From IMG/VR virus record IMGVR_UViG_3300005403_000006: DNA of 64,000 nucleotides. The stretch is one strand, 5' to 3'. Each line of letters starts with the position of its first letter. Position 1 is the first letter of the stretch. Below, in pieces: positions 1-64,000 of the stretch. This DNA is from a virus. The notes under the pieces were generated by a model. The model searched no databases, had not been told where the DNA came from, and saw only the letters and a list, made by a program, of their open reading frames with translations. The position numbers and the translations under genes were made by a program.

Positions 1-1033
1 CCGTACCTCCAGCCAACCCGTTCCACTCTACTTCAATATCGTGTTGTACTAAGCTCTGCAAATCGCAAATAATTAAAGTTTGTTGTAAAGTTCCATTTGA
101 TATAGTGACATTCAAAGCCCAAAGATTTGTTATGTTAACTAAAATCCCTTTTGAACCTGCCAAACCTGTTTTTGAAACCAATAAATATTTGGTTAGTGCC
201 ACATTTGCTGGCTCATAGCTAATTTTAAAATTGATTGGGGTTTGTCCTAAAATATACATGTTAGTGTTAACATATGCCGTCTGCGAAAAAGTACCGACCC
301 TTATGTTTTTAACCAAAACATCGTTATCTTTTGTAGAGTGGTCACCAAAATAGTAGCGGTTACCTTTTAATACAGGTGTCGAATCGAATATTTTTACCTG
401 AGTAGTTAGAATTCCACCTAATGAAGTAAATACCGCTGAGACTGTAATATCTGTGGTTAATGTTACATAGGTTAAATCAGTCAAAATATCATATCCATTC
501 ATCACCCATTTTGTAAAAACATATCCTGCATTTGCAATAGCTTTTAAAGGAATAACAGTTCCTTTAGTATGTGTTGTTACCCCTGATTCAGGTTCAATAA
601 TTCCTCCATCACTTGTTGACATTGTCAATGTAAGTAAATCAGTTTCCACTACCCTTTGTATAGTAAAGGTAAGCAAAAATAAGTTATTCTCATTACCATC
701 CCAATTATCTGACAATACTCCACTTTCTGAGGTAATTGCTGTGTATAGGACACCATCCCATACTGATTGTGACTTACTTATCAAAAAACTTTCAATACTC
801 TCTGCCAACACATAACCTGTAACATAATCAACATTCCTTACTTGTATTGAAACAGAATCCCTGTGATAACGTCCTCCATCTAATGCTTTATCTGATGGAC
901 GCCCTCCTGCATCGAATACAGCCACACAATTATCAGGTGTAGTAGGAACACGTCCTATAAATAGATTTGTACCAAAAGTAAATCCCAATGAGGATTCAGA
1001 TAGTAACATATCTTTTATATCTTCCGATGCCAT
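1..1033 (-). CDS. virion/tail protein, 3' end cut by the window edge (tail-completion-like N-terminus plus Listeria-Bacteroides-type repeat)
   Basis: Absent from the ORF track because it runs off the window. My translation from ATG 1033..1031 (MASEDIKDMLLSE...) stays open to position 1. The segment GGIIEPESGVTTHTKGTVIPLKAIANAGYVFTKWVMNG resembles the Listeria-Bacteroides repeat. It follows the head-tail joining genes. Confidence 0.5.
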   Translation of the reverse strand, partial: MASEDIKDMLLSESSLGFTFGTNLFIGRVPTTPDNCVAVFDAGGRPSDKALDGGRYHRDSVSIQVRNVDYVTGYVLAESIESFLISKSQSVWDGVLYTAITSESGVLSDNWDGNENNLFLLTFTIQRVVETDLLTLTMSTSDGGIIEPESGVTTHTKGTVIPLKAIANAGYVFTKWVMNGYDILTDLTYVTLTTDITVSAVFTSLGGILTTQVKIFDSTPVLKGNRYYFGDHSTKDNDVLVKNIRVGTFSQTAYVNTNMYILGQTPINFKISYEPANVALTKYLLVSKTGLAGSKGILVNITNLWALNVTISNGTLQQTLIICDLQSLVQHDIEVEWNGLAGGT

Positions 1034-1057
1034 ATTCATAATACCTGTATTTTATAG

Positions 1058-1471
1058 TTATTTTAATAAATTTCCGTATGAATCACCTCCTAATATATCA
1101 CCTCTTAATAAAGGAAGATTTCGTTGTAATGCTTTTTCAAACCACTGTCCTCCACTCCCTTTTCTACTCCAATTAGTATTTGCATCATCAAATTCATGTA
1201 CAAACCTCGCATAAGCTACTGTAAATCCCATTGTGATATAATAAGAACCCCCACTCCAAGATAACGGTGCCCTCCAAGAAGCTTTAAGAGTACCCCCTTT
1301 TTCCTTTCTTACAGGAGTGAATGGAGGTATTTCTTCCATTTCCCTACGTACTCTCATGGCAAATCTAACTAACCCAGCACCTGAACGTACCTTCAACCCT
1401 TGCAATTCTGCATTAAGTTTTGCCTCTATTTGAGTTAATCCTGTTACACGTACACCAGTAAAGTTTGTCAT
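1058..1471 (-). CDS. neck/tail assembly protein (HK97 gp10-like, tentative)
   Basis: 137-aa ORF in the head-tail joining block, abutting 1471..1824. The family call rests on size and position only. Confidence 0.3.
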   Translation of the reverse strand: MTNFTGVRVTGLTQIEAKLNAELQGLKVRSGAGLVRFAMRVRREMEEIPPFTPVRKEKGGTLKASWRAPLSWSGGSYYITMGFTVAYARFVHEFDDANTNWSRKGSGGQWFEKALQRNLPLLRGDILGGDSYGNLLK

Positions 1472-1824
1472 TATACACTCACTTTCTTATAAATAGTAAC
1501 ACCTTTTAAATTAACAAATGTCTCAATCTGCATTACAAGATAGGCACCATCTATCAATTTAGGATTAGCCAGTTGTGCTTCTGTTAAATCAGTTAATTCT
1601 CCTAAATACACCCAATTCTCCTTTTGTACATCAGCCAAAGTATATAAATGTGCTTTTGATTCTTGCGTTTCCCTGTTATTATTTACAATTAAATCAAGTT
1701 TATCCTCCCAACGTCCTTTTATTTCTGTAGGAGCCGCAAAAGTCATAGTATTATATCCATTGTTTACGGGTGTAGCCCATAAAACAATAGTTTGTGTAAA
1801 TAGCCTTTGTAATAAACTGTTCAT
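1471..1824 (-). CDS. head-tail adaptor / head-closure protein (tentative)
   Basis: 117-aa ORF in the late operon between connector-like ORFs. No diagnostic motif seen. Confidence 0.3.
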   Translation of the reverse strand: MNSLLQRLFTQTIVLWATPVNNGYNTMTFAAPTEIKGRWEDKLDLIVNNNRETQESKAHLYTLADVQKENWVYLGELTDLTEAQLANPKLIDGAYLVMQIETFVNLKGVTIYKKVSV

Positions 1825-1830
1825 AATACC

Positions 1831-2205
1831 TTATGTAAAACTTGTTACTGCAAAAATTGAAGCCTGTCGTTTAATAGCTGCTTGTATTACTCCTAAATAG
1901 TCTAATATTAATACCATCTGTCCGTATTGGGTCATTAATAATCCACTACCCCACCAACCTGAGTATGTTACTTTTGCATCACCTAATTCCTCTATTTTAG
2001 TAGTTCTAATCAATACTAAGGCAATTAAATGTGCTGATAACCATTTTTCTATTTCCACTAAATTAGCTTCGGGCATTCCTTTATCTGTAAATACCGTAGT
2101 TATATACAAGTTAGCAGTATTGATAAATGGCAATATCTGTGCCTCTGTGAGAGTAGTATCTCCCATAATTGCTTGCACTTCCGTATATGTCACTCTATTT
2201 GCCAT
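1831..2205 (-). CDS. head-tail connector protein (gp6-like, tentative)
   Basis: 124-aa ORF that is first after the glycan island. Size and position are typical of head completion proteins. Confidence 0.3.
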   Translation of the reverse strand: MANRVTYTEVQAIMGDTTLTEAQILPFINTANLYITTVFTDKGMPEANLVEIEKWLSAHLIALVLIRTTKIEELGDAKVTYSGWWGSGLLMTQYGQMVLILDYLGVIQAAIKRQASIFAVTSFT

Positions 2206-2863
2206 ATTCTTTATTTTTAAAGGTTAATATATAGGATTTTAATTCCTCAGTAACATCAACATTTACCCAATCTAATACTTCCATCAATTGTGTTAAATCA
2301 CCTTGCAATATTCTTTCAGGGTATAATACTTTTATATTGGTATTTTTTTCAAACATTTCTAAAATACGTTCCTCATATTGATGCACCCACCATTTCCATC
2401 CTTGTGCAACTGTGGAAACATTTACAGCCTCCCGTACTTTTGGATGCTCAAAAGCCTTCATGTAACTTGTATGAAGGCAAGAATTAATAATATCTCCCGT
2501 CCTTCTTCGTACTATAATCCATTTTGCATCAGGGTAAACAGCATCCCATACCTTCCAAATCAATAATGCTTTACTGTCTTTCACAAACCAATTAACATTA
2601 GCAGGTTTATCTATTGCCTTTTCCACCCAGGTGTCCCATTCTTTTACTAACTTGTACGTAACAGGTAAAGGGTATTGCCCTTTTATATCAGCATTGATAC
2701 CCATAAAATATGAATGAATTACTAAATTTTGTAATTTCCTGTTCTCAAAAGAATTAATCCTATCAATACCTCCACTATACACTTCTGCCTTATCTAAAAT
2801 TTGTGCGATAATGCCTCCTCCACTTCGAGGAACTCCTGCTATTATAATAGGACTATTTTTCAT
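2195..2863 (-). CDS. sulfotransferase-like protein
   Basis: The N-terminal GVPRSGGG resembles the 5'-phosphosulfate binding loop of PAPS-dependent sulfotransferases. IIVRRRTGDIINS resembles their 3'-phosphate binding motif. The ORF overlaps both neighbours in the sugar-enzyme operon. Confidence 0.5.
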   Translation of the reverse strand: MKNSPIIIAGVPRSGGGIIAQILDKAEVYSGGIDRINSFENRKLQNLVIHSYFMGINADIKGQYPLPVTYKLVKEWDTWVEKAIDKPANVNWFVKDSKALLIWKVWDAVYPDAKWIIVRRRTGDIINSCLHTSYMKAFEHPKVREAVNVSTVAQGWKWWVHQYEERILEMFEKNTNIKVLYPERILQGDLTQLMEVLDWVNVDVTEELKSYILTFKNKEYGK

Positions 2864-4106
2864 ATTGTGCTAATACTTTTTGTTTTTCTGCCTTCTTTTC
2901 AGATGTAGGAACCGTTCTTACTTTTTGTTTATCATGCCTACGATATATCGCTAAAATATGATTACAATATCCTATTTTAAATCCTGCTTTAAGACACCTT
3001 AAATTAAATTCAAACTCCTCTTGTGTGTTCAATGTTTCATCAAAACCACCTAAAGCATCAAATATTTCCCTCTTATACATTAAAGTAGGGCAATGTATTG
3101 TGTTCCTTAATTTTAAATCATGTATAGTAGGAGTGGGGATTGAAGAAACGTATATCTTTTTTTCTCCTGTTGCCTGCGTCAATTCAGTGGCATTACCATG
3201 AATAAAATCAGCTCCAGTTTCCTCAAAACATTTCAAAGCATCTTCAATACTACCTGGAGTAAGCATATCATCCTCATGTAAAAACTTGATATAATCACCT
3301 GTTGCTTGTGGTAATGCTTTGTTAAAGTTAGCAGGCCAGTTACCTTCACCTTGGCTTACTATTAATTGTACCCATTTAGGAACACTTTCAATAGCATCTT
3401 TTAACCAACCTCTATCTACTTTGTAAGGAATTATGACAGTAACTTTTGGATGATACTCTTTATTTATATAATCTTTCACCCATTGTTCTTTGGCTTCAAA
3501 GATTCTTGGGTGCCCATGAAAGCAAACTATCCCCGCATTTTCGGGTAAGGATTGAATGAAGCCTAATTTAGGCTTAGCATCTACAATAGTATTTGTTATT
3601 TGTTGAAAGAATAATTTATTGGAAATAAATCTACGAAGCATGACATCCATTCTAAATCCTTCTTTTCCTTTAAATTTACCCCAAACTTCTTTTATAGTTA
3701 CAGAACTTGCAGGAAACCACATTAATCCTGTTGCTAATTCACCTTTTTGCCAAAAATCCTCAAGTGTAATCACTTCTCCTCTATGGTCTTTAATTAAATC
3801 AAATATATTTTCCAATGATTGAAATATCGCTGTATCAAGGTCAATATAAAGGAAAGGTCTATATTTTTCCATTTCAGGGCTGTATAATTGAACACGTGAC
3901 CATGTTCCTGGAGCATCTCCTTTTAATGGGATTATATGAAGGTTTCCTAAATTATACTCCTGACTTGCTTTGTCCCAAAGTAAAATAATATTAGGTTTAC
4001 CTTCTTTCCATAAACCAATAATATGCCGTACAATCAGTTCTACATCCCTGAAAGCAAAGTCACCTCCCGACTTTAATACCAATACTATTGTTTTTATATT
4101 ACCCAT
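2853..4106 (-). CDS. two-domain glycosyltransferase (N-terminal GT-A-like, C-terminal GT2-like)
   Basis: The C-terminal half has VTVIIPYK and FLHEDDMLTP (GT2 first strand and acidic DxD-type motif). The N-terminal half has LYIDLDTAI. Confidence 0.65.
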   Translation of the reverse strand: MGNIKTIVLVLKSGGDFAFRDVELIVRHIIGLWKEGKPNIILLWDKASQEYNLGNLHIIPLKGDAPGTWSRVQLYSPEMEKYRPFLYIDLDTAIFQSLENIFDLIKDHRGEVITLEDFWQKGELATGLMWFPASSVTIKEVWGKFKGKEGFRMDVMLRRFISNKLFFQQITNTIVDAKPKLGFIQSLPENAGIVCFHGHPRIFEAKEQWVKDYINKEYHPKVTVIIPYKVDRGWLKDAIESVPKWVQLIVSQGEGNWPANFNKALPQATGDYIKFLHEDDMLTPGSIEDALKCFEETGADFIHGNATELTQATGEKKIYVSSIPTPTIHDLKLRNTIHCPTLMYKREIFDALGGFDETLNTQEEFEFNLRCLKAGFKIGYCNHILAIYRRHDKQKVRTVPTSEKKAEKQKVLAQYEK

Positions 4107-5067
4107 TCTGTTCCCAATATTGTAGCATTTCTATTAGTAATGTTTCAAATGTATATTCAGGCTCCCATTTTAATAATATTCTAGCTTTATTAGAATCTCC
4201 ACATAAATAAGGTAATTCCTCTGCCCGCATAAATTTTTTATTTTGTACTACATAATCTTTATAATTTAACCCAAAATAATTAAATGCAAAATTACAAATA
4301 TCTCTTACAGAATGAGTTTTACCTGTTGCTATAACTAAATCAATAGGAGTATGATGATTAATAATCAGCCACATTGCCTTTACATAGTCAATGGCATGTC
4401 CCCAATCTCTATAAGAATCTAAATTACCTAATTCTAAAATATTAGTTTTTTTATGATAAATATCTACAACACCTCTTATTATTTTTTGAGTAACAAATGA
4501 ACTGCCTCTCTTAGGACTTTCATGATTAAATAATATCCCATTACATACAAACATATCATAAGCCCTCCTGTAATGTCTTGACAAATCGTATGCCATTACT
4601 TTACTAATACCGTAAGGACTAACTGGATTCATTGGAGTTGATTCTCTTTGATATTTATCATCATCAATAGATAATCCAAACATCTCACTACTCCCAGCAT
4701 TGTATATTCGTGTATTAGGACAAACTTTTTTACATATTTCTAATAATTTAAAAGTTCCCATTCCATTGACCTCCATTGTATATTCAGGTATATCAAAACT
4801 AACCCTTACATGAGATTGAGCAGCCAAATGAAATATATAATCAGGTTGTATTTGTTTTAACGCATTTTCCAACGAACAATAGTCAGTCATATCCGCGTAA
4901 TACAATTTAATTTTATTTTGTAAATGGTTTATTCTAAATGTTTGATTTTCTGATACTGAATTTCTACGAATAATTCCGTAGATTTCATACCCTAAAGACA
5001 AAAGATATTCGGCTAAATACAATCCGTCTTGACCATTAATGCCTGTAATAAAAACTTTTTTACTCAT
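4099..5067 (-). CDS. gmd: GDP-mannose 4,6-dehydratase
   Basis: Canonical blocks are present: FITGINGQDGLYLAEYLL, HLAAQSHVRVSF, SSEMFG, SPYGISK (YxxxK) and GILFNHESPKRGSSFVTQKI. Confidence 0.9.
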   Translation of the reverse strand: MSKKVFITGINGQDGLYLAEYLLSLGYEIYGIIRRNSVSENQTFRINHLQNKIKLYYADMTDYCSLENALKQIQPDYIFHLAAQSHVRVSFDIPEYTMEVNGMGTFKLLEICKKVCPNTRIYNAGSSEMFGLSIDDDKYQRESTPMNPVSPYGISKVMAYDLSRHYRRAYDMFVCNGILFNHESPKRGSSFVTQKIIRGVVDIYHKKTNILELGNLDSYRDWGHAIDYVKAMWLIINHHTPIDLVIATGKTHSVRDICNFAFNYFGLNYKDYVVQNKKFMRAEELPYLCGDSNKARILLKWEPEYTFETLLIEMLQYWEQNG

Positions 5068-6005
5068 TTCCTAATATATTGATAATTATCCATAAACCAT
5101 TTATATGTTTTTTGAAGTCCTTCTTTTATTTCTGTCTTTGCTTCCCATCCTAATTTATTAATTTTGCTCACATCTGATACTCTTTCTTTAACTCCCTCTG
5201 GAAAAGAAGTATCCCAAAGTATATTTCCTTCATATTTAAAAATATCTTTAATAATATTTACTAAATCTTTAATTGATATAATTTTTCCTGAACCTATATT
5301 AATATGGTCAGATGAATCATACGTATTCATAAGGAAAATCAAAGCACCAACTAAATCTTCCACATACAAAAACTCCCTTTTAACATTTCCTGTACCCCAA
5401 ACAGTAATCATATTTTCTTTATTCATTACAGCCTCATTAAATTTAAAAAATAATCCCGGAATAACATGAGAATTCATAGGGTTAAAATAATCACCTTCTC
5501 CATAAAGATTAGGAGGCATTACTGTAATAAAATTACTCCCATACTGTTTATTGTAGGCTTTACACATTTCTATTCCTGCTATCTTAGCCACTGCATATGC
5601 ACTATTAGTTGACTCTAGTTTTGAAGTCATTAAATATTCTTCTTTTATTGGTTGAGGACATTCTTTAGGATATACACAAACAGACCCACAAAATAATAAT
5701 TTACGCACATTACAAATCCTTGCTGCCTCAAATACATTGCATTGTATCATAAGATTTTCATAAATAAAAATACCACTCATTGTATTATTTGCATTTATCC
5801 CACCTACACGAGCAGCCAAATGAAATACATAATCAGGCTTTACTCTATCAAACAAATCCATTACCATATTTGAATTAATCAAATCACAATCATTTCTACC
5901 TATAGAAATGACGTTCCAATAACCAAGTCTAAGGAGTTCCTCATATAAGATAGAACCAACCATCCCTTTACCTCCTGTTATTAATATTTTATCGTTTTTA
6001 TTCAT
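5064..6005 (-). CDS. fcl: GDP-L-fucose synthase (3,5-epimerase/4-reductase)
   Basis: Extended-SDR layout with ILITGGKGMVGS and YAVAKIAG (YxxxK). It is 313 aa and lies directly downstream of gmd with a 4-nt overlap. Confidence 0.8.
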   Translation of the reverse strand: MNKNDKILITGGKGMVGSILYEELLRLGYWNVISIGRNDCDLINSNMVMDLFDRVKPDYVFHLAARVGGINANNTMSGIFIYENLMIQCNVFEAARICNVRKLLFCGSVCVYPKECPQPIKEEYLMTSKLESTNSAYAVAKIAGIEMCKAYNKQYGSNFITVMPPNLYGEGDYFNPMNSHVIPGLFFKFNEAVMNKENMITVWGTGNVKREFLYVEDLVGALIFLMNTYDSSDHINIGSGKIISIKDLVNIIKDIFKYEGNILWDTSFPEGVKERVSDVSKINKLGWEAKTEIKEGLQKTYKWFMDNYQYIRK

Positions 6006-6006
6006 A

Positions 6007-7218
6007 TTAACCTATTATTTGTAATTTAGGACAAGGAACAATAAATTTGCCTCCATTCTTTAGGTATTCTTTTTCCCTTTCCCTAAATACTGTAATGAAG
6101 TGCCAAGGCATTATTAATAAATAATCAGGCTGTACTTTCCTCATTTCTTCCTCTGAATAGATGGTTATATTTGACCCAACCGTACGTAATCCCCACTTGT
6201 AAGGGCTACGGTCTGCAATCCCATCAATCATAGAACTATCAATCTGAAAATACTGTAATAATGTGTTCCCTTTAGTAGATGCACCATACCCCCATATCGT
6301 TTTTCCTTTAGCTTTTTCAGTATATATAAAATCGTATAGTTCTTTTCCAAGTTTTTGTATCGCTTTAAACCAGGCATTCCATGTTTCTGTTTCTTCAATT
6401 TTGCATTGTGCCTCATACGCAAACAATGAGGCTATCCTAATATCACAAACATCCCTATGTGGTTGACTACCAAATAATTCAACATTTCCTTTAGTTTTCA
6501 TAATAAACAACCTGAATGACCCTCCATTTATGTCATTTATTTGACAGTCAACTATTTTAAACCCATTTCTATTTAATAGTTTCTCAATATTTCCTAATGA
6601 GTAATAATAAAAATGTTCATGGCAAATATTATCAAATGCCATTTGTTTTAGCATCAATGGGGTATAAGACATTTGCATAACTAGTAACCCATCATCATCC
6701 ATAATTTCGTTAATGTCACCTAAGAATGTTTCCCTATCTTCAATATCATAAAACATTGCTATTGCAGTAATAACCTTAGCTTTCCTACTTGGTAAATATT
6801 CTTTGTATACTCTTGTTGAAAAGTAATCCTGAATAATAATATTGGAATTTGTAATTGCTTCATCATAAAAAGAATCTTCCGCAGGGTCAATCCCTATTTT
6901 AACTAATTTATTGGAAACGTAACTCAATAATGTACCATCATTACAAGCTATGTCTAACCAAACATCATTTGTATGTACCTTATAAATAGATGTGATAGAA
7001 TCAACAATATCCTTTAATCCTTGCTTCATACTTTCATTGGTACCTGACCGATACCAATATTTACCAAACATTATCTTCCTTTCATTGTAATGAGATAAAC
7101 GAACAGCACCATCATCATCCATTACCAATGTCAATTCATCAACTCCTTTTGTAGCAGGTACATTAACTTCCAAAAAGTCAGAAATGTACAAATTACCAAG
7201 CGTGAATAGCTCATTCAT
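6007..7218 (-). CDS. SAM-dependent sugar C-methyltransferase (NDP-hexose C-methyltransferase-like)
   Basis: Class I SAM motif LDIACNDGTLL. The C-terminal block IWGYGASTKGNTLLQY is typical of the C-methyltransferase C-terminal domain. Confidence 0.65.
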   Translation of the reverse strand: MNELFTLGNLYISDFLEVNVPATKGVDELTLVMDDDGAVRLSHYNERKIMFGKYWYRSGTNESMKQGLKDIVDSITSIYKVHTNDVWLDIACNDGTLLSYVSNKLVKIGIDPAEDSFYDEAITNSNIIIQDYFSTRVYKEYLPSRKAKVITAIAMFYDIEDRETFLGDINEIMDDDGLLVMQMSYTPLMLKQMAFDNICHEHFYYYSLGNIEKLLNRNGFKIVDCQINDINGGSFRLFIMKTKGNVELFGSQPHRDVCDIRIASLFAYEAQCKIEETETWNAWFKAIQKLGKELYDFIYTEKAKGKTIWGYGASTKGNTLLQYFQIDSSMIDGIADRSPYKWGLRTVGSNITIYSEEEMRKVQPDYLLIMPWHFITVFREREKEYLKNGGKFIVPCPKLQIIG

Positions 7219-8075
7219 AGTATTGTTTTTAAATAGTCCTCAAACCAAAATTCTGAATAACTTTGCGCTAAATTACAATTTTTTATTTTAAATGGCAAAT
7301 CTTTTATGGTTTCAAAATAAATGCAGTCACCAAATCCAGCCTCAATGTCATAATATTTTAAAGTATTAATTCTTACTTGATGAATTGGAATTGCTTTTAC
7401 TAATAAAGCCTCGTAAAATCTAAAATTAAAAGCATTTGCATTCCCAATAGGAGAAAACACAAATCTATATTTTGCTAAGGTGTTCATGTAATCCCTCCAA
7501 CTTTCAAACTTAGGAGGAATAATATCAATTTCAATCTGTTTTGAAATTTCCTTCAAAGTATGCTTCCTTTCTGAATAGCATTCTCCATTTACCTTTCCTA
7601 TAAATACTACTTTATTTAATTTTTCAGGAACTTCAATAAAATCCTTGTAAAACCTTGAAAATAAAGAACGGTGTAATTTTGTTCCTAATTTTTCGCAATC
7701 ATCTACATCAACTGTAAAATGCACTAAGTATTTAAATTGTTTAATATCTGCATACCGCTGTGGATTATGTGCAAAAAATGAATCAAATATACGTTCTGTA
7801 ATAAATACTACTACTTTAATTTTATTGGCATTACATGTATCTATAAATCCTTCCTGCATAAAAACTGTACGATGTTCAGGATAATGTGAATCCCCTATAA
7901 AAAGAGTATCTATTCCCTCCAAATCTTCTTTTGATTTAACTACTCTTAAAACACCATATAAATTGGTTAAAGCAAAGTAAAATTGCCTAATATTATGACA
8001 CTTTGAATACTCCAAATCACATATAATGCCTACTTTCATAACTCTTATTTTGAAAACATCGGTATTAAAGCCCAT
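7215..8075 (-). CDS. putative glycosyltransferase (exostosin/GT47-like C-terminal motif)
   Basis: KYRFVFSPIGNANAFNFRFYEALLVKAIPI resembles the exostosin-type motif. The same motif recurs in 8809..9669. Confidence 0.35.
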   Translation of the reverse strand: MGFNTDVFKIRVMKVGIICDLEYSKCHNIRQFYFALTNLYGVLRVVKSKEDLEGIDTLFIGDSHYPEHRTVFMQEGFIDTCNANKIKVVVFITERIFDSFFAHNPQRYADIKQFKYLVHFTVDVDDCEKLGTKLHRSLFSRFYKDFIEVPEKLNKVVFIGKVNGECYSERKHTLKEISKQIEIDIIPPKFESWRDYMNTLAKYRFVFSPIGNANAFNFRFYEALLVKAIPIHQVRINTLKYYDIEAGFGDCIYFETIKDLPFKIKNCNLAQSYSEFWFEDYLKTIL

Positions 8076-8812
8076 TTTTTATCCCATACATGACATCCTG
8101 CAAAATGCCTAAAAATAACATCTTTAGGATTATTTGTTACTGTTTTAAACCTAAAATAAGGACTATGTCCTGCAAAATCAGTAACATTCCATTCAACAGG
8201 AAGTATTTCAACATTGCTTTTTAATTCCTCAATCGTATAAACAGGCTCATTTTCAGTAGTTGAATGCCACCCTAAATTAGGAAAAGTATTCCACCCGGGT
8301 TGAGTTTTATTGGCAAAATCTGCCGTAATACCTGCTAATGAATACCAGCAAGCCTGTTCATGAAACATCTGCCAAAAGGGGGTATCTTTATATTTCAAAT
8401 ACCTATTTTCATCTAATAAATTATTCAACATCTTTTTTGACCATTCAGTAACTTTAATACTAAATGCACCCATGCAATGAGTATTACAAGAATCAATGGC
8501 ATAAGTAAAAGATTTACCTTTAGAAGGTTCAAAAGATTCCTCTCCATTTACTATACATATATCTGCATCAATTTGACTGATAATATCACCTTCTTTTAAT
8601 TTACCTGTTTCGATCCAATGTCTAATTAAAAAGAAACGCCACCAGACTAATTTTCTTTGTTTACATTCTTTGGGAATAGTATTTAAATTCGTTATTTCAA
8701 TATAATGGAAACCGTGATGTTCACAATATTGTTTATTTCTTGGGGAATGATACTTCAAAAAGTGTTCCTGTCTTTCATCAGGATAACTAGCTATGCACAA
8801 TAAATATTTCAT
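8045..8812 (-). CDS. putative nucleotide-sugar transferase (GT-A-like)
   Basis: QIDADICIV is a DxD-like motif. The ORF is embedded in the glycosyltransferase operon with overlapping junctions. Confidence 0.3.
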   Translation of the reverse strand: MKYLLCIASYPDERQEHFLKYHSPRNKQYCEHHGFHYIEITNLNTIPKECKQRKLVWWRFFLIRHWIETGKLKEGDIISQIDADICIVNGEESFEPSKGKSFTYAIDSCNTHCMGAFSIKVTEWSKKMLNNLLDENRYLKYKDTPFWQMFHEQACWYSLAGITADFANKTQPGWNTFPNLGWHSTTENEPVYTIEELKSNVEILPVEWNVTDFAGHSPYFRFKTVTNNPKDVIFRHFAGCHVWDKKWALIPMFSK

Positions 8813-9669
8813 ATGGTTACTATTTTATATTTCCAATAATCAAAATCTAACATACTCAAATCCCATTGTGCATTCTTAATCCTATCATATTCTTTGTTCA
8901 AAAATTCCTCTGTAATTTCTTCCCAACTATCAACAAAACATATTGGAAGATTTATATAGAAACGGTTGTTTAAATTCCTTTTTTCAATCGGAATTGTTCC
9001 TAAGTACAAACATTCCCAGGTTCTATGTGTATCAATACCGTTCCCTTGTGGACTTAATACAAATTTATGATTATAAATATTATCCAAGTAAACATCAAAA
9101 TCCTTACCGTTTGCTCCTTTATCAATCGTGGCCCAACTTTTATTTCTAAATAGTACATAAGGAGAAACACGTTCAATAGGATTAGTAACTACATTATGAT
9201 TAATGTACAATAAGTTTTTATATTGTTTAGGAGCAGTAATTTTAGCCCTCAATTTATCCATTTTATGAATATGAGGAAACCATCTGTTATTTTCTAACCC
9301 TATTGGAATACTTTCTATTCGAGAATCAGTAACATCAACATTTTTAGAATACCATTTAATTACATTTTTAGGTATTTCAAATTTATAAAGGCTTTGGCGT
9401 TCACCATTCCCTCCTGGACGTGAAATACCTTCTGCTACTACTGAACAATCACAACTATGGGTTATCAGAATGAATTTATAATCAGGTAAATTAGTAATTA
9501 TACTAATTAAGGTAGGAGCATATACAAGATGTGTGTATATAATATTAACATCCTTCAATAAACTAATATCAAAGGTATTTTTCAGGTTGTCATAATCATC
9601 TCTATGTTTCAGATTAGGACTATAACAAAAATCTGCTATTGATTTAAACATTTCCCCTTGTATCCACAT
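8809..9669 (-). CDS. putative glycosyltransferase (exostosin/GT47-like)
   Basis: The C-terminal NHKFVLSPQGNGIDTHRTWECLYLGTIPI matches the exostosin-family pattern. Confidence 0.4.
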   Translation of the reverse strand: MWIQGEMFKSIADFCYSPNLKHRDDYDNLKNTFDISLLKDVNIIYTHLVYAPTLISIITNLPDYKFILITHSCDCSVVAEGISRPGGNGERQSLYKFEIPKNVIKWYSKNVDVTDSRIESIPIGLENNRWFPHIHKMDKLRAKITAPKQYKNLLYINHNVVTNPIERVSPYVLFRNKSWATIDKGANGKDFDVYLDNIYNHKFVLSPQGNGIDTHRTWECLYLGTIPIEKRNLNNRFYINLPICFVDSWEEITEEFLNKEYDRIKNAQWDLSMLDFDYWKYKIVTI

Positions 9670-9670
9670 A

Positions 9671-10414
9671 TTACATTGATTTTATTAGTTGTTCAATCTG
9701 TTTAGTGGCTACTCCACAACCATGTGCATTATTTTTATACCAACTACCTTTATGTATTCTATGAGTATAACTCAACCCATCTACTACCCACATATAGTTT
9801 CCTTGTAGTAACCATAAATAAGAAAAATATAAGGCATCATTCACACTTAAATTAGTATCTTCATTTATTGCTTCATGTACTTCCAAATATTTTGCTTTGT
9901 TGACAAAAAAGTTACCTGTATTTAAGCTAGTTGTAAAGGATGGAAATCGTAATTTTTCTTTTGCATTACGTTTGGTAATTAATTGCTGTTTAAAATTGCT
10001 GTAATCCCATTCAATTTTATTATTTTCACTATATAGTGTCATAGGGCAATAAATAGTACCAGGAATTGCATGTACCGCAAGAACCTTATTAATATACTCA
10101 TTGTCTATAATATTGTCAGAATCTAAAAGTACCACCCATTCATTTTTACACGCATTTATGGCCTTATATTTGTTTTTAAACGGTTTTAAGTTTCTGTTAT
10201 TTCTAAGTAATTTAATTTTAGAATTATTCATATTTTGTACCATTTGCCACAAAAGCAAATAACATTTTACATCAGAATAATCATCCATTATAACAATATC
10301 ATCAATAGCAGGATTATTTAAAACCTTACTAAATGATTCTATGGTCATTGTACTACGGTTATATGTTGGTATGGCTAAGCTAATCATCTTTTTAAATATA
10401 GTGCATCTCCCCAT
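9671..10414 (-). CDS. family 2 glycosyltransferase
   Basis: ISLAIPTYNR, IMDDYSD and LLDSDN motifs are typical of GT2. Confidence 0.75.
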   Translation of the reverse strand: MGRCTIFKKMISLAIPTYNRSTMTIESFSKVLNNPAIDDIVIMDDYSDVKCYLLLWQMVQNMNNSKIKLLRNNRNLKPFKNKYKAINACKNEWVVLLDSDNIIDNEYINKVLAVHAIPGTIYCPMTLYSENNKIEWDYSNFKQQLITKRNAKEKLRFPSFTTSLNTGNFFVNKAKYLEVHEAINEDTNLSVNDALYFSYLWLLQGNYMWVVDGLSYTHRIHKGSWYKNNAHGCGVATKQIEQLIKSM

Positions 10415-10998
10415 GTTTTAGGTGTAATGTCAGTTAATACTCTTTTAAATCCATACAGTCCTAAAAACAAATCTAATTCCTCAACTTGTACACAACCTTT
10501 ATACACTTGTTCCAAATTTATTTCTGAATAAATAATATCAATACATTCAAGGGTGTTAATAGCTCCTTTAAATACTTCTAATTCATATCCTTGAACATCA
10601 ATATTAATCATATTGTAAACAGTCTTTAAATTCATGTCATCCAACCTAAACATTGATACAGTTTCCATAGTATCAAACGTTATGTTAGGATATTTATTTA
10701 AATGTGTTCCGGGTTCTAATACAGAACAACTCATTCCATGATTAGCAGTCTCCACAAACATATCAACTATTCCTGTTTTATTGCCTAATGCCACATTAAA
10801 TGCTTTAATATGTTCATTTCTTGGAATTTGTTTAACTAATTCTCTGAAATTACTATTAATAGGCTCAAAGAATACCATTTCAGAAATTCCTTGTTTTTTG
10901 TAAGCATTATATTCCTGCCCACAATGTGCACCGATATGAATAACACCTTTTATGTTTATTTTATAATCGGTTACTATTTTATTTAATGGAATAATCAT
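10384..10998 (-). CDS. FkbM-family methyltransferase (likely sugar O-methyltransferase)
   Basis: The blocks IHIGAHCGQE and IDVQGYELEVFKGA are typical of the FkbM methyltransferase domain. Confidence 0.7.
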   Translation of the reverse strand: MIIPLNKIVTDYKINIKGVIHIGAHCGQEYNAYKKQGISEMVFFEPINSNFRELVKQIPRNEHIKAFNVALGNKTGIVDMFVETANHGMSCSVLEPGTHLNKYPNITFDTMETVSMFRLDDMNLKTVYNMINIDVQGYELEVFKGAINTLECIDIIYSEINLEQVYKGCVQVEELDLFLGLYGFKRVLTDITPKTWGDALYLKR

Positions 10999-11771
10999 AA
11001 AGCAATCCAGTGTTTAGGAAAATTATAACTCAACCCCGTTAATACTCCTTCTTTAACTCTCCAATTCTTAGGAGCAATAACTATATCAGTGTCATTTTTA
11101 TTAATTAAAGCGGACCAATAACTGAAGGTACTGTTTGCAATTATCTTTGTTTTACATATCCTCATTAATTCAAAAGAATGATGCACATTGGTGTTAACAA
11201 AAGTGATGTTTCTTCCAAAATACTCTTCCTTAAATAATTCTTTACACCAATCTAAATCATCACTAAAAACAAATAAATCTCCTTTAGTTCTTGAAATAGC
11301 TTCAATATAATATACAAAAGGAAGCACATAACAAGCATTTTTTGAAACGTAATCACCCCTACGAACATGTACCATTACTGATTCTGTTTCCTCAATCTGT
11401 TTTTTGTACTTTAAAAATTCTTCTGTATAAAATTCAGGTTTTAACACAAATTCATTTTTTAATCTATCTAATACTGTGGAATAATACATAGGATGTTGCC
11501 AGTACCCTTTAAAAGTACCCGTAAGTGATCTAACCTGCTCCACCCATTTAGTATTAAATTTACGTATCATTGATTCCCACAACCCTCGGGGAGTTCCTGA
11601 ATTAGTAAAAGTTATGTTTACATTAAATTTTTCAATTTCAAAAGGCCTTTCTGGGTCACGAGGAACATTATACCATTCTTTATTGAATATCACGTCCTCT
11701 CCCATTGCTTTACCAAAAGCATATTGATAAAATTGATTCCCTAAACCTCCACAAAATCTAACTATTCTCAT
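10995..11771 (-). CDS. alpha-1,2-fucosyltransferase (GT11)
   Basis: The N-terminal GGLGNQFYQYAFG and the HVRRGDY motif are both diagnostic of GT11. Confidence 0.85.
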   Translation of the reverse strand: MRIVRFCGGLGNQFYQYAFGKAMGEDVIFNKEWYNVPRDPERPFEIEKFNVNITFTNSGTPRGLWESMIRKFNTKWVEQVRSLTGTFKGYWQHPMYYSTVLDRLKNEFVLKPEFYTEEFLKYKKQIEETESVMVHVRRGDYVSKNACYVLPFVYYIEAISRTKGDLFVFSDDLDWCKELFKEEYFGRNITFVNTNVHHSFELMRICKTKIIANSTFSYWSALINKNDTDIVIAPKNWRVKEGVLTGLSYNFPKHWIAL

Positions 11772-12454
11772 ATAATCTGTTTTAAACTTATTCTTGGAAA
11801 ATTTTCGATTGCACTTTTTGGATTTACATTTATTATTTCTACTCCTAATTCTTTGGCATCTTTCGCAATTGCTGGAAACCCTAATAAATGCCTAGCAAAA
11901 GGAAGTTTATGAGGAGGGCGTTTATTTGTGTTTCTACCATAAACATTATGCCAGTGTTCATTTTCTTTGTTATTCAAGTTCATATCAAATCCTAACAAAA
12001 AAATCCTTTTAGCCCCTAAATGATATGCTAAATTAATTGCAGCGGCTCCGCTATTCCCATTCCAACTAACATGACTACTTCTGGTAGTGATTCCTTGTGA
12101 TTTATTATTGTCTTTTGGAATATATTTTATCCATTCTTTTTGTGCTTTATCCTGACAAGATGATTTTACTCCTTTAAAATCTGCCAATCCTTGTTGATGA
12201 CTTAAATAAAATCCATTATCTCCAAAAAACACAATATCAATAATAGTTTCTCCTAACAAATAAGCAGCATTAACACCAATAACATGTTTATTTTTTAAAT
12301 AAGATAGGTAAGGAGTATAACTTGATGGGTTTAGCGTTCCATTAGAAACCCTTTCTACTATGTTAGAAGGAATTTCAAATTGTTCGGAAACTGATGGCCC
12401 TCCACCAACAATCCAACAGTCACCTCCTTCCCATATCTTTGGTATTTTCCACAT
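11768..12454 (-). CDS. DUF115/Maf-like putative glycosyltransferase
   Basis: CWIVGGGPSV and SGAAAINLAYHLGAKRIFLLGFDMN resemble the MptE-like/DUF115 fold found in motility-associated-factor protein glycosyltransferases. Confidence 0.35.
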   Translation of the reverse strand: MWKIPKIWEGGDCWIVGGGPSVSEQFEIPSNIVERVSNGTLNPSSYTPYLSYLKNKHVIGVNAAYLLGETIIDIVFFGDNGFYLSHQQGLADFKGVKSSCQDKAQKEWIKYIPKDNNKSQGITTRSSHVSWNGNSGAAAINLAYHLGAKRIFLLGFDMNLNNKENEHWHNVYGRNTNKRPPHKLPFARHLLGFPAIAKDAKELGVEIINVNPKSAIENFPRISLKQII

Positions 12455-12819
12455 TACTTTGAGAGGTCTTCAATAAGTTTATCAGCAACCTCTTTTTCAA
12501 GAGGTTTCTCATTTAATACTTTTCCAGCAGGGTTTACAATGTTAAATAACCCTCTTTTAACTTCTTTTAAAGTGTAAACAACCGGAGAAGGTGCAATATC
12601 TTTTTTAACCTCTTCAACTACACCATCCACTGGTATAATCACATCACGGAATTGAGTAGGAATTAACTCCTTTTGCATCCTAAATATTTCACCAGGTTTG
12701 ATAATTTTACTACCAATCCTTAATGAACCTCCACCTATTTTCTTCCATCTAGGAAGTATTTCGGAAGATATTTCTGTAGGTAAAATAATGCCCTTACCTG
12801 GTTTAATTGTTCTTTCCAT
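12454..12819 (-). CDS. hypothetical protein between the capsid gene and the glycan island
   Basis: 121-aa ORF on the coding strand that abuts 11768..12454. No recognisable motif. Confidence 0.5.
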   Translation of the reverse strand: MERTIKPGKGIILPTEISSEILPRWKKIGGGSLRIGSKIIKPGEIFRMQKELIPTQFRDVIIPVDGVVEEVKKDIAPSPVVYTLKEVKRGLFNIVNPAGKVLNEKPLEKEVADKLIEDLSK

Positions 12820-12865
12820 TTCTTTATATTTTTAATAAATAAAGGCTTGATTAGCCATTAATACT

Positions 12866-13978
12866 CTACGCCAAATGTACAATACCACTATTTCCGTTTT
12901 GGTCACTACGAATTTGTGGAACTTGTATAGTGAGAACTTTATATTTGGTAACAAATTTACCTTCAACAGTCCATTCAACATTCTGTAATCCCATTCCACG
13001 TACTAAACGAACTACATCAGGAGTCATTTGTACTAGCAACACATTATCAGCAGTCAAAGTATCTACAACCTTAATAGCCGTAATATTAGAGATTTTCAAA
13101 ATCCTCTCACGAATAGTAGTACCGGGAGTAGTTGCATCATAATCAGAATCTAAAACCGTTTCATACCCAGTAGGAATATACAATGTATATGGTCCGTAAT
13201 GTTTAGCATTGATTGCAGTTTGCTTTAATGAAAGCACTTGGTCAACTATTGTTTTACCTCCATTAGCTGTATCACTATCAAAATCTAAATCATCCCAATG
13301 AGTTCCAATAGATACTGTATTACGGTCAGGGTGATTAACATACGAATAAATTGTATTTAATGACCTTGAATCTTTTTCACCAAAAGAATAAGTAGTATTG
13401 GTAAACAACATTGATTCCAACTTTTCAGAAACTCTACGGGCAGCCATTTCTGCGGTAGTAGTGTCAAGTGGATTTCCTAAACTACGACTTGCTGCTAATA
13501 CCCTTGCATTGATTTCATAATCAACGTGAATAATAGGGATAGGCAAGTAGTTGTGTTTAAAATTAGGCCTGTCATTCTTACTTCTGGTAACACCGTCCAT
13601 AGTCAAAGCAGCTTCCATATTATCAGAAACATCATGCCATTCAAGAACTGTGGTTCCCATAGCATTTCCCAGGTTGTACACAAGATTTTTATCAATCAAA
13701 TCCTGAATACCTCCTAAACGAGTGCGACTAATTTGTAAAATAGCATCATCTAATGTTTTCCACTCATCCCTACGAAGAGTTGCATTAACATTCAATTGTT
13801 TGGTAATATAGCTATTTACATTCTTAGGATCTCCTCCTACATAAGCAGTAATGTACGTATTACTATCCTTGCCAATATAAGGGCGCATAGCTCCTACATT
13901 CAGTCCATTATTTTGCAATTGCCCAGCTACTTCACCGTGCCCTTGTCCATTTACAATTAAATCTACATTTGTATTCAT
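12866..13978 (-). CDS. major capsid protein (putative)
   Basis: 370 aa with a very strong RBS (AAAAAAAGGAGG, 6 nt before the ATG). It lies downstream of the portal, Mu F-like, scaffold-like and decoration-like ORFs. Confidence 0.6.
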   Translation of the reverse strand: MNTNVDLIVNGQGHGEVAGQLQNNGLNVGAMRPYIGKDSNTYITAYVGGDPKNVNSYITKQLNVNATLRRDEWKTLDDAILQISRTRLGGIQDLIDKNLVYNLGNAMGTTVLEWHDVSDNMEAALTMDGVTRSKNDRPNFKHNYLPIPIIHVDYEINARVLAASRSLGNPLDTTTAEMAARRVSEKLESMLFTNTTYSFGEKDSRSLNTIYSYVNHPDRNTVSIGTHWDDLDFDSDTANGGKTIVDQVLSLKQTAINAKHYGPYTLYIPTGYETVLDSDYDATTPGTTIRERILKISNITAIKVVDTLTADNVLLVQMTPDVVRLVRGMGLQNVEWTVEGKFVTKYKVLTIQVPQIRSDQNGNSGIVHLA

Positions 13979-13993
13979 AGCATCCTCCTTTTT

Positions 13994-14491
13994 TTAAATT
14001 ATTTGAACTTTAATCCATTGTGAATTAGTTTCTAATGAGGATTCTGAACCTTCAAGTGCTGAAAGGTCTTGGGCTTCCAAGGCAATTCCTACTATATGTT
14101 GGCTATAAATTGAATGTGCTTGTTGGGCATCATTTGATTCCCAACTTTCATTAGAACGGCTTACCTTTCTTAAATTACCATTACCTGCTGATTCTAATGA
14201 ATCACCAATTATGACATTCTCACCATCATTTAAACGGGCATAAACAATGTCACCTCTCATAGCAACCCAAACCTGAACTTGGTCAGCAGCAGCATACGCC
14301 TCAGAAATTGTTTTACCTTGTAAATCATCCTCAACAGCAAACAAGCCTCCTTGAGTTCTACCAGCAAGGGAATGTGCTTGTACCTTTCCTGCCGAAGTAA
14401 TCTCCAATAACATCCCAGGAGTAATTGCAGCAGCAGCCACATATTCTTCTTGATGTTGGAGATAATTTTTTAACTTAATCGTGTTATACAT
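13994..14491 (-). CDS. head decoration / auxiliary capsid protein (tentative)
   Basis: 165-aa ORF directly upstream of the capsid gene with a strong RBS (AAAGGAGGAGAAATG). Confidence 0.35.
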   Translation of the reverse strand: MYNTIKLKNYLQHQEEYVAAAAITPGMLLEITSAGKVQAHSLAGRTQGGLFAVEDDLQGKTISEAYAAADQVQVWVAMRGDIVYARLNDGENVIIGDSLESAGNGNLRKVSRSNESWESNDAQQAHSIYSQHIVGIALEAQDLSALEGSESSLETNSQWIKVQII

Positions 14492-14506
14492 TTCTCCTCC
14501 TTTTTA

Positions 14507-16015
14507 TTATTTAGTTTCCATTTCAATCCCAGCGGGATATAATGGAGCTTCTTTACTTACATTTACAGAAACACCACTATTAATATACACACCTGTTGTA
14601 TTAGGTACTTCCTTTACAGGAATAGAGTTTGCAATACGTTCTAATGTATCATTAGACATATTGTTCAATGTAGCAGTATCCCACACACCTTCTGCGGTAT
14701 TAGCTACAATTTTCTGTACTAAGCCATCCCGATGAGCTTTTAGTTGCTGCTTTCCAAATTCTAAAGCACTTTTATCCTCGGCACTCAACTGCTCAACGGC
14801 ATTTGTTTGTACTTCTTTTTTCACTTCTTTAGGAACCATTTTGGTAAGTTGTTCCTCTGAAAGAGTTTCCAACCATACCTTATCGGCCTCAACGAAATTT
14901 GTCCCAACATGAGCAATTAACCCTGCGGCCAATTCATTTACTTTTGCCATTTCATTACCTCCTTTTTCATTAACATTAAATTTTGTTCTTTTCATATTTA
15001 CCGCAATTTCATACGATACTTTTTTAACCACACTAATAGGTTCTCCGTCAAACGCAACTACACCTGAATCATTAATAGTGTACTTTTGTTTATACAAAGA
15101 AGAACCTCTCCTTTGGTTTCTGGATTCAATTCTATACACTATGGTATTGTCATTGCTGACATCTTCCAAATAGTACATAGTTTCTCCATTATCCATGTTG
15201 TCAATAAACCGCCGTATCAGATTTACTCTTTCTAATATACCCACCTCATTAATTTGTAAACATTCGGCACATACATTAGTTGAGAGTAAACCTAAATTTA
15301 AAGGCTTTACTGATTCAAGCAATTGGTTTAATTCATTACTACTCATATCTTCTTTTTTATAAGTAATTAACTCCTTAAACACATCCTGTTTTGTCATAAG
15401 CTGTCCTCCTTTCACATTATCATTAATATTTAATTTATTTTCACTTTTACTATTTACACGTATTCCACAACCATCTTCCGTAGAACACGCTCCTCTATCA
15501 AATGGAAGTATTGCTAAATGGTCAGGTATATGATTTATTGCTTCATTTGTAATAACCACACTTCCATCATCCATTACAAGTTGTGTCTCCCTTACATCTG
15601 TGAACACACCTACACTAACATTTATAATCTCACCTCCGTTAATACGATGTAATAAGTCAGGTTGATACGCCGTCATCTTTGTAATATCCAACCATGCCTC
15701 AGCTTTTAATTGGGGACCTTCTACACGTGTATTTCGTATGATACCTACTTTATCATGGTCTTTTACACATTCTGAATTAGCAGATACGTAGTTATCACCT
15801 TCCTTAGGATGATTAATAACTATTGGAATATTATTCCAATCGGGTTTCCCTAATTCTGTAATACTATGATACAAAGGTCCCATAGACCCACTATGTACTC
15901 CATCTTGCATCATAATAACAGGAACCACTAAATAGTTTCTACCATCTAATATTTCATTCCGTGCCGTATAATTTGAGGTACGAAAATTGATGTTAATTAT
16001 TTTGTTTTCCATCAT
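14507..16015 (-). CDS. scaffolding and/or prohead-protease-like protein (tentative)
   Basis: 502-aa ORF between the Mu F-like gene and the decoration/capsid genes. The C-terminal half is coil- and charge-rich. Confidence 0.3.
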   Translation of the reverse strand: MMENKIININFRTSNYTARNEILDGRNYLVVPVIMMQDGVHSGSMGPLYHSITELGKPDWNNIPIVINHPKEGDNYVSANSECVKDHDKVGIIRNTRVEGPQLKAEAWLDITKMTAYQPDLLHRINGGEIINVSVGVFTDVRETQLVMDDGSVVITNEAINHIPDHLAILPFDRGACSTEDGCGIRVNSKSENKLNINDNVKGGQLMTKQDVFKELITYKKEDMSSNELNQLLESVKPLNLGLLSTNVCAECLQINEVGILERVNLIRRFIDNMDNGETMYYLEDVSNDNTIVYRIESRNQRRGSSLYKQKYTINDSGVVAFDGEPISVVKKVSYEIAVNMKRTKFNVNEKGGNEMAKVNELAAGLIAHVGTNFVEADKVWLETLSEEQLTKMVPKEVKKEVQTNAVEQLSAEDKSALEFGKQQLKAHRDGLVQKIVANTAEGVWDTATLNNMSNDTLERIANSIPVKEVPNTTGVYINSGVSVNVSKEAPLYPAGIEMETK

Positions 16016-16017
16016 AT

Positions 16018-16944
16018 TCAGGTTTTAATTACTTCATAAGGAAGTGCAATACATCTACAATTCGGATGCTGAGGCACCAGATTCATTGCTTCATCTAAAG
16101 TATAAAAGTTTCCTTCTAGTGCATTGCAAGCAGGACAAACTTGATTATCTCCAGCAGTTAAAATCTCTGCCATAATATACACTCCAACATCACTATATGA
16201 CCTGTACTGATTAATAGTGGCTCTATGGTGGGCTCTTACTATTTCAGTACGTGCCAATGTTTCAGCTCTTCTTTGTGCAGGAATGAAACGCCCTAAGCTA
16301 TCAGTTATCCCTAAATCACCTAAACCCTTACCATTAATTGCTGCTACTAATTTATCAGCAATCTTCTTTGCACTATCACCATTTGCTAATCCTTCCGCTA
16401 ATACAGTACGTATAACATGCTCCATTGCAACCGTAATCTCTTTTAGATTAGTAAATACTCTATTATAGAGTACATCTAAGGCTTCCATATGCAAAGAGGT
16501 TCTCATCATTTGTTCAATAGTAGGAGCATCTACTCTCATTCCTATTTTTTGCATTTCCAAAGCACCTCGTTGTATTCCTCTTTTGTATCCTTCAAAAATA
16601 TATTTGTTTTGCCACATAGAGCTCATTTGTTGCATTAGCTCCAATTCAAAAATAATTGCTTCTACTTGAGAATTAAACCATAACATAAATGCAGCAACTT
16701 TTTCAGCATTAGTAGGATGGTCAAATTGATTACGTCCTGCTGCATTTGCCATATTAACTGATAAAGAATTGCTCAAACCAAAACAATCATTTCCTACTAT
16801 ACTTTCCTGTACTATACGGGTCAGTTTAACAAACCGTCGTTTAAAATCAGCAACAAATGAAGTACGCAAAGTCAAGGTTCTTGTTGGGTCATACCTTTCT
16901 TTCTGTACCCTAGTATAAGTTTGTATATTACAAGTATCACACAT
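16018..16944 (-). CDS. head morphogenesis protein (SPP1 gp7 / Mu F family)
   Basis: The C-terminal PQHPNCRCI motif is characteristic of the family. The track starts this ORF at 16986, but the ATG at 16944 lies 1 nt after the portal stop and is the more likely start. Confidence 0.7.
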   Translation of the reverse strand: MCDTCNIQTYTRVQKERYDPTRTLTLRTSFVADFKRRFVKLTRIVQESIVGNDCFGLSNSLSVNMANAAGRNQFDHPTNAEKVAAFMLWFNSQVEAIIFELELMQQMSSMWQNKYIFEGYKRGIQRGALEMQKIGMRVDAPTIEQMMRTSLHMEALDVLYNRVFTNLKEITVAMEHVIRTVLAEGLANGDSAKKIADKLVAAINGKGLGDLGITDSLGRFIPAQRRAETLARTEIVRAHHRATINQYRSYSDVGVYIMAEILTAGDNQVCPACNALEGNFYTLDEAMNLVPQHPNCRCIALPYEVIKT

Positions 16945-16945
16945 A

Positions 16946-18397
16946 TTATACAGGTTTAGTTTTAGTTTTAATGACTGGAGTAACAACAGGAGGGAATTCC
17001 TCTGCTAATTCAGCATCTTCCCTATTGCTTTTAATTTCCTCCGAAAGGGCTGACCCTTGCAATTGTTTTACCCTTGCAATCTGTACATCTGATAAGCCTA
17101 GAAACAATTCCTGGAATGCCTCAGGACTTATTATCTCCTGAGCACCTATCATTGTGGCATATTCACGCAAGGCATTTGCTCTAGTTTGCCCTACTTCTGC
17201 TTTACTCTTTTCAGAAGGAGCAAATAAATCTTCCCAAAGAATACTGTACGATTCAGAAATTCCTTTGGGAAGTATTCCATATTTAATACAAAAATCCACA
17301 AATTGTTTGATTATTTGCGTTTCTGCATATTCTCTCCTAGTGCTTATATAAGTATCCCATGTATCTTTATCCTGCGTACTACTTAATTCACCTCTTTCAC
17401 TTCCTGTTAATATCCTCTTTGGGATATTTGTCTTTGCACTAATCAACTGTATTTGAACATCAAGATGATTAGAAGGGTCAGCGATTTGTTGAGCCAATGA
17501 AGTAAAATCCACTCCATCGTTAACTAAAATACGCCTAAGGTTATGTTCGTATTCATCTAATTGGTCCTGTAAATCTAATTTGGTGGCAGGAGTCATTTGA
17601 TAATCTTTATCTACTTTACCTTGGTACCCAGGACGAGCCCCTCGCCAATACATTTCAGAATCACCTCCTACTATTTTCTCAACATTAAGCAGTAGATTAA
17701 ATACTGCCTCTAATACAGGTGTACCAATAAGGTCATTTTCTAAAACATCCTGTGCAATATGTATAACTCTGGTATAATGTACATTTATTGTGGAGGTACT
17801 TACTGTGTTAAGTGAAGAACCCACTATATCATTAGTTACTGTTATTTGGTAAATAACAGGATGTCCGTATCGTTCTGAGGTGATATTTGTTTCAACAGTA
17901 TTTATAGTAACATTTCCTTGCCCAAAAGGTTTTACATATAATAATTTACGAGTTCCTTCTTTTACAGGATTTTTAAATCCTTCCAAATCAGCAACATCAT
18001 CTAATCCTATTAGTAAAATACCAAACTGTCCTAAGCAGGTTAATGTATCTACTCGTATAAAAATAGATTTTAATTTAAAATCTTTTATTAGTTTTTCGTA
18101 GGCTTCCTCTAATTTAGTATTCTCTGTAATACCATCTTCACTAAGAAGTATATCTCCTCCCCAAGTCGCCTTTACAGGGCGGTCAATTATTGCATAGGCT
18201 AAATCTTGTCTTTTATATCGGGCATAATAATTTTTATATTCCAAAGAAGTAGGGTACCCTAATATCTGGAATATGTCACGGTTCCCATCATAAGTCTGCA
18301 CTCCCATGGCTGCCGCTAGTTGTATCCTGTTTACTATGTCAGAACTAAGGGTAACTAATTTCTTTGAATTTTTTGTACGTTCCATAGCGTATCCCAT
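16946..18397 (-). CDS. portal protein
   Basis: 483 aa, located between terL and the Mu F-like head morphogenesis gene. It has an acidic C-terminus. Confidence 0.65.
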   Translation of the reverse strand: MGYAMERTKNSKKLVTLSSDIVNRIQLAAAMGVQTYDGNRDIFQILGYPTSLEYKNYYARYKRQDLAYAIIDRPVKATWGGDILLSEDGITENTKLEEAYEKLIKDFKLKSIFIRVDTLTCLGQFGILLIGLDDVADLEGFKNPVKEGTRKLLYVKPFGQGNVTINTVETNITSERYGHPVIYQITVTNDIVGSSLNTVSTSTINVHYTRVIHIAQDVLENDLIGTPVLEAVFNLLLNVEKIVGGDSEMYWRGARPGYQGKVDKDYQMTPATKLDLQDQLDEYEHNLRRILVNDGVDFTSLAQQIADPSNHLDVQIQLISAKTNIPKRILTGSERGELSSTQDKDTWDTYISTRREYAETQIIKQFVDFCIKYGILPKGISESYSILWEDLFAPSEKSKAEVGQTRANALREYATMIGAQEIISPEAFQELFLGLSDVQIARVKQLQGSALSEEIKSNREDAELAEEFPPVVTPVIKTKTKPV

Positions 18398-18411
18398 ATT
18401 TTTATAAAGTG

Positions 18412-18442
18412 TAAATATACAGTATTATGCAACACCATCAAA
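18412..18442 (-). promoter_or_regulatory. candidate promoter upstream of the portal gene (TTTG-N19-TATATTTA)
   Basis: The -33 element and spacing are correct, and the last base of the -7 box deviates. It lies in the 119-bp gap between terL and the portal gene. Confidence 0.35.
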
Positions 18443-18516
18443 ATAAAATATAATATTTTTTATTTCTACTAAAAAAGAAAGCCACTCCTAACCTAATACT
18501 AATCCTGTATTACCTG

Positions 18517-20043
18517 TTAAAATACTCGTCCTGCTATTTTCTTTTTAACTAACATATTAAAAGCGGCAGAACTTGCATCAACTTGGTCTTTAAACCTTCC
18601 TACTGGAAAAAATCTAAGTTCTTCTATATATGCTGTATTCCAAGGACCATATAACAAAGACACATTTCCGTTATTAACTTGCACACTATATGGGTCTGCT
18701 CTTTTTTCTTTATCACCCGTAGGGCGGTCGGCATAAACACTAAATCCTGCTAAATTCCTAATAGAGTTCTCCGCACTTTCTTTCCCACCACTACCGGGTT
18801 CCTGTTCAATGTAAATGATAACCTCTCTGCCATCACTCTGTGCAGTCTGTTTCATTATATCTTCTCTCCTACCTGTCCCCCATTGTCCTCTTACAATATC
18901 TTCAATTAACCATCTACCATTCAATAAGTGTGCCATTAATACTCCCGTAGTATATGCTCCTCCTCCTTCTGTTCCTGCCTTATCCCAATACCTGCATCTT
19001 CCAATCACAAAAGCAGGATTAGGAGATTTAGTAGTAATAACAATATTATCTACTTTAAACATACCTCCTGCTGGGTTAGTAGGATGCTGTCCAATTTGCC
19101 CAGCATATCCGTACTGTCCTAAATCTGTCTTTAATTCATCTAATACTTTTTGACTTAAACGCCTAGGATCCAGCAACCCGTCTTTATAATACTTTGCAGC
19201 ACTTTGTGGTTTAAGCTGCCCTCCAAATTCGTTAATATCCCCTGGGAGAACTATGTGGTTTATCTTTTTATTTAACTTAACTAGTTGATGTCCGGTTACG
19301 TCATTCTCATGCAACCTTTGCATTATTCCTATGGTAAGTGTATTTGCTTTGTTTGTTTTCCTAGTAGGAAGTGTAGAATCTATCCAAATGTTTGCTTTTT
19401 CCAATAGGGCTTTACTTAATGCTTCCTGAGGGTTTAAAGGGTCGTCCCAAATTATGATGTCACCATGAAATCCCGTCAATGACCCTCCAATTGAGGTACT
19501 AAATCTGTTTCCTCCGTTAAGTTTCTTAGGGGTATTATATTTATTTATCCCCCATTCTAGTTTCATTATCTTGAAATTGGATTTAGTGTCCTTATCTTCT
19601 TTCAATACTAGGTCTGGGTAAATCTGTTTGAATCGGTCGTCCCGTACTAAATCCCGGCTGTATTCAGCACTTTCTAATGATAGAGTAGCCGAATATGAAA
19701 CGGTAATGAACCTCATCCAATACCAACGTGTCCAACACCATACTGGAAACATTATACTAACTATAATAGTTTTGGTAGTCCCAGGAGGTATGTTGATTAT
19801 AATGTCTTCTACTTTTGCGGTTCTTTCTCCTACTTTAGTGGCTGCCTCCTGCAATATGTCACATATATATTTAACGTGCCAATTGTCTTGATATTCCTGT
19901 CCACTAATTACGTCCCAAAAAAATAATAGGAATTTATAAAAACTTCTATTATTCTCCTCCCTAATAATTAAATCCTGATGCTGGAGTAGCAACTTCATTT
20001 TATTCACTTTGGACACCTTAGTCCTTTTTATGTCTTCATTCAT
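18517..20043 (-). CDS. terL: terminase large subunit
   Basis: The N-terminal ATPase has IINIPPGTTKT (Walker A-like) and IIIWDDP (Walker B-like). The C-terminal nuclease region contains YIEQEPGSGGK. Confidence 0.8.
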   Translation of the reverse strand: MNEDIKRTKVSKVNKMKLLLQHQDLIIREENNRSFYKFLLFFWDVISGQEYQDNWHVKYICDILQEAATKVGERTAKVEDIIINIPPGTTKTIIVSIMFPVWCWTRWYWMRFITVSYSATLSLESAEYSRDLVRDDRFKQIYPDLVLKEDKDTKSNFKIMKLEWGINKYNTPKKLNGGNRFSTSIGGSLTGFHGDIIIWDDPLNPQEALSKALLEKANIWIDSTLPTRKTNKANTLTIGIMQRLHENDVTGHQLVKLNKKINHIVLPGDINEFGGQLKPQSAAKYYKDGLLDPRRLSQKVLDELKTDLGQYGYAGQIGQHPTNPAGGMFKVDNIVITTKSPNPAFVIGRCRYWDKAGTEGGGAYTTGVLMAHLLNGRWLIEDIVRGQWGTGRREDIMKQTAQSDGREVIIYIEQEPGSGGKESAENSIRNLAGFSVYADRPTGDKEKRADPYSVQVNNGNVSLLYGPWNTAYIEELRFFPVGRFKDQVDASSAAFNMLVKKKIAGRVF

Positions 20044-20160
20044 ACTATATGTTTAACAGATTATAATATGTACCAAGCAGTAACACCTACTAAAATTACT
20101 AAAATAGTTCCTAAAATTAAGGTAATTTTATTATCAAATTGTCTAACTTCTTCCCAAAAG

Positions 20161-20865
20161 TCATTCCTGTTCGCTTTCATATTCACCTTCTATTTCTAAT
20201 GGTTTATTTCCTGTCATTAATCCTAATTTTTTCAATAATGCTAATTCACTATCTGTAATCTCTGAAAAATCTATGGCGTTATTCTGAATCGAAATATTAA
20301 GCTGATTCTTAACATTCACACTCCTAGTATCTCCCCATTTTTCAGGTTGTCTAGCCTGTAACCACTTAATCTGAGATTTAGTATCAGGTAACACCTTTTT
20401 TTTAACAGGAACTATTTCCGTTTTATAATATTCCCTAGTAACTACTCCAAATTCATTAAATTCCCTAATTTTATTATTATTTACTACTATGTCATCATAC
20501 TCATACCCAATAGCATTCTTGTACAAAGCAGATACTACCTTAGCATCTGCGGATGTTTTTCCTTCCTTCAACGCCTCATAAAACTCAGGTTTAGTCCTCT
20601 TCCAATATTGGAGTGTTCCTAAACTGATTTCCATTTCCTTAGCAATATCTGGATCATTCAATCCTAACAACGCCAACTTATGTGCTTGTTTTATCCTCTT
20701 AATATTCCACTGCGGTACGGTATTTGTTACGGCGGGTACATAATTCTTAGTCCTCTTCATATCCTCATTATGTTTTTTATATATGGTTAATACAATTGCC
20801 TTAGCAAATATACAACTAAAAAAAACTAAAAACAACAATCCAGTAATAATGGTACTTCCTGTCAT
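20161..20865 (-). CDS. terminase small subunit (putative)
   Basis: Contains an HTH-like segment, DIAKEMEISLGTLQYWKRTKPEF, and lies just upstream of terL. The first 35 codons are purely hydrophobic, so the ATG at 20760 (MKRTKNY) may be the real start. Confidence 0.5.
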   Translation of the reverse strand: MTGSTIITGLLFLVFFSCIFAKAIVLTIYKKHNEDMKRTKNYVPAVTNTVPQWNIKRIKQAHKLALLGLNDPDIAKEMEISLGTLQYWKRTKPEFYEALKEGKTSADAKVVSALYKNAIGYEYDDIVVNNNKIREFNEFGVVTREYYKTEIVPVKKKVLPDTKSQIKWLQARQPEKWGDTRSVNVKNQLNISIQNNAIDFSEITDSELALLKKLGLMTGNKPLEIEGEYESEQE

Positions 20866-22098
20866 TTTACTGCCACATCTTCTGAATTATTTTAAAAAGT
20901 ATGCAGGAGCAATTTCCCAATCCTAAAAATAAAAATTTTACTATAAAAATATAATGGAAAAACAAAAGGAGAACACACTCTCATATTTCAAAAAACAACA
21001 CAACAAAACTACTATACGTAGTATAGTACATTTGCATCATTAGGAAGCTATGTAGGACCACATGTACACATATAATTATAATCACACATGCACGATGTGA
21101 ACAATGTATGTAGGTAACGGCTAGGTTACTCAATAAATCATATCTGTATATACGGTCAAGACAAGTGTAGGAGGAAAAGGGTAAAGGGTTTGAAAAAATT
21201 TGCACGAAAATAAAGAGGTCCATCAAGCGTACATTCAGTAGTCAATCATAAAACGAGGTAGCTACATATGTAAATAATTAAATATGTTTTGACTTAGTAC
21301 ATGCTCTATTTAACATACTATTAATTATCAGTTAAAATATAGATTGATAATCAATGTATTATAAATACAATCTGATACACTAAGTGATTATGTACAATAG
21401 CATGAAACATATGCAATAATCTAAATATGTGCATAAGGCAATTTGTTAGCTTTGAAAATCTCAACTGCCCACATCAACTCGAAGTAACGCAAAAATCGCA
21501 CTTTTTACTACATATCTACATAATTGAATATATGATACTATACGATACTGCATGTAGAGTATTCACATATGCAGTTATGTGACTATGTAGAATAGTGCTT
21601 TTATATGAATTAAAAGCACACGATACTCTTATTAGTTCTTTATATAGTGTTATCAATATATGTAGATACTTGCATACTTATTGCTGCATTTGTACTTGTT
21701 TTTTAAATATAGACTATTTTTAATATAGCTTTAAAATCGTTTTAAAGCACTTTTTTGACACTTTGATAGCTTTATAGATAGTTAGTATTGATTTTAAAAG
21801 ATAATCGTTTTTAGCTATTTTATTGACTTGCAGGCTTGTTATATAATTATATAGATATGTACATATGTAGCTGAGTGAATATATCAGTAGCTTTATTATA
21901 TATGTAGATGTTTTTTACTTATTTTATTATTTTTTATGCAAACGTATGCACGCCGTCATTATTGACTTGCAAGTGTTTATAAAATAGTGTTTTAAATTGT
22001 TTTTAAAATAATCTTTAAAATAATTAGTACGTGTTAATAATCATCGTACATTTGTCGTGTCAATATGCAATTAAGCAATGACACTAAAAACGGAAATC

Positions 22099-22245
22099 AT
22101 GAAAACAACTACGTTAACACTCAAATCAAAGAAGACGACTACAACTGTCGTCAACGCGCTGCAAATCGTCGCAATTATGACATTCGTCACTCTAAGTGCA
22201 ATTGCCCTCATCCACTCGTTCACACATTCGTTTAACGCATTTTAA
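22099..22245 (+). CDS. small membrane protein (48 aa), first ORF of the plus-strand operon
   Basis: My translation is MKTTTLTLKSKKTTTTVVNALQIVAIMTFVTLSAIALIHSFTHSFNAF. It has one hydrophobic helix and falls below the ORF-track cutoff. Confidence 0.3.
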   Translation: MKTTTLTLKSKKTTTTVVNALQIVAIMTFVTLSAIALIHSFTHSFNAF

Positions 22246-22256
22246 ACTACTAAAAT

Positions 22257-22412
22257 ATGTGTACAGATGCTAAAAAGCAGATTTTTGCTTCACAAAAAGT
22301 GAAAATCTGCAACACGATGATAGCACACAATGCTGATAGAGTGCGCTATGAAGCATTAAGAAACTACCTTATTAATCGCTATGCACTTACTGATTTTAAC
22401 ATAAATTTTTAA
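22257..22412 (+). CDS. small protein (51 aa)
   Basis: My translation is MCTDAKKQIFASQKVKICNTMIAHNADRVRYEALRNYLINRYALTDFNINF. It is packed between the two other plus-strand ORFs. Confidence 0.3.
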   Translation: MCTDAKKQIFASQKVKICNTMIAHNADRVRYEALRNYLINRYALTDFNINF

Positions 22413-22433
22413 CTCTCTTTAAAACGTAAAATT

Positions 22434-22895
22434 ATGACAACTACAAAAATTGAATCAAAAAAAGTCGCCATTGTCGAAAATAGCGCAACTGTTGAGAACG
22501 TAAAAACTGCAAAAGCTGCAAAAGTTGAAAATTCAGACTTTTTAAAGTCGCTGAATCTTAAAAAAGTGACTGAAAAAAAGACGTATGCAGAACGTGCTGA
22601 ATTTATTAGTAAATTTATTGAAACTGCAAAATATAATCAAAAGCAGTTAAGCGACATCATGAACGCTGTTTTTGTCGCACACACTAAAGCAGCAAACAAC
22701 ACGTTGCTAGTTGACAGCAAAAATGTACTTTATTTTTCGATGTACAAAAATTTGAAAAACATCGTGGTTGTCGACAAAACGACAAACTGCATGAGCTTCG
22801 CGAATTATAGCGATAAAAAAATCGCTGAAATGAGAGCAGCAGCACAAGCTAAAAAAGTAGCTGACAAAGCAGCAAAAACAGTAAAAGTAGTGTAA
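22434..22895 (+). CDS. Lys/Ala-rich protein with a C-terminal domain paralogous to that of 45124..45972
   Basis: This is the only long plus-strand ORF and is followed by a perfect terminator hairpin. AERAEFISKFIETAKYNQKQLSDIMNAVFVAHTKAANNTLLVDSKN aligns with AERVEYMTPLIAKGTYSKKELLEMMCKKFPQVTKAANQTILTDGKN in the 282-aa protein. Confidence 0.6.
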   Translation: MTTTKIESKKVAIVENSATVENVKTAKAAKVENSDFLKSLNLKKVTEKKTYAERAEFISKFIETAKYNQKQLSDIMNAVFVAHTKAANNTLLVDSKNVLYFSMYKNLKNIVVVDKTTNCMSFANYSDKKIAEMRAAAQAKKVADKAAKTVKVV

Positions 22896-22906
22896 TTGCC
22901 TGTATA

Positions 22907-22940
22907 AGCTACTCTAATTTATTTTAGAGTAGCTTTTTTT
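22907..22940 (+). terminator. intrinsic terminator of the plus-strand operon
   Basis: AGCTACTCTAA-tttatt-TTAGAGTAGCT forms an 11-bp perfect stem and is followed by TTTTTT. Confidence 0.8.
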
Positions 22941-22946
22941 ATGCTT

Positions 22947-22978
22947 AAACGTATGCAATTATATAGATATGTTCATAA
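22947..22978 (+). repeat. 32-bp direct repeat AAACGTATGCA(A/G)TTATATAGATATGTTCATAA, copy 1
   Basis: 31/32 identical to 23132-23163. A partial third copy (ATTATATAGATATGTACATA) lies at 21846-21865. Confidence 0.85.
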
Positions 22979-23131
22979 TTAAATACGCTATGTTGCTCTC
23001 ACATATTGCATTTAATATTATTCTATTGCTATATCGCTAAAATCAATTTTAACGTACAAATTTTCAATTATAATACTAAAATGATACATAGATATAGTTT
23101 TGATATAACAAGCGCAAAAAAGCACTTCAAA

Positions 23132-23163
23132 AAACGTATGCAGTTATATAGATATGTTCATAA
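23132..23163 (+). repeat. 32-bp direct repeat, copy 2
   Basis: See copy 1. It is followed by TACATTTG, a -7-box-like octamer, at 23165-23172. Confidence 0.85.
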
Positions 23164-23188
23164 GTACATTTGTCAGGAAACTAAGATA

Positions 23189-23484
23189 CTGGAAAGTTTC
23201 TGCTGTAAGTACGTTTCATCTGGGGATTTGGTTTTCGTCTGCTGGAAAGTTATGACTGTATAAACGTTTCGTCTGGGGATTTACTTTGGAATTTTATTTA
23301 TTGGAAAGTTTTTATCTTAGTTGTATTTCGTCTGGGGATTTGCCTTTAAAAAATAAAAAAGGAAAAGTATAGGTGAGGGAATTAAAAGTACTGGACAATT
23401 TATTGCTTAAAGGCATTTCATCTCAGGATTGGGCAATACATATATTGGAATTTATCTGCTGTAAGTTCATTTCATCTGGAGATT
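23189..23484 (+). repeat. five direct copies of the bipartite motif TGGAAAGTT-N14-(G/A)TTTC(G/A)TCTGGGGATTT
   Basis: The copies lie at 23189-23229, 23242-23282, 23301-23341, 23391-23430 and 23445-23484. The spacing between the two boxes is fixed at 23 nt (TGG to the first base of the second box) in all copies. Confidence 0.85.
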
Positions 23485-23809
23485 GCTATTTATTTTTTCC
23501 TTTTACATCTTTTTATTCAGAGGATTTAAGCATAGTAAAGGAAATAATTTACATATAATTACCTTCAATTCATACTATATTTAATACATTGCTATTCAAA
23601 TACTTTTTAAAGTAAAGGAAACTATGTATCCTATTGCTGCCTTATCGTTATTAAGATACAATATAGCAATTCACATTATTCCATAAGAAAAGACGTACCA
23701 ACTACAATACGCCTTTTCAACCTACCAAACTACTAATTATGAAAACCAACTTTATTTTTAGTTATCTTTGGAAATTAGTGAAACTTATTTTTGGAGAATA
23801 TTCTTCCTA

Positions 23810-24124
23810 TTAAATAAAGTAAGTTTTTAGTTGCTCTATTTGAGCATCCCTTGCAGCAGCCCATGCTGCATCCTTTGCAGCATCCAATTCTTCCTTAGTT
23901 GCTTCACCATTTGCAAATCTTTCTGCGACATTACAGGCATTTATACTACGTTCATCAGATGTTTTAACAAGTTTTAATGCTTCCCTGGCACACCATACAG
24001 CAAATAACCGTAAATCTTTATCAGACATAAATTTTTTCCTGCACAATAGCCATATAATATCTTCTTTGCTTTTTACCGTATCTTTGTAAAGGTCAATCCA
24101 ATCTTTAACTAAAAATAGTTTCAT
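23810..24124 (-). CDS. hypothetical protein (Ala-rich helical C-terminus)
   Basis: 104-aa ORF that is last in the long minus-strand early/middle operon. Confidence 0.5.
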   Translation of the reverse strand: MKLFLVKDWIDLYKDTVKSKEDIIWLLCRKKFMSDKDLRLFAVWCAREALKLVKTSDERSINACNVAERFANGEATKEELDAAKDAAWAAARDAQIEQLKTYFI

Positions 24125-24215
24125 TTTCTGGAATACCTACTTTCTTTGGGTCATAACAAGGATTAAACCTTCGTATTACTACATTGCTAATTTTTGTTTT
24201 CATAATTTTTAATTT

Positions 24216-24614
24216 TTATTTGGTTCTTTTTAATACTGTCTTGGATTCTTTTATGTAGGTTTTGATATGTTCTAAAGGATGTTTAAAAGGAACACCATCA
24301 TCATCGAAATACCAATCAGCATCAGAAAGTATTTCATGCAGTTTTTTGGCAATGTTGTAAGTGAATCTGCAACTTCCTTTATGTAGTGTTATGGTGACGG
24401 AAATTCCTCTTCTTTTGTTAGTTCTTTTTATAATAGTATGGGTGCGAGGCAAATAGCAATAACCAATTTGCAGTTTTTCAGGACTATTGTCGTCTATTTC
24501 AAATAGTGGGAAATGGGCACAGGACATATCTTGTTTTATGCTAATGCCTGCTATTTCTATTTCTTTTATTTTGTTTAGGAAGTCTGTTTTAGTTATTTCT
24601 TTACCTCGTACCAT
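24216..24614 (-). CDS. hypothetical protein
   Basis: 132-aa ORF starting 8 nt downstream of the radical SAM gene. No motif recognised. Confidence 0.5.
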   Translation of the reverse strand: MVRGKEITKTDFLNKIKEIEIAGISIKQDMSCAHFPLFEIDDNSPEKLQIGYCYLPRTHTIIKRTNKRRGISVTITLHKGSCRFTYNIAKKLHEILSDADWYFDDDGVPFKHPLEHIKTYIKESKTVLKRTK

Positions 24615-24622
24615 AATATATG

Positions 24623-25291
24623 TTATTCAGGTAAACTGTTATAAAATTCTGTTAAGCCTTCTACATTACACAGGATGTTGTCGTCCTGATTCTCATAACT
24701 CCAATCACATCCATTGATTATATTTCCTTCTGCATTAAGATACACATCATTGGAATCATTAAATTCCTCTTGTGTCGTTATAGGAGATACTTTTACCTCA
24801 TTCTTACAATAAAAGTTATCCATTGCTAATCCTTGATAAAGTAAATACTCCACCTGAGTAGCTTCCTTAGTGTATTTACGATGGAAGAATCCTAATCCAT
24901 CTAATAGTTCTGTATTGTAGTTACTTTCTTCCGCATGATAAACATCGTTGGAAACTGTTACATTGCACATATCCTTTTCATAACAGTAAGCATATAATCT
25001 AAGGCAAGTTACTACAAATTCTTCGGAGATTTTAACTCCATTAGTGTACATGAAGAAACTTCCTACATGAATGTTCCTACGCTTTACTTCCTCTAGGAAA
25101 TGATTTATTGCAGGAACATTCAATGATGGTTCACCACCTGTAAACGTTACACTATAAATGGAAGTGTATTGGTCTAGCAATTTGTCAATGTAGGAAAAGT
25201 CAATATCTTTGTTAACCATTTCACCTCGTAAACAGTGCATACATCGGATATTGCATTTGCGAGTTACTTCTATTATAATGGAACCTTCCAT
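24623..25291 (-). CDS. compact radical SAM enzyme
   Basis: CNIRCMHC is a CX3CX2C cluster motif at residues 13-20. FTGGEPSL is the SAM-binding GGE motif. Several additional C-terminal Cys residues are present. Confidence 0.75.
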   Translation of the reverse strand: MEGSIIIEVTRKCNIRCMHCLRGEMVNKDIDFSYIDKLLDQYTSIYSVTFTGGEPSLNVPAINHFLEEVKRRNIHVGSFFMYTNGVKISEEFVVTCLRLYAYCYEKDMCNVTVSNDVYHAEESNYNTELLDGLGFFHRKYTKEATQVEYLLYQGLAMDNFYCKNEVKVSPITTQEEFNDSNDVYLNAEGNIINGCDWSYENQDDNILCNVEGLTEFYNSLPE

Positions 25292-25303
25292 AGTTTCTAG
25301 TTT

Positions 25304-25639
25304 TTAATATACAACTTGTTTCCTCATTAACTCATTTACCACATGAATGTAGTCGTGGTCAACTTTTTCGTTACAGGCGTAAGCACTTGCCACCATATTG
25401 CAAGCACATTCCTGTTCAGATGTTAAATCTCCAGGTCTGTCAAAAACGGCAAAGTCATGTTGTGCCCGTGTAGGAACATACATACCTCCTGCACTTTCAT
25501 AATCATAACGACTGTTTTCCCTTCTCTTTTTTGCTTTTTCTGCTTTTCTTGCCTCATACATTTCCCGTTCAACAGGATTTTGCATTTTTTCAGCGAACGC
25601 CTTGCGTTGACTTGCTGATGGTCTCCATTTGTATGCCAT
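25304..25639 (-). CDS. hypothetical protein
   Basis: 111-aa ORF with a basic N-terminus, 12 nt upstream of the radical SAM gene. Confidence 0.5.
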   Translation of the reverse strand: MAYKWRPSASQRKAFAEKMQNPVEREMYEARKAEKAKKRRENSRYDYESAGGMYVPTRAQHDFAVFDRPGDLTSEQECACNMVASAYACNEKVDHDYIHVVNELMRKQVVY

Positions 25640-25754
25640 AACTTTTTATTTTTAAAGGTTTAAAAAAATATCCAAAATATTAATATTATTATTGTGATTA
25701 GCAACCAAGGGATGCTGCCTTGTGACATTTGTGGTGTTCTCATATGTTTGTTTT

Positions 25755-26099
25755 TTAATTAGGTTCCAATTCAAATTCACATACACATTCACCATTTTCA
25801 AGAAAGACTGGTAAATAATTACTTCCTTCATACATATCATCCAAATCATAAAAGTTTGTATTGGCAGCCATTTTTAATTTATGACATACGGCAATAACTG
25901 GAGCTTCATCACCATGTAATGGATGTTCGTAGAACTCAATATCCTGATTTTTGCTATTCACAATATGATGGTTATAGTGTGCAGCATTACACTTTATTAC
26001 CACTTTGTCATAATAATCCTGTGCTTCCATGAACAACATCTTTAACAGTTGTCCATCACCTCCTCTAAATTCAGTATCATTCCAATTAGGGCGTTTCAT
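25755..26099 (-). CDS. hypothetical protein
   Basis: 114-aa ORF on the coding strand. The overlapping 25652..25849 ORF is judged spurious. Confidence 0.5.
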   Translation of the reverse strand: MKRPNWNDTEFRGGDGQLLKMLFMEAQDYYDKVVIKCNAAHYNHHIVNSKNQDIEFYEHPLHGDEAPVIAVCHKLKMAANTNFYDLDDMYEGSNYLPVFLENGECVCEFELEPN

Positions 26100-26130
26100 T
26101 GTTCAAAGGTTTTATATAGTTTAATGGTTT

Positions 26131-26874
26131 TTAATATTGGTGTGCATTTTTCTTATTCATAAAGAAATGAATCCCAGTGGAACATTCATTCCATCTGTCA
26201 GTATCAAAGTCATCTACCTTAACAATTTTTCCTACGGTATATACAAAGGAAGCATCATGGTTAGATTTAATTGTTTTTAAATTACCTTCAATGTGTAATA
26301 CCTTGGCTTCTGAACATCTGCATTTCAATGTAGTAGCGGAACTTCTCAAGGCTTTTTTGGTTATCTGCAAAGTAACTAATTTTCCTTGGCATTGTTTATA
26401 ACCAATAAATGCTCCCTCCTCTGGGCAGCATATTGAAAAGAAGGCAGTTTTTTCATTGGTATAAAGGTTTTCCAGGTTAGCAGAACTAAGGTTAGCAGAA
26501 CTAAGGTTAGCAGAACGAAGGTCAGCAGAACGAAGGTCAGCAGAATTAAGGTTAGCATAACTAAGGTTAGCAGAACTAAGGTCAGCATAACTAAGGTCAG
26601 CAGAACGAAGGTTAGTAGAATTAAGGTTAGCAGAACGAAGGTCAGCAGAACTAAGGTTAGCATAACTAAGGTCAGCAAAATTAAGGTTAGCAGAACGAAG
26701 GTTAGCATAACTAAGGTCAGCAGAACGAAGGTTAGCAGAATTAAGGTTAGCAGAATTAAGGTCAACTTCTTGTTTAATAGCCTCCTCAACAGTTTCCTTA
26801 ATAGTGTTGTTTTCCTTCTCATACGAAAACAAAATGTCTCCGTAAATTGATTTGATTTCCAATTTAATTTTCAT
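26131..26874 (-). CDS. pentapeptide-repeat protein with a Cys-containing C-terminal domain
   Basis: About 20 tandem A(D/N)LxS-type pentapeptides (SANLRSADLSYANL...). A globular tail follows (KCRCSEAKVL...DRWNECSTGIHFF). Confidence 0.85.
   Translation of the reverse strand: MKIKLEIKSIYGDILFSYEKENNTIKETVEEAIKQEVDLNSANLNSANLRSADLSYANLRSANLNFADLSYANLSSADLRSANLNSTNLRSADLSYADLSSANLSYANLNSADLRSADLRSANLSSANLSSANLENLYTNEKTAFFSICCPEEGAFIGYKQCQGKLVTLQITKKALRSSATTLKCRCSEAKVLHIEGNLKTIKSNHDASFVYTVGKIVKVDDFDTDRWNECSTGIHFFMNKKNAHQY
26461..26760 (-). repeat. tandem 15-bp repeats encoding the pentapeptide-repeat region
   Basis: The plus strand shows about 20 units of GTTAGCAGAACTAAG-like sequence. Confidence 0.9.
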
Positions 26875-26893
26875 AGTTGTACGTTTTAGTTGG

Positions 26894-27142
26894 TTAAAAT
26901 TTAGTACGAATTAATACGGTGTTCTCAGTCACTACTACATCATCAACGGAATACCCACGACTTTCAGCAAGTTCTTGGAAATAAATAGCTTCCTCGCTTT
27001 GTACACACTTGCGATTAGATACAGGCATTTGATGGTTATGGTTTAAGAACTTGGTTGATACGTTTTGCTCTCTCAAAGCATTTCTCAATTGGTAGCCGTT
27101 CATACCATTGTCGGCATAGATAACATTTTTAATTCGGTTCAT
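26894..27142 (-). CDS. hypothetical protein, paralog of 46003..46263
   Basis: MNRIKNVIYADN...VLIRTKF aligns with MHRIKNVIYAEP...KLIRTIF. Confidence 0.55.
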   Translation of the reverse strand: MNRIKNVIYADNGMNGYQLRNALREQNVSTKFLNHNHQMPVSNRKCVQSEEAIYFQELAESRGYSVDDVVVTENTVLIRTKF

Positions 27143-27166
27143 AGTTGTACGTTTTTAGTTGTTGGT

Positions 27167-27505
27167 TTAAATTATTACTTTTTTGGCAGTAGTGTTAAAT
27201 TGGGATTGATTTATTTTTAAGGTAAAAGGAGTATCAATAATCCCTATTACTTTTTCCACAATTTCCTTCAATTCATAAATTGGGTAAGAATGGTAACTCA
27301 ATTTATGGTAAATCTCATTAATCAATTCACCTTTTCCTTCTTCATTAGCTTTGTATGCTTTACAATAATCTAAAGAATCCGTAGTGAATAAGAACTTGAA
27401 ATCAGGTGTAACATACCTTTTTACCACATACTTTTTATCACAGTAGTAAAAGGCCTCATCTTTTAATTGGAGTAATTTCATGGCTGTATATATTAAAATA
27501 AACAA
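27167..27505 (-). CDS. hypothetical protein
   Basis: 112-aa ORF on the coding strand. Confidence 0.5.
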   Translation of the reverse strand: MFILIYTAMKLLQLKDEAFYYCDKKYVVKRYVTPDFKFLFTTDSLDYCKAYKANEEGKGELINEIYHKLSYHSYPIYELKEIVEKVIGIIDTPFTLKINQSQFNTTAKKVII

Positions 27506-27723
27506 TCATATTGGTAAGCACCTTCGTCACTAAAATAGTGGTTAATTTCTTTATTGATTTTGGCAGCGGCACGTTTTTGAGTGGCATTGCAAAGAGTTTC
27601 CAAATAAGCGTTTGCATTTTGGTATTTTTGACGTTCTGCAGGAGAGATGTAATCAATTTGCGGAGGTAAAGTTTGAAAATTTATTATCTCGGCAATAGCT
27701 GTTTTTACGGTGAATTTTTTCAT
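27493..27723 (-). CDS. hypothetical protein (first gene after the 27.7-28.0 kb intergenic region)
   Basis: 76-aa ORF preceded by a promoter-like sequence. Confidence 0.5.
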   Translation of the reverse strand: MKKFTVKTAIAEIINFQTLPPQIDYISPAERQKYQNANAYLETLCNATQKRAAAKINKEINHYFSDEGAYQYDCLF

Positions 27724-27762
27724 TTTGGTAGTTGTTTAATTATTAATAAAATTTTCACTTAG

Positions 27763-27793
27763 CAAAAGTGAGTATAATTTTTAAGACTACAAA
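27763..27793 (-). promoter_or_regulatory. weak candidate promoter (TTTG-N19-CACTTTTG)
   Basis: Spacing and the TTTG parts fit, but the first base of the -7 box does not. It lies 39 nt before the ATG at 27723. Confidence 0.3.
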
Positions 27794-27974
27794 ATTATTT
27801 TACATTTATTTTTAAAATATTTTTAAAAAAGTTACTTATTATAATAATATATGTAATAAAATAAAATACTTAATACCCGCTAAAACCTTCAATTTATGCT
27901 ATGTTTGATACTACAATATGAACTAACAAGAATAATACAAACCTACACACTATCCTAAACTCACAAACAAGTCC

Positions 27975-28011
27975 ATAAAAAAACTTGCTACTTATAAAAA
28001 ATAGCAAGTTT
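27975..28011 (-). terminator. intrinsic terminator after the sbcC C-fragment
   Basis: On the minus strand, AAACTTGCTA-(11 nt)-TAGCAAGTTT is followed by a T-run. Confidence 0.7.
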
Positions 28012-28033
28012 ACCACCCTAAAAATATACCAAA

Positions 28034-28642
28034 TCAAGAATTTATTACCTTACTAATACCTTTCTTTATTCCAACTTCAAAAACATTATCGGCATAAGAT
28101 GTTAAGGTAGTTTCGTGTGTAACTATTATAAATTGGATGCCTAACTGCCTTGATAATTCTTTTAACATTGTGCTTGCTTTCTCTTGGTAATTGGCAGATA
28201 AGAATCGCATTGGTTCATCCAATATAATTGTTTTAGAAATGTTTGGTTGACTTAAACTCCAGCTTGCTATTCGTAAAGCAAAGGCAGCTACATCAACGGC
28301 ACCTCCCCCACTAGCTTCCAAAGGATTTATCTTTTCATCTCCTCTGACAAAAAACAAATCACATTCCATTTTATTTCTCCGCTGCACAAATTCAATTTCT
28401 AATTTGTATGGGTCATTGAAAACACTTTCCATTGCCAATGTAGTTACATCACTAACATGGAACGTTATTTGTTCCTGAGTTGCTTGTGCTACCTCTTTTA
28501 TTATCTGCCTTGCTTTCTCATGTAAATGGAGTTTGGTTTCATTATTTTGGAGCCTAAGGCGTTCATCTTTCAATTGTGTTTTGAGCAATGCTTTTTTACC
28601 TTTTAATTGTTCTAATTTACTCCGTAAAGTTCTTACATCCAT
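28034..28642 (-). CDS. sbcC: SbcC/Rad50-like ATPase, C-terminal head fragment
   Basis: Coiled-coil N-terminus followed by an ABC signature-like EASGGGAVD, Walker B TIILDEP and H-loop IIVTHE. It has its own RBS (AAAGGAG, 7 nt before the ATG). Confidence 0.75.
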   Translation of the reverse strand: MDVRTLRSKLEQLKGKKALLKTQLKDERLRLQNNETKLHLHEKARQIIKEVAQATQEQITFHVSDVTTLAMESVFNDPYKLEIEFVQRRNKMECDLFFVRGDEKINPLEASGGGAVDVAAFALRIASWSLSQPNISKTIILDEPMRFLSANYQEKASTMLKELSRQLGIQFIIVTHETTLTSYADNVFEVGIKKGISKVINS

Positions 28643-28645
28643 AAC

Positions 28646-28888
28646 CTAACTCCTTTCTGAATACTCTTTTTCCAGTTCCTCAGATAATGTTTCGATTTGT
28701 TCCTCTAATGAACTAATCTCTTTTTCCATATTAGCAACTTTATTTTTAGCATCTCCAACGGTTTTACATTCCCAATCGTTTACTAATTGGGCTAACAATG
28801 CTTTCTCCTGCCCTTTCAATTCAGCTATGTTATTTTTGGCATCATCAATTTCCCGTTTCTTCCTTAAAAGTTTTTCTTCTGTTATCAT
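28646..28888 (-). CDS. coiled-coil protein (possible Rad50 coiled-coil segment)
   Basis: 80 aa of heptad-like charged sequence. It ends in TAG, 3 nt before and in frame with the ATG of 28034..28642. Confidence 0.5.
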   Translation of the reverse strand: MITEEKLLRKKREIDDAKNNIAELKGQEKALLAQLVNDWECKTVGDAKNKVANMEKEISSLEEQIETLSEELEKEYSERS

Positions 28889-28900
28889 AATTTTAGGTTT

Positions 28901-29152
28901 TTAGATATTAACTCCTTCTTCCATTAATTTATAAATATATCCTTTTCTATCTAAAGGATGACAATAGACTAATTTTGTTTTTAAAGACTGTTGGTGCAAC
29001 CAATCTTTATGAATACAATGGTACCCAATTGCATTACATTCCACTATTTTCATTAGATATAAGGCTGCATCACTAATTTTGGTTCTAGTTCTAACCATTG
29101 ACCTGTCATTTGACATTTTTTCCATGTTTAATCGTCCTTTTGTACGTTTCAT
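28901..29152 (-). CDS. hypothetical protein
   Basis: 83-aa ORF between sbcD and the coiled-coil ORF. No motif recognised. Confidence 0.4.
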   Translation of the reverse strand: MKRTKGRLNMEKMSNDRSMVRTRTKISDAALYLMKIVECNAIGYHCIHKDWLHQQSLKTKLVYCHPLDRKGYIYKLMEEGVNI

Positions 29153-29176
29153 AATTTTAGGTTTTTAATTTATATT

Positions 29177-29273
29177 TAGGTTTCTGCCAACTTTAACACA
29201 TTTCGTCTGGGGATTTAGGTTCATTTTTAAAAGCAGGAAGTTGTGAACTTTAGCCCGTTTCGTCTGGGGATTT
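29177..29273 (+). repeat. two further copies of the same bipartite motif between sbcD and the 83-aa ORF
   Basis: ATTTCGTCTGGGGATTT lies at 29200-29216 and GTTTCGTCTGGGGATTT at 29257-29273. Each is preceded by a degenerate AGG(A/T)...TT box about 22-23 nt upstream. Confidence 0.8.
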
Positions 29274-29274
29274 T

Positions 29275-30171
29275 TTATTTTTCCATTGCTTCTCTTACAA
29301 TCTGTAAAACTTCCTCCTCAACTTCATTTTTTGTAATAAATATTTCCAAATTTTGCTCAAAGGATAATGATGCTTCCCAATCATTGTCTAATGTGGAAAT
29401 AAAAGCATCTATCCTGTTATCTCTATCCTTTGCTTGTTCTATATGTGCATTGGAAATAGCATCATTAGCAATAGGTAAGTACACGGGTTCAACTGTATTT
29501 GTATCAGCATACCAAAGATACACTCGGGGTTTGTGGTCACTTTGTTTAGTAGTCATTCTGAATATACTTCCAGGATTTACTAACAATCTTCCTTTATATT
29601 CTTCCACAAAAGGAATATGATTATCTCCTGTGATAATCATATCAAATTGTGGGTACTTCATTAACAGTTTAGAAGATTTAGGTGCTTCACAACCAGGCCA
29701 AGGAACAAGTCCCTGATAAGTCATAACGTGCCAAACTAAAACAGTTTTAGTATCAAGTCCTTCTACTTGCCATAAATAACTTGCTTTTGTAGGAATTTCC
29801 AACCAATGACATGTATCAAATACTGATAATTTATTTGCTGTTTCTAAAGTGAATACTCCTGATTTATGTTTCAATTCAATGTTATGCTGGGGTAAATCGT
29901 GATTCCCATACACAGTCATAAACCAATCAGGTAAATGATACATTGTTTTAGACAATAACATAGGACTAGGTTTCCAATAGTCAAACAAATCACCTGAATG
30001 AAACACAGGACAAGCATGTTTTTTCTGTAATGCAGAGATAAAGTCAACTTTTTTCCATTGTGTTTCCCAGAAAGCATCTACTCTACAAGCAGGAACATCT
30101 TCACGAAGGTGCCAATCAGCCGTAAGAATTGCATCTGCTTTTTTAAAAGACTTAATCTTTGTTCGTTCCAT
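29275..30171 (-). CDS. sbcD: SbcD/Mre11-like nuclease (metallophosphoesterase)
   Basis: Contains the calcineurin-like phosphoesterase motifs ILTADWH, SGDLFD and YGNHD, plus later His motifs. Confidence 0.85.
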   Translation of the reverse strand: MERTKIKSFKKADAILTADWHLREDVPACRVDAFWETQWKKVDFISALQKKHACPVFHSGDLFDYWKPSPMLLSKTMYHLPDWFMTVYGNHDLPQHNIELKHKSGVFTLETANKLSVFDTCHWLEIPTKASYLWQVEGLDTKTVLVWHVMTYQGLVPWPGCEAPKSSKLLMKYPQFDMIITGDNHIPFVEEYKGRLLVNPGSIFRMTTKQSDHKPRVYLWYADTNTVEPVYLPIANDAISNAHIEQAKDRDNRIDAFISTLDNDWEASLSFEQNLEIFITKNEVEEEVLQIVREAMEK

Positions 30172-30180
30172 AATTACTTT

Positions 30181-30357
30181 TTAAATATCACTAATTGAAA
30201 CAACTCTTTCATTTCCACACTTATTTTTAATAGCTTCCTCAATACTTGCAAACTTCCTAACATCATTAATGTTTAAAGTATAGGAGCAAGTTGAACCTGA
30301 CTTAGCTACATACTTCCCATTATTATGCCCGTTACCCATACATTGTAATACATACAT
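30181..30357 (-). CDS. small ORF (58 aa) between the sbcC N-fragment and sbcD
   Basis: My translation is MYVLQCMGNGHNNGKYVAKSGSTCSYTLNINDVRKFASIEEAIKNKCGNERVVSISDI. It fills the gap and falls below the ORF-track cutoff. Confidence 0.3.
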   Translation of the reverse strand: MYVLQCMGNGHNNGKYVAKSGSTCSYTLNINDVRKFASIEEAIKNKCGNERVVSISDI

Positions 30358-30361
30358 ACCT

Positions 30362-31426
30362 TTATTTTTTAATTATAGAATTACAAAAAGGGCAAATTCC
30401 AGGGTAATCTCTATGATATTCTTTCTCAATTATTTCAAGTGATTTTAACATGGTTTCCTGACGTTTTCTCAAATTATTGATACTATTTGTGAGATTAACA
30501 AAAGAAGTGTATTCCTTACGTACTTCCTTTAGTTCCTTATACAGTTCTAATAATTTGTTAATAGTGCTTTCAGAAATTAATAAGGCTGAATAAGATTCCT
30601 GTTCTTTTTTGTTACGGGATAAATCAACCACAATTCCATTAAGGTTTCTGACATCTTTCTTTATTTGCTTAACCTTAGTGTAATTCTCCAACAACAAATT
30701 AACAGTTTTTTCATTTTTAAGAATACTGGAATAAGATACCTGCTCCTCTATAACTTCTTCTAATGAGGTGCACAAGTTTACCAATAGTTTCCGATTTGCA
30801 CCTATTTCATCTTTGGACTTTACTTTACTTTCTAATACTTCCAACTTAATTTCAAAGTCTTGTAAAAAATCCCATTGCTTATAAGATTCTTTGTAAGCTT
30901 CAATGTTGGAGGTATTTGTATTTATGTCCTGAGTTACTTTAGTTATAATACTTTGCACATACTGAATACCTGTATCAATCTTTTCCAGTTTAGCAATCTT
31001 GTTAAAATGCTTTGCAACTTGTCCAGGAGTATCACTTAATAAGTAAGGAGCATCTAATTGTTCTTGTAAATTGATTGAATCGAAAGCCAAAGCTTTTTCA
31101 ATCTCAACAGGAACATCAGTACCAAATGCTTTGAATAATAAAGGCTTATTACCTTTTACTTGCAGTTCATATTCATTAGTGGAATTGCCTTTGGTTCGTT
31201 TTACTCTAGTTCCATTTTTAAGAATGAGTTCTACAATAGTATCACCTCCCCAATTACTTCTAAAAGCATCTCCAGTGGGTTTATTTGTAATTACCCATCG
31301 TAATGCTCTAATAATTGCAGTTTTTCCTGAATCACTAAATCCTATAAAAATATTTACATTGTTACCAAACTCAATGAAAGTATTTTTATGGGATTGAAAG
31401 TTTTGTATCTGTAAGAACTGTACCAT
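30362..31426 (-). CDS. sbcC: SbcC/Rad50-like ATPase, N-terminal head plus coiled coil, ending at the zinc hook
   Basis: FLQIQNFQSHKNTFIEF and the Walker A GFSDSGKTA lead into a long coiled coil. The C-terminus is YPGICPFCNSIIKK, which is a CPxC hook motif. Confidence 0.8.
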   Translation of the reverse strand: MVQFLQIQNFQSHKNTFIEFGNNVNIFIGFSDSGKTAIIRALRWVITNKPTGDAFRSNWGGDTIVELILKNGTRVKRTKGNSTNEYELQVKGNKPLLFKAFGTDVPVEIEKALAFDSINLQEQLDAPYLLSDTPGQVAKHFNKIAKLEKIDTGIQYVQSIITKVTQDINTNTSNIEAYKESYKQWDFLQDFEIKLEVLESKVKSKDEIGANRKLLVNLCTSLEEVIEEQVSYSSILKNEKTVNLLLENYTKVKQIKKDVRNLNGIVVDLSRNKKEQESYSALLISESTINKLLELYKELKEVRKEYTSFVNLTNSINNLRKRQETMLKSLEIIEKEYHRDYPGICPFCNSIIKK

Positions 31427-31437
31427 ACTTTTATGTT

Positions 31438-31671
31438 TTAATAAATATCAGCTTCTGAGGCATCACATTCCCTCCACAACCGCCTTTCATATTCTTTGTT
31501 TGCTTCCTTTTGTAATACGTTTAAGTTGTCACCAACATATTTTTTAACATCTCCAAAAAGAAACTTTGATTCATACATATAAATCAAGTATGAAGCAGGA
31601 ACATTTCCTATCTTTTCTCCTTCATATTTCCCAAAAGGCATTATAAAGGAATCAGTTATTTCTTTTTTCAT
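31438..31671 (-). CDS. DUF3820-like protein
   Basis: MPFGKYEGEKIGNVPASYLIYMY matches the FGKYKG...P..YL pattern of DUF3820. Confidence 0.5.
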   Translation of the reverse strand: MKKEITDSFIMPFGKYEGEKIGNVPASYLIYMYESKFLFGDVKKYVGDNLNVLQKEANKEYERRLWRECDASEADIY

Positions 31672-31871
31672 TGTTTCCTAATATCAAATGATTGGTTAAC
31701 ATGGTTTGAATCTTCTACACCTGCTTGCCATCCTTCCCTATAAATACTTTCAAAAAAATCTACTTGTTTTTTATAATTTTCAAAAAACTGGCTTGGTGTT
31801 AAATTTAATCCTTGATGTAACTCTTTTGCCAAATTCATAAATCTATCCACATATTCTTCTCCTTTTGTCAT
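31668..31871 (-). CDS. hypothetical protein
   Basis: 67-aa ORF with an ATGA overlap onto the next gene. Confidence 0.45.
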   Translation of the reverse strand: MTKGEEYVDRFMNLAKELHQGLNLTPSQFFENYKKQVDFFESIYREGWQAGVEDSNHVNQSFDIRKQ

Positions 31872-31881
31872 ACATTTATTT

Positions 31882-32196
31882 TTAAATTGTTTTTAATCTC
31901 CAATAAAATCCTCCTGCTGTTTGTGAGGACCCATTAACAGCTTTTGATATTGAATGTTTGGTTAGCTGTACTTTCCTTGCAGCGGCCGCCATATTATCAT
32001 ACTCTGCAAGTATATTACCTCTAACATCTAATTGAATTACACACTTACCATGTGCATTTTGTTTTCGTCCTTCATCAAATCCAATTGCATATAACCTTTC
32101 CAAATGAACAACAACATCCTGTTTATTAAACTGTAATAGTAAACCGTTCTTTATAAGTTCATCTGCTATTTTAGTAGCTGCAATTACTTGTTCCAT
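31882..32196 (-). CDS. DNA-binding protein with a NUMOD1/IENR1-like C-terminal motif
   Basis: VIQLDVRGNILAEYDNMAAAARKVQLTKHSISKAVNGSSQTAGGFYWR resembles homing-endonuclease-type DNA-binding modules. The track start (32277) overlaps the upstream ORF, so the ATG at 32196 (MEQVIAAT) is more likely. Confidence 0.45.
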   Translation of the reverse strand: MEQVIAATKIADELIKNGLLLQFNKQDVVVHLERLYAIGFDEGRKQNAHGKCVIQLDVRGNILAEYDNMAAAARKVQLTKHSISKAVNGSSQTAGGFYWRLKTI

Positions 32197-32200
32197 TACT

Positions 32201-32434
32201 TCATTGTTTTTTATTCTCCTCAGCAAATTCCAACATCTCACTTGAATTAAGTTCAATTCGTTGATAATTGTTTTCAACTAATACCAACGAATCAGTATCT
32301 AAATACTCCTCAATAATAACCAAAACCTTTTCTCCTGCTTTAAATTTAATAGTAACAGATACTGCTCTTTCATAATCAATTCCTAACATTTTTAAAATTT
32401 TCAATGCGGAATCATCAGTTGATTGTATAACCAT
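32201..32434 (-). CDS. hypothetical protein
   Basis: 77-aa ORF on the coding strand. Confidence 0.4.
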   Translation of the reverse strand: MVIQSTDDSALKILKMLGIDYERAVSVTIKFKAGEKVLVIIEEYLDTDSLVLVENNYQRIELNSSEMLEFAEENKKQ

Positions 32435-32450
32435 AATTTTTATTTTTAAG

Positions 32451-33053
32451 TTATTTCATTGTTTGCATTGCTTTTAAAACGGGACTAACTAATGATGCAG
32501 TATAATGTATTGAAAGGCTGTCTGCTACCGCTTCATCTATGTAAGATGAACCTGACCAAATTGCAATAATATTTCCTTTAGGTCCTTTTTTAACATTACC
32601 TCTTATTGGAACTTTATACAATTTATCAATAGCCCAAATAGTTTCTATCTTCTCACCTGATAACTTTCCTAATAAGGCTTTCTTGCTATCACCTTCACTA
32701 TACCACTCTATTCCAATACCTGAACAAATAGAAATAGTCTGCATAATACCTTTTACTATTCCTATCGCATCAGCAGCAACAGCACTTTGACTCCCATGAG
32801 GTAATTCCGAAACAATAAACTTTATATTGTAGGTTTTGATTACAGATAACAACGATTCCACTAATACTGTTATTCTACTAATGGAATCATCTCCTTTCCT
32901 TATCCGCAACTTCTTATGATTAGATGCTGTTTTAATACACCCACAATCCAGTATTTTAGATTTTTGGTCTAGTACAGCCCACCCCCATGCAGTAATAGAA
33001 GGGTCACAGGCAAGTACATTGAAGGTATTACTGTTTTGTTTGGTTCGTTCCAT
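32451..33053 (-). CDS. RuvC-like Holliday junction resolvase
   Basis: The N-terminal VLACDPSITAWGWAVLD (catalytic Asp strand) and the 200-aa length fit an RNase H-fold resolvase. Confidence 0.55.
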   Translation of the reverse strand: MERTKQNSNTFNVLACDPSITAWGWAVLDQKSKILDCGCIKTASNHKKLRIRKGDDSISRITVLVESLLSVIKTYNIKFIVSELPHGSQSAVAADAIGIVKGIMQTISICSGIGIEWYSEGDSKKALLGKLSGEKIETIWAIDKLYKVPIRGNVKKGPKGNIIAIWSGSSYIDEAVADSLSIHYTASLVSPVLKAMQTMK

Positions 33054-34165
33054 TACTCATATTTATTTTTCCTACCTAAACGTAACTCCTCTTCAAACTC
33101 ATCCCAAACCTTTTTAACAATCAATTGTAATGTTTTATACAATCCGTTTTCCTCAATTGTAGTAATAAGTTTAGTCCTAGTGCAACTGTCAAAGTCAAAA
33201 TCTCCATTAAAGTTGATTTTAGCAGTCCCTCCTCCTGTCCAGTGTCCCATCTTAATCAGATAGTCAATACAACTACCAATATCATCAATACCGTAATCAT
33301 AATAAATTTCAAACTCAACTCTCCTATGAGTACCTAGTATTTTGTTTTTGGTGATATTTACTTCTACACGGCTACCTATTGCAGTTTCTTTTTTCTTAAT
33401 TTCCCCGATAGGCTTCAACCACATTTCATGGTGTGCATAAAACTTTAAGGCACGTCCTCCACTTCTAGTTTCTTTTGAAAAAGACCTTGGGTCAACATTA
33501 TCTCTAGTTTGACTGATAATAAATAAAACACTTTTTGATTGTGCTAACCCGCTAGTAATATTACGAAGTATGCTACTACTTGCCTTTGCTTTAGCCATTC
33601 CGTAAGTCCCTGCATTGTCTTTTTTATCTTTTTCAATTGCATCAACCATTTCCTCCATCTTCTTTTGGTCTTCCATTGCATCTAAGGCATCATAGCTATC
33701 CAACACATATAAGAAAGGTTTATCCTTCTTTAATCTGTGAGTGATGTTAGCCTGAAAATGTTGCACAGTAGAACTGAAATGTTCCTCTTTTTCGGGACGT
33801 GCTGATACAATACGTTTAGAAGCACTTTCTCCAAACAGATATTTCATGTTAAAAGAATTAGCACGTTCTACATCATCATAAATGAAGGAGTAGTCGTCAA
33901 AGGATTCCTTCATATTAGCTTCTGCAAAAGCAGTTAATGCAAGAATAGTCTTGCCACCATGACTTGCTCCAATAATATTAATCATAGTACCTTTTTTAGC
34001 ACCTCCTTCAATTGTACCTGACATTGCTAAATTAAGTAACGTACTACCCATTGGAACTAAATCATTAGGGTCAATATGATTATCCTCTTCAACTGCTTTA
34101 GATGCTTTCTTATTTCGGGAAAGCATCTGATTAGCTAAGGTTTTCTTACTACTGCTTCGTATCAT
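33053..34165 (-). CDS. RecA-family recombinase (UvsX/RecA-like)
   Basis: GSTLLNLAMSG...GTMINIIGASHGGKTILAL is a RecA-type Walker A context. FLYVLDSYDAL is the Walker B. Confidence 0.65.
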   Translation of the reverse strand: MIRSSSKKTLANQMLSRNKKASKAVEEDNHIDPNDLVPMGSTLLNLAMSGTIEGGAKKGTMINIIGASHGGKTILALTAFAEANMKESFDDYSFIYDDVERANSFNMKYLFGESASKRIVSARPEKEEHFSSTVQHFQANITHRLKKDKPFLYVLDSYDALDAMEDQKKMEEMVDAIEKDKKDNAGTYGMAKAKASSSILRNITSGLAQSKSVLFIISQTRDNVDPRSFSKETRSGGRALKFYAHHEMWLKPIGEIKKKETAIGSRVEVNITKNKILGTHRRVEFEIYYDYGIDDIGSCIDYLIKMGHWTGGGTAKINFNGDFDFDSCTRTKLITTIEENGLYKTLQLIVKKVWDEFEEELRLGRKNKYE

Positions 34166-34520
34166 GTCTAAATATTTTAATCATATTAGCAATAAAGGTT
34201 TCATCAAATCCTTGCTTCTTTAACTCTTCCGTAATCTGTGTAATAAACTTTTCTGATTTAACTTTCCTTTTCTTTGCATCTTCCCATTTAGGAATAAGAA
34301 CAAGTTTAACAGTTTCTTGAACTAATTCCTTTTCAGATACCTGGTGTTTAGTTACATCATTGTACCAATCATCCAACAAAGAATTAATAATTTCTGTTTT
34401 GGAAAGACTGTTTACAATCCCATATAGTGTGAGGTACACGTATAAGTTTGTAGGTACATAAGCACCTACAAACTTAGCTGTTTTAACACCTTCACTATTT
34501 TTTTTAGTGAAAATTTTCAT
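34149..34520 (-). CDS. hypothetical protein
   Basis: 123-aa ORF overlapping the recombinase start. Confidence 0.45.
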   Translation of the reverse strand: MKIFTKKNSEGVKTAKFVGAYVPTNLYVYLTLYGIVNSLSKTEIINSLLDDWYNDVTKHQVSEKELVQETVKLVLIPKWEDAKKRKVKSEKFITQITEELKKQGFDETFIANMIKIFRHDTKQ

Positions 34521-34536
34521 TTTATTTCCTTTTTAA

Positions 34537-35745
34537 TTAGTTTGCATCCAAACAAGCATCCCACAATGGGCATCCATCACATTCTTCCAATTCGTCATTG
34601 TCTTTTCCGAATGTGCCTCCTGCTGGGCATTTATTTGTTTTTGCTTTTTTAGCAGACTCCTCTTTTACTTCTACTTTCTTTTTAAGTGCAGGTTCGTCCT
34701 CTTCATCATCATCCTCTTCCACTACTGCTTTTTTAGTAGGCTTTTTTGCTAGTGCAGCTTTCTTTTTAGGTACTTCAATATCAAGTGCCTCTGCAATTGC
34801 TACCTGCAAATCATAAGCCTCTTCAAAATCATCAACATCTACCTCCAACCCATGCGCCTCAACTACATCAATCAATTCAGTAATATCCATTTCTGAAATA
34901 TCATCCCAATCTAATGTAGGAAGTTTCTTAGTAGGCTTTTTAGTAGGAGTGGCTTTTTTCTTAGGCGTTTCATCTTCATCATCCTCTTCCTCCACTAATT
35001 CACCTTCGTCAATTTCGTGGAACTTTGCAAACATTGCCTCATAAGATAATTCCTGTAATACATCGTCTAATGAAGGCAAATCACCTAAAATATCTGCATC
35101 AATAGCTTCCTCTCTATCTACGAAATCAATCCTACTTGCCTTAGCATAGGTATTTTTCATAAATGTTTCCTCATCCCAACGAACTTTCAACGTTTTACCT
35201 TCCTCTAAATCAGGAAATACTTCATTCTCCTCATTTTCTTCAATTTCCTCATTTAGCAAATTCTGAAAATTCCATTGTGAAAAATCAAACAGATGAACAA
35301 CTTCTTCTAATTTCTTAATCCCTCTTGGAATTACATAATAAAGATTTCTGTTGCTTGGTTTCAATTCCTTGATTAATGCTTCATCAGCACCTTCTTTAAT
35401 CAATTTCTTGCGGTACTCACAAATAGGACACTTCTTACCAAATGATGATAAACACACCACTGAATCATTATCAGTTCCAATACTTCTATGTGTTTTAAAC
35501 GGGCGTTTGTACCACAAATCTCCTTTTTCAGCTACTCCTACTTCTGCATTTCTGTCAGGGTGATGATTATCGGTAATAGTGTATGGTATCACGTCAAACG
35601 ATTCCTTACTACCCGGAGTAGGTGAATATACTTGCACACCTTTAGGGAGTATCAGATACCCATAACTACTTGCGGCATTCTTTTGCCGCCCTACATCAGA
35701 CTTTACCTTTCCTCTAAAGGCACTCTGTTTTACTTTTTTAGCCAT
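34537..35745 (-). CDS. ssDNA-binding protein (gp32-like zinc motif) with a long acidic/Lys-rich repeat tail
   Basis: VVCLSSFGKKCPICEY resembles the T4 gp32 zinc site (CPVCQY). The C-terminal half has EEDDEDE and KKKATPTKKPTKK repeats and ends in a Cys cluster, CPAGG...CDGCPLWDAC. Confidence 0.5.
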   Translation of the reverse strand: MAKKVKQSAFRGKVKSDVGRQKNAASSYGYLILPKGVQVYSPTPGSKESFDVIPYTITDNHHPDRNAEVGVAEKGDLWYKRPFKTHRSIGTDNDSVVCLSSFGKKCPICEYRKKLIKEGADEALIKELKPSNRNLYYVIPRGIKKLEEVVHLFDFSQWNFQNLLNEEIEENEENEVFPDLEEGKTLKVRWDEETFMKNTYAKASRIDFVDREEAIDADILGDLPSLDDVLQELSYEAMFAKFHEIDEGELVEEEDDEDETPKKKATPTKKPTKKLPTLDWDDISEMDITELIDVVEAHGLEVDVDDFEEAYDLQVAIAEALDIEVPKKKAALAKKPTKKAVVEEDDDEEDEPALKKKVEVKEESAKKAKTNKCPAGGTFGKDNDELEECDGCPLWDACLDAN

Positions 35746-35760
35746 AATATTTAGATTTAA

Positions 35761-36264
35761 TTAGTATTTCCTTTTTAACCTTGTTGCAACTCCTATATTT
35801 GCTTTTTCCTGCAATTGACTTTGCTCATACTCATACGATAAATCCCTTGGTACGCTAGGGCCTGCAAAGTAATTTTGCCCATGTAATTTTACTAAATTCT
35901 CTAAGGCTGTTTTTCTGCTAAAACTTATTTCATTTTTAGCCGCAGTTGCAATATTTAACTCGTATTGGGCATCTATTACATCTTTTTTAGCCTCAATATG
36001 ATTTTCATGTTGCCTATAATACTGCTCAACATTAGCTACTGTAGGCTTAACTCCCTTTCCTAAACATTCCTCTGGGTCTTCGTTGGCTCTGTTTACCAAC
36101 TGTGCTTTTACCAACTGAATGTGTTCCTCAGCTTCTTGTAATTTTTTAAAACAATCAGCATAATACCTCCCATACTTCATTGCAAGTGCAGGCTGGTTGA
36201 GCCACTCAACGTCTAAGGCGCTTTCATTGATTTTTACATCTTCCTCATAATCTAAATTTTCCAT
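35761..36264 (-). CDS. hypothetical protein (possible UvsY-like recombination mediator)
   Basis: 167-aa helical protein between the SSB-like gene and small ORFs. The assignment is by context only. Confidence 0.25.
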   Translation of the reverse strand: MENLDYEEDVKINESALDVEWLNQPALAMKYGRYYADCFKKLQEAEEHIQLVKAQLVNRANEDPEECLGKGVKPTVANVEQYYRQHENHIEAKKDVIDAQYELNIATAAKNEISFSRKTALENLVKLHGQNYFAGPSVPRDLSYEYEQSQLQEKANIGVATRLKRKY

Positions 36265-36279
36265 AGTTCAATGTTTAGT

Positions 36280-36498
36280 TTAAACTCCAAATGCTTCATC
36301 CAATAACAATAAAGTATTATCTCTATCAAATATTTCTTCCCATACATGATAGCTCCTATTACTTTCTCCTTGCATTGAGAAATACACATATATCCCAAAA
36401 GGAGAGTTACTCCCTTCATGTACAAAAGGCTCATATCTTTTGATTGCAGATAAACGATACCTTTTGTTTTTAATTTTAATAAATTCTTGTTTAGCCAT
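36280..36498 (-). CDS. hypothetical protein
   Basis: 72-aa ORF on the coding strand. Confidence 0.45.
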   Translation of the reverse strand: MAKQEFIKIKNKRYRLSAIKRYEPFVHEGSNSPFGIYVYFSMQGESNRSYHVWEEIFDRDNTLLLLDEAFGV

Positions 36499-36510
36499 AA
36501 CTATTATATA

Positions 36511-36708
36511 TTAAGTGAATAAATCCCAACCTGTTTCAAATATTTTAGAAGTACGTAATTTCCAAAAATCTTCCTCATACATTACATACCCATCATTAGT
36601 CAATACAGTATCTATGCCTTTAATAGTAGCCCATTCATCATAAGTAAAAGTGGTATGACTTACTTTCAATCCCGCTCTCATTCTTTCTTTAGCCTCTGTA
36701 TTTGTCAT
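36511..36708 (-). CDS. hypothetical protein (first gene after the 36.7-kb promoter)
   Basis: 65-aa ORF starting 24 nt downstream of a consensus -7 box. Confidence 0.5.
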   Translation of the reverse strand: MTNTEAKERMRAGLKVSHTTFTYDEWATIKGIDTVLTNDGYVMYEEDFWKLRTSKIFETGWDLFT

Positions 36709-36732
36709 ACCACTTTACTATTAACTATTACA

Positions 36733-36763
36733 CAAAGATAATCTATTATTTTAAATAAACAAA
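36733..36763 (-). promoter_or_regulatory. Bacteroidota-type promoter TTTG-N19-TATCTTTG
   Basis: The minus strand reads AAAAAAGTTTG-(19 nt)-TATCTTTG. The -7 box lies 24 nt before the ATG at 36708. The block is shared with three other sites. Confidence 0.7.
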
Positions 36764-36792
36764 CTTTTTTAAACTTTATTTTAATCCTACTT

Positions 36793-37704
36793 TTAACTCT
36801 TTACAACCCTAAGACACGCAAGAACTAGCCCAGAGAATCCCGAATTGTAAAAAGGTTCTACAAATTCCTCTAAAATCAATCCTGCTTTATCATTATCTGA
36901 TTTTAACAATGTTCCACTAGCATATCCTAAAACGTGCCTACGAATACTTTCAGGATCTTGTTTCTGCAATCCTACTAATATAGTTCTAATCTGTGTCCAC
37001 CCACTATTTTTCATCAATGCTTGGCACAATGCAAAACTTTCAGCAACTTCTTCCTCATACTTCTTAGCCTGTTCAAGTTGTTTATCTTCGGAAACACTTA
37101 AAACTTGGTCAAGTATTTGCAAAGCATTCCTGGGATGCCCTTTAGCTGATTCAATTATTTGTGCATAAACAGTAATATCTATTGAGGTTTCTTCTGCCTT
37201 TACTACTCCATATAGTAGTTTCTTCATTTGCTTGTCATTCAACAACTCCACTTTATATTGAACACACCTGCCTCTTAATGTAGAGATTATCTTTTGTGGG
37301 TCTGTGGTACATATTATAAAGTAAACGTGTTTTGGTGTATCCTCAAACAGTTTTAAAAAGGCATTTTGAGCATCAGTAGTCATTTTATGAGCTTCATCTA
37401 AAACCCACACACGAACACCTCCCATCATAGGAACATACTGACTTTGCCTTATTATTTCTCTAGCAGTATCAATACCTCTCATGTCAGCAAAATCTACCTC
37501 TTTATAATCAATATCAGATACTCCTAACTCATTTGCTATTATTCGAGCAATAGTAGTTTTACCACAACCCGTAGGCCCATGTAACATAAACACATGAGGG
37601 CACTTTGCTTTGTTGGCTATTAAGTTCTGTAATGAAACTACGGTCTCCTCATTACCTTTAATCTCACTTAATACTGTTGGACGATACTTTAAATATAGGT
37701 TCAT
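36793..37704 (-). CDS. clamp loader (AAA+ RFC / DNA pol III gamma-tau-like)
   Basis: KYRPTVLSEIKGNE, HGPTGCGKTT (Walker A), VLDEAHKMT (Walker B) and LRGRC (SRC-like) are present. The track start 37764 overlaps the upstream ORF, so the ATG at 37704 (MNLYLKYRP) is more likely. Confidence 0.85.
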   Translation of the reverse strand: MNLYLKYRPTVLSEIKGNEETVVSLQNLIANKAKCPHVFMLHGPTGCGKTTIARIIANELGVSDIDYKEVDFADMRGIDTAREIIRQSQYVPMMGGVRVWVLDEAHKMTTDAQNAFLKLFEDTPKHVYFIICTTDPQKIISTLRGRCVQYKVELLNDKQMKKLLYGVVKAEETSIDITVYAQIIESAKGHPRNALQILDQVLSVSEDKQLEQAKKYEEEVAESFALCQALMKNSGWTQIRTILVGLQKQDPESIRRHVLGYASGTLLKSDNDKAGLILEEFVEPFYNSGFSGLVLACLRVVKS

Positions 37705-37706
37705 AA

Positions 37707-37934
37707 TTATGGGTAAATTAATGTTATTTGCATAGTTGTTAGGCCTCCTCTTTCTCTTAGCCAATCACGTTCCTGGGAAGATGGAGTAGGAGGCTGTTTA
37801 GTACACTCAAAACTCAATGTATAAGGACCTCCGTTTTCTTGTAAAGCACACAATTTTCCAATAAATACCATAAGAACTTCATTCTCTCTGGCTTTTATTT
37901 TTGCCTTTTCTTTTTCCTCTTTTGTCTTTTTCAT
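37707..37934 (-). CDS. hypothetical protein
   Basis: 75-aa ORF between polA and the clamp loader. Confidence 0.4.
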   Translation of the reverse strand: MKKTKEEKEKAKIKARENEVLMVFIGKLCALQENGGPYTLSFECTKQPPTPSSQERDWLRERGGLTTMQITLIYP

Positions 37935-37946
37935 AATTATATAGTT

Positions 37947-40547
37947 TTAAAATGGTAAATCAAAATATGTATCAGGGTTAAAATCTTCCTTAGTTGCCCA
38001 GCTTTTATCAACAGGACAAATTTCAGCATCAATGGATAATGGAATATTAATCCATTTCCATGCTTTAGGCAAATCAACAGTACCTACTCTTTGTACTATT
38101 TCCCAAACTTGCTCTAATTCATCTGGAAATACATCGAATACAATAGCATCGTGAATCTGTCCTACTATCCTAGTATTCATATTCCTTTTAGTAAGTTCTT
38201 TATCAATACGAATAAGAACCCACATTAAACAATGAAAAGCAGCACCTTGTACGGGGTAATTTATAACATCATTCTTACTCATAGGACCTCTTGCATAAAA
38301 TCCTGTTTTAAAAGGAACTACTCCTTCTTTTTGATACATTTTATACCAAGATTCTTTCCAGGCAGCATACACACTAAAACGTTTTTCCCAAAAGTATTTT
38401 TCTATTCGTTGAATGTGTTGGGTGAACTTAACAATCCCATTTATTCCGTTTGCAATTAAATGGTCTGAAATGAACGTACCATCCTCAAACTGAATCCCTT
38501 GTCCTTTTTTCCAATTAGCATCCTGTAACTTTATCCATTTAGAAGCAATTAATTCCGCACAATTTTTATAATAATCTCCATAAAATTCAGGAAACACAAA
38601 TCCATTCTTTGCAGCACCTCTTAATAGTTTGTGAGAAGGCAAAGACCTATCTAATTTATCTAAAAAGAATATTTCTTTGGCAATATCTCCGTGCATATCA
38701 GAGCAAGGGTCATTTAAGTATGCAATCATTGTAGGGTCTTTATGGTAACATGCGGCAATACTAACTTCCAAACCGCTGTAATCTACCTCAAACAACTGAT
38801 TTCCTACTCTAGGGAAAATAGACTTTCTTACAGTCTGCATGGCAAATTTATCACGTTTAGGTATATTCTGAAAATTAGGGTCATTAGAACTACTCCTGTA
38901 CGTCCTTGCTAAATGTAAATTAAATGATGGGTGTATTGCACCTTTGATTTGTTCCCTATCAAAGGCCTTTAAATATGTGTCCTTTACTTTAATCAGTTTT
39001 TGCCGTTCAATAATTAAATCTAATTCAGGAATATTAAGAACTTCTAATGCTTCCACATCCGTACTACCCATTCCAGATTCAGTAAGTTTAGTAGGTTTTA
39101 TCTTTTTAACACCATATAAAAAATCACCTAATTGTTTTCCACTATTTAAATTTATAGTACCTTTTACAGTCTTATTCCACTCTTTATAAAAATCACTTTC
39201 CTTTATTTTATGTTCACAAGCAAATATTTTCTTTTCCAACCTAACTGTTTGTGTGGCAATGTAATCCGTATCAATACGGAGTCCTTGTCGTTCTGCTCTC
39301 GCCAATGCAAGAATACCTTCATGAAACAATTGATATGCCTCTATTTCATTTTCAAGTAATTGTGCTTTTTGTAATGTTGCCAATCTATACTCATAAATAC
39401 TATCATAAGCACAATATTCCAACAACATTTTTCGTTTAGATGGAACTTTCATTAACTCCTCAACTCTATTAATTCCATTGGCACCATCTTGTTCAGATGC
39501 TTTTAAATAAGGAGCAATTTCACTATCATAATCAATTATACCAAATTGAACATAAGTTTGAAACTTTAATCCTGTTATTCCTGTGCGATTATCTAATTGA
39601 TGTGTAGCCAACATAGTATCCCAAAACCAATTCTTTACCTCTGTTTTTAATCTAACGTTACTCCAATTATCTTCAAACTTCATATTTTGTGCAATTTTCC
39701 CTACTGATTCATTTTTAAGTAAGTCAATAAAAGGCTGTCTTTCTTTTTTATTATTAGGCATTTCAAACACATACACGGTATTTTTTGATATTGCCACTGA
39801 TGCACATATAATTCTATGTCCTACAGCATGTGGTTTTATACCTGTAGTTTCATAATCAAATGAAACAATAGTATTTTGAATCTTATTTAACGGACTAAGG
39901 TCATCTGAAATATCAATAATAGTAGGTGTATCATATGTTCGCAATCTAGGAGTAATTGCTAATTTACCAATACGTGCTAAATCTTGTTCAAATATTAATT
40001 GATTAATAGGGTCTTTTTTATGCAAATCCTCAACTGAAAAAACAGGACAAATCCATACTTTTAAATCTTGGTCGGGAATTTGCCATCCTCTCCACTTATC
40101 AATTGTACCAAAGTCTTTTTTCCACCTATCTCCTATTAAAGAATATAAAGCATCAATCCCAAATGCCACTATAATATTAGGTGTATGCTCTTTAATCAAC
40201 CCTAATACTTCTTTCCTACAACAATCAATTTGATAATTTGTAGGGTTTTCCTTAGAATAACATATAGTTGAATACGTATTTATACAATCATCCTTTAAAG
40301 AAATCCCTACTTTACTGTAAGCCTTTTCTAAATAATCATAATACTTTTCCTGGAAAACACCTTTTCGTATATCATCTAATTTAGATGGGTGTGGTCCTAC
40401 ATTAAGTATTTTTTTATTAAAGGTACTAATATGCTGTAATTTAGGAGAAGTGCATTTTAAATGTAATCCACAGGAAGTACACGAATACACCTTACCGTCA
40501 GGACGGGTACTAGATTGTGTTTCTTTTTTAGTGAAAAAGCCTTCCAT
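37947..40547 (-). CDS. polA: family A DNA polymerase with 3'-5' exonuclease and an N-terminal UDG-superfamily-like domain
   Basis: Exo I is VSFDYETTG, motif A is VDYSGLEVSIAA, motif B is RGAAKNGFVFPEFYG and motif C is QIHDAIVFD. The first ~200 aa (CTSCGLH...ILNVGPHPS...IVAFGIDAL) resemble family-4 UDG with a diverged active-site motif. Confidence 0.9.
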   Translation of the reverse strand: MEGFFTKKETQSSTRPDGKVYSCTSCGLHLKCTSPKLQHISTFNKKILNVGPHPSKLDDIRKGVFQEKYYDYLEKAYSKVGISLKDDCINTYSTICYSKENPTNYQIDCCRKEVLGLIKEHTPNIIVAFGIDALYSLIGDRWKKDFGTIDKWRGWQIPDQDLKVWICPVFSVEDLHKKDPINQLIFEQDLARIGKLAITPRLRTYDTPTIIDISDDLSPLNKIQNTIVSFDYETTGIKPHAVGHRIICASVAISKNTVYVFEMPNNKKERQPFIDLLKNESVGKIAQNMKFEDNWSNVRLKTEVKNWFWDTMLATHQLDNRTGITGLKFQTYVQFGIIDYDSEIAPYLKASEQDGANGINRVEELMKVPSKRKMLLEYCAYDSIYEYRLATLQKAQLLENEIEAYQLFHEGILALARAERQGLRIDTDYIATQTVRLEKKIFACEHKIKESDFYKEWNKTVKGTINLNSGKQLGDFLYGVKKIKPTKLTESGMGSTDVEALEVLNIPELDLIIERQKLIKVKDTYLKAFDREQIKGAIHPSFNLHLARTYRSSSNDPNFQNIPKRDKFAMQTVRKSIFPRVGNQLFEVDYSGLEVSIAACYHKDPTMIAYLNDPCSDMHGDIAKEIFFLDKLDRSLPSHKLLRGAAKNGFVFPEFYGDYYKNCAELIASKWIKLQDANWKKGQGIQFEDGTFISDHLIANGINGIVKFTQHIQRIEKYFWEKRFSVYAAWKESWYKMYQKEGVVPFKTGFYARGPMSKNDVINYPVQGAAFHCLMWVLIRIDKELTKRNMNTRIVGQIHDAIVFDVFPDELEQVWEIVQRVGTVDLPKAWKWINIPLSIDAEICPVDKSWATKEDFNPDTYFDLPF

Positions 40548-40623
40548 AGTTTTAAAATTTAAAAATGAATCTTTAAAAATATACTTTTTAACTTGTTATT
40601 TATAAGCTAATTAAAAGTATATT

Positions 40624-40648
40624 TTGATATATAAGAGTTAGGCACAAT
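40624..40648 (+). repeat. intergenic element TTGATATATAAGAGTTAGGCACAAT (left arm around the zinc-ribbon ORF)
   Basis: 24/25 identical to 49519-49543. Its GTTAGGCACAAT core is the inverted complement of 40884-40896. Confidence 0.85.
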
Positions 40649-40873
40649 TTAAGAAACTGCCCTGCCTTTACATTTCCCCCATGAGAAACATTTTTCTTTG
40701 ATACATTCTTTACATCCAGTTTCGTGCCATCCACATTCTTCACATCCATAAGGCGAGGCTTGTACCGAATAAGCCCCAAAACCATTATCAACCCAATCTG
40801 TATGCAATTCATTGTTGCATTTTGGACAGTTAAATTTAGGTTCTTTATTAAAAGTGTTTGAAAAATTATCCAT
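40649..40873 (-). CDS. zinc-ribbon protein (74 aa)
   Basis: Contains two CxxC pairs, CPKCN...CEECG...CKEC. The track start (40897) is a non-ATG codon that lies inside the repeat element, so the ATG at 40873 (MDNFSNTF) is more likely. Confidence 0.5.
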   Translation of the reverse strand: MDNFSNTFNKEPKFNCPKCNNELHTDWVDNGFGAYSVQASPYGCEECGWHETGCKECIKEKCFSWGKCKGRAVS

Positions 40874-40883
40874 AATCAAATAA

Positions 40884-40896
40884 ACTGTGCCTAACA
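40884..40896 (+). repeat. ACTGTGCCTAACA (right arm)
   Basis: Identical 13-mer to 50399-50411 and the inverted partner of 40637-40648. Confidence 0.85.
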
Positions 40897-40976
40897 AACA
40901 ATATAAAACAGTTGCCGTTAAGCTATTTACTAATTTTGAAACGTCTTATAAGGCAACCGTTTCATATTGCCGACCG

Positions 40977-41261
40977 TTATGCCTCATTTAAGACATACAC
41001 GAACTCAATTTCTTTGTCCTTACTAACTGACCATTCGACAACTTCTGGAAAAGGATTATTCCAAAAATCGTAACCTTGTGTTTCAAACCATAATTCAATT
41101 ATCTTATCAACTAATTGGTGTGAATTAACATCTATCTTCCAATCTCTATCAGAATTAACAAGCGGATAAAGTTGTTGAATTTCCGATTGTGTTAATACCT
41201 TAGATAAACGAGGCATAACAGCACCTATATTTGATTGCGGTTTTTGTGGTAAATCATTCAT
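40977..41261 (-). CDS. hypothetical protein
   Basis: 94-aa ORF flanked by GC-richer repeat-bearing spacers. Confidence 0.45.
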   Translation of the reverse strand: MNDLPQKPQSNIGAVMPRLSKVLTQSEIQQLYPLVNSDRDWKIDVNSHQLVDKIIELWFETQGYDFWNNPFPEVVEWSVSKDKEIEFVYVLNEA

Positions 41262-41338
41262 TTTTTGCTCGTATTAAAGTTTGTACTAAATTGATACTGT
41301 GTTGCTTCGTAGTCCGCAACCAAACATAGCCGCGGAGC

Positions 41339-41349
41339 GTTAGGCAACA
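41339..41349 (+). repeat. GTTAGGCAACA, a degenerate third copy
   Basis: One-base insertion relative to GTTAGGCACA. Together with 40884-40896 it brackets the 94-aa ORF. Confidence 0.5.
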
Positions 41350-41474
41350 TTTGTCATCGCTCAATTTACGGATTAACACTATCACAAAAAAAAATCACAA
41401 CAATATCCGCTTATTACAGGATGCCCACAATGTTTATATGGTCTAATTGTTAGACATATCCTCTTGCTAAATTA

Positions 41475-42491
41475 TTAGCTTCTTTCTCCCATTAATATTG
41501 TAGAATAGATTGTACTTCCGAAAGAAAACACTAATAATCTTCCTGTATATTTCCCTACCTTGGTTTCTTTTACAATTTCCTGTAATAATGATACAATAAT
41601 CATAAAAGTAACATCCTCTCCTTTATACGCTATTTTAGCTTTTTCCTCAAACCTCCCTGTATTTGATTTACTGCTTACAGTTATTTTACTATTAGTAATT
41701 GCAATAGTTACATAAGTTTGCATTCCTACTGCACTTTCATTAAAAATAATAGCTCTATTAAGTATTTCTAAAATGTTGTCAGGAAACACTATATCCTTCC
41801 CTTCATACTTTCTGAAAGGAGTAGTATTAACAAAAGTATCCTCAAATATACGGCAACTCAATACTACATTGTTTTCCGTCTTAAAATGTACCCATGCTTT
41901 ACCTAATGAAATATGTGTAGGTTTTATTGATACAATATAAGGCACTACGGTAGCAGGTAACAAGAACGTCCCAACAGGTATTTTGTTTTTCATTTCTACA
42001 AAGGCAACTCTAAAGCCATCTGTGCCCTCTATAAATGTTTCCGCTACATGTACACACGTAAGTATGGGACGAGTAAAGTCACTCCCACAAGCATGTTTTA
42101 CAAATGATATTCCTTGGAGGAACTCAGCATCTAAAGGTTTCCATTTACTAATCTCTCCAATAGAATCAATAGGTAGTGTGCTTTCCGTTTTTAAAGCTAA
42201 TTCTGCTTTTGCTTTACCTGATAATAGTGTAAGAGTATTACCTTCTACGGTTACTGTAATCTCTTTTCCTACAGTTTTGCTTACAAAGCCTAACAATTCA
42301 GTAGCATTAACTTCTCCTTCAAAATCAATTTCAGGAATAGGTGCCGATACACTTACACTATCATTAAAGGTATGCACTTTACCTTCTGTGAAATAAAATG
42401 AAGTGCTTCCTATTAATGATTCTTCTTTCCCAGCTAAACCGTACTTTACAGTTTCTAGGATTTCCTTAAATGTTTTACGTTCTATTATCAT
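41475..42491 (-). CDS. sliding clamp (DNA pol III beta-like, tentative)
   Basis: 338 aa of beta-rich sequence in the replication module. No strong motif, so the call rests on size and context. Confidence 0.45.
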   Translation of the reverse strand: MIIERKTFKEILETVKYGLAGKEESLIGSTSFYFTEGKVHTFNDSVSVSAPIPEIDFEGEVNATELLGFVSKTVGKEITVTVEGNTLTLLSGKAKAELALKTESTLPIDSIGEISKWKPLDAEFLQGISFVKHACGSDFTRPILTCVHVAETFIEGTDGFRVAFVEMKNKIPVGTFLLPATVVPYIVSIKPTHISLGKAWVHFKTENNVVLSCRIFEDTFVNTTPFRKYEGKDIVFPDNILEILNRAIIFNESAVGMQTYVTIAITNSKITVSSKSNTGRFEEKAKIAYKGEDVTFMIIVSLLQEIVKETKVGKYTGRLLVFSFGSTIYSTILMGERS

Positions 42492-42516
42492 ATTTATTCA
42501 GATTTTAGTTTCCATA

Positions 42517-43485
42517 CTAAAATAATTTATTTGTTAATTGGTATGTTTGTTCTTTCCTAAATCTATTTAACCATTCCTCAAAATATAAATAAGTCCTAAC
42601 ATTAATACACTCTCTAACGGAATACTTTTGTAAATCCTCATACGTGTACCCTTCTTTTTCAAACAATGCTAATAAATTAACCTTATTCTTAAAATGACCT
42701 TTGTACGACTTTAAAGAACCTACTGCAATCATATTAAATGGTTTCAGCATGTTTGTAGGTAACTGTACATCATAACCTTCTTTTGGATATAATACACTTC
42801 CTGTCGCTGCAATCATTCTCCAACTAATAGCATCACAGCTAGTCCAAGGTAAACTTTTCAATAACTCAGGCACCATTACTGCAAACCCGTGTGTTTTTAC
42901 CTTAATGTTCTTTTTATACAGATACTCAAATACTGCATTTATCCAAGATGCTTTAGAGGCGTTAGGCATATCATTTGCAGGACTTACTCCTATGTAATCA
43001 ACAATATCTACCATCCTGTCTAACCATTTGAAATCTTCTCCTTGATGAAACACATGTATTGGGTGAATACCGTTTTTAATCAATGTTTTTAAATTCAAAT
43101 AACCTTGCTTTGCTGCGGCATTTATTAAACTTTTGTTTGCTGTTAATGATTCAATACTCCCTGTTATCTTGTTGAGGGATTTAGTCTTTCCTGCTTGTCC
43201 CGGGATTACATCAAGATTAACTACATACAATCTTTTGTTATTGTCTAATGCTATATCCTGAGCTTCCTTGATATAGTTGATATATAAGTTCAAATCAACA
43301 AATTTATTCTTATTCCAAGCTGAAAATGCACCTGAATCTAATATTATATTTCCTTGTTTGTTTTCTGACATTTTTATCCAATTATGAAAATCTTTTGGAT
43401 AATTAAATGATACTAACCGATTATGGACACCTAAGTCAGTTTTAGGTGTCCATGCTCCAGCAAAATAAAGTTTAATCGGCTTCAT
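42517..43485 (-). CDS. dpdA: DpdA-like DNA transglycosylase (tRNA-guanine transglycosylase superfamily)
   Basis: 322 aa with ILDSGAFSAW and VNLDVIPGQ blocks. It overlaps queF at the head of the 7-deazaguanine gene cluster. Confidence 0.65.
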   Translation of the reverse strand: MKPIKLYFAGAWTPKTDLGVHNRLVSFNYPKDFHNWIKMSENKQGNIILDSGAFSAWNKNKFVDLNLYINYIKEAQDIALDNNKRLYVVNLDVIPGQAGKTKSLNKITGSIESLTANKSLINAAAKQGYLNLKTLIKNGIHPIHVFHQGEDFKWLDRMVDIVDYIGVSPANDMPNASKASWINAVFEYLYKKNIKVKTHGFAVMVPELLKSLPWTSCDAISWRMIAATGSVLYPKEGYDVQLPTNMLKPFNMIAVGSLKSYKGHFKNKVNLLALFEKEGYTYEDLQKYSVRECINVRTYLYFEEWLNRFRKEQTYQLTNKLF

Positions 43486-43894
43486 AATCAGCCACTACAT
43501 TGATTTGTGTTCCTCCCCTTGCGTTGAATTTGCCTGTAACTAACATACTTACAGGGTGACATGCAAACACACAATCTTCCAATATCTTATTGACTATTGT
43601 TTCCATGAACATTCCTTCATTTCTGTAAGCCATAAAGTACAATTTTAAGGCTTTTGTTTCAAGACATTTTTTATCCGCAATATAATTAATTGCTATTGTA
43701 GCAAAGTCAGGTTGACCAGTCTTAGGACACAAGGAAGTAAATTCATTAAATACAAACTCTGTTAAATACTTCCTATTTGGATACTGATTATCAAAAGTTT
43801 CCAACATACTTACATCAGGAGAATCATATTTGTATTCCGTTCTAGCACTACCTAACTTAGTTAAGTTTTCTGTATTATCTTTTGCTATTTCCAT
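43472..43894 (-). CDS. queF: NADPH-dependent preQ0 reductase (unimodular QueF)
   Basis: The catalytic Cys context is SLCPKTGQPDFA and the QueF motif is ETKALKLYF. Confidence 0.9.
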   Translation of the reverse strand: MEIAKDNTENLTKLGSARTEYKYDSPDVSMLETFDNQYPNRKYLTEFVFNEFTSLCPKTGQPDFATIAINYIADKKCLETKALKLYFMAYRNEGMFMETIVNKILEDCVFACHPVSMLVTGKFNARGGTQINVVADYEAD

Positions 43895-43895
43895 T

Positions 43896-44456
43896 TTATA
43901 ATTTAATTAAGGTAAATAATTCTGCCTTAGCACTTGCATCGGTCATAAATACTCCTTTTAAAGAACTTGTCACCATTGTAGAATGCTGTTTTGATACTCC
44001 TCTCATTCGCATACACATGTGGCTTGCCTCTATGATACATGCAGCAGCTTTCGGTTTAAGAATCTCCATTAAAGCTGTTGTAACTTGTTCCCCAATTCGT
44101 TCCTGAATCTGCAAACGCCTTGCATAAATATCAACAAGCCTAGCTAATTTAGATATTCCTATTACTTTGTCTCCAGGGATATATGCTACATGTGCTTTCC
44201 CGTAAAATGGTAACATGTGATGCTCACACATTGAAAACATCTCTATATCCTTCAACAAAACAATTTGGTCGTATCCATCTGCTGCAAATGTTGTAAGAAC
44301 GTCCTCAGGTTTCTGTTTATATCCTGCATATAATTCATTCCAACTTTTTATTACACGTTTAGGAGTATTAAGTAACCCTTCTCTATCAGGGTCCTCTCCA
44401 ATTGCTGCAAGGGTGTACCTAATAACACCTTCATCCATACTATCAACTAAGTTCAT
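43896..44456 (-). CDS. folE: GTP cyclohydrolase I
   Basis: [20 protein letters not shown] and [11 protein letters not shown] are canonical FolE blocks. Confidence 0.95.
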
Positions 44457-45120
44457 ACTGAATTGAGTCTTTTAGATTATTTGATTCAAATGCTTCCAAT
44501 CTTTCATTACAAGAACCACATTTTCCACATGCAATGGGTTGGTCTTTATAACAAGTTCTAGTTAATTCATATGGAACATTTAATGTGTTTCCTATGGCAA
44601 CAATATGTGCTTTTGAAAGATTTATAAATGGAGTGTGTACATATACACTTCCTCCCGTAGATAACAAAATAGTTTTGGTAATACTTTCAATAAAATCAGG
44701 ACGACAATCAGGGTAAATTGCATGGTCTCCTGCATGTACTCCCAAATATATTTTATTTATTTGCATACTCTCAGCATATCCTGCCATTATTGTTGCAAAA
44801 ATAGCATTACGACCTGGAACTACTGTTAATTTCATATTTTCTTGTTGGTAATGCCCCTCAGGAATATCTCCTCCATTCATCAATAAATTAGAATGAAAAT
44901 GAGTAAATACACCAGTCAAATCAAATATTTTAAAATAAACAGGAAATCCTTTTTGTTTATAATAATCAATTACGTTTAAGGCACTTTCCATTTCAAAAGG
45001 ATTGTGTTTAGAAGGGTATTTAAAGAGTGCACAATGTACCTCTTTACCGTCGTGTAAAAGGACCCCCAACAAAGTTGAGGAGTCCAATCCACCTGACAGA
45101 GCTATAACAACTCTTTCCAT
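44443..45120 (-). CDS. queC: 7-cyano-7-deazaguanine synthase
   Basis: Contains the PP-loop ALSGGLDSS and the C-terminal zinc Cys cluster [18 protein letters not shown]. Confidence 0.95.
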
Positions 45121-45123
45121 CTT

Positions 45124-45972
45124 TTATTTCTTTTTGCTGAATGACATTAAACCATCAGCATCTTGTACAATAAGTTTGGCAAACTTGTTGTACTTAGGAT
45201 TTTTACCATCAGTTAAGATAGTTTGATTTGCTGCCTTAGTAACTTGTGGAAACTTTTTACACATCATTTCCAAAAGTTCTTTTTTGGAATATGTTCCTTT
45301 TGCAATCAAAGGAGTCATGTATTCCACACGTTCGGCAGTAGTTACACGATTTGCAGGAACAACTCCTTTTCCTTTTACAGACTCGGCTGATACAACCTTA
45401 TTTTCTGCTTTCTTTACAGGAGCAGGTGTGTCAAGCAATTCCAAAGCACGTACACGTAATTTGTCCACATTTTTCTGCAAAGCTAATCCCTTACGTAAAG
45501 GCTCCAATACATCTTCTTCTTTAATAAGGGCTTTTAATTCATCAAGGTCAGCATCTTCTACCTGTGCTTTGAAATCATCACCATCCTCTTCAACTTCAAC
45601 AGGCTTTTTAGCTGCTTTCTTTTTAGGGGCTGGTTCATCCTCTTCATCTTCATCATCCTCCTCAGGTTCAGGCTCCACTACTTTCATTTTTGCTTTTGTA
45701 GCAGAGGCTTTTTTAACAGGAACTTCTTCCTCTACTTCTTCTTCCTCTACTTCTTCTTCCTCTACTTCAACACCTGTATCATACCCTAATTCAGCAAATG
45801 CCTTCATAGTTTCAGGAGTGAACACATCCTCTTCAAAATCTACCAATGCAATTGCTTCTTCCACCTTTTTCTGTAAATCAGGTAAGGATACACCTGCTGT
45901 CTTAATTGCTGGGTCAATCCCAAGCACATCATTTAACTCTAAGGCTAATGCCTTCATCGCTTTTAAATCCAT
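45124..45972 (-). CDS. acidic/Lys-rich protein with a conserved C-terminal domain (paralog of 22434..22895)
   Basis: VEEEEVEEEEVEEE and DDEDEEDEPAPKKKAAKKP low-complexity tracts precede a C-terminal ~75 aa that align with the plus-strand 153-aa protein. Confidence 0.6.
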   Translation of the reverse strand: MDLKAMKALALELNDVLGIDPAIKTAGVSLPDLQKKVEEAIALVDFEEDVFTPETMKAFAELGYDTGVEVEEEEVEEEEVEEEVPVKKASATKAKMKVVEPEPEEDDEDEEDEPAPKKKAAKKPVEVEEDGDDFKAQVEDADLDELKALIKEEDVLEPLRKGLALQKNVDKLRVRALELLDTPAPVKKAENKVVSAESVKGKGVVPANRVTTAERVEYMTPLIAKGTYSKKELLEMMCKKFPQVTKAANQTILTDGKNPKYNKFAKLIVQDADGLMSFSKKK

Positions 45973-46002
45973 AATTTATTTGTTTATTAATTATTAAATT
46001 GA

Positions 46003-46263
46003 TTACTTCCTAAAAATTGTACGTATTAATTTTCCTGCATTTGTATTAATAATATCAAGAACTGCAAAGCCTTTCTTTTCTGCCATTTCAGTCAAGTGAA
46101 TGTCATCCTCGCTTTTAGCCATTTTTAATATAAAAGGAGGACTTCTATCCCTTTTAGTAGTAAAAAAGAATTGTTTTGGTAGCTTTTTTGCTTTCAATTC
46201 CTTGCGTAATGCTCTACCACTTTGGTTAGGTTCGGCATAAATAACATTTTTAATACGATGCAT
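46003..46263 (-). CDS. hypothetical protein, paralog of 26894..27142
   Basis: 86-aa ORF 39 nt downstream of a consensus promoter. It shares the MxRIKNVIYA start and LIRT end with the 82-aa ORF. Confidence 0.55.
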   Translation of the reverse strand: MHRIKNVIYAEPNQSGRALRKELKAKKLPKQFFFTTKRDRSPPFILKMAKSEDDIHLTEMAEKKGFAVLDIINTNAGKLIRTIFRK

Positions 46264-46302
46264 TTGGAGTACGTTTTAATTTTTAGTGAAATATAGTGAA
46301 CA

Positions 46303-46333
46303 CAAAGATAGCATAATATTTTTAATATGCAAA
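46303..46333 (-). promoter_or_regulatory. Bacteroidota-type promoter TTTG-N19-TATCTTTG
   Basis: The minus strand reads AAAAAAGTTTG-(19 nt)-TATCTTTG, 39 nt before the ATG at 46263. Confidence 0.7.
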
Positions 46334-46360
46334 CTTTTTTTAAACTTTATTTAAAAATAG

Positions 46361-47134
46361 CTATACCCCCGTTTTCTTATCCCAAATAACTACATGCTCA
46401 CGTGTGGAATAACGTACTCCCTGCTCTATTGCAATATTTAGAACCGTTTCCCTGTTCCGTTCTAATTCTTCACGGGTAGCACCTTGCGGCATAAGTATTA
46501 TTTGTGACTTTTTTATCAAAAGAATTTTAATAAAATCTACCTCTATTTCATCCCAATCCTCTTGCTTTGATACTACAAACTTAAACCAACTATTTGAAAG
46601 TGCTGCTAATTTTTGTAAAACATGGAATTTGAATCTTGCTGCATTAGAATTACCACTATTGATTAATTTAGGACTATTATTCCAGCAAGAAATATACTTT
46701 GTTAATAAAGTACTTGGCATTATAGTACATTCATTTTCAATTTCAATGTAAGGAACAAAACCGTATCGTTCAACAAATCCTTGTATAAAACTAAGTAATT
46801 GAAATTGTTGTTTTAAAGGACTACCTCCTGTTATCACTAAATGTTGTCCTACTCTTAATTTTCGTATCAAATCAAATTCAGGATGTTCCATCATTTCATA
46901 CAGTTCCATAAACGAATAAGGATTTCCAAATCGCCATACTTCTTGCGTGTCACAAAACCCACAATCTAAAACACACCCCTGAAAACGGAGAAAAGCAGCA
47001 GGGCATCCCATATTTACACCTTCTCCTTGAATTGTGTCACAAAAAAATTCCGATATTTCTAAAAACCCATTATCCATATCAACGTACATACGTTTTCTGC
47101 CCGGGTCAGCAGCTATTAATGTTTTAGGATTCAT
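46361..47134 (-). CDS. queE: 7-carboxy-7-deazaguanine synthase (radical SAM)
   Basis: CVLDCGFCDT is the CX3CX2C motif, VITGGSPL the SAM motif. It is adjacent to queD. Confidence 0.85.
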   Translation of the reverse strand: MNPKTLIAADPGRKRMYVDMDNGFLEISEFFCDTIQGEGVNMGCPAAFLRFQGCVLDCGFCDTQEVWRFGNPYSFMELYEMMEHPEFDLIRKLRVGQHLVITGGSPLKQQFQLLSFIQGFVERYGFVPYIEIENECTIMPSTLLTKYISCWNNSPKLINSGNSNAARFKFHVLQKLAALSNSWFKFVVSKQEDWDEIEVDFIKILLIKKSQIILMPQGATREELERNRETVLNIAIEQGVRYSTREHVVIWDKKTGV

Positions 47135-47136
47135 AA

Positions 47137-47496
47137 TTACATATTTGGAACGAACCTACAATTTGTTTTGGGTGTTTCGCTAACTTCTACGGCAGAAACA
47201 CACCACAACATAGTTTGAAACTTGTTGTAAAAATACTCTGCCATATTTTCAGCAGTAGGGTTAAAATCAAGTACATGATTCAGATGTTTGTGGTCTAGGT
47301 TATCATCAATCCATTTTTTGATAATATCCATTCCTCTGTAATCATACACAAACCCTACATTATTCAGTACGGCATTTTTTAGTTCTACTTTTATTACGTA
47401 ATTGTGACCGTGAAGTCGACTGCACGGATGTTCCTCAGGTAAACCATCTAATTGATGTGAGGCGCTAAACGTAAATTCCTTAGTGATTGTAAACAT
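47137..47496 (-). CDS. queD: 6-carboxytetrahydropterin synthase
   Basis: FSASHQL and CSRLHGHNY are the zinc His / catalytic Cys motifs. 119 aa with a strong RBS (AAAGGAGGAAATATG). Confidence 0.9.
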   Translation of the reverse strand: MFTITKEFTFSASHQLDGLPEEHPCSRLHGHNYVIKVELKNAVLNNVGFVYDYRGMDIIKKWIDDNLDHKHLNHVLDFNPTAENMAEYFYNKFQTMLWCVSAVEVSETPKTNCRFVPNM

Positions 47497-47521
47497 ATTT
47501 CCTCCTTTTTTAAATGAACAA

Positions 47522-47790
47522 GTAAAAACCGGGGATGTCGCACCCCGGTGGGCGATTTAAGCAACCATTCTTAATGGCTGATTAAACATTTGAATTGTTT
47601 TGCCGTTTAAAGCACATAAACACCCTCCTTATCCCACTATTTCGCTGTCAAAACCAAGTCAGCCCCTTAAAACCAGTTTATAGAGTTATTGGTAACCTCC
47701 CACTTTCTAACTGCAAAGTGGAGCTGCCGGGAGTCGAACCCGGGTCCAAACAAAACGTCAAAATAAATCAACGGATATTTAATATTTTAC
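47522..47790 (-). ncRNA. ssrA: candidate circularly permuted (two-piece) tmRNA gene
   Basis: The minus strand first shows GGAC-CCGGG-UUCGACU-CCCGG-CAGCUCC-A (47747..47719), which is a T-arm, a 3' acceptor strand and a discriminator. A 52-nt spacer follows, then GGGGCUGACUUGGUUUUGACAGCG (from 47666). GGGGCUG pairs with CAGCUCC and includes a G3:U wobble. A short tag-like ORF and a terminator hairpin lie downstream. Confidence 0.7.
47524..47548 (-). terminator. intrinsic terminator ending the tmRNA-like transcript
   Basis: On the minus strand, CCGGGG-tgcgacat-CCCCGG is followed by TTTTT. It lies 25 nt before the queD RBS. Confidence 0.65.
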
Positions 47791-47820
47791 AAATATACTT
47801 ATTTATATGATTGTAGAAAG
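47790..47820 (-). promoter_or_regulatory. candidate promoter of the tmRNA-like gene (TTTC-N19-TATATTTG)
   Basis: A perfect -7 box, TATATTTG, lies immediately after the helicase stop. The -33 element is imperfect (TTTC). Confidence 0.4.
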
Positions 47821-49364
47821 GGCCTTCCTTTCTTTAAATTCTGCAATACTGTAACCTCATCCTTATAATTGAAATCCTCTTCCCTACTTATTATCTTATT
47901 TATTCGCATTATTCCTAATTTCTTTTCTCTACCGTTCTTGTCTTGATTTAACCCATACATTGCGGTAACGTGTGCATACTTTCTTTTGTCCTCACTAAAA
48001 TTATGCAATGACAACCTATCAGTATCATAACTATCCGCATCCGCTTGTGTAGGTGAAATAACTAAGGGTAAAATCTCTCCTATTTTAGTTTGACTTAATG
48101 AACGTAATTCTTTCCAAGTCTGATTCTGTTGGTGTCTAAATTCCATCTTTACACTTGGTACTAATAAATCCGCATAATCAATTAAAATAATATCAGGTGC
48201 AAATCGTTCAGAATCCCACCACGTTCTTAAAATATCCTTTATATTAGATACTGACAATGTTCCGTTAGCATGTGTGGATAATTTAAAATTCCGTTTATTC
48301 CTGATAAAAAACTTCTTTACTAACTTAATCATTCCTTCTTCATCGAGAGGACGAACTTCCTCTACTTTCTTTACAAACGGTACCCCCCATTTATGCTTTG
48401 CATACTCTAAACAGTTCCAACAAGGTTGATATTCAGGGCGTTCTTTTGCTGCATCCACTAATTCCTCAAAAGTCTTTTTCCTTATTGTTTCTTCATCATC
48501 TCCATCAAATAAAGGTACATCAAATTCTCTTAATTTATGCACACATTCTCCTGTTTGATTGTGGATACAATCTCTTACCGATTCATAATGTACACCACAA
48601 TATTTCTCTAAATTACTTCTTTTAGCTAAATAAACACCAATTCGTTTTAATTGTTCACCTTCATTCATATCTCCCGCTTGAAAAAAAGCTACTTTTCTCC
48701 CTTGTCGGGATGCTTTAATAGCAAGTTCTAGGAGAATAAAGCTCTTACCCCTCTTTTCAGAAGCCATAAAACTAACAAAAGAACCTCTAGTAAACTGACT
48801 ATTCCAAAATTCACCCAATGCCTTAGGAAAACATATAATAGGTTGTCCTACTTCTGCAAATGCTTGTCGTATCCTATCTAAATGTTTACGTTCACTTAAA
48901 TCAATTGTGCTATCCTCACTATCAGATAAAGGTGAAAATTGATTGACAAATTCCTCAGCATTTTTAATACGTTCCTCGACACTCCCTACTTTATTTGATA
49001 GCAAACTATCAACAGATTGTGAAAGTATCTCTAATCTACGTTTCCTGAAGTACTTAAACGTTTCCGTGTATAAATACTCAACATTGAAATCTTTATTAGT
49101 ATATTCAGAACTTAACCCAGGCAATATATCCTCTTCAATCTCCTCAGCAACATCTTTATTCAACCCTTCCCTAATCTTTTGTAAAAGAATTCCTTCTATA
49201 TTATTTTTAGGAGCAATTTCATGGTCTTTGTAATATGAAAAAACCCAGGTAGCAATTTGTTTAGCCACCGAAGATTCTATGTAATCATTATTCCAAATAC
49301 CTTTTACTTTTCTAAGGTATTCTGTGGAAACTATAAGTCCTATAATTATTTGTCGTTCTATCAT
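47799..49364 (-). CDS. replicative DNA helicase (DnaB / RecA-fold hexameric type)
   Basis: Walker A context FMASEKRGKSFILLELA and Walker B-like IILIDYADLL. 521 aa, located in the replication module. Confidence 0.6.
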   Translation of the reverse strand: MIERQIIIGLIVSTEYLRKVKGIWNNDYIESSVAKQIATWVFSYYKDHEIAPKNNIEGILLQKIREGLNKDVAEEIEEDILPGLSSEYTNKDFNVEYLYTETFKYFRKRRLEILSQSVDSLLSNKVGSVEERIKNAEEFVNQFSPLSDSEDSTIDLSERKHLDRIRQAFAEVGQPIICFPKALGEFWNSQFTRGSFVSFMASEKRGKSFILLELAIKASRQGRKVAFFQAGDMNEGEQLKRIGVYLAKRSNLEKYCGVHYESVRDCIHNQTGECVHKLREFDVPLFDGDDEETIRKKTFEELVDAAKERPEYQPCWNCLEYAKHKWGVPFVKKVEEVRPLDEEGMIKLVKKFFIRNKRNFKLSTHANGTLSVSNIKDILRTWWDSERFAPDIILIDYADLLVPSVKMEFRHQQNQTWKELRSLSQTKIGEILPLVISPTQADADSYDTDRLSLHNFSEDKRKYAHVTAMYGLNQDKNGREKKLGIMRINKIISREEDFNYKDEVTVLQNLKKGRPFLQSYK

Positions 49365-49495
49365 ATTGCTAAAGGTAATTTATGTAAAACTTGTGTACTT
49401 ACTTGGGAATATATTTCAATAGTTCTTTTAGAATAATTAAAATATTTTAGCTTTTGTTCATACATCTTTAAAATAGTATCATGTTTATCTTTCAT
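49361..49495 (-). CDS. small ORF (44 aa) translationally coupled to the helicase
   Basis: My translation is MKDKHDTILKMYEQKLKYFNYSKRTIEIYSQVSTQVLHKLPLAI. Its TGA overlaps the helicase ATG (ATATGA). Confidence 0.3.
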   Translation of the reverse strand: MKDKHDTILKMYEQKLKYFNYSKRTIEIYSQVSTQVLHKLPLAI

Positions 49496-49518
49496 AATCA
49501 AATAGTTATACGTTAAAA

Positions 49519-49543
49519 TTGATATATAATAGTTAGGCACAAT
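49519..49543 (+). repeat. intergenic element TTGATATATAATAGTTAGGCACAAT (left arm around the methyltransferase)
   Basis: See 40624-40648. Confidence 0.85.
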
Positions 49544-49568
49544 ACTAAGACCGTGCTTCGTTGATACA

Positions 49569-50369
49569 TTAGTTTAAGTTTGGAAAATGTTCTTTTAAAT
49601 ATTTACTAATCATCCAATGTTTAAGTTTTGGTGTGGCAGTCATATTATATAGTTCTTTCCAATCAACACTTTGAATAAGTTCCTTAATCTTATCTTTATA
49701 TTCAATGTTTATTATAGTAAAATATATTTGTTGACAATACTGTCCGTCATATTCACAAATTTTACCAACACTTGCACCAAATCCACACACACTAAAATAA
49801 TAAGTTTCAGGAATTTTATCGTTTCTACTTTTACCAGTTGCAACACCAGTTAATTTAACATCTTCCAAATCGAAGTTTGGTTTTTTGTTTAAACCATTTT
49901 TATTTCTTTTGTATATATTTAATACACAATGAACGGTTCTATCACTATATTTTCTTTTACCCAAATCCTCGCTGTTAACCAAATCAAACTCATACATATA
50001 CATATTATTGTTTAATTGGCTTATTGGTAATATAAAAGAAACATAATCACCTTGCGTTATTGCTTTCTTAAAAAACTGTACACTTGTATAATTTCCTTTA
50101 CCGTAAGGTGGGTTTCCAATTACACATCTACCTTTAAAATATGGTAAATCTAATTCTAAGTAGTTTTTTTGTTCAATATTTTCCGCTTCTGGTTCAATAT
50201 CAAAAGCAAGGTAATTGTTATCTAAATAAGGTAAAAATACACCTGCCCCTGCACTTGGCTCTAACCATTCTGTTATATTTTCAACTCCAATTACTTCCTT
50301 TGTTTTCTTTACACAATATTCCGCTAAATCAGAAGGTGTGTAGTATTTGTCTAAATTTATTTTTGCCAT
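49569..50369 (-). CDS. amino-methyltransferase (N6-adenine-type: motif I EPSAGAGVF, motif IV NPPYGK)
   Basis: Motif I comes before motif IV and the ORF is 266 aa. It is bracketed by inverted GTTAGGCACA elements. Confidence 0.75.
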   Translation of the reverse strand: MAKINLDKYYTPSDLAEYCVKKTKEVIGVENITEWLEPSAGAGVFLPYLDNNYLAFDIEPEAENIEQKNYLELDLPYFKGRCVIGNPPYGKGNYTSVQFFKKAITQGDYVSFILPISQLNNNMYMYEFDLVNSEDLGKRKYSDRTVHCVLNIYKRNKNGLNKKPNFDLEDVKLTGVATGKSRNDKIPETYYFSVCGFGASVGKICEYDGQYCQQIYFTIINIEYKDKIKELIQSVDWKELYNMTATPKLKHWMISKYLKEHFPNLN

Positions 50370-50398
50370 TTCTAATTAATTTTAAATTTGTAAAAAGT

Positions 50399-50411
50399 AC
50401 TGTGCCTAACA
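50399..50411 (+). repeat. ACTGTGCCTAACA (right arm around the methyltransferase)
   Basis: Inverted partner of 49532-49543, 29 nt upstream (gene sense) of the methyltransferase ATG. Confidence 0.85.
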
Positions 50412-50486
50412 CCGTGTATAAGCAATGGCACGGATAGTTTTGTGTTAATTTTAAAGTGTGTACAAGTGCCACTGCTCATACACGAA

Positions 50487-50557
50487 CCGTTGTGTGCAAT
50501 AGCCTTTCTTCGTAGCAAGGTTACTGCTTAATAAATCTTTTTTATTTAATTTTTTGC
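50487..50557 (+). repeat. about 70-bp direct repeat, copy 1 (overlaps the last 5 codons and stop of the PAPS-reductase-like gene)
   Basis: CCGTTGTGTGCAATAGCCTTTCTTCGTAGCAAGGTTA...TTAATAAA...TTTTTTATTTAATT.TTTGC is about 90 percent identical to 52472-52541. Confidence 0.9.
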
Positions 50558-51321
50558 CAGCCCGCCTCAATTTTTTCAAAACTGTAAGGAAAAAACTCTG
50601 CCATTGTTTTGCCACTTAACCACCATTGCATCGCAAGTTCTCCATCAAAGTCAGTAGCACAGCTTAATTTCCATTGTGGATTTTTAATCATTCCTTTTGT
50701 TATTGCCCGTTTAATTGCATCATAATATTTAGGGTACAAATCAAATTCAGCCTGTCTTGCACCTTTTCTACTTACCAATGGGCAACCAACACAACCAAGC
50801 CTAAAAGCACCCGTTTTGTAATGTGGAGCAAGTTCAATATTATACTTATCAATCAATTCGTACACATCATCATCTTTCCAATCGTAAATAGGGTAAATGT
50901 GTTGGCTACCTTTTTGCCATTTGCGGTTATCACATTGAACATAATCTCTATTTTGCCTATTTCTACTTTCAGCACTTCGCACACCCTCAAATACATTTTT
51001 ACCAACAGAACCATACTCTTTCAAGAACTCACAACAAAATCTATTTAATCGTGTGGGCAATCCTTTTCGCTCAACTAATTGGTAAAATGATTCCTTTGGT
51101 TGTAGTATTTCTGTGTGCGGGTAATTTGATTTAATATGACTAATTGTTTTAGGTGGGTCAATTGTAGTATTAGTATAGTAGCTTTTATAGTCTATGCCGC
51201 TTTTCTGCAATAAAAAATCAACTACAGCACTATCCTTTCCGCCACTATTTCCAGCGTTTAAATTGGTCATATTTCTACCAATTGTTTGTATAAACTTTAT
51301 TGCTTTATCTTCTAAAATCAT
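50542..51321 (-). CDS. PAPS reductase / PP-loop ATP pyrophosphatase family protein
   Basis: Contains the PP-loop NSGGKDSAV and CxxC-type Cys residues near the C-terminus (RLGCVGCPL). It has a strong RBS (GGGAGGGG). Confidence 0.7.
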   Translation of the reverse strand: MILEDKAIKFIQTIGRNMTNLNAGNSGGKDSAVVDFLLQKSGIDYKSYYTNTTIDPPKTISHIKSNYPHTEILQPKESFYQLVERKGLPTRLNRFCCEFLKEYGSVGKNVFEGVRSAESRNRQNRDYVQCDNRKWQKGSQHIYPIYDWKDDDVYELIDKYNIELAPHYKTGAFRLGCVGCPLVSRKGARQAEFDLYPKYYDAIKRAITKGMIKNPQWKLSCATDFDGELAMQWWLSGKTMAEFFPYSFEKIEAGWQKIK

Positions 51322-51556
51322 AAAAAACCCCTCCCTAAAAAATTAAATAAAAAAGTGTTTGTACTTCGATTGAACAGAAAAAAGCTACATGCACACAACA
51401 CACGGTATAAGCAAAAACCGTTGCAGTGCGTACGTCAAAGTATGTAGTTCTAAATCAAGTTCATATCGTGTTGATAATGTTGTGTTTCAAAATCGGTTTC
51501 AGCTCATACCGTCACCGTTAGTTGCAAGCATAGAAACCGCCTGCCACTTTGATAAT

Positions 51557-51772
51557 TTAGAGCGATTCGAGAGCTTCACGAGCCGCTTTCTGTTTTGCTT
51601 CTTTTTGATTAATTCCAGAAGCTGTGAAAATTTCACCATTTGGAAGTTCAATTTCAACAGAAATTACTGGACAATGGTCAGCACCTACTTTGTTTGTTAC
51701 TCTCGTTTCAATGTTTGCTCCAAATCTCTTTTGGATTTTTTCAGCAAGTTCTACAATCGGATTTGTGTTCAT
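51557..51772 (-). CDS. double-stranded RNA-binding domain (dsRBD) protein, probably the 3' part of a longer frameshifted gene
   Basis: GADHCPVISVEIELPNGEIFTASGINQKEAKQKAAREALESL fits the dsRBD consensus. The frame stays open 60 codons upstream of the first ATG. Confidence 0.6.
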   Translation of the reverse strand: MNTNPIVELAEKIQKRFGANIETRVTNKVGADHCPVISVEIELPNGEIFTASGINQKEAKQKAAREALESL

Positions 51773-52024
51773 TTCGTTTAAGTTTTTAATAGTTAATAAA
51801 TTTTTTTCTATTTTCTCAAATATGCCTTTAACAGCAAATCTGATGTCTTTTTCTTTTACTCGCTTATTTGAAACATTAGCAAGTAATTGTTCTGTTGACT
51901 CAGGTTCGTTCTCAACGAGAAATGAGAATTTTTCGTCACCTTCTTTTTGGTAAAAAAAACTATTGTTTTACCGTTTTGACTAAACTTTTTCATTTTGATA
52001 AGTATAAATGCCAGCCACTAACAT

Positions 52025-52135
52025 ACAATAACCGCAAGTGGGGGCTGGTTGCCAGCTTGAAGTTATCTGCTCCTAATTTAGTTTACGTCAGGTTGAAAGG
52101 TCGGTGCATTTAATCCCCCACCTGACGGTTATTGT
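52025..52135. other. GC-rich structured element with long interrupted inverted repeats
   Basis: ACAATAACCG (52025-52034) pairs with CGGTTATTGT (52126-52135), and GTGGGGG (52038-52044) pairs with CCCCCAC (52115-52121). An internal hairpin, GCTGG-ttg-CCAGC, is present. A competing 8-bp stem is CGTCAGGT (52086-52093) with ACCTGACG (52120-52127). Confidence 0.6.
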
Positions 52136-52141
52136 CAGCCG

Positions 52142-52411
52142 TTAGCAACCAGCTTTTAGAAGCCTCCATCCATTTACTTTATCAATCTCAAAACTGTTGT
52201 TTTCAATGTGAAATCCATCTTTATAGAATTTATTGAAATGGAGGCTAAAAACACCCCTATATTTACGCTTCCCTACTAATAGCATTAATGGTTTTGAAAA
52301 ATACCTATTCTTTTCTGAGGCTTTCGGTAACTCATATTTAGGCGAAATAAAACCGTTTGCTAACAGCGTATTAACTTTATTGCCTTCCTGCTTTTTAGAT
52401 ATATTTTCCAT
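52142..52411 (-). CDS. hypothetical protein
   Basis: 89-aa ORF on the coding strand. Confidence 0.45.
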   Translation of the reverse strand: MENISKKQEGNKVNTLLANGFISPKYELPKASEKNRYFSKPLMLLVGKRKYRGVFSLHFNKFYKDGFHIENNSFEIDKVNGWRLLKAGC

Positions 52412-52471
52412 AATTCGATATTTTAGTGGTTGTTAATAATTATTTTTATTGGCAACAAAGCCAATACGCAG

Positions 52472-52541
52472 CCGTTGTGTGCAATAGCCTTTCTTCGTAG
52501 CAAGGTTAGTACTTAATAAACTTTTTTATTTAATTCTTTGC
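52472..52541 (+). repeat. about 70-bp direct repeat, copy 2
   Basis: See copy 1. The two copies start 1985 bp apart. Confidence 0.9.
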
Positions 52542-52574
52542 TCCCTGTTTAGTTTTTTTTATAAATATCGTCCA

Positions 52575-52742
52575 TCACTCGGTTATTTTGTGATAAATAT
52601 ATAGCCCTACTAAATTAAACGCTATTACAAGCCCCCAAAATTCCCAAGTAAACACATCTATACCTGAAAATGCAAGTAGTGCTCCTATATAAATAGCCCA
52701 AATTATTATAAATACTATTTTCTTTTCTGCTATTGCTTTCAT
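52575..52742 (-). CDS. small membrane protein (55 aa)
   Basis: My translation is MKAIAEKKIVFIIIWAIYIGALLAFSGIDVFTWEFWGLVIAFNLVGLYIYHKITE, with two hydrophobic helices. It starts 30 nt downstream of a consensus promoter. Confidence 0.4.
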   Translation of the reverse strand: MKAIAEKKIVFIIIWAIYIGALLAFSGIDVFTWEFWGLVIAFNLVGLYIYHKITE

Positions 52743-52772
52743 TATGGTACGTTTTAATTAATAATTGAAGCA

Positions 52773-52805
52773 CAAATATATACAAATATATTTAATATAA
52801 ACAAA
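52773..52805 (-). promoter_or_regulatory. Bacteroidota-type promoter TTTG-N21-TATATTTG
   Basis: The minus strand reads AAAAAAAGTTTG-(21 nt)-TATATTTG, 30 nt before the ATG at 52742. Confidence 0.6.
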
Positions 52806-52832
52806 CTTTTTTTAAAAACTTTTTTAAAATAA

Positions 52833-53507
52833 TTAATCTTTAGTTGTGAATACTATACTTCCAGCATGTTCCTGTAATCTACGCAAAAGACGTTTACCAT
52901 TATCCGATACTGCAATTTCTGCTTCGGTTAAATTTGTAGTAATTAAAGTAGGTAAAAAACTACTATGCCTATAATCCACAATAGTGTATAGAATATTCAT
53001 TGCATATTCAGTTACCATCCCTCCTGAAAATAAATCATCAATTAATAGTACCTTAGCCGTTTTGTACGTATCATATACGGAACTTTCTGAAATATCCTTA
53101 TCATTAATTGCTTGTTTGAACTTTTGTATAAGTTCTGAATATTCCACGTACACCACTTTACAAGTATTCAAAGGGTAACTAACAGAAATTATTGAGGCTA
53201 TTATATATTTAGATAACAAAAATAACGTCTTTCCTGAATGTACTGGCCCTGTAAGAAACATTGAACCAACTGATAACGTTGTATAATCAGCCAATTCATC
53301 ATTGCTTAAATAGTACTTGTATGTTTCAGAAAGCACCTTAGGAGGAATTTTTAGATTGTGTAAAACGGTATATACTTTTGCTTCAAATATTTCCATAGGC
53401 TGATGTTTCTTTGTAATACTTGGATGAATTTTAAAAGCATCATTTTCAGGAATTACTAAATTTTTTACTAAATCCTCAAGATGCTGTTGAATTACATTGT
53501 GTTTCAT
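52833..53507 (-). CDS. DnaC/IstB-like AAA+ helicase loader
   Basis: Walker A LTGPVHSGKTLFL and Walker B VLLIDDLF. It lies downstream of the initiator-like gene. Confidence 0.6.
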   Translation of the reverse strand: MKHNVIQQHLEDLVKNLVIPENDAFKIHPSITKKHQPMEIFEAKVYTVLHNLKIPPKVLSETYKYYLSNDELADYTTLSVGSMFLTGPVHSGKTLFLLSKYIIASIISVSYPLNTCKVVYVEYSELIQKFKQAINDKDISESSVYDTYKTAKVLLIDDLFSGGMVTEYAMNILYTIVDYRHSSFLPTLITTNLTEAEIAVSDNGKRLLRRLQEHAGSIVFTTKD

Positions 53508-53622
53508 ATCTGTATATTTATTAGGTTTAGATTCCTACGTGTAAAATTTAAAGTATAATAGTAAAGTAGTACATTATCACAACTATTTGAAAGCCTATTC
53601 ATTTAAAGTATATTTCCTATTG

Positions 53623-54486
53623 TCACATTATTTTTTTAACTCCTGAATACGCTGATGGAACTAAATAATTATCAAAATTGTCTGTTGGATTTGCTGGCAA
53701 GCCACTTCTTAGTAGTTTACTTTTGGAACTGTTATTTTGTTCAAAATTGTATGATTTCATTTCAGAAGCATTATCTAACCACCCGAAGTTATTTAACCAA
53801 GTTGAAGGGTGTTTAATAAACTTTGGGTCTTTCCATCGTTCACTATTTTTTTGGGAATGAATTGCTTTTCTTATTTCAAGCCAATTAGGGACATTATCTT
53901 GTCTAGTACATATTCTATTCCAAATAGCTAAACATTTTCCTTTATCTATTTTCTTTGGGTATAATTTCCAAAATATTTCAAATTGAGATTTTTGTATTTT
54001 AGAATTTTTGGAAGTAATTGTTCTTTTTAATTTGGAATTATTATCAATTAAATTTCCAAAATTTTTCTTTATTATAATTTCTTTTTTATTATCATTTATA
54101 TTATAATCTATTATATTATTGTGTACAGATTCTTTACTACCCCCCCGTACAGATTCTTTACTACCCCCGTCAAGTTTCTGTATGGGTAGTACAGATTCTT
54201 TACTACCCCTGTAAGATACAGCCCTATACTTGTTCCACGTGATATTGTTTTTTATTTCCTGCTCTTTTATTAAATATCCTTTATCTACTAATTTTTTCAA
54301 AACTTCAATTATTGTGGTACGAGATACATTTACCCATTTAGTTAAGTAATTTATGCTTCCTATAAATTTAGAAGTGTTGTCTTGGGAAAATCCATAAATA
54401 ATAGCAAACACCATTAATTCATTTCCTTTTAATTCTAAATCAGTTACCATCCACGATTGAACAGTAAAGTACGTCCCTTCTTTCAT
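53623..54486 (-). CDS. replication initiator / replisome organiser (N-terminal winged-helix)
   Basis: The N-terminus, VFAIIYGFSQ...INYLTKWVNVSRTTIIEVLKKLVDKGYL, looks like a winged HTH. The central region has the GSKESV triplication and an Asn/Ile-rich linker encoded by iterons plus an AT-rich tract. Confidence 0.55.
   Translation of the reverse strand: MKEGTYFTVQSWMVTDLELKGNELMVFAIIYGFSQDNTSKFIGSINYLTKWVNVSRTTIIEVLKKLVDKGYLIKEQEIKNNITWNKYRAVSYRGSKESVLPIQKLDGGSKESVRGGSKESVHNNIIDYNINDNKKEIIIKKNFGNLIDNNSKLKRTITSKNSKIQKSQFEIFWKLYPKKIDKGKCLAIWNRICTRQDNVPNWLEIRKAIHSQKNSERWKDPKFIKHPSTWLNNFGWLDNASEMKSYNFEQNNSSKSKLLRSGLPANPTDNFDNYLVPSAYSGVKKIM
54123..54209. repeat. three 21-22-bp direct repeats GTACAGATTCTTTACTACCCC (iteron-like) inside the initiator gene
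   Basis: The copies lie at 54123-54144, 54147-54168 and 54189-54209. They sit next to a very AT-rich tract of about 120 bp (54001-54122). Confidence 0.8.
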
Positions 54487-54509
54487 AATTCCTAATTATT
54501 AGTAACGCA

Positions 54510-54558
54510 AAAACCTTTTAGCGTTCGGAGTGGCAGTTCCTAATAGCTAAAAGGTTTT
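54510..54558. terminator. 13-bp perfect hairpin (bidirectional terminator or attenuator) just upstream of the initiator gene
   Basis: AAAACCTTTTAGC-(23 nt)-GCTAAAAGGTTTT has T-runs on both strands. It ends 23 nt before the ATG at 54486. Confidence 0.45.
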
Positions 54559-54619
54559 GTTTTTATTATTTTGTATATTTTTAAACATCTGCCACAATGT
54601 TTTTTAATTTCTAAAGAAA

Positions 54620-54669
54620 GTGAGCGGGAGGTAAAACGTACAAAATCTTCCTCCCTTTAAGTTTCTCAC
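54620..54669 (-). terminator. nested stem-loop downstream of the primase gene
   Basis: On the minus strand, GTGAG-9nt-GGGAGG-18nt-CCTCCC-g-CTCAC is followed by TTTCTTT. Confidence 0.4.
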
Positions 54670-54715
54670 TTGAACTGCAAATGTAACTATAATATTTTGA
54701 TTGTGCAAATAAATA

Positions 54716-55624
54716 TTATCTGTACTTCCCTTTCAATATATTAGATACTAAGGTGTTAGCTTCACTTTGCAGCATACTACCAGGGTCATTAACTATTGGT
54801 ACTCTATACGCTGTTACTCCTCTAAATTTTAAATCAGCCACTAATTTATTAGCCTGAACGATAGCTTGTGGGTCATCGTCGTAGCATACTGCAACCTCTT
54901 TAAAATTATTTGCTATTATTCTTACTTGTTTGCTTTTGTACTGTATTCCTGATGTTGCAAAACTTTTAGTACCTAATCGCCATACATCAGTAGGGCCTTC
55001 AACACATATCCCAATACTATCCCATTCAGATTGTTTACCATACAGTATTTCTTTATGAGGAATTTCCTCAATCTCCTTAGGGCAGGCTTGATACTTGTTA
55101 AGATGTTTATCAGTTGCATCCCTACTATCGAAGGTTACTATCTTACCATCCCATTCAAAGGGTATTAGAATACGATGTTTATAATTAAGTTCTTTTAACA
55201 TTGCAAGAGGCCCTAATGATTGCAGTTTCCATAGTTCCTCTAAATAATCAGGGTCAAAGTTTCTCCCTTCTAAATACTTTTTATGATGAGGAAATAAAGG
55301 ATGAACATCATTTGGAAAAGTAAAAGGAATTTTATCAGTTTTAGGAGGCTTCGTCTGTGGTGTTAATGTTATTCCATATTGTTTTACTAAAGTGTAGGAT
55401 TGTGATTTGCTTATATGTAGCAGACTTGAAATGCCATCTATGATAGTATGATGTCCACACCTCCAGCAATAATAGTAATTTTCCTCTATATTAAACCCTA
55501 AATGTAGTCCCTCATTACCAGTGCAAAAAGGACAGGCTGTATTAGCCCATCCTTCCCTACAATGTTTATGTCCTTCTGTTCTGTAAGGGATAGAGTAATC
55601 CCGATAAAGGTGTTCTATATCCAT
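54716..55624 (-). CDS. DNA primase (zinc finger plus TOPRIM)
   Basis: The zinc finger is CPFCTGNEGLH...CWRCGHH. The TOPRIM motifs are VCVEGPTDV and CYDDD. Confidence 0.75.
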   Translation of the reverse strand: MDIEHLYRDYSIPYRTEGHKHCREGWANTACPFCTGNEGLHLGFNIEENYYYCWRCGHHTIIDGISSLLHISKSQSYTLVKQYGITLTPQTKPPKTDKIPFTFPNDVHPLFPHHKKYLEGRNFDPDYLEELWKLQSLGPLAMLKELNYKHRILIPFEWDGKIVTFDSRDATDKHLNKYQACPKEIEEIPHKEILYGKQSEWDSIGICVEGPTDVWRLGTKSFATSGIQYKSKQVRIIANNFKEVAVCYDDDPQAIVQANKLVADLKFRGVTAYRVPIVNDPGSMLQSEANTLVSNILKGKYR

Positions 55625-55634
55625 GCGTTCTGTA

Positions 55635-55775
55635 TTATCTTAATTGTATTTCAATAATAGCTAATTGACCTACTACAGGCATCAATTCAAGGATAGCTTT
55701 ATCTTCTTTTTCAAATAGCAAATAATCATTTGCACGTTCAACCCTACCTCTTGCTACGAAAATAATAGTTTGCAT
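55635..55775 (-). CDS. small ORF (46 aa)
   Basis: My translation is MQTIIFVARGRVERANDYLLFEKEDKAILELMPVVGQLAIIEIQLR. It is preceded by AAAGGAG. Confidence 0.3.
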   Translation of the reverse strand: MQTIIFVARGRVERANDYLLFEKEDKAILELMPVVGQLAIIEIQLR

Positions 55776-55803
55776 CCGTTTAATTTCTCCTTTAGAATAC
55801 AAA

Positions 55804-56115
55804 TTAATGATAAAAAAATCTTCTATGATGTTTTTTATTCTGAATTCCTTTTATTATTAAATGGCTTCCAATGCTAAGTGTGGCAGTTAATAAATAACCA
55901 GTAAGCATTGTCTGATTCATTTTCTTGGTGGAATAATTTTCAAACTTAGGCTGATTTAAAATTACCTCATTGTAGGTAAATCCACTAAACATAATAATTA
56001 TTGGAACAGATTTGCTAGGATCTTTTAAGTTAAACCTATCTTCATTATTTGCCCATTGAGCAAATAAACTATGATTTAAAACTAAAACCATAATTAATAT
56101 CACTGTTTTTTTCAT
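55804..56115 (-). CDS. secreted/membrane protein
   Basis: Has an N-terminal signal-like helix (MKKTVILIMVLVLNHSLFA) and a C-terminal hydrophobic helix. Confidence 0.5.
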   Translation of the reverse strand: MKKTVILIMVLVLNHSLFAQWANNEDRFNLKDPSKSVPIIIMFSGFTYNEVILNQPKFENYSTKKMNQTMLTGYLLTATLSIGSHLIIKGIQNKKHHRRFFYH

Positions 56116-56561
56116 ACTTGTAATTTTTTAATTTGATTATTTACCTTTTCATAATATTTTTTAGTGCCTACATATTTCATTCCTTTAGGCCCTCCATTCC
56201 ACTCTCGGCATATTTGTTCTAATTTTTCAGGAGGATATTGTTTTGCATAGTACATGAAAACTTCCTTGGCTTTTATTGGGTCCTGCATTTGGGTTAAATA
56301 GTATCGTGTTCCCGTCCGTTGAAAATAGTCGTCCAACCTAATTTGCCTAATCTGAACTATTCCATAAGCTTGTTCTATTCTATTAACTGCATTAGGGTTA
56401 TTTCTACTTTCAACATACGCCGTAGCCTCAAAAATAGCATCATACATTTTGTCCACAAAATACGTAGTGACAAAATTAAATTTAAGTTCCTCCGGCATTT
56501 CTGGGCAATACGCTGGACTAAATGTAATCCACATTCCTAAAATCAATATCAATGTTTTCAT
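56112..56561 (-). CDS. lytic transglycosylase (SLT-domain) with a signal peptide
   Basis: ATAYVESRNNPNAVN and AYGIVQI match the SLT catalytic Glu-Ser and GLMQI-like blocks. Confidence 0.65.
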   Translation of the reverse strand: MKTLILILGMWITFSPAYCPEMPEELKFNFVTTYFVDKMYDAIFEATAYVESRNNPNAVNRIEQAYGIVQIRQIRLDDYFQRTGTRYYLTQMQDPIKAKEVFMYYAKQYPPEKLEQICREWNGGPKGMKYVGTKKYYEKVNNQIKKLQV

Positions 56562-56577
56562 AATTTCCTGTTTTTAA

Positions 56578-58359
56578 TTATTTATTTTTATAATGATTTA
56601 CCAAATCATATAATAGACTTGTATCTTCTTGAATTTCTCCATCTAATACTTTATCAATATTTCCCTGTTTTTTATGTAACATTTTTGCAATAACTTCCTC
56701 AACGGTGTTTAAAGCTGTAAAGTTAAATACCATTACTTTTTTTAGTTGTGTTATCCTATGTACTCTATCAATGCGTTGGGATAAGGGCCCTGGGTTCCAT
56801 GGATATTCTACTATCCCTATATTTGATGATGCAGTCAAAGTTAATCCTACCTCAGCTCCTTTATTTCCTACAAATAATTTTATCCTGCCGTCATTTTGAA
56901 ATGATTCTACTGCCTTATTCCTGTTTGCAGTAGAAACTCCTCCATGAATATACACAGATACTTTTTTAAAATAATTAGCAATATCCTCTACTGTTTGAAC
57001 ATGTTCACAGAATAAAACTAATTTTTCACCACTTTCTAAAAAGTTTTCTATCCATTCTATTAGTGCTTTAAATTTACCTTTAACCGCTAGTTGTTTTAGT
57101 ATTTCAAAATGTGTCAGTGCATTAGAGGTTTTTACTTTTTCATCCTGTAATTTTTTTAATTTATAGTCATTTATTTCAATGGGACTATCCTCAGTAAAAT
57201 ATTTACGTAGTTCTTTCCTTAAATTAATCTCTACTCCCTTTTTAATGTAGTTAATAAAATCATTCATTGCCTCATTATATTCTTTTTCATTATCCATTTC
57301 TAATGAAACAAAAGAATACTCTTTATCAGGTAATTCTGTTAAAACATCCTTCTTTTTTCTTCTTATCATTACATTTTGAACCAATATAGCATGTAATTCC
57401 TTTGTATTAGTTGCTCCATCATACGTCATTGCAAACCCATTACTTTTTGGGGCGCAGTACCTGTTTTTAAATACCCATTCAGAAATAAATATATTTTTAT
57501 TTATTATTCTAACTCCGTTGTATATATCAAATGTCCTTTTTTCAATAGGAGTTCCCGATATTCCAATTTTATGTGGAATATTTTCAGACAATCTATCTAC
57601 TGCGGATGCACGTAGGGTTTTTTTATTATTTATAAAATGAATTTCATCCATTATAAGAATTTGCGGATTTAAGTCTTTTAAGAAATCAACGTGTCCAGAA
57701 TATGGAATATCAATCATTATAGGCTTATCTTTTTTATCAAACAGTAATTCACCTTTACTATTTGTCTTTTGTATTTGCAAATTTCCTAATATATTGTAAT
57801 TAATAATAATAATATCTCCTGTATAATTAGTATCTTCCTTTCTAAACCCATAAATTGTTTGTACATTTTGTTTTCCCATCCATTTAAGTACCTCTAATTC
57901 CCAATTTATTTTTAAAAATGAAGGACATACAACTATAACAGGGCGTACATTTTTATGTATCATTATCCATACTAATGCTTGTAAAGTCTTTCCTAGCCCC
58001 ATTTCATCAGCCAATAAAGCACATCCTTTAAAATACTCTATTAATTTAACGCCCTCAATTTGATATGGTTTAATAACTCCTATTAATTTTTTAGGAATTT
58101 CTATATTGTTGGAAGTATCTTCTACTGTATTATCTTTAATATATGTATGTACTGCATCTACCAAAAAACCCCAACTTTCTAATAATTTTATGTTTTCTAA
58201 AGTAAGTGCGGCACTCCAAAACTTATTAGTAGAATGCCATGTCCTTCCTGTCAATGTTCTAACCTTATCCAAAGTGTCAGCATTAAATGGAAATTCAATT
58301 TTGATTCGAGTATCTTCCTTTATTTTTATAATACCTGTTGTTTTGGTGTTCTTAGCCAT
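56578..58359 (-). CDS. SNF2-family helicase
   Basis: LADEMGLGKT (motif I), MDEIHFINN (DExH), and C-terminal helicase motifs including QRIDRVHRITQ. Confidence 0.9.
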   Translation of the reverse strand: MAKNTKTTGIIKIKEDTRIKIEFPFNADTLDKVRTLTGRTWHSTNKFWSAALTLENIKLLESWGFLVDAVHTYIKDNTVEDTSNNIEIPKKLIGVIKPYQIEGVKLIEYFKGCALLADEMGLGKTLQALVWIMIHKNVRPVIVVCPSFLKINWELEVLKWMGKQNVQTIYGFRKEDTNYTGDIIIINYNILGNLQIQKTNSKGELLFDKKDKPIMIDIPYSGHVDFLKDLNPQILIMDEIHFINNKKTLRASAVDRLSENIPHKIGISGTPIEKRTFDIYNGVRIINKNIFISEWVFKNRYCAPKSNGFAMTYDGATNTKELHAILVQNVMIRRKKKDVLTELPDKEYSFVSLEMDNEKEYNEAMNDFINYIKKGVEINLRKELRKYFTEDSPIEINDYKLKKLQDEKVKTSNALTHFEILKQLAVKGKFKALIEWIENFLESGEKLVLFCEHVQTVEDIANYFKKVSVYIHGGVSTANRNKAVESFQNDGRIKLFVGNKGAEVGLTLTASSNIGIVEYPWNPGPLSQRIDRVHRITQLKKVMVFNFTALNTVEEVIAKMLHKKQGNIDKVLDGEIQEDTSLLYDLVNHYKNK

Positions 58360-58384
58360 TTGTACATTTTTTTAATATTGAGTA

Positions 58385-58415
58385 CAAAGATAACATTATC
58401 TTTTTAATAAACAAA
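58385..58415 (-). promoter_or_regulatory. Bacteroidota-type promoter TTTG-N19-TATCTTTG
   Basis: The minus strand reads AAAAAAGTTTG-(19 nt)-TATCTTTG, 25 nt before the SNF2 helicase ATG. Confidence 0.7.
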
Positions 58416-58514
58416 CTTTTTTAAAACTTTTTTTAAAAATATGTATAACCACAAAAAAGGCACAGTATTAACGCTGTGCCTCAGTTACTGCAATAGTATA
58501 TATTACTACTTTTT

Positions 58515-59009
58515 TCAACTTCTTTGTTTCTTCCTTACTTCTGTAATTTCATCAATTATCATATAAGCTATTCCAATTGATTGCTCCAAAGTTAATTCTT
58601 TAGGTAATTCTGCTTTTGTTAGCCGTTCAAGAGGATGTGGATAAGGCAATGACATGACTTTTTCCTCAAATTCTTTTAAAACTTCACGCCGTCTTTGTAA
58701 TGTTAAGGAGTATTCTTTTTTAAGGTTAGTCAATTCCTGTGTTACAATTGATTCGTTCTCTCCAAAGAAATGACGCCCTTTGTCTTGGTTCAAAGAATAC
58801 GTTTCAACTATTGTTTCCTCTTTTTTCTTAAATTCTTTGTAATCCTCTGCCTCCTCAATTGTTTCATACAATGCCTTTAAAGTGGGCTGGATTCTTTGTG
58901 CATTAGTTAACGTCTTTGAACGGAATGGTTGTCCGTTAATTTTACCACAATTGTAAATACCTGCTAATAGTGTATCAGCTTGTCGGTAACTTAATTGTCC
59001 TTTTTCCAT
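58515..59009 (-). CDS. hypothetical protein
   Basis: 164-aa ORF on the coding strand. Confidence 0.5.
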   Translation of the reverse strand: MEKGQLSYRQADTLLAGIYNCGKINGQPFRSKTLTNAQRIQPTLKALYETIEEAEDYKEFKKKEETIVETYSLNQDKGRHFFGENESIVTQELTNLKKEYSLTLQRRREVLKEFEEKVMSLPYPHPLERLTKAELPKELTLEQSIGIAYMIIDEITEVRKKQRS

Positions 59010-59569
59010 AATTTGAATTGTTTTAATTTGATTAGTACTCCAAGTTTAAATTGATTTTCGTATATATTATATCCTGCTAAATATGTGTTTTGATTGTACG
59101 TGTATCCTGCTAATACTGAAATTTCGTGATACCCTGCCATTAATCCTAATGACAAACCATTTGATGTTTCCTTGCATTCTCTTATGTTCTGAATAATAAG
59201 TGACTTACTTAGTATTCTATTAGCAAAAATTGATGTTTCCTCATGTACCTTTACATCATTTGCTGTTGTATCTAGTGTATAGTTCTTAATTAATAAGTAA
59301 TCAGCTACAATTGCTGTGGTATCGGCAGGAATTATAACATCAATAGAATCGTGGATTGTTATTATTTTGTATGTTCCTGTATCACGGTAAATTGTAGTAT
59401 CCTTATATACAATTTTAGGTTTTTCTGTACTACTTACAGGAGGAAGATATTGTGTTATTATTATAGGCTTTGTATTAGTGTTAACAGTAGGTTCTTCCCG
59501 AAAGAAGAACCATCCTGCTACTAAACCCAACATCAACCCAACTATTATGAAAAAACCATTTGTTTTCAT
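58991..59569 (-). CDS. membrane-anchored protein in the lysis cassette (spanin-like role possible)
   Basis: Has an N-terminal TM helix (FFIIVGLMLGLVAGWFFF) and a beta-rich C-terminus. It is adjacent to the CHAP hydrolase and the holin-like gene. Confidence 0.35.
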   Translation of the reverse strand: MKTNGFFIIVGLMLGLVAGWFFFREEPTVNTNTKPIIITQYLPPVSSTEKPKIVYKDTTIYRDTGTYKIITIHDSIDVIIPADTTAIVADYLLIKNYTLDTTANDVKVHEETSIFANRILSKSLIIQNIRECKETSNGLSLGLMAGYHEISVLAGYTYNQNTYLAGYNIYENQFKLGVLIKLKQFKLWKKDN

Positions 59570-59570
59570 T

Positions 59571-60110
59571 TTACACTTGTTTCAGATGTACAAAGCCTAA
59601 ACACACCAATCCATTTTGAATAGGTTCAAAGTTAAGTGCCCTACTTTTTTCATCAACAATAACACCTTCTCTACCCCCAGCATCATTTGTATTCCCGTCA
59701 ATCGTAATTACTTGATTAGTTTTCCTATCATAACTCTTTCCTATTGCAATATGTCCCGTCCAATGCGCTGTACCATCTTTATAGGTTTGAAAGGCTACTA
59801 AGCAACCTGTTTCGAATTTTCTATCTACGATAAAATCCTTAGTCTTTTGAAAATTACGAAAGGTAGTTACTGCCGAAGCATTGAAAAGGTTCTTTAATCT
59901 GGAAAACAATGTAGCATCCCAATTTTGGTAAGCCTCTTCCCAAATCAATTCAGTAAATAAAGAACACCAGGCATTTCCTGATACGAAGCCTACAGTTTTC
60001 ATTCTTTCCTCAAATGACTTATCTTCAAATCCTAAATTAGGAGGAATTTCTTTTTGCCCTATTTCTTTTATTGCACGTAATAATACTTCCTGATTGATTG
60101 TAGTTTCCAT
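59571..60110 (-). CDS. CHAP/NlpC-P60-type peptidoglycan hydrolase (endolysin candidate)
   Basis: The Cys context GNAWCSLFTELIW and His context WTGHIAIG have spacing typical of CHAP amidases/peptidases. Confidence 0.55.
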   Translation of the reverse strand: METTINQEVLLRAIKEIGQKEIPPNLGFEDKSFEERMKTVGFVSGNAWCSLFTELIWEEAYQNWDATLFSRLKNLFNASAVTTFRNFQKTKDFIVDRKFETGCLVAFQTYKDGTAHWTGHIAIGKSYDRKTNQVITIDGNTNDAGGREGVIVDEKSRALNFEPIQNGLVCLGFVHLKQV

Positions 60111-60112
60111 GA

Positions 60113-60460
60113 TTACTTTTTTTGGAATATGTTAATACTTGTTTTATTTCTCATAAAAATAATAATACGGTCTAAAGTAGCACCTACTAATACTGCTAAA
60201 AACATATTTACTTCAAACGGGATACTAAGTTCAGGAGCAAATCTCGCTACTAAGAATATACACATTATTCCTGAAAAGAATCGGGTAAGGTTGTCTTTCA
60301 ACCAATACTTAAAAGATAGTGGTGCAATTTTCCTATCAGCTTTCTTTTTAAGATGTACCAACATTGAAAATATTTGCCCTAAAAAAGCAAATAAATAAAT
60401 AGAAAATAGGAAACTTATTGACATCGTTCCTAAAAGGTTGTTTAAAATTTCTGTTTTCAT
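60113..60460 (-). CDS. holin-like membrane protein
   Basis: 115 aa with about three hydrophobic helices, immediately upstream of the hydrolase. Confidence 0.45.
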   Translation of the reverse strand: MKTEILNNLLGTMSISFLFSIYLFAFLGQIFSMLVHLKKKADRKIAPLSFKYWLKDNLTRFFSGIMCIFLVARFAPELSIPFEVNMFLAVLVGATLDRIIIFMRNKTSINIFQKK

Positions 60461-60497
60461 AAGCTATTTTTAAAAAGGTTAATACAAATATACAACT

Positions 60498-60785
60498 TTA
60501 TTTTATAATAAAAAATCCGATGGTTGCAGTAGCAACAGTCCATAAAAACACAATAACCATAGCTCCTCCAAATATCCTGTTTTTATACTTTTCCATTTCG
60601 GCTTTGTGTGTATCACATTTAGATTCAAAATTTTCTTGTGCTTTTTCCACTATTTCTAACCTTTTTAAATACCCTACGGGATGAAATTCGTCACCTAATA
60701 AAGCTGTTTTAACTGACCGCATATCTTTTAAAAGAGCGGTTACTAATTCTCTTAATGACTTTACATCAGTTTCCTCTTGTTCCAT
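60498..60785 (-). CDS. tail-anchored membrane protein (lysis accessory?)
   Basis: 95 aa with a helical N-terminus and a single C-terminal TM (GGAMVIVFLWTVATATIGFFII). Confidence 0.4.
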   Translation of the reverse strand: MEQEETDVKSLRELVTALLKDMRSVKTALLGDEFHPVGYLKRLEIVEKAQENFESKCDTHKAEMEKYKNRIFGGAMVIVFLWTVATATIGFFIIK

Positions 60786-60803
60786 AATTTAGTTTTTATT
60801 AGG

Positions 60804-61454
60804 TTAAACATATCCTTCATTATTATCATAAGCACATCGTCCTAAAGTCGTTAATGCCGCCCACGCTGTATTATCTGTTACATTTGGAATATCGTCACCA
60901 TTATTTAATTTAGTACAAGCCCAATTTTGAACAGTCCACCGCTGGGTACCTATTACCACGGTGTCATAAACTCTACCATCATAGTCGGTTACAGTATCAG
61001 GAGTATCTGAACCATCGTATAGGAGGCGTATTGAAAATCCATTTGTTTTTAAATTTCCGAATGATTCCTGAAATAAATTATTACTAGACGATAACCCATA
61101 ACAAGGTGCGGTATATATATCATATTCATTTATATTCCAAAAATATGTATTATAATATAATAAACCAAACGTGCCATCTCCTTCATATCTAACACCTGAT
61201 GGTTTGGCAGTAAATCCAAAATCATCTGTTCCATTATTTGCGTTCCAAAGGCTTGTACTTTTTAACGCACTACCTTCAATACCTGAAAATCCATTAGCCG
61301 TTAAATAATCATTTAGAATATCACATTCTGCATTTGTTGGTACTTTCCAATCAGTAGGTGCAAAATTAGCATTACTCGCAGCATACCAATTGTAAAGGTA
61401 GCCATTAACAGCACTTGATAGTGCAATATTAAATATATAAGGGTTTATAATCAT
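60804..61454 (-). CDS. tail-fibre tip / receptor-binding protein with a Fibrobacter-succinogenes-major-paralogous-type domain
   Basis: GYLYNWYAA...APTDWKVPTNAECDIL...GFSIRLL is followed by YDGRVYDTVVIGTQRWTVQNW. These are the hallmark blocks of that domain, but in swapped order. Confidence 0.55.
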   Translation of the reverse strand: MIINPYIFNIALSSAVNGYLYNWYAASNANFAPTDWKVPTNAECDILNDYLTANGFSGIEGSALKSTSLWNANNGTDDFGFTAKPSGVRYEGDGTFGLLYYNTYFWNINEYDIYTAPCYGLSSSNNLFQESFGNLKTNGFSIRLLYDGSDTPDTVTDYDGRVYDTVVIGTQRWTVQNWACTKLNNGDDIPNVTDNTAWAALTTLGRCAYDNNEGYV

Positions 61455-62386
61455 GTTCGGTATCCTTCAAGTTTAACAATAAGACCTGCTCCTGCAATAG
61501 TATTACCTACAGCATCCCTATCAATAGTAATTTCTGAACCTGCTGCTAATGCTGTATCTGAAATAACGGCTTGTGTGGCTGCCGTAGCTGTTGTTTTTTC
61601 TCCTGAATCAAAAGTTAATTTGGTACTTAAAATTGAAGTACCATTTTCATTAATATCTACCGTTACTAATGTGCCTCCTGTTCCAGCAGTTAAAAGCCAT
61701 GCGTAAACGGCTGTAAGTGTAATAGCGTGGCTGGTTCTAAAATAAGCTACGGAAGTAGCTACGGTTAAGGGAGTAGTTAAATCACTACAGGATAATTCCT
61801 TTTCCCAATATATTCTAGTAGTCAAATCACCTATTTCTCTCCAAACTGTTCCATCATATTCAAGAACTAATATATTTCCAACAACCGCAGTATAATCGGC
61901 TTCTCTTTTAAGATAAATAGGTTTATTAGTCCCTGATACTGTATAATTATGTTTTATTATTGGTGTCCCTGAAAATTGTAATTTAATTATATTTCCTGTC
62001 GTCCACAATGCAGCAATATCAATTAAGTTTATTTGAGTAGCTCCACTTACTACAAACGTATTTCCTGTACGAGTAGGAGCTATGTTATTGGCTGCTGCAA
62101 ACGTTGTCCCTACTGATTCATGTATTGATTTTCCATTTGTGTCTAAAAAGCCTCCAAGTTGGGGCGTAGTATCTTCAACTATATTGGATAATCGCCCATT
62201 TAAAGCAGCATATTGAGCCGCTGTCATGTGATACCGTTCTAATGCTACTCCCCCTTGAATTGTACTTAATTCATTGTGAGGAGGAATTACAGAAAAGGAA
62301 GAATCTCCACTTGATATAGGAGTTTGAATAAGATACTGGTCATAGTAATTCTTATTCCTATATTTATATGTTACTGTTACGTTCAT
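61451..62386 (-). CDS. tail fibre / virion structural protein
   Basis: 311-aa Thr/Gly/Ala-rich beta-type sequence that overlaps both structural neighbours. Confidence 0.4.
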   Translation of the reverse strand: MNVTVTYKYRNKNYYDQYLIQTPISSGDSSFSVIPPHNELSTIQGGVALERYHMTAAQYAALNGRLSNIVEDTTPQLGGFLDTNGKSIHESVGTTFAAANNIAPTRTGNTFVVSGATQINLIDIAALWTTGNIIKLQFSGTPIIKHNYTVSGTNKPIYLKREADYTAVVGNILVLEYDGTVWREIGDLTTRIYWEKELSCSDLTTPLTVATSVAYFRTSHAITLTAVYAWLLTAGTGGTLVTVDINENGTSILSTKLTFDSGEKTTATAATQAVISDTALAAGSEITIDRDAVGNTIAGAGLIVKLEGYRT

Positions 62387-63957
62387 ATCAAATCAATTAC
62401 GGTGGCATTATCGTACTCCAAAAGTGTAATATCATAAGAATCCCTACAAACGTTATAAGAATACCCAATCAAAATAAATCCTTTATTTGCTTGTAAAGAA
62501 TCATAATAATAATGAAAAGGACGTAAAAAACTAATAGGATTAGCGGTTGCTACATTATATACCGTTCCTGTAATTTGCTGCCTTACTACATTATATCGCT
62601 GATATAATGCCTTCATTAACCATTCTACCAATGTAAATGTTATGGAATCTCCATTTTCACTCCATTCTGTTGTTCTTGTCAAGAATCCAGTTTGCATCAA
62701 AACACCATTCCTATAATTGTAGGAATCCATATCAAACAAATCCAAAGTTGTTTCAAATTTATTAATAAAGGACGTATTAGCATCACCTTCAATTACATTA
62801 TCTTGAAAATCCCCTGTTGCTGTGACAACCACATCACCGTACCATGCTTTAGCGCAAGGAATAGTGGTTTCTCCCGTCTGTTCTACTAATTCCTCGCAAA
62901 TTCCCAAAACAAAAGAAAAGTCTCCATCTAATTTAGGAAATTCTACCCCTACGCTTGGTATGTTTCCAATAGGTATGGATATAGATACCTCTACCACACA
63001 GGACATATCATCAAATTCCGTACCTGCAATATCCTCGTGTTGGATATATGTGGCAGGTACTGTGGATTCTACAAAATCCCAAGTAGTTCCTGCTCTTGTA
63101 ACATATCTATTAGTTGTATAATTAGCAACCCGCAGAAACCAATAAAACTTAAAATTGTAATCAGCCCAATCCCCCGACCATGTCCCAAAACTACCCTTTT
63201 CAGATGCAAACTTAAACTTAATAAGCAGGGTGGTATCTTCTCTAACAGTAGCAATAAAATTAGTATATAACCCATTAGGATAATTAGGTGGTGCATCTGC
63301 ATACGGAGTAATTCTATTAATGGAACTATTTATTCCATAATAAGGGTCTCCAAAAGTATTCGCCCATACTGCGGTACCATCATTATATCTTTGCCAATGC
63401 TTTCTTTCTGGATTTATAACATAATATAAGCCGGTTACAGGAGGTACTATTGACATATCACTACTAACCAAATTGAACAATAATTTATCATCCAAATTAA
63501 TAGTAATATACCGCATTCCCGGAACCGTTGATAAAATTTGTGATTGTCCTGTAAAAACAAGGTCTTGTAAATCACCTAGAACTCCTTTATTTATACTCAC
63601 ATAATCTTCACTTTCCCCTATATCATAAGATTCTCCTGTTTGATACTCAATATAATTTACTATATTATAATAATAAGCACTTTGTAAAATATCTCTGTAC
63701 CTATCAATATACCAATACCCATTCCACCAATATAAATAACAATCGAATGTAAGTAAAATTGATTGTAATATCTCAAGACTAGGCCTTCTTTTTACATTAT
63801 CTTCCCAAAATACTTCCGTATAAAATCCACAAGATGTAAATAAAGTATCACCAGAAGTAAATGTTTCTCCAACGGGTTGTAATGAACAATTTATCCTTAT
63901 ATTATATTCTGCCCCTACTGACCTAAGTATTTCATCAATGATACTGATAAACGACAT
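62383..63957 (-). CDS. tail/baseplate structural protein (start may lie beyond the window)
   Basis: 524 aa from the first ATG. The same frame remains open from 63958 to 64000, so the real start may lie upstream of the window. Confidence 0.45.
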   Translation of the reverse strand: MSFISIIDEILRSVGAEYNIRINCSLQPVGETFTSGDTLFTSCGFYTEVFWEDNVKRRPSLEILQSILLTFDCYLYWWNGYWYIDRYRDILQSAYYYNIVNYIEYQTGESYDIGESEDYVSINKGVLGDLQDLVFTGQSQILSTVPGMRYITINLDDKLLFNLVSSDMSIVPPVTGLYYVINPERKHWQRYNDGTAVWANTFGDPYYGINSSINRITPYADAPPNYPNGLYTNFIATVREDTTLLIKFKFASEKGSFGTWSGDWADYNFKFYWFLRVANYTTNRYVTRAGTTWDFVESTVPATYIQHEDIAGTEFDDMSCVVEVSISIPIGNIPSVGVEFPKLDGDFSFVLGICEELVEQTGETTIPCAKAWYGDVVVTATGDFQDNVIEGDANTSFINKFETTLDLFDMDSYNYRNGVLMQTGFLTRTTEWSENGDSITFTLVEWLMKALYQRYNVVRQQITGTVYNVATANPISFLRPFHYYYDSLQANKGFILIGYSYNVCRDSYDITLLEYDNATVIDLI

Positions 63958-64000
63958 GTTTTGTAAAGTATCTATACTTGGAGCAGTGACATATTCAAGT

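Follow-up and report, generated by a model that had tools for sequence, protein, structure and literature searches.

Why should an uncultured tailed phage place ten kilobases of genes for making and transferring sugars among the genes for its capsid and neck? The island in question lies in a 64,000-nucleotide stretch of viral DNA (IMG/VR record IMGVR_UViG_3300005403_000006), referred to here as the window. Its products probably carry out the cytoplasmic glycosylation, and possibly the sulfation, of virion proteins.

Embedding in the structural operon

Twelve overlapping open reading frames (ORFs), all on the minus strand, occupy positions 2195–12454. A preliminary description had reported twelve consecutive, mostly overlapping genes between the capsid block and the head-tail joining genes, and both the coordinates and the flanks are confirmed. 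On one side lie terL (18517–20043), portal (16946–18397), MuF (16018–16986), a head decoration protein (13994–14491, minus strand; phrog_766, 1e-13) and the major capsid protein (MCP; 12866–13978, minus strand; PF19774 DUF6260, 4e-20; phrog_771, 1e-23), followed by a conserved small gene, orf121 (12454–12819, minus strand). On the other side are three small head-tail joining genes on the minus strand (1058–2205), namely ht124 (1831–2205), ht117 and ht137, the last of which matches phrog_5 (Neck1/tail completion; 1e-5). From orf121 through ht124, neighbouring genes either overlap or are separated by 1 nt; the orf121 stop overlaps the start of the first island gene, and the last island gene overlaps ht124 by 11 nt. 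This context supports the view that the island forms an integral part of the structural operon. Sites resembling promoters or terminators are no more frequent than in shuffled sequence, as judged with a promoter model that may suit the host poorly.

A hypervariable slot with conserved ends

Via the MCP, 198 relatives were found in IMG/VR; 80 loci, 62–81% identical, were kept, and 46 complete slots were recovered. The island is one filling of a conserved slot, 721–9478 bp long in the 46 relatives, which the three head-tail genes follow immediately and in kept synteny. The first slot gene encodes a small Maf-like protein (mini-Maf) in 45 of the 46, and a sulfotransferase-like gene comes last in 38; orf121 is found in almost all relatives. 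With 45 of the 46 relatives sharing it, the arrangement is not due to chance. Between these ends, turnover is fast. The 290 ORFs of the interior pool fall into 85 clusters, mostly GT2, GT9, GT47-like and TcdA-like glycosyltransferases, SAM methyltransferases and NDP-sugar enzymes, and phages whose MCPs are 93–96% identical have only 17–38% of slot clusters in common. Nearly every relative holds a different enzyme set in the same slot, which points to phage particles with variable, self-made sugar coats. In Brevundimonas phage MaInes, which is the closest relative in culture, the arrangement is empty: the MCP and small ORFs are followed by tail genes.

Two earlier remarks do not survive this comparison. 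The system had been expected to be unusual for a phage of Bacteroidota type; in its own lineage, however, nearly every member has it, and cultured phages of Pseudomonas and Caulobacter, as well as P1-like phages, carry mini-Maf cassettes too. The Bacteroidota label itself is not supported: relatives have been binned into metagenome-assembled genomes carrying about ten or more different phylum or class labels, which single out no host.

Predicted enzymes of the island

Six assignments made from the letters alone are well supported by profile searches (Pfam, TIGR, NF, PHROG). Besides the GT2 enzyme at 9671–10414, taken up below, these are GDP-mannose 4,6-dehydratase (Gmd; 4099–5067; PF16363, 6e-109; TIGR01472, 5e-105), GDP-L-fucose synthase (Fcl; 5064–6005; NF047922, 2e-113; PF01370, 2e-62), an NDP-sugar C-methyltransferase-like protein (6007–7218; PF08484 Methyltransf_14, 3e-41, with PF13489), an FkbM-family methyltransferase (10384–10998; PF05050, 7e-14; TIGR01444, 1.4e-17) and a GT11 α-1,2-fucosyltransferase-like protein (10995–11771; PF01531, 4e-23; phrog_2644, 1e-32). 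The GT11 ORF carries both motifs quoted for it, GGLGNQFYQYAFG and HVRRGDY.

The remaining glycosyltransferases required some revision. Of two enzymes first assigned to GT2, that at 9671–10414 belongs there (PF00535, 3e-17), while that at 2853–4106 is a two-domain glycosyltransferase in which residues 6–148 match phrog_1962 (2e-20) and only the C-terminal part, residues 210–406, is GT2 (PF13641/PF00535, 1e-8). The ORF at 8045–8812, described as GT-A-like, is a putative glycosyltransferase with a sub-threshold match to PF03314 (DUF273; 3e-5) and a DxD-like DADICIV motif; PDB and PHROG searches with it gave no match. Two further ORFs had been grouped by an exostosin-like motif. The one at 8809–9669 is a clear GT114 homolog of A075L from chlorovirus PBCV-1 (phmmer against PDB 8q8i/8avq/8asa: E 3e-41, 41% identity over 189 columns), in which counterparts of the donor-binding residues N148, R158, N202 and R208 are aligned and a THSCD motif corresponds to TGHSD73 of A075L. 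The other, at 7215–8075, is only a divergent relative, probably an exostosin/GT114-like GT-B enzyme (PF24785 RXYLT1_C, 0.004); it has no direct PDB match, and its alignment to the 8809–9669 family spans the donor-binding half (hhalign probability 80%, E 1.4e-5). A075L is the xylosyltransferase of the PBCV-1 capsid-protein glycan and xylosylates fucose. GT114 and GT11 genes are found together in slots (p=1e-5, by statistics that ignore kinship). A fucose-based, methylated glycan is plausible, since the island has two methyltransferases in addition to Gmd, Fcl, GT11 and a relative of the fucose-modifying chlorovirus GT114 enzyme.

Membrane machinery and alternative substrates

No protein of the island or among the 290 slot proteins of relatives has more than one hydrophobic 19-mer, and those slot proteins include no flippase, polymerase, initiating phosphoglycosyltransferase or multi-TM protein. 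In the whole window, a single ORF, of 115 aa, has two hydrophobic segments. The original observation that Wzx/Wzy, an initiating transferase and multi-TM proteins are missing is borne out, which supports, from context, the conclusion that the island is not a surface-polysaccharide cassette of the Wzx/Wzy type.

A rival target is the host envelope. Soluble, peripheral glycosyltransferases can act on host-made intermediates linked to lipid (Und-PP), a point that counts against a virion target, and the enzymes might remodel glycans of the envelope or glycoproteins of the host (LPS, capsule, S-layer, flagellin) at the inner face of the membrane through host lipid-linked or protein substrates. Late destruction or masking of receptors could then spare progeny from loss on debris or exclude other phages. 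The enzyme set (GT2, GT9, GT11, Gmd, Fcl) is of the kind usually encoded by O-antigen and capsule loci, and conserved slot ends around a hypervariable interior resemble surface-polysaccharide loci. Against this stand the lack of membrane machinery in the slots and the window, the constant position of the slot within the head-to-neck gene string, where it is translationally coupled to its neighbours, the tracking of capsid genes of two unrelated families by mini-Maf (see below), and the fact that the closest characterised homolog of one enzyme, A075L, builds a capsid glycan. Envelope remodelling is therefore considered unlikely.

Glycosylation of phage DNA, as a hypermodification against restriction, is highly improbable. 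Some phages are known to have glycosyltransferases that assemble mono- to oligosaccharides on 5hmC DNA (bioRxiv 10.1101/2023.12.21.572611, as cited in PMC12619734). Yet a census of the other 60 ORFs of the window yielded no thymidylate-synthase-like hydroxymethylase, cytosine methyltransferase or TET-type enzyme among the best 25 of 32 Pfam families; the phage instead encodes a full 7-deazaguanine DNA-modification pathway (FolE, QueC, QueD, QueE-like and QueF-like), and the island sits in the structural operon rather than in a replication module. Enzymes of the Maf, GT11 and GT114 types are not known to act as DNA glycosyltransferases.

Mini-Maf, orf121 and the sulfotransferase-like protein

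Mini-Maf (11768–12454; 228 aa) corresponds to the catalytic core of a Maf/sialyltransferase-like glycosyltransferase. The ORF had been labelled DUF115/Maf-like, and although its match to PF01973 (25.7 bits) is below the Pfam threshold, structure upholds the label: the AF2 model (pLDDT 90) has a single significant PDB match, Maf 5mu5 (E 2e-4, probability 1.0), after which GT29 sialyltransferases rank next. It also matches phrog_4603 (3.5e-30), and 50 columns are invariant across 35 homologs, including His/Asp/Asn clusters. No nonulosonic-acid biosynthesis genes lie beside it, which, like the sub-threshold Pfam match, counts against the proposed role in virion glycosylation.

The MCP genes near which mini-Maf is found belong to two unrelated families. 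In distant relatives (MCP 39–50% identical) it still lies downstream of the MCP, within about 0.5–1.1 kb, and homologs with 25–32% identity come after HK97-type capsid genes (PF05065) on further prophages or phage contigs, among them one of Nitratireductor indicus C115. In cultured phages it occurs in structural modules with methyltransferases and glycosyltransferases (PAJU2 gp10–gp12, CcrColossus gp126–gp131), and in the P1-like phage RCS47 it adjoins a glycosyltransferase in the region of the PmgO/PmgP morphogenesis genes. Judged from sequence, this linkage and the A075L homolog make the connection with the capsid stronger than it was on first reading.

Between MCP and mini-Maf, orf121 may be an acceptor adaptor or a target. 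A variable P/E/K/T-rich linker joins its conserved N- and C-terminal motifs, Ser and Thr make up just 8% of its composition, and its AF2 model (pLDDT 75) is β-rich and gave no match in fold comparison. The MCP and the decoration protein are the other candidate acceptors; neither has a striking Ser/Thr-rich tract, and no acceptor motif was identified, points that weigh against virion glycosylation.

The last slot gene (2195–2863) encodes a protein resembling tyrosylprotein sulfotransferases (TPST-like). Its earlier designation as sulfotransferase-like stands, narrowly above the Pfam threshold (PF13469, 28.7 bits; cut-off 27) and with both PAPS-binding motifs, RSG and RRR..D...S, kept in the family: R13, S14, G15, R120 and S128 are invariant, and R119, R121 and D124 occur in at least 90% of members. 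The family profile matches TPST1/2 over the full length (7e-6 to 5e-5). The further suggestion of a sulfated glycan becomes only one option, because in one relative (L056) this gene stands alone in the slot, with no glycosyltransferase, and because the nearest solved relatives are protein-tyrosine sulfotransferases.

The solitary sulfotransferase-like gene, together with a relative (L037) in which mini-Maf is alone, also speaks for a different account, in which the products glycosylate or sulfate other cytoplasmic proteins of phage or host, for instance to blunt defence, or in which these two proteins serve in structure or assembly without catalysis. In GenBank, the depositors of PAJU2 gave the label 'structural protein' to ORF010, which is homologous to mini-Maf, so that a non-enzymatic virion role for such homologs is conceivable, and P1 homologs are entered as putative morphogenetic proteins PmgO/PmgP. 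The invariant columns and high-confidence sialyltransferase-like fold of mini-Maf, the intact PAPS-binding motifs and the dedicated nucleotide-sugar synthesis (Gmd, Fcl, C-methyltransferase), which argues for real glycan production, make this account improbable.

Proposed mode of action

Glycosylation of virion proteins in the cytoplasm, as first suggested, is favoured by context, namely the operon embedding, the A075L homolog and the position of mini-Maf beside two capsid families; virion glycans themselves are unproven. What the sequences show is which genes are present, that their products are soluble, that they are embedded in the operon, that the slot is conserved yet variable, and that it is linked to capsid genes in several phage lineages; which protein is modified, from which donors, in what sequence of steps and when are inferred. 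The island would be one allele of a hypervariable glyco-slot kept between MCP plus orf121 and the head-tail joining genes. Because all island products are soluble, their proposed site of action is the cytoplasm of the host at a late stage of infection (a timing taken from gene order only), decorating virion proteins before or during assembly.

In a first step, mini-Maf would place a sugar, perhaps from a host CMP-ulosonic acid, on Ser/Thr of a virion protein; as a catalytic core without an acceptor-binding domain, it may obtain acceptor specificity from the cis-encoded orf121. Second, Gmd would supply GDP-4-keto-6-deoxymannose, which Fcl would convert to GDP-L-fucose and the C-methyltransferase may turn into a branched deoxysugar. 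Third, a fucose-containing oligosaccharide would be lengthened by GT11, by the A075L-like GT114 enzyme and its divergent paralog, and by the GT2 and two-domain glycosyltransferases, with O-methylation by FkbM. Finally, the TPST-like enzyme might sulfate the glycan or, instead, tyrosine residues in these virion proteins. Exchange of cassettes flanked by the conserved slot ends would give rise to particle glycan 'serotypes'.

Comparison with known systems

In PBCV-1, soluble virus-encoded enzymes, including A075L/GT114, GMD and GDP-fucose synthesis and methyltransferases, build, in the cytoplasm, the glycan of the major capsid protein Vp54, which is methylated and contains fucose. The island shares a direct A075L homolog with aligned donor-binding residues and predicted GDP-fucose synthesis. 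It differs in belonging to a tailed phage with an HK97-type capsid and a prokaryotic host rather than to a giant virus, in forming one compact, exchangeable cassette within the structural operon, in having a sulfotransferase-like gene, and in its Maf-like candidate initiator, for which O-linkage is expected, in contrast to the N-linked Glc of PBCV-1; the island glycan is a prediction from its genes.

In the tailed mycobacteriophages Che8, Corndog and Myrna, phage-encoded glycosyltransferases modify capsid and tail-tube subunits and alter particle recognition, as proven by experiment (Freeman et al. 2023, as cited in PMC12363180 and PMC12619734). In those citing accounts, these systems comprise few glycosyltransferases, two of them described as essential for capsid glycosylation, and a conserved-end, fast-turnover slot is not described. 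The island, with as many as twelve genes, adds nucleotide-sugar synthesis, methylation at C and O and a sulfotransferase, and draws on other enzyme families (mini-Maf, GT11, GT114); no Mycobacterium phage is among the mini-Maf or GT114 tblastn matches listed.

O-antigen and capsule clusters and phage serotype-conversion cassettes resemble the island in enzyme repertoire (Gmd, Fcl, GT2, GT11, methyltransferases) and in having conserved flanks around a hypervariable interior. The island differs from them in that Wzx, Wzy, an ABC transporter, an initiating transferase and multi-TM proteins are all absent, and in that it lies between capsid and neck genes, not by an integrase or in a host locus.

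Maf enzymes O-glycosylate flagellin Ser/Thr in the cytoplasm and are able to take Pse, Leg, Neu5Ac or Kdo from the donor (PMC11339370; bioRxiv 10.1101/2020.06.03.131540). Mini-Maf has the sialyltransferase-like catalytic fold of the flagellin Mafs (M. magneticum Maf 5mu5; Shewanella Maf-1 and Maf-2+GlfM), and modification of a self-assembling structural protein before assembly is the parallel proposed for the island. In contrast to the flagellin enzymes (~630 aa), mini-Maf falls below the PF01973 threshold, is without the acceptor-binding domains (TPR/helical) found at both termini of those enzymes and has no flagellar or nonulosonic-acid synthesis genes nearby. Some flagellin Mafs need a small cis-encoded specificity factor, to which the conserved orf121 may be the counterpart, its β-rich model differing from the four-helix bundle of GlfM.

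Organisation of the island

Twelve minus-strand ORFs fill the interval 2195-12454. Orf121 (12454-12819) and ht124 (1831-2205) bound it, and all junctions between the stop of the former and the start of the latter are overlaps or 1-nt gaps. The upstream flank consists of terS, terL, portal, MuF, a 502-aa protein, a head-decoration protein and the major capsid protein (MCP; 12866-13978); three small genes follow downstream, and the final one has its match among Neck1/tail-completion proteins. The twelve-ORF island between capsid and head-tail genes, proposed in a preliminary description of the sequence, is thereby confirmed. Its G+C content (0.308) is lower than that of the head block (0.358). 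In a scan for promoter- and terminator-like sites, these showed no excess over shuffled sequence; the scan is therefore uninformative on independent transcription, and gives no argument for a separate unit.

Two neighbouring genes may be mentioned here. The gene for the 502-aa protein (14507-16015; phrog_760) keeps its place between those for MuF and decoration in every relative; its product might act as a scaffold or as an additional decoration protein. A partial minus-strand ORF (1-1040) is cut by the left edge of the window; by eye, its N-terminus is tail-terminator- or minor-capsid-like, and behind it come repeats with a GYxFxxW signature that recall those of the Listeria-Bacteroides type.

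A conserved slot with variable contents

A total of 198 MCP relatives was found in IMG/VR, and 80 loci were kept (62-81% identical). In the 46 loci that span the whole slot, orf121 and ht124 are 721-9478 bp apart, with a median of 4.7 kb. The ends of the slot are strongly conserved: the gene for mini-Maf, a small Maf-like protein (11768-12454 in this window), comes first in 45 of the 46 loci, and a sulfotransferase-like gene comes last in 38. The interiors comprise 290 ORFs, which fall into 85 clusters; 42 clusters are confined to a single locus. The main classes are glycosyltransferases (GT2, GT9, exostosin/GT47-like, TcdA-type and others), SAM methyltransferases in large number, and NDP-sugar enzymes, among them DegT aminotransferase, epimerases and UDP-glucose dehydrogenase. 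Even at 93-96% MCP identity, phages have just 17-38% of their slot gene clusters in common, and in one of these (L037) the slot holds mini-Maf alone.

The island is thus one allele of a conserved slot. Its cassette is the largest seen, and its gmd and C-methyltransferase genes have recognisable homologs (at least 30% identity over half their length) in no other of 41 distinct complete slots; divergent gmd-like matches occur in a few. The nearest cultured relative by MCP, the Brevundimonas siphovirus MaInes (36% identity), has an 'empty' arrangement, in which small ORFs separate MCP from the tail genes.

Megablast of 24 kb of the window against GenBank phages gave no match, and a literature search found no account of this phage lineage. 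The MAG bins in which the relatives sit carry labels of some ten or more phyla or classes; the relatives are probably mis-binned phage contigs. Two elements of the preliminary description are affected by these comparisons: assignment to a 'Bacteroidota-type' phage is unsupported, and a glycan system thought unusual turns out to be common in its lineage.

Mini-Maf beside capsid genes in other phages

The position of mini-Maf behind capsid and structural genes recurs in different phage lineages. In distant members of the present lineage (MCP 39-50% identical) it lies within about 0.5-1.1 kb downstream of the MCP gene. More divergent homologs (25-32% identity) are found directly downstream of HK97-type capsid genes (PF05065) and PF04860 portals in contigs from Alphaproteobacteria, Omnitrophota and the isolate Nitratireductor indicus C115. 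Two of the loci resemble prophages. One (L092; CP070742.1), from among the distant members of the present lineage and with a capsid gene closely followed by mini-Maf, lies in a 3.7-Mb Zixibacteria MAG chromosome; the other (L104; contig34, 4295-6595), in which the capsid gene is closely ahead of mini-Maf, comes from the isolate genome of N. indicus C115.

Cultured phages provide three further examples. In Pseudomonas phage PAJU2 (L116/L118; 7780-9723) the order is head-closure, mini-Maf (gp10), a hypothetical protein, methyltransferase, gp13 and tail terminator. In Caulobacter phage CcrColossus (L117; 98832-103385) a tail protein precedes mini-Maf, followed by two hypotheticals, an NDP-sugar transferase, a methyltransferase and a GT9 enzyme. 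P1-like phages carry mini-Maf in the PmgO/PmgP region, adjoining a glycosyltransferase (RCS47, L119, 87022-89580; its P1 homologs are PmgO/PmgP). Since PAJU2 ORF010 was deposited as a 'structural protein', mini-Maf might in principle be a non-catalytic component of the particle. This reading is suggested only by the depositor's label, and the strong conservation of active-site-like residues argues against it. Metagenomic relatives include 768 mini-Maf proteins, and BFVD holds many uncharacterised viral proteins with the same fold; no paper describing a function for phage mini-Maf proteins was found in the literature.

Mini-Maf and orf121

Maf enzymes O-glycosylate Ser/Thr residues of flagellin in the cytoplasm, using CMP-activated nonulosonic acids, and their donors extend to CMP-Kdo and CMP-Neu5Ac (PMC11339370; bioRxiv 10.1101/2020.06.03.131540). 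To locate the acceptor they rely on a C-terminal TPR domain or on GlfM, a small factor encoded in cis (bioRxiv 10.1101/2023.12.03.569772).

Sequence-only PDB searches with mini-Maf returned just a spurious lectin repeat and a weak MptE match and were uninformative, so that structure comparison was needed. The AF2 model (pLDDT 90.3) has a sole significant Foldseek match in the PDB, namely Magnetospirillum Maf (5mu5; E 2e-4, probability 1.0, TMq 0.58); next come GT29 sialyltransferases (ST6GALNAC2, probability ~0.8). The model thus predicts the sialyltransferase-like (modified GT-A) catalytic fold of Maf/DUF115 enzymes. Mini-Maf also matches phrog_4603, labelled 'alpha-2,3-sialyltransferase', at 3.5e-30. 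The profile match to PF01973 (MptE-like), at 25.7 bits, is below the cut-off of 34.6 and covers residues 111-161 only, against the end of the profile. The 228-aa protein is a catalytic core alone, lacking the N- and C-terminal TPR or helical acceptor-binding domains. Mini-Maf therefore appears Maf-like in mechanism and not a Maf proper: the fold fits, but the family threshold and the accessory domains fail. Families of the NeuB or CMP-synthetase type are absent from the island proteins and from the 25 most frequent of the 68 slot families.

The adjacent orf121 protein consists of two small conserved domains separated by a variable Pro/Glu/Lys/Thr-rich linker. Its family, seen also in the proteins P0245 and P0246, has a conserved C-terminal motif (GKVLNEKxLKKxxAEKLIxDLxK), duplicated in tandem in some homologs. 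The orf121 model, of moderate confidence, gave no fold match, and is not a four-helix bundle such as would be sought in a GlfM-like partner.

Enzymes of the cassette

Full-length family matches predict both enzymes of the de novo pathway to GDP-L-fucose, Gmd (PF16363 6e-109; TIGR01472 351 bits, below the equivalog cut-off of 415) and Fcl (NF047922 2e-113; 379 bits, below the cut-off of 500). An NDP-sugar C-methyltransferase (PF08484 3e-41) and an FkbM methyltransferase accompany them, and all four identities are firmly supported. The GT11 alpha-1,2-fucosyltransferase, equally firm as a family assignment, scores 82.5 bits against PF01531 (cut-off 23.9) and has the HxRRGD signature; both motifs quoted for it in the preliminary description, HVRRGDY among them, were found.

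Other early assignments required adjustment. Of the two GT2-type enzymes proposed, one is firm, while the other (2853-4106) is better described as a two-domain glycosyltransferase with an N-terminal phrog_1962 and a C-terminal GT2 domain. Of the two ORFs with an exostosin-like motif, one (8809-9669) belongs with good support to GT114, whereas the other (7215-8075) gave no match in a direct search and is linked to the GT114 fold indirectly, by hhalign (probability 80%), and is probably no more than a divergent relative with that fold. The ORF at 8045-8812 is a weak candidate for a GT-A enzyme. PDB searches with 7215-8075, 8045-8812 and 2853-4106 were uninformative.

GT114 was founded on A075L of the chlorovirus PBCV-1, a beta-xylosyltransferase whose site of action is O4 of L-fucose in the N-glycan core of the major capsid protein; D73, N148, R158 and R208 are its key residues (PMC11571054). 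The protein encoded at 8809-9669 is 41% identical to A075L over 189 columns (phmmer E 3e-41), and homology across the donor-binding domain places it in the same CAZy family. Equivalents of N148, R158, N202 and R208 are aligned and conserved (N, R, GNG, R), and THSCD probably provides the counterpart of D73 (TGHSD73 in A075L), at a site outside the confident local alignment. A family search of the island proteins gave no UDP-xylose synthase. In slots, the GT114 homolog is associated with GT11 (6/7 vs 1/34; Fisher p=1e-5, a value that ignores kinship between loci), which lends indirect support to a putative beta-xylosyltransferase activity on fucose. Metagenomic relatives include 872 GT114-like proteins. 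Some GT114-like proteins from metagenomes (P0133, P0140, P0142, P0144, P0166 and P0202) are about 497 aa long; P0166 and P0202 have a recorded FkbM methyltransferase domain (PF05050), and would be fusions of a glycosyltransferase with a methyltransferase that recall the multidomain enzymes of chloroviruses.

The gene at the far end of the slot (2195-2863) scores 28.7 bits against Sulfotransfer_3 (PF13469), barely above the cut-off of 27. Along its whole length, the family profile matches TPST1/2, which are protein-tyrosine sulfotransferases (E 7e-6). In the 5'-PSB and 3'-PB motifs for PAPS, R13, S14, G15, R120 and S128 are invariant among 33 family members, and R119, R121 and D124 are kept in at least 90% of them. 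Membership of the PAPS-dependent sulfotransferase superfamily is thus predicted, with Tyr or a sugar as candidate acceptor. In one locus (L056) this gene is the sole content of the slot, which shows that it can do without a phage-made glycan.

Absence of membrane machinery

In a hydropathy scan of the island and of 290 slot proteins from 46 relatives, no protein had two or more hydrophobic 19-mers. Pfam searches of the island proteins gave no flippase, polymerase or initiating-transferase family, and none occurs among the 25 most frequent slot families or the ten commonest interior clusters. A Wzx/Wzy- or ABC-dependent polysaccharide or serotype-conversion cassette was rejected on both counts, and the absence of such components noted in the preliminary description is upheld. 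The sole ORF of the 64-kb window with two hydrophobic segments (60113-60460; 115 aa) is a possible holin.

It is possible that the enzymes instead remodel the host envelope, as soluble glycosyltransferases can act on host lipid-linked intermediates. Against this stand the total lack of membrane components, the invariable position of the slot between capsid and neck genes, and the linkage of mini-Maf to capsid genes in unrelated phages.

Proposed mechanism and significance

What the genes are, the solubility of their products, their embedding in the operon, the conserved ends and variable interior of the slot, and the linkage to capsid genes are shown by the comparisons above. We infer a virion protein as the acceptor, and likewise the donors, the order of steps and their timing. 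By analogy with Maf, mini-Maf would prime this protein, perhaps with a host-supplied CMP-ulosonic acid. Orf121, conserved and translationally coupled, may recognise the acceptor or itself be the target. The enzymes of the cassette would extend and methylate a fucose-containing oligosaccharide, with the Gmd product feeding Fcl and, plausibly, the C-methyltransferase; the TPST-like enzyme may place sulfate on the glycan or on tyrosines of the particle. When MCP and decoration proteins were aligned, nothing distinctive emerged by way of a Ser/Thr-rich acceptor tract. The interpretation first given to the island holds in part: the case for virion glycosylation is strengthened, a host of the Bacteroidota type finds no support, and the system is far from exceptional in its lineage.

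To our knowledge, self-encoded virion glycosylation has been proven only in a few mycobacteriophages and in giant algal viruses, and no capsid-linked glycan cassettes beyond mycobacteriophages and giant viruses were found in the literature. The chlorovirus and mycobacteriophage systems are the closest functional analogues of the island. The chlorovirus system has one enzyme family (GT114) and the supply of GDP-fucose in common with it; in architecture and enzyme set both are unlike the island.

A broader and distinctly speculative proposal, which we consider rather doubtful as a whole, is that many tailed phages of Gram-negative and environmental bacteria have capsid 'serotypes'. These would arise by minimal Maf-type priming of virion proteins in the cytoplasm, guided by an orf121-type protein (as GlfM guides Maf-2), by an exchangeable cassette whose oligosaccharide is specific to the lineage and has its chemistry and at least GT114 in common with the capsid glycans of chloroviruses, and by TPST-like sulfation of the particle. 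The fast turnover of cassettes would then imply that the phage surface evolves under diversifying selection, and this would open a hitherto unrecognised axis of phage-environment or phage-defence interaction.

If virion glycosylation is correct, glycan-coated capsids would be common in environmental phages, given hundreds of metagenomic relatives. The coat would come from a modular, fast-exchanging cassette, similar to an O-antigen locus but directed at the virus particle, and the enzyme family common to chlorovirus capsid glycans would hint at gene flow between phages and giant viruses, or at convergence. Such genes are routinely labelled as auxiliary metabolic genes that serve host polysaccharides, and this would need correcting. 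There is relevance to phage therapy (particle stability, adsorption and immune recognition), and soluble glycosyltransferases are of use in glyco-engineering. The system is uncharacterised, widespread and mechanistically suggestive, and is directly testable in cultured phages: PAJU2, Caulobacter phiCbK-like phages, P1 (PmgO/PmgP) and the Nitratireductor prophage all have mini-Maf among structural or morphogenesis genes.

Predicted DNA modification and other features of the window

A minus-strand block at 43472-47496 looks like a complete 7-deazaguanine (preQ0/queuosine-type) pathway. It encodes proteins annotated as QueF-like (43472-43894), FolE (43896-44456), QueC (44443-45120), a QueE-like radical-SAM protein (46361-47134) and QueD (47137-47496), together with a 282-aa ORF, possibly a transglycosylase (45124-45972). 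Modified DNA is implied by these genes. That the island glycosylates the DNA of the phage is nevertheless unlikely: besides this pathway, no enzyme generating 5hmC or 5hmU (thymidylate-synthase-like hydroxymethylase, or cytosine methyltransferase with TET) was seen among 25 of the 32 Pfam families in the other 60 ORFs.

A permuted tmRNA-like gene called by ARAGORN (47466-47810) overlaps two ORFs, QueD at its start and a DnaB-like helicase at its end, and is probably a false positive. A PAPS-reductase-domain protein is encoded at 50542-51321, and a pentapeptide/decapeptide-repeat protein and a Fib_succ_major-domain protein lie among the replication genes, within 20100-64000.

Follow-up and report, generated by a model that had tools for sequence, protein, structure and literature searches.

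A predicted Bacteroidota-type, circularly permuted tmRNA gene between the helicase gene and queD of a phage genome

Pseudoknot PK1, which lies between helix P2 and the resume codon, is canonical both in one-piece tmRNAs and in the two-piece tmRNAs of Alphaproteobacteria, a betaproteobacterial lineage, and some Cyanobacteria (the alpha, beta, and cyano lineages), and it is important for tmRNA function in E. coli. In the two-piece genes of these three lineages, the 3' half of the tRNA-like domain comes first, and an intervening sequence separates it from the 5' half, which continues into P2 and the tag frame; the two pieces are joined by the acceptor stem and by P2, and the G3-U pair is kept (features of these lineages follow in part a 2025 database paper [PMC11915505]). 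The phage locus described here has the same arrangement. Its tRNA-like domain, P2a segment, missing CCA, and Gly resume codon, however, are features of Bacteroidota one-piece tmRNAs, and its tag is unrelated to the ANDN...ALAA type.

Buchholz et al. (2022, PMC9004378) reported two-piece tmRNAs in phages, including the OM43 phage Melnitz, pelagimyophages, and Caulobacter phages, and counted 53 ARAGORN calls among 18,146 phage genomes. Like the genes of the Melnitz group, ours is a permuted ssrA gene, found by ARAGORN, that would serve as an auxiliary gene of a lytic phage; those tmRNAs are of the alphaproteobacterial type, and that of Melnitz is linked to a glutamine riboswitch, whereas the present gene is of the Bacteroidota type and Rfam finds no riboswitch in the 64-kb window. 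Mycobacteriophage DS6A encodes a mini-tmRNA that consists of the tRNA-like domain only, a type of molecule which inhibits tmRNA in E. coli (PMC4131195, PMC11915505). Our gene resembles it in being phage encoded and in having a chargeable-looking tRNA-like domain, but has in addition a complete coding piece whose tag frame is conserved.

Two public phage records hold genes annotated as plain tmRNA that are permuted according to both ARAGORN and the Rfam model RF04321: MA9V-3 (PV245944.1, 64.7 bits) and cr50_1 (MT774375.1, 60.3 bits). Permutation is unmentioned in either record and in the MA9V-3 paper (PMC13120357). Both are phages of Bacteroidota hosts (MA9V-3 was cultured on Chryseobacterium; for the crAss-like gut phage cr50_1, whose record gives no host, this is presumed). 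In both, as in our gene, the tag starts with G and the resume codon lies close to G1 (62 and 59 nt away, respectively). They differ in the tags themselves (GNVIDINKYVAKLEVAA and GNNFVTDYTAIGA) and, for cr50_1, in an intervening sequence of 213 nt. Scans of IMG/VR returned well over 100 permuted tmRNAs, and a single strict pattern retrieved 42 permuted genes of the Bacteroidota type from viral contigs, a family that takes in the genes of MA9V-3 and cr50_1. An initial reading of the locus from its sequence only had considered phage tmRNAs rare and a permuted one in a Bacteroidota-type phage possibly new; given the published cases, the public records, and the IMG/VR genes, that view is not supported. 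The sub-family to which the gene belongs, which is of the Bacteroidota type, has no room for PK1, and carries its own conserved tag, is apparently undescribed.

The window analyzed here is a stretch of 64,000 nucleotides from the IMG/VR virus record IMGVR_UViG_3300005403_000006. The gap between its helicase gene and queD (47522-47820) is a circularly permuted two-piece tmRNA gene of the Bacteroidota type and a member of a phage gene family. ARAGORN made a single call in the window, a permuted tmRNA (tmRNA*) at 47466..47810 on the minus strand, with the tag GKTIQMFNQPLRMVA, the same tag that the sequence-only reading had predicted. The covariance model RF04321 (tmRNA_permuted, which merges RF01849, RF01850, and RF01851) matched at 47557..47779 on the same strand over its full length (model positions 1-213 of 213), scoring 68.1 bits (gathering score, 47; E = 5.7e-11 for the 64-kb window). 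Such matches go far beyond chance. The one-piece model RF00023 gave only a truncated 3' match (model positions 179-374) of 36.9 bits, below the threshold of 47. On the minus strand, the T arm and 3' acceptor strand (47747..47719) are followed by 52 nt and then by the 5' half, which begins with GGGGCUGACUUGGUUUUGACAGCG at 47666. Every element that had been listed for the locus was recovered base for base at its minus-strand coordinates, and the pieces of about 65 and about 145 nt that had been predicted agree with the annotated lengths of about 67 and about 144 nt (Table 1). We put at roughly 85% the probability that a virulent-looking phage of a Bacteroidota host carries here a functional, circularly permuted ssrA gene, for which the steps of processing, charging, and tagging would follow by analogy; ARAGORN and RF04321 agree on the permuted reading, and the covariation, the conserved tag frame, and the Bacteroidota host-type signals described below fit it.

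Table 1. Predicted features of the permuted tmRNA gene, in the order of the minus strand
Feature	Position	Strand	Basis
-7 promoter box TATATTTG, Bacteroidota-type; transcription would start at about 47785	47790..47797	-	sequence
Acceptor piece (about 67 nt without the added CCA); contains the 3'-side P2 strands, T arm, 3' acceptor strand, and discriminator A47719	47719..47785	-	RF04321 alignment and ARAGORN; 5' end placed from the promoter box, 3' end by tRNA/tmRNA analogy
P2c, acceptor piece: AAAUAUCC, pairs with GGGUGUUU (47625-47618)	47773..47780	-	duplex prediction
P2b, acceptor piece: UUUAUUUUG, pairs with UGGGAUAAG (47636-47628); preceded by internal loop GUUGA (47768-47772)	47759..47767	-	
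P2a, acceptor piece: GUUUUG(U)UUG, pairs with CAG-CGAAAU (47647-47639); U47750 bulged; G47747 doubles as first G of GGAC	47747..47756	-	
T arm CCGGG-UUCGACU-CCCGG (5-bp stem, 7-nt UUCGAnU loop)	47727..47743	-	covariation
3' acceptor strand CAGCUCC; discriminator A at 47719; next bases CUU, CCA unencoded	47720..47726	-	
Intervening sequence, 52 nt, predicted to be removed	47667..47718	-	excision predicted from known two-piece tmRNAs
Coding piece, about 144 nt: 5' acceptor strand, D-loop analogue, 5'-side P2 strands, tag frame, terminator	47523..47666	-	ARAGORN, RF04321, terminator scan
5' acceptor strand GGGGCUG; contributes G3 to the G3-U70 alanine identity pair	47660..47666	-	
P2 strands, coding piece: CAGCGAAAU 47639-47647 (P2a), UGGGAUAAG 47628-47636 (P2b), GGGUGUUU 47618-47625 (P2c)	47618..47647	-	
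Single-stranded leader AUGUGCUUUAAAC, 13 nt, ahead of the resume codon; U(-5) A(-4) A(-3)	47605..47617	-	
Tag frame, GGC resume codon to UAA, encodes GKTIQMFNQPLRMVA	47557..47604	-	ARAGORN and translation
Hairpin in 3' half of tag frame: CAGCCAUU-AAG-AAUGGUUG	47562..47580	-	minimum-free-energy and centroid folds
Intrinsic terminator ACCGGGG-UGCGACAU-CCCCGGU + UUUUU; hairpin 47549..47528	47523..47549	-	terminator scan and fold

False permuted calls by ARAGORN do occur. Cellulophaga phage phi4:1 is given as "Permuted" in Table S1 of Buchholz et al. (PMC9004378), and we considered it as a precedent from a Bacteroidota phage; its call, however, covers the tRNA-Tyr, -Ser, and -Asn genes of a tRNA array and has no RF04321 match, and we rejected it. 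Because permuted calls in tRNA arrays can be false, published counts of two-piece phage tmRNAs need to be checked with a covariance model. A false call at our locus could have arisen if an attP site that copies the 3' end of host ssrA lay next to a chance tRNA-Ala-like start, and the 29-nt 3' end is indeed identical to that of host tmRNA genes, as attP cores are. Nevertheless, RF04321 covers both halves at full length; the downstream half has not only a tmRNA-specific 5' end but also P2 strands and a tag frame; covariation links the two halves; and the 33 window open reading frames (ORFs) scanned include no integrase, in a neighborhood of replication and DNA-modification genes. We consider an attP origin of the call extremely improbable.

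The affinity of the gene to Bacteroidota is apparent in several of its parts. More than 120 genomes, most of them of Bacteroidota, have an identical 29-nt T-arm and acceptor sequence, there within one-piece tmRNAs, and the 24-nt 5' end equals that of Bacteroidota one-piece tmRNAs at 22 to 23 of 24 positions. Of about 128 one-piece tmRNAs of Bacteroidota, 91 also have UGUUU-GGAC, a bulged-U P2a is common to these genes and the window, and CCA is unencoded in 127/135 Bacteroidota host genes, as it is in the window. The one-piece ssrA gene of Bacteroidota (RF00023), which is presumably that of the host, thus resembles the phage gene in these features and in its Gly resume codon, and differs from it in its unpermuted order, its length of about 370 to 420 nt, and its GENNYALAA-type tags. 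That Bacteroidota tags start with Gly had been stated in the sequence-only reading and is borne out by the tags that ARAGORN called at matching Bacteroidota loci, most of which are G-initial (e.g., GENNYALAA and GETNYALAA). The phage genome also lacks Shine-Dalgarno use (9/75 ORFs, equal to background).

In these comparisons, the tRNA-like domain agrees with the Bacteroidota one-piece type and not with the alpha, beta, or cyano two-piece type, for which viral permuted genes outside the Bacteroidota-like group served as a proxy. The proxy features, which come from sampled viral rather than bacterial genes, are a UUCGAC D-loop analogue, an encoded CCA, an Ala resume codon, and ANDN...-type tags; in the window they are replaced by UUUUGAC, an unencoded CCA, GGC as the resume codon, and a GKTIQMF... 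tag.

Compensatory changes were found in the acceptor stem, the T stem, and the first P2 pairs among related viral sequences. The covariation set was made up of genes retrieved by pattern, because the helicase relatives (L005-L011) showed no tmRNA in the flanks fetched. In the acceptor stem, 47720-47726 and 47660-47666 form 7 bp, one of which is G3-U. Across 87 unique viral permuted genes, pair 5:68 of this stem is G-C in 35, A-U in 35, C-G in 13, a wobble in 3, and a mismatch in 1, so that it is formed in 86/87 sequences by three Watson-Crick types; the two outer T-stem pairs show four Watson-Crick types and 0 mismatches in the same genes. In an alignment of 21 sequences, every position of the T stem is paired in 21/21, and the acceptor U-G pair is unvarying (21/21). 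RNAalifold recovered the T arm and acceptor stem alone from the MAFFT alignment, while P2 required a user-defined structure and a swap test.

The two pieces had been proposed to be held together by P2 as well. The helix stands, but the register first suggested for it (CGAAAUAG/UUAUUUUG, GGAUA/UAUCC) gives way to the three-segment one in Table 1, which is favored by duplex prediction and by the homologues; this duplex was predicted in 25/25 homologues tested. Support from the alignment is strongest in P2a, where 82% of cells are paired and 7/7 counted pairs vary on both sides. Its first pair is G-C in 17 sequences and A-U in 4, and its second is U-A in 13, A-U in 7, and G-C in 1, with 0 mismatches at either. 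On the plain MAFFT alignment, 51% of cells are paired in P2b and 49% in P2c. Covariation support for P2c is partial; compensatory differences, read from the predicted duplex strands, distinguish it from its counterparts in the related genes L261 (UAAUAUCC/GGGUAUUA) and L001 (UAGUGUUC/GAGCAUUA).

In an alignment-free swap test, cognate P2 strands paired better than foreign ones in 30/33 genes (mean z of -1.7). The window's own P2 pair reached -18.0 kcal/mol, compared with -11.6 +/- 2.7 kcal/mol with foreign partners, and 0/32 foreign partners equaled it. For the structure as a whole, 72% of cells are paired, against 61% in shuffles (0/500 as high) and 46 to 53% when the structure is slid, and the covariation score is 0.364 versus 0.167. 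The fold of the whole precursor is no more stable than those of shuffled sequences (z = -0.84).

The decoding signals are conserved as well. A(-4) and A(-3) of the leader are unvarying and U(-5) is nearly so in the 21-sequence alignment, and the GGC resume codon is conserved. Four relatives encode related tags with synonymous codon differences (L388, GKVIQMFAQPVRLAA; L319, GKVINMFGQPQLRAVA; L279, GNVYQMFDQPARQAA; L387, GKIVPMFTPALKAVA), and hairpins equivalent to that in the window's tag frame but of different sequence were found by eye in the same four. Conservation of CAAAUGUUU within the tag could reflect a constraint on the RNA rather than on the peptide. From the lack of ALAA, the sequence-only reading had suggested that the phage might redirect ribosome rescue; this idea is not supported so far, as the tag of the window still has a hydrophobic C terminus (...MVA), and the tags of sister phages end in MAA, LAA, or AVA.

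This conservation also bears on the possibility that the RNA, though made and perhaps charged, is mainly a decoy which, like the DS6A molecule, binds host SmpB, alanyl-tRNA synthetase, or stalled ribosomes and thereby damps or hijacks host trans-translation. A tRNA-like domain that is a near-perfect copy of the host's would be suited to competing for host factors, PK1 is absent, and, in addition to the DS6A precedent, the viral contig L003 encodes an 83-nt domain-only mini-tmRNA with the window's T arm. A pure decoy, however, would have no need of a tag frame, yet the frame, the context of the resume codon, the stop, and the hairpin are conserved in diverged relatives with synonymous changes, and the 30 tags recovered from 33 unique sub-family genes are all intact and all end in A (30/30). 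We therefore regard a decoy as unlikely and retain the functional permuted tmRNA as the preferred reading.

Only 13 nt (47617-47605) separate P2c from the resume codon, an interval too short to accommodate PK1 at its usual place. In the window, the resume codon lies 62 nt from G1, compared with 80 to 120 nt in other (A-initial) viral permuted genes and about 95 nt in host genes as placed by ARAGORN. The missing PK1 is a departure in architecture and is no ground for excluding the gene from the tmRNAs; because PK1 is absent here and matters in E. coli, however, activity of the gene should not be assumed.

The sequence-only reading had pointed to a -7 box upstream of the acceptor piece. The box is present at 47797..47790, but the motif is not a signal by itself: TAnnTTTG is not enriched in the AT-rich 64-kb window (122 matches versus 108 +/- 11 expected). 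Its weight comes from its position, since it recurs at a set distance from the T loop in homologues, lying 47 to 56 nt upstream of the T loop (GGGTTCGA) in 8/33 homologous genes (2.0 expected) and at the matching position in 0/67 genes of the other, non-Bacteroidota-like permuted group. The intervening sequence is conserved in neither length nor sequence (40 to 76 nt in homologues, apart from the longer one of cr50_1).

The gene sits between a DnaB-like helicase gene and queD in a module for replication and DNA modification. Phages with helicases 48 to 58% identical to that of the window have no tmRNA gene in the fetched flanks (up to 4 kb per side), and in four of them (L005, L006, L007, and L011) queD comes next after the helicase gene, 30 to 614 nt away. 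Other relatives have a permuted tmRNA at a different site. The corresponding site in the window (36265-36792), which L259, L366, and L367 use, was searched for a tmRNA remnant and held only small ORFs and no RNA-family match. Compared across these genomes, the gene is a sporadic insertion, and closely related phages have no tmRNA at the same site.

Such a distribution might be expected of a decaying remnant, that is, a tmRNA gene captured from the host or from another phage, rearranged, and unused; the missing PK1 and a tag that ends in MVA where the host's ends in ALAA could be read in the same way. Against decay, all helices are intact, G3-U is kept, the frame is open, and a promoter-like box and a terminator belong to the gene itself. 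Moreover, 33 unique Bacteroidota-like sequences keep the same architecture with compensatory changes, which drift would not yield. We judge a remnant very unlikely, more so than a decoy, and return to a functional gene in what follows.

The locus had no blastn match in 50,697 GenBank phage records, the helicase had no tblastn match in GenBank phage records, and the DNA polymerase matched GenBank phages at no more than 24% identity, so no cultured phage is related closely enough to indicate the host. The 33 window ORFs scanned include no SmpB gene, and the system would therefore depend on host SmpB.

By analogy with known two-piece tmRNAs, we propose that a single precursor of about 260 nt would be transcribed from the Bacteroidota-type promoter just past the helicase stop codon to the terminator before queD. 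Host tRNA-processing enzymes would then act on it, with RNase P cutting at G47666, the acceptor piece being trimmed to A47719, and the 52-nt spacer being lost; CCA would be added, as only its first C is encoded. Folding in silico and covariation suggest that the two pieces, of about 67 nt (acceptor) and about 144 nt (coding), are held together by the 7-bp acceptor stem and the three-segment P2. Host alanyl-tRNA synthetase would charge the RNA via G3-U70, the sequence determinants (G3-U70, T arm, and tag frame) being present, and host SmpB would bring the charged RNA to ribosomes stalled on broken mRNAs. Translation would restart at the GGC at 47604, adding Ala and GKTIQMFNQPLRMVA, and termination at UAA would free the ribosome. 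The likely benefit to the phage is that ribosomes are kept free while host and phage mRNAs are cut during infection. The fate of phage-tagged proteins may differ from that of host-tagged ones, because the tag is conserved and unlike the host's.

More tentatively, at somewhat worse than even odds, these genes may form an undescribed fourth permuted lineage of bacterial type that arose independently from a Bacteroidota one-piece tmRNA, is carried by phages of that phylum, and has dispensed with PK1 (12 to 13 nt from P2 to the resume codon). The sub-family of the window, one of several, would have its own conserved tag (GK-I-Q-M-F-x-Q-P-x-R-x-x-A), giving rescued proteins a fate unlike that set by the host's GENNYALAA degron. 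If independent of the alpha, beta, and cyano lineages, these genes would be a further case of convergent gene permutation and a natural experiment on whether tmRNA can work without PK1.

For annotation the call is firm: the 300-nt "gap" is a structured RNA gene, by which the phage would bring its own ribosome-rescue RNA. The conserved, non-host tag offers a mass spectrometry handle on how phages use the products of stalled ribosomes, through peptides ending in AGKTIQMFNQPLRMVA for the window and AGNVIDINKYVAKLEVAA for MA9V-3. A protein named "ClpX" in MA9V-3 had raised the idea of a phage ClpX-like unfoldase linked to the tag; we rejected it, as the protein is a generic AAA+ ATPase that falls in a PHROG of unknown function. 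In the window it matches, weakly, the clamp loader at 36793-37704 (26.6% identity over 109 residues).

The sequence-only reading had proposed a two-piece tmRNA gene between a helicase gene and queD, and every element that it listed is found on the minus strand (see the table). The sole ARAGORN call in the 64-kb window is a permuted tmRNA at 47466-47810 (-), with a tag identical to the predicted one. Likewise, the only above-threshold Rfam 15 match in the window was to RF04321 (tmRNA_permuted) at 47557-47779 (-), scoring 68.1 bits (gathering score, 47; E=5.7e-11) over the full model (positions 1-213 of 213); the one-piece model RF00023 aligned to a truncated 3' portion alone, with a subthreshold score. 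The reading as a permuted tmRNA gene is confirmed, and chance resemblance is excluded.

Features of the permuted tmRNA gene and its neighbors
Feature	Position	Strand	Basis or remark
-7 box TATATTTG	47797-47790	-	sequence
GGAC-CCGGG-UUCGACU-CCCGG-CAGCUCC-A (T arm, 3' acceptor strand, discriminator)	47747-47719	-	sequence
Spacer (intervening sequence), 52 nt	47718-47667	-	sequence
GGGGCUGACUUGGUUUUGACAGCG (5' end of coding piece)	begins 47666	-	sequence
P2a, CAG-CGAAAU with GUUUUG(U)UUG	47647-47639 with 47756-47747	-	supported register
P2b, UGGGAUAAG with UUUAUUUUG	47636-47628 with 47767-47759	-	supported register
P2c, GGGUGUUU with AAAUAUCC	47625-47618 with 47780-47773	-	supported register
Tag frame, product GKTIQMFNQPLRMVA then stop	47604-47557	-	translation
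GC hairpin and U run (terminator)	47549-47523	-	terminator scan
DnaB-like helicase	47799-49364		flanks tmRNA gene
queD	47137-47496	-	flanks tmRNA gene, other side from helicase
queE	46361-47134	-
Unknown ORF in 7-deazaguanine cluster	45124-45972	-
queC	44443-45120	-
folE	43896-44456	-
QueF-like gene	43472-43894	-
DpdA-like transglycosylase	42517-43485	-

Compensatory changes at acceptor pair 5:68, the T-stem pairs, and the first two pairs of P2a bear out the proposed helices, with P2 in a different register from that first suggested. Across 87 unique viral permuted sequences, pair 5:68, which links the upstream 3' strand with the downstream 5' strand, is G-C in 35, A-U in 35, C-G in 13, a wobble in 3, and a mismatch in 1; the two variable T-stem pairs show four Watson-Crick types and no mismatches. 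RNAalifold recovered both the acceptor and T stems from 21 Bacteroidota-like sequences, across which the G3-U pair is invariant. We also scored the whole structure, as defined by us on the window (T arm, acceptor stem, P2a, P2b, and P2c), on an unsupervised alignment: 72.0% of cells were paired, versus 61.2 ± 1.2% after shuffling (0 of 500 shuffles were that high) and 46 to 53% with slid partners, and the covariation score was 0.364 versus 0.167. P2a, in which 82% of cells pair, is the well-supported P2 segment: the first pair is G-C in 17 sequences and A-U in 4, and the second is U-A in 13, A-U in 7, and G-C in 1, with no mismatches at either. On the same alignment, only about 50% of P2b and P2c cells were paired. 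Duplex prediction returned the same three-segment P2 in 25 of 25 homologs tested, and in an alignment-free swap test a gene's own P2 strands beat foreign partners in 30 of the 33 unique Bacteroidota-like viral permuted genes (mean z, -1.73). The window's own strands gave -18.0 kcal/mol, versus -11.6 ± 2.7 kcal/mol with foreign partners, and none of the 32 foreign partners equaled the former.

By eye, the internal loop between P2b and P2c (47768-47774 and 47624-47627, minus strand) has a kink-turn sequence pattern, with CC-GUU-GA in the acceptor piece opposite GA-GG in the coding piece. The GUUGA/GA pattern also appears by eye in viral loci L001, L261, L278, L330, and L384, as AUUGA in L357 and AAUGA in L362, and is absent from L319 and L370.

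The decoding signals are conserved as well. U(-5)A(-4)A(-3) lies ahead of the GGC resume codon; both A's are invariant and the U nearly so in the 21-sequence alignment. This context corresponds to U85 and A86 of E. coli tmRNA, which set the reading frame. Clearly related tags are encoded in four other contigs (L388, GKVIQMFAQPVRLAA; L319, GKVINMFGQPQLRAVA; L279, GNVYQMFDQPARQAA; L387, GKIVPMFTPALKAVA), with synonymous differences in codons for Gly, Ile, Gln, Pro, Arg, Val, and Ala. In the window, the tag frame folds into a hairpin over its 3' half (CAGCCAUU-AAG-AAUGGUUG), and hairpins of other sequence can be read at the equivalent place in these four contigs, so part of the conservation may lie at the RNA level. 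A conserved tag frame together with covariation between the two halves weakens three other readings: that the RNA is a decoy, that the gene is a remnant, and that the locus is an attP copy or a false positive. All 30 tags recovered in the Bacteroidota-like sub-family end in A preceded by A or V, and the window's ...RMVA reads as a variant hydrophobic C terminus with no obvious degron loss. The RMVA ending (47557-47568) recurs in the otherwise unrelated tags of L355 (GRVISFRRSAMRMVA) and the proteobacterial-type L360 (ANDNSYRMVA).

Given the two-piece anatomy, covarying helices, decoding signals, and terminator observed in silico, processing can be projected from what is generally established for two-piece tmRNAs, in part through PMC11915505. 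A single precursor transcript would be cleaved by RNase P at G47666 and trimmed at its 3' side with CCA addition at A47719, and the intervening sequence would be lost. The RNA would then be alanylated via G3-U70 and delivered by host SmpB, Ala plus GKTIQMFNQPLRMVA would be added as the tag, and the ribosome would be released. The phage would probably gain by keeping ribosomes free during infection.

The window gene adds a member to a known kind, the two-piece tmRNAs, and resembles the one-piece tmRNAs of Bacteroidota. Its exact 29-mer (T arm and acceptor strand) occurs in >120 species genomes, almost all Bacteroidota plus Nitriliruptoria, as part of one-piece tmRNAs whose tags include GENNYALAA. 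The window shares 22 to 23 of the first 24 nt with these genes, UGUUU ahead of GGAC (91 of ~128 host genes), the bulged-U P2a, and a Gly resume codon, in line with the initial statement that Bacteroidota tags start with Gly. Like 127 of 135 host genes, it encodes no CCA (CUU instead); in the full set of 90 viral permuted genes, 59 encode CCA. A Bacteroidota-type -7 box at equal upstream distance is present in 8 of the 33 sub-family genes (2.0 expected) versus 0 of 67 other viral permuted genes. From G1, the first base of the coding piece, to the resume codon, sub-family genes measure 57 to 68 nt, whereas A-initial (ANDN...) viral permuted genes measure 80 to 120 nt and Bacteroidota host one-piece genes ~95 nt. 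With a gap of just 13 nt between P2c and the resume codon, the window gene has no PK1, the pseudoknot found there in canonical tmRNA. The sub-family may represent a permutation lineage that arose independently, lacks PK1, and has its own tag.

Phage-encoded two-piece tmRNAs have been published (Melnitz; 53 ARAGORN calls in 18,146 phage genomes; PMC9004378), and a 2025 database paper counted 48 permuted genes in Bacteroidota genomes while classing permuted genes as alpha, beta, and cyano only (PMC11915505). Our literature search found no paper joining tmRNA, permuted, Bacteroidota, and phage. The initial claim of rarity and novelty is nevertheless overstated, since members from Bacteroidota phages are already in GenBank, not described as permuted. 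We confirmed permuted tmRNAs in Chryseobacterium phage MA9V-3 (PV245944.1; RF04321, 64.7 bits; tag GNVIDINKYVAKLEVAA) and crAss-like phage cr50_1 (MT774375.1; 60.3 bits; tag GNNFVTDYTAIGA; intervening sequence, 213 nt). Both records read "tmRNA, SsrA," and the MA9V-3 paper mentions only "tmRNA" without stating permutation (PMC13120357). Cellulophaga phage phi4:1 was considered as a precedent and set aside: its permuted call (L391 40420-41081; KC821632.1 positions 89919-90580) lies in a 24-gene tRNA array, covers tRNA-Tyr, tRNA-Ser, and tRNA-Asn, and is unsupported by Rfam. The call entered a published table of phage two-piece tmRNAs, probably as an ARAGORN false positive.

In IMG/VR, the 29-nt segment matched four contigs exactly. 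L001 and L004 carry the same permuted tmRNA (RF04321, 62.8 bits; tag GKTIEMKMAA). L002 encodes a 555-nt one-piece phage tmRNA (6973-7527) with a 26-residue tag, GNTVDLSAYTAEALLAELETPVALAA, ending in ALAA, and L003 an 83-nt element (559-641) comprising a tRNA-like domain only, as in mycobacteriophage DS6A. A pattern of T arm and acceptor strand followed 45 to 75 nt later by GGGGNTGA gave at least 120 matches, and nearly all of those listed are ARAGORN permuted calls; a stricter pattern (Bacteroidota-like 5' end, UUGAY in place of UCGAC) gave 42 loci. In cr50_1 (L371), a RAGATH-22 RNA (859-1025; 155.6 bits) lies ~450 nt upstream of the permuted gene (1481-1849), whose intervening sequence holds an additional T-arm-like GAGGTTCGACTCCTC. 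The intervening sequences of L279, L357, L387, L332, and L284 share the motif (G/C)UAAC-CnGUC-GC(G/U)UUAGUAC(n)G, absent from the window's own; it could form a small H-type pseudoknot, unexpected in a segment presumed to be discarded.

Phages with 48 to 58% identical helicases had no tmRNA gene in the fetched flanks (≤4 kb per side), and in L005, L006, L007, and L011 queD follows the helicase after a gap of 30 to 614 nt. Three contigs (L259, L366, and L367) share the window's polymerase (54% identity), clamp loader, and UvsX and UvsY homologs and carry, immediately after the clamp loader, a permuted tmRNA distinct from the window's (tags DKVIKLNPIVELKVAA and DKVMQLNPIMKLEAAA) and then a tRNA; the corresponding window site has no tmRNA remnant. 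These different insertion sites indicate gain at separate sites within one phage group. Missing from the flanks fetched for helicase relatives and placed elsewhere in polymerase relatives, the tmRNA gene behaves as a mobile auxiliary gene.

The window has a G+C content of 32.7%, and a simple ORF caller placed 73 of 75 ORFs on the minus strand. Among 50,697 phage records, the locus (blastn) and the helicase (tblastn) had no matches and the DNA polymerase reached ≤24% identity; there is no close cultured relative. Shine-Dalgarno-like motifs precede 9 of 75 ORFs, a background level; Bacteroidota and their phages typically show such scarce use. A strong AAGGAGG precedes few genes (ORFs 12866-13978 and 13994-14491 and queD), and the remaining ORFs have A-rich leaders without the motif. 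The tmRNA gene sits in a phage replication and DNA-modification module, with a sliding clamp, DNA polymerase, clamp loader, UvsX and UvsY homologs, DnaC-like loader, primase, and SNF2 helicase farther away. Directly downstream, 3' of queD, the queE, queC, folE, QueF-like, and DpdA-like genes complete what looks like an entire 7-deazaguanine DNA-modification cluster (42517-47496, minus strand); its QueF member suggests that the phage DNA carries a preQ1-type base.
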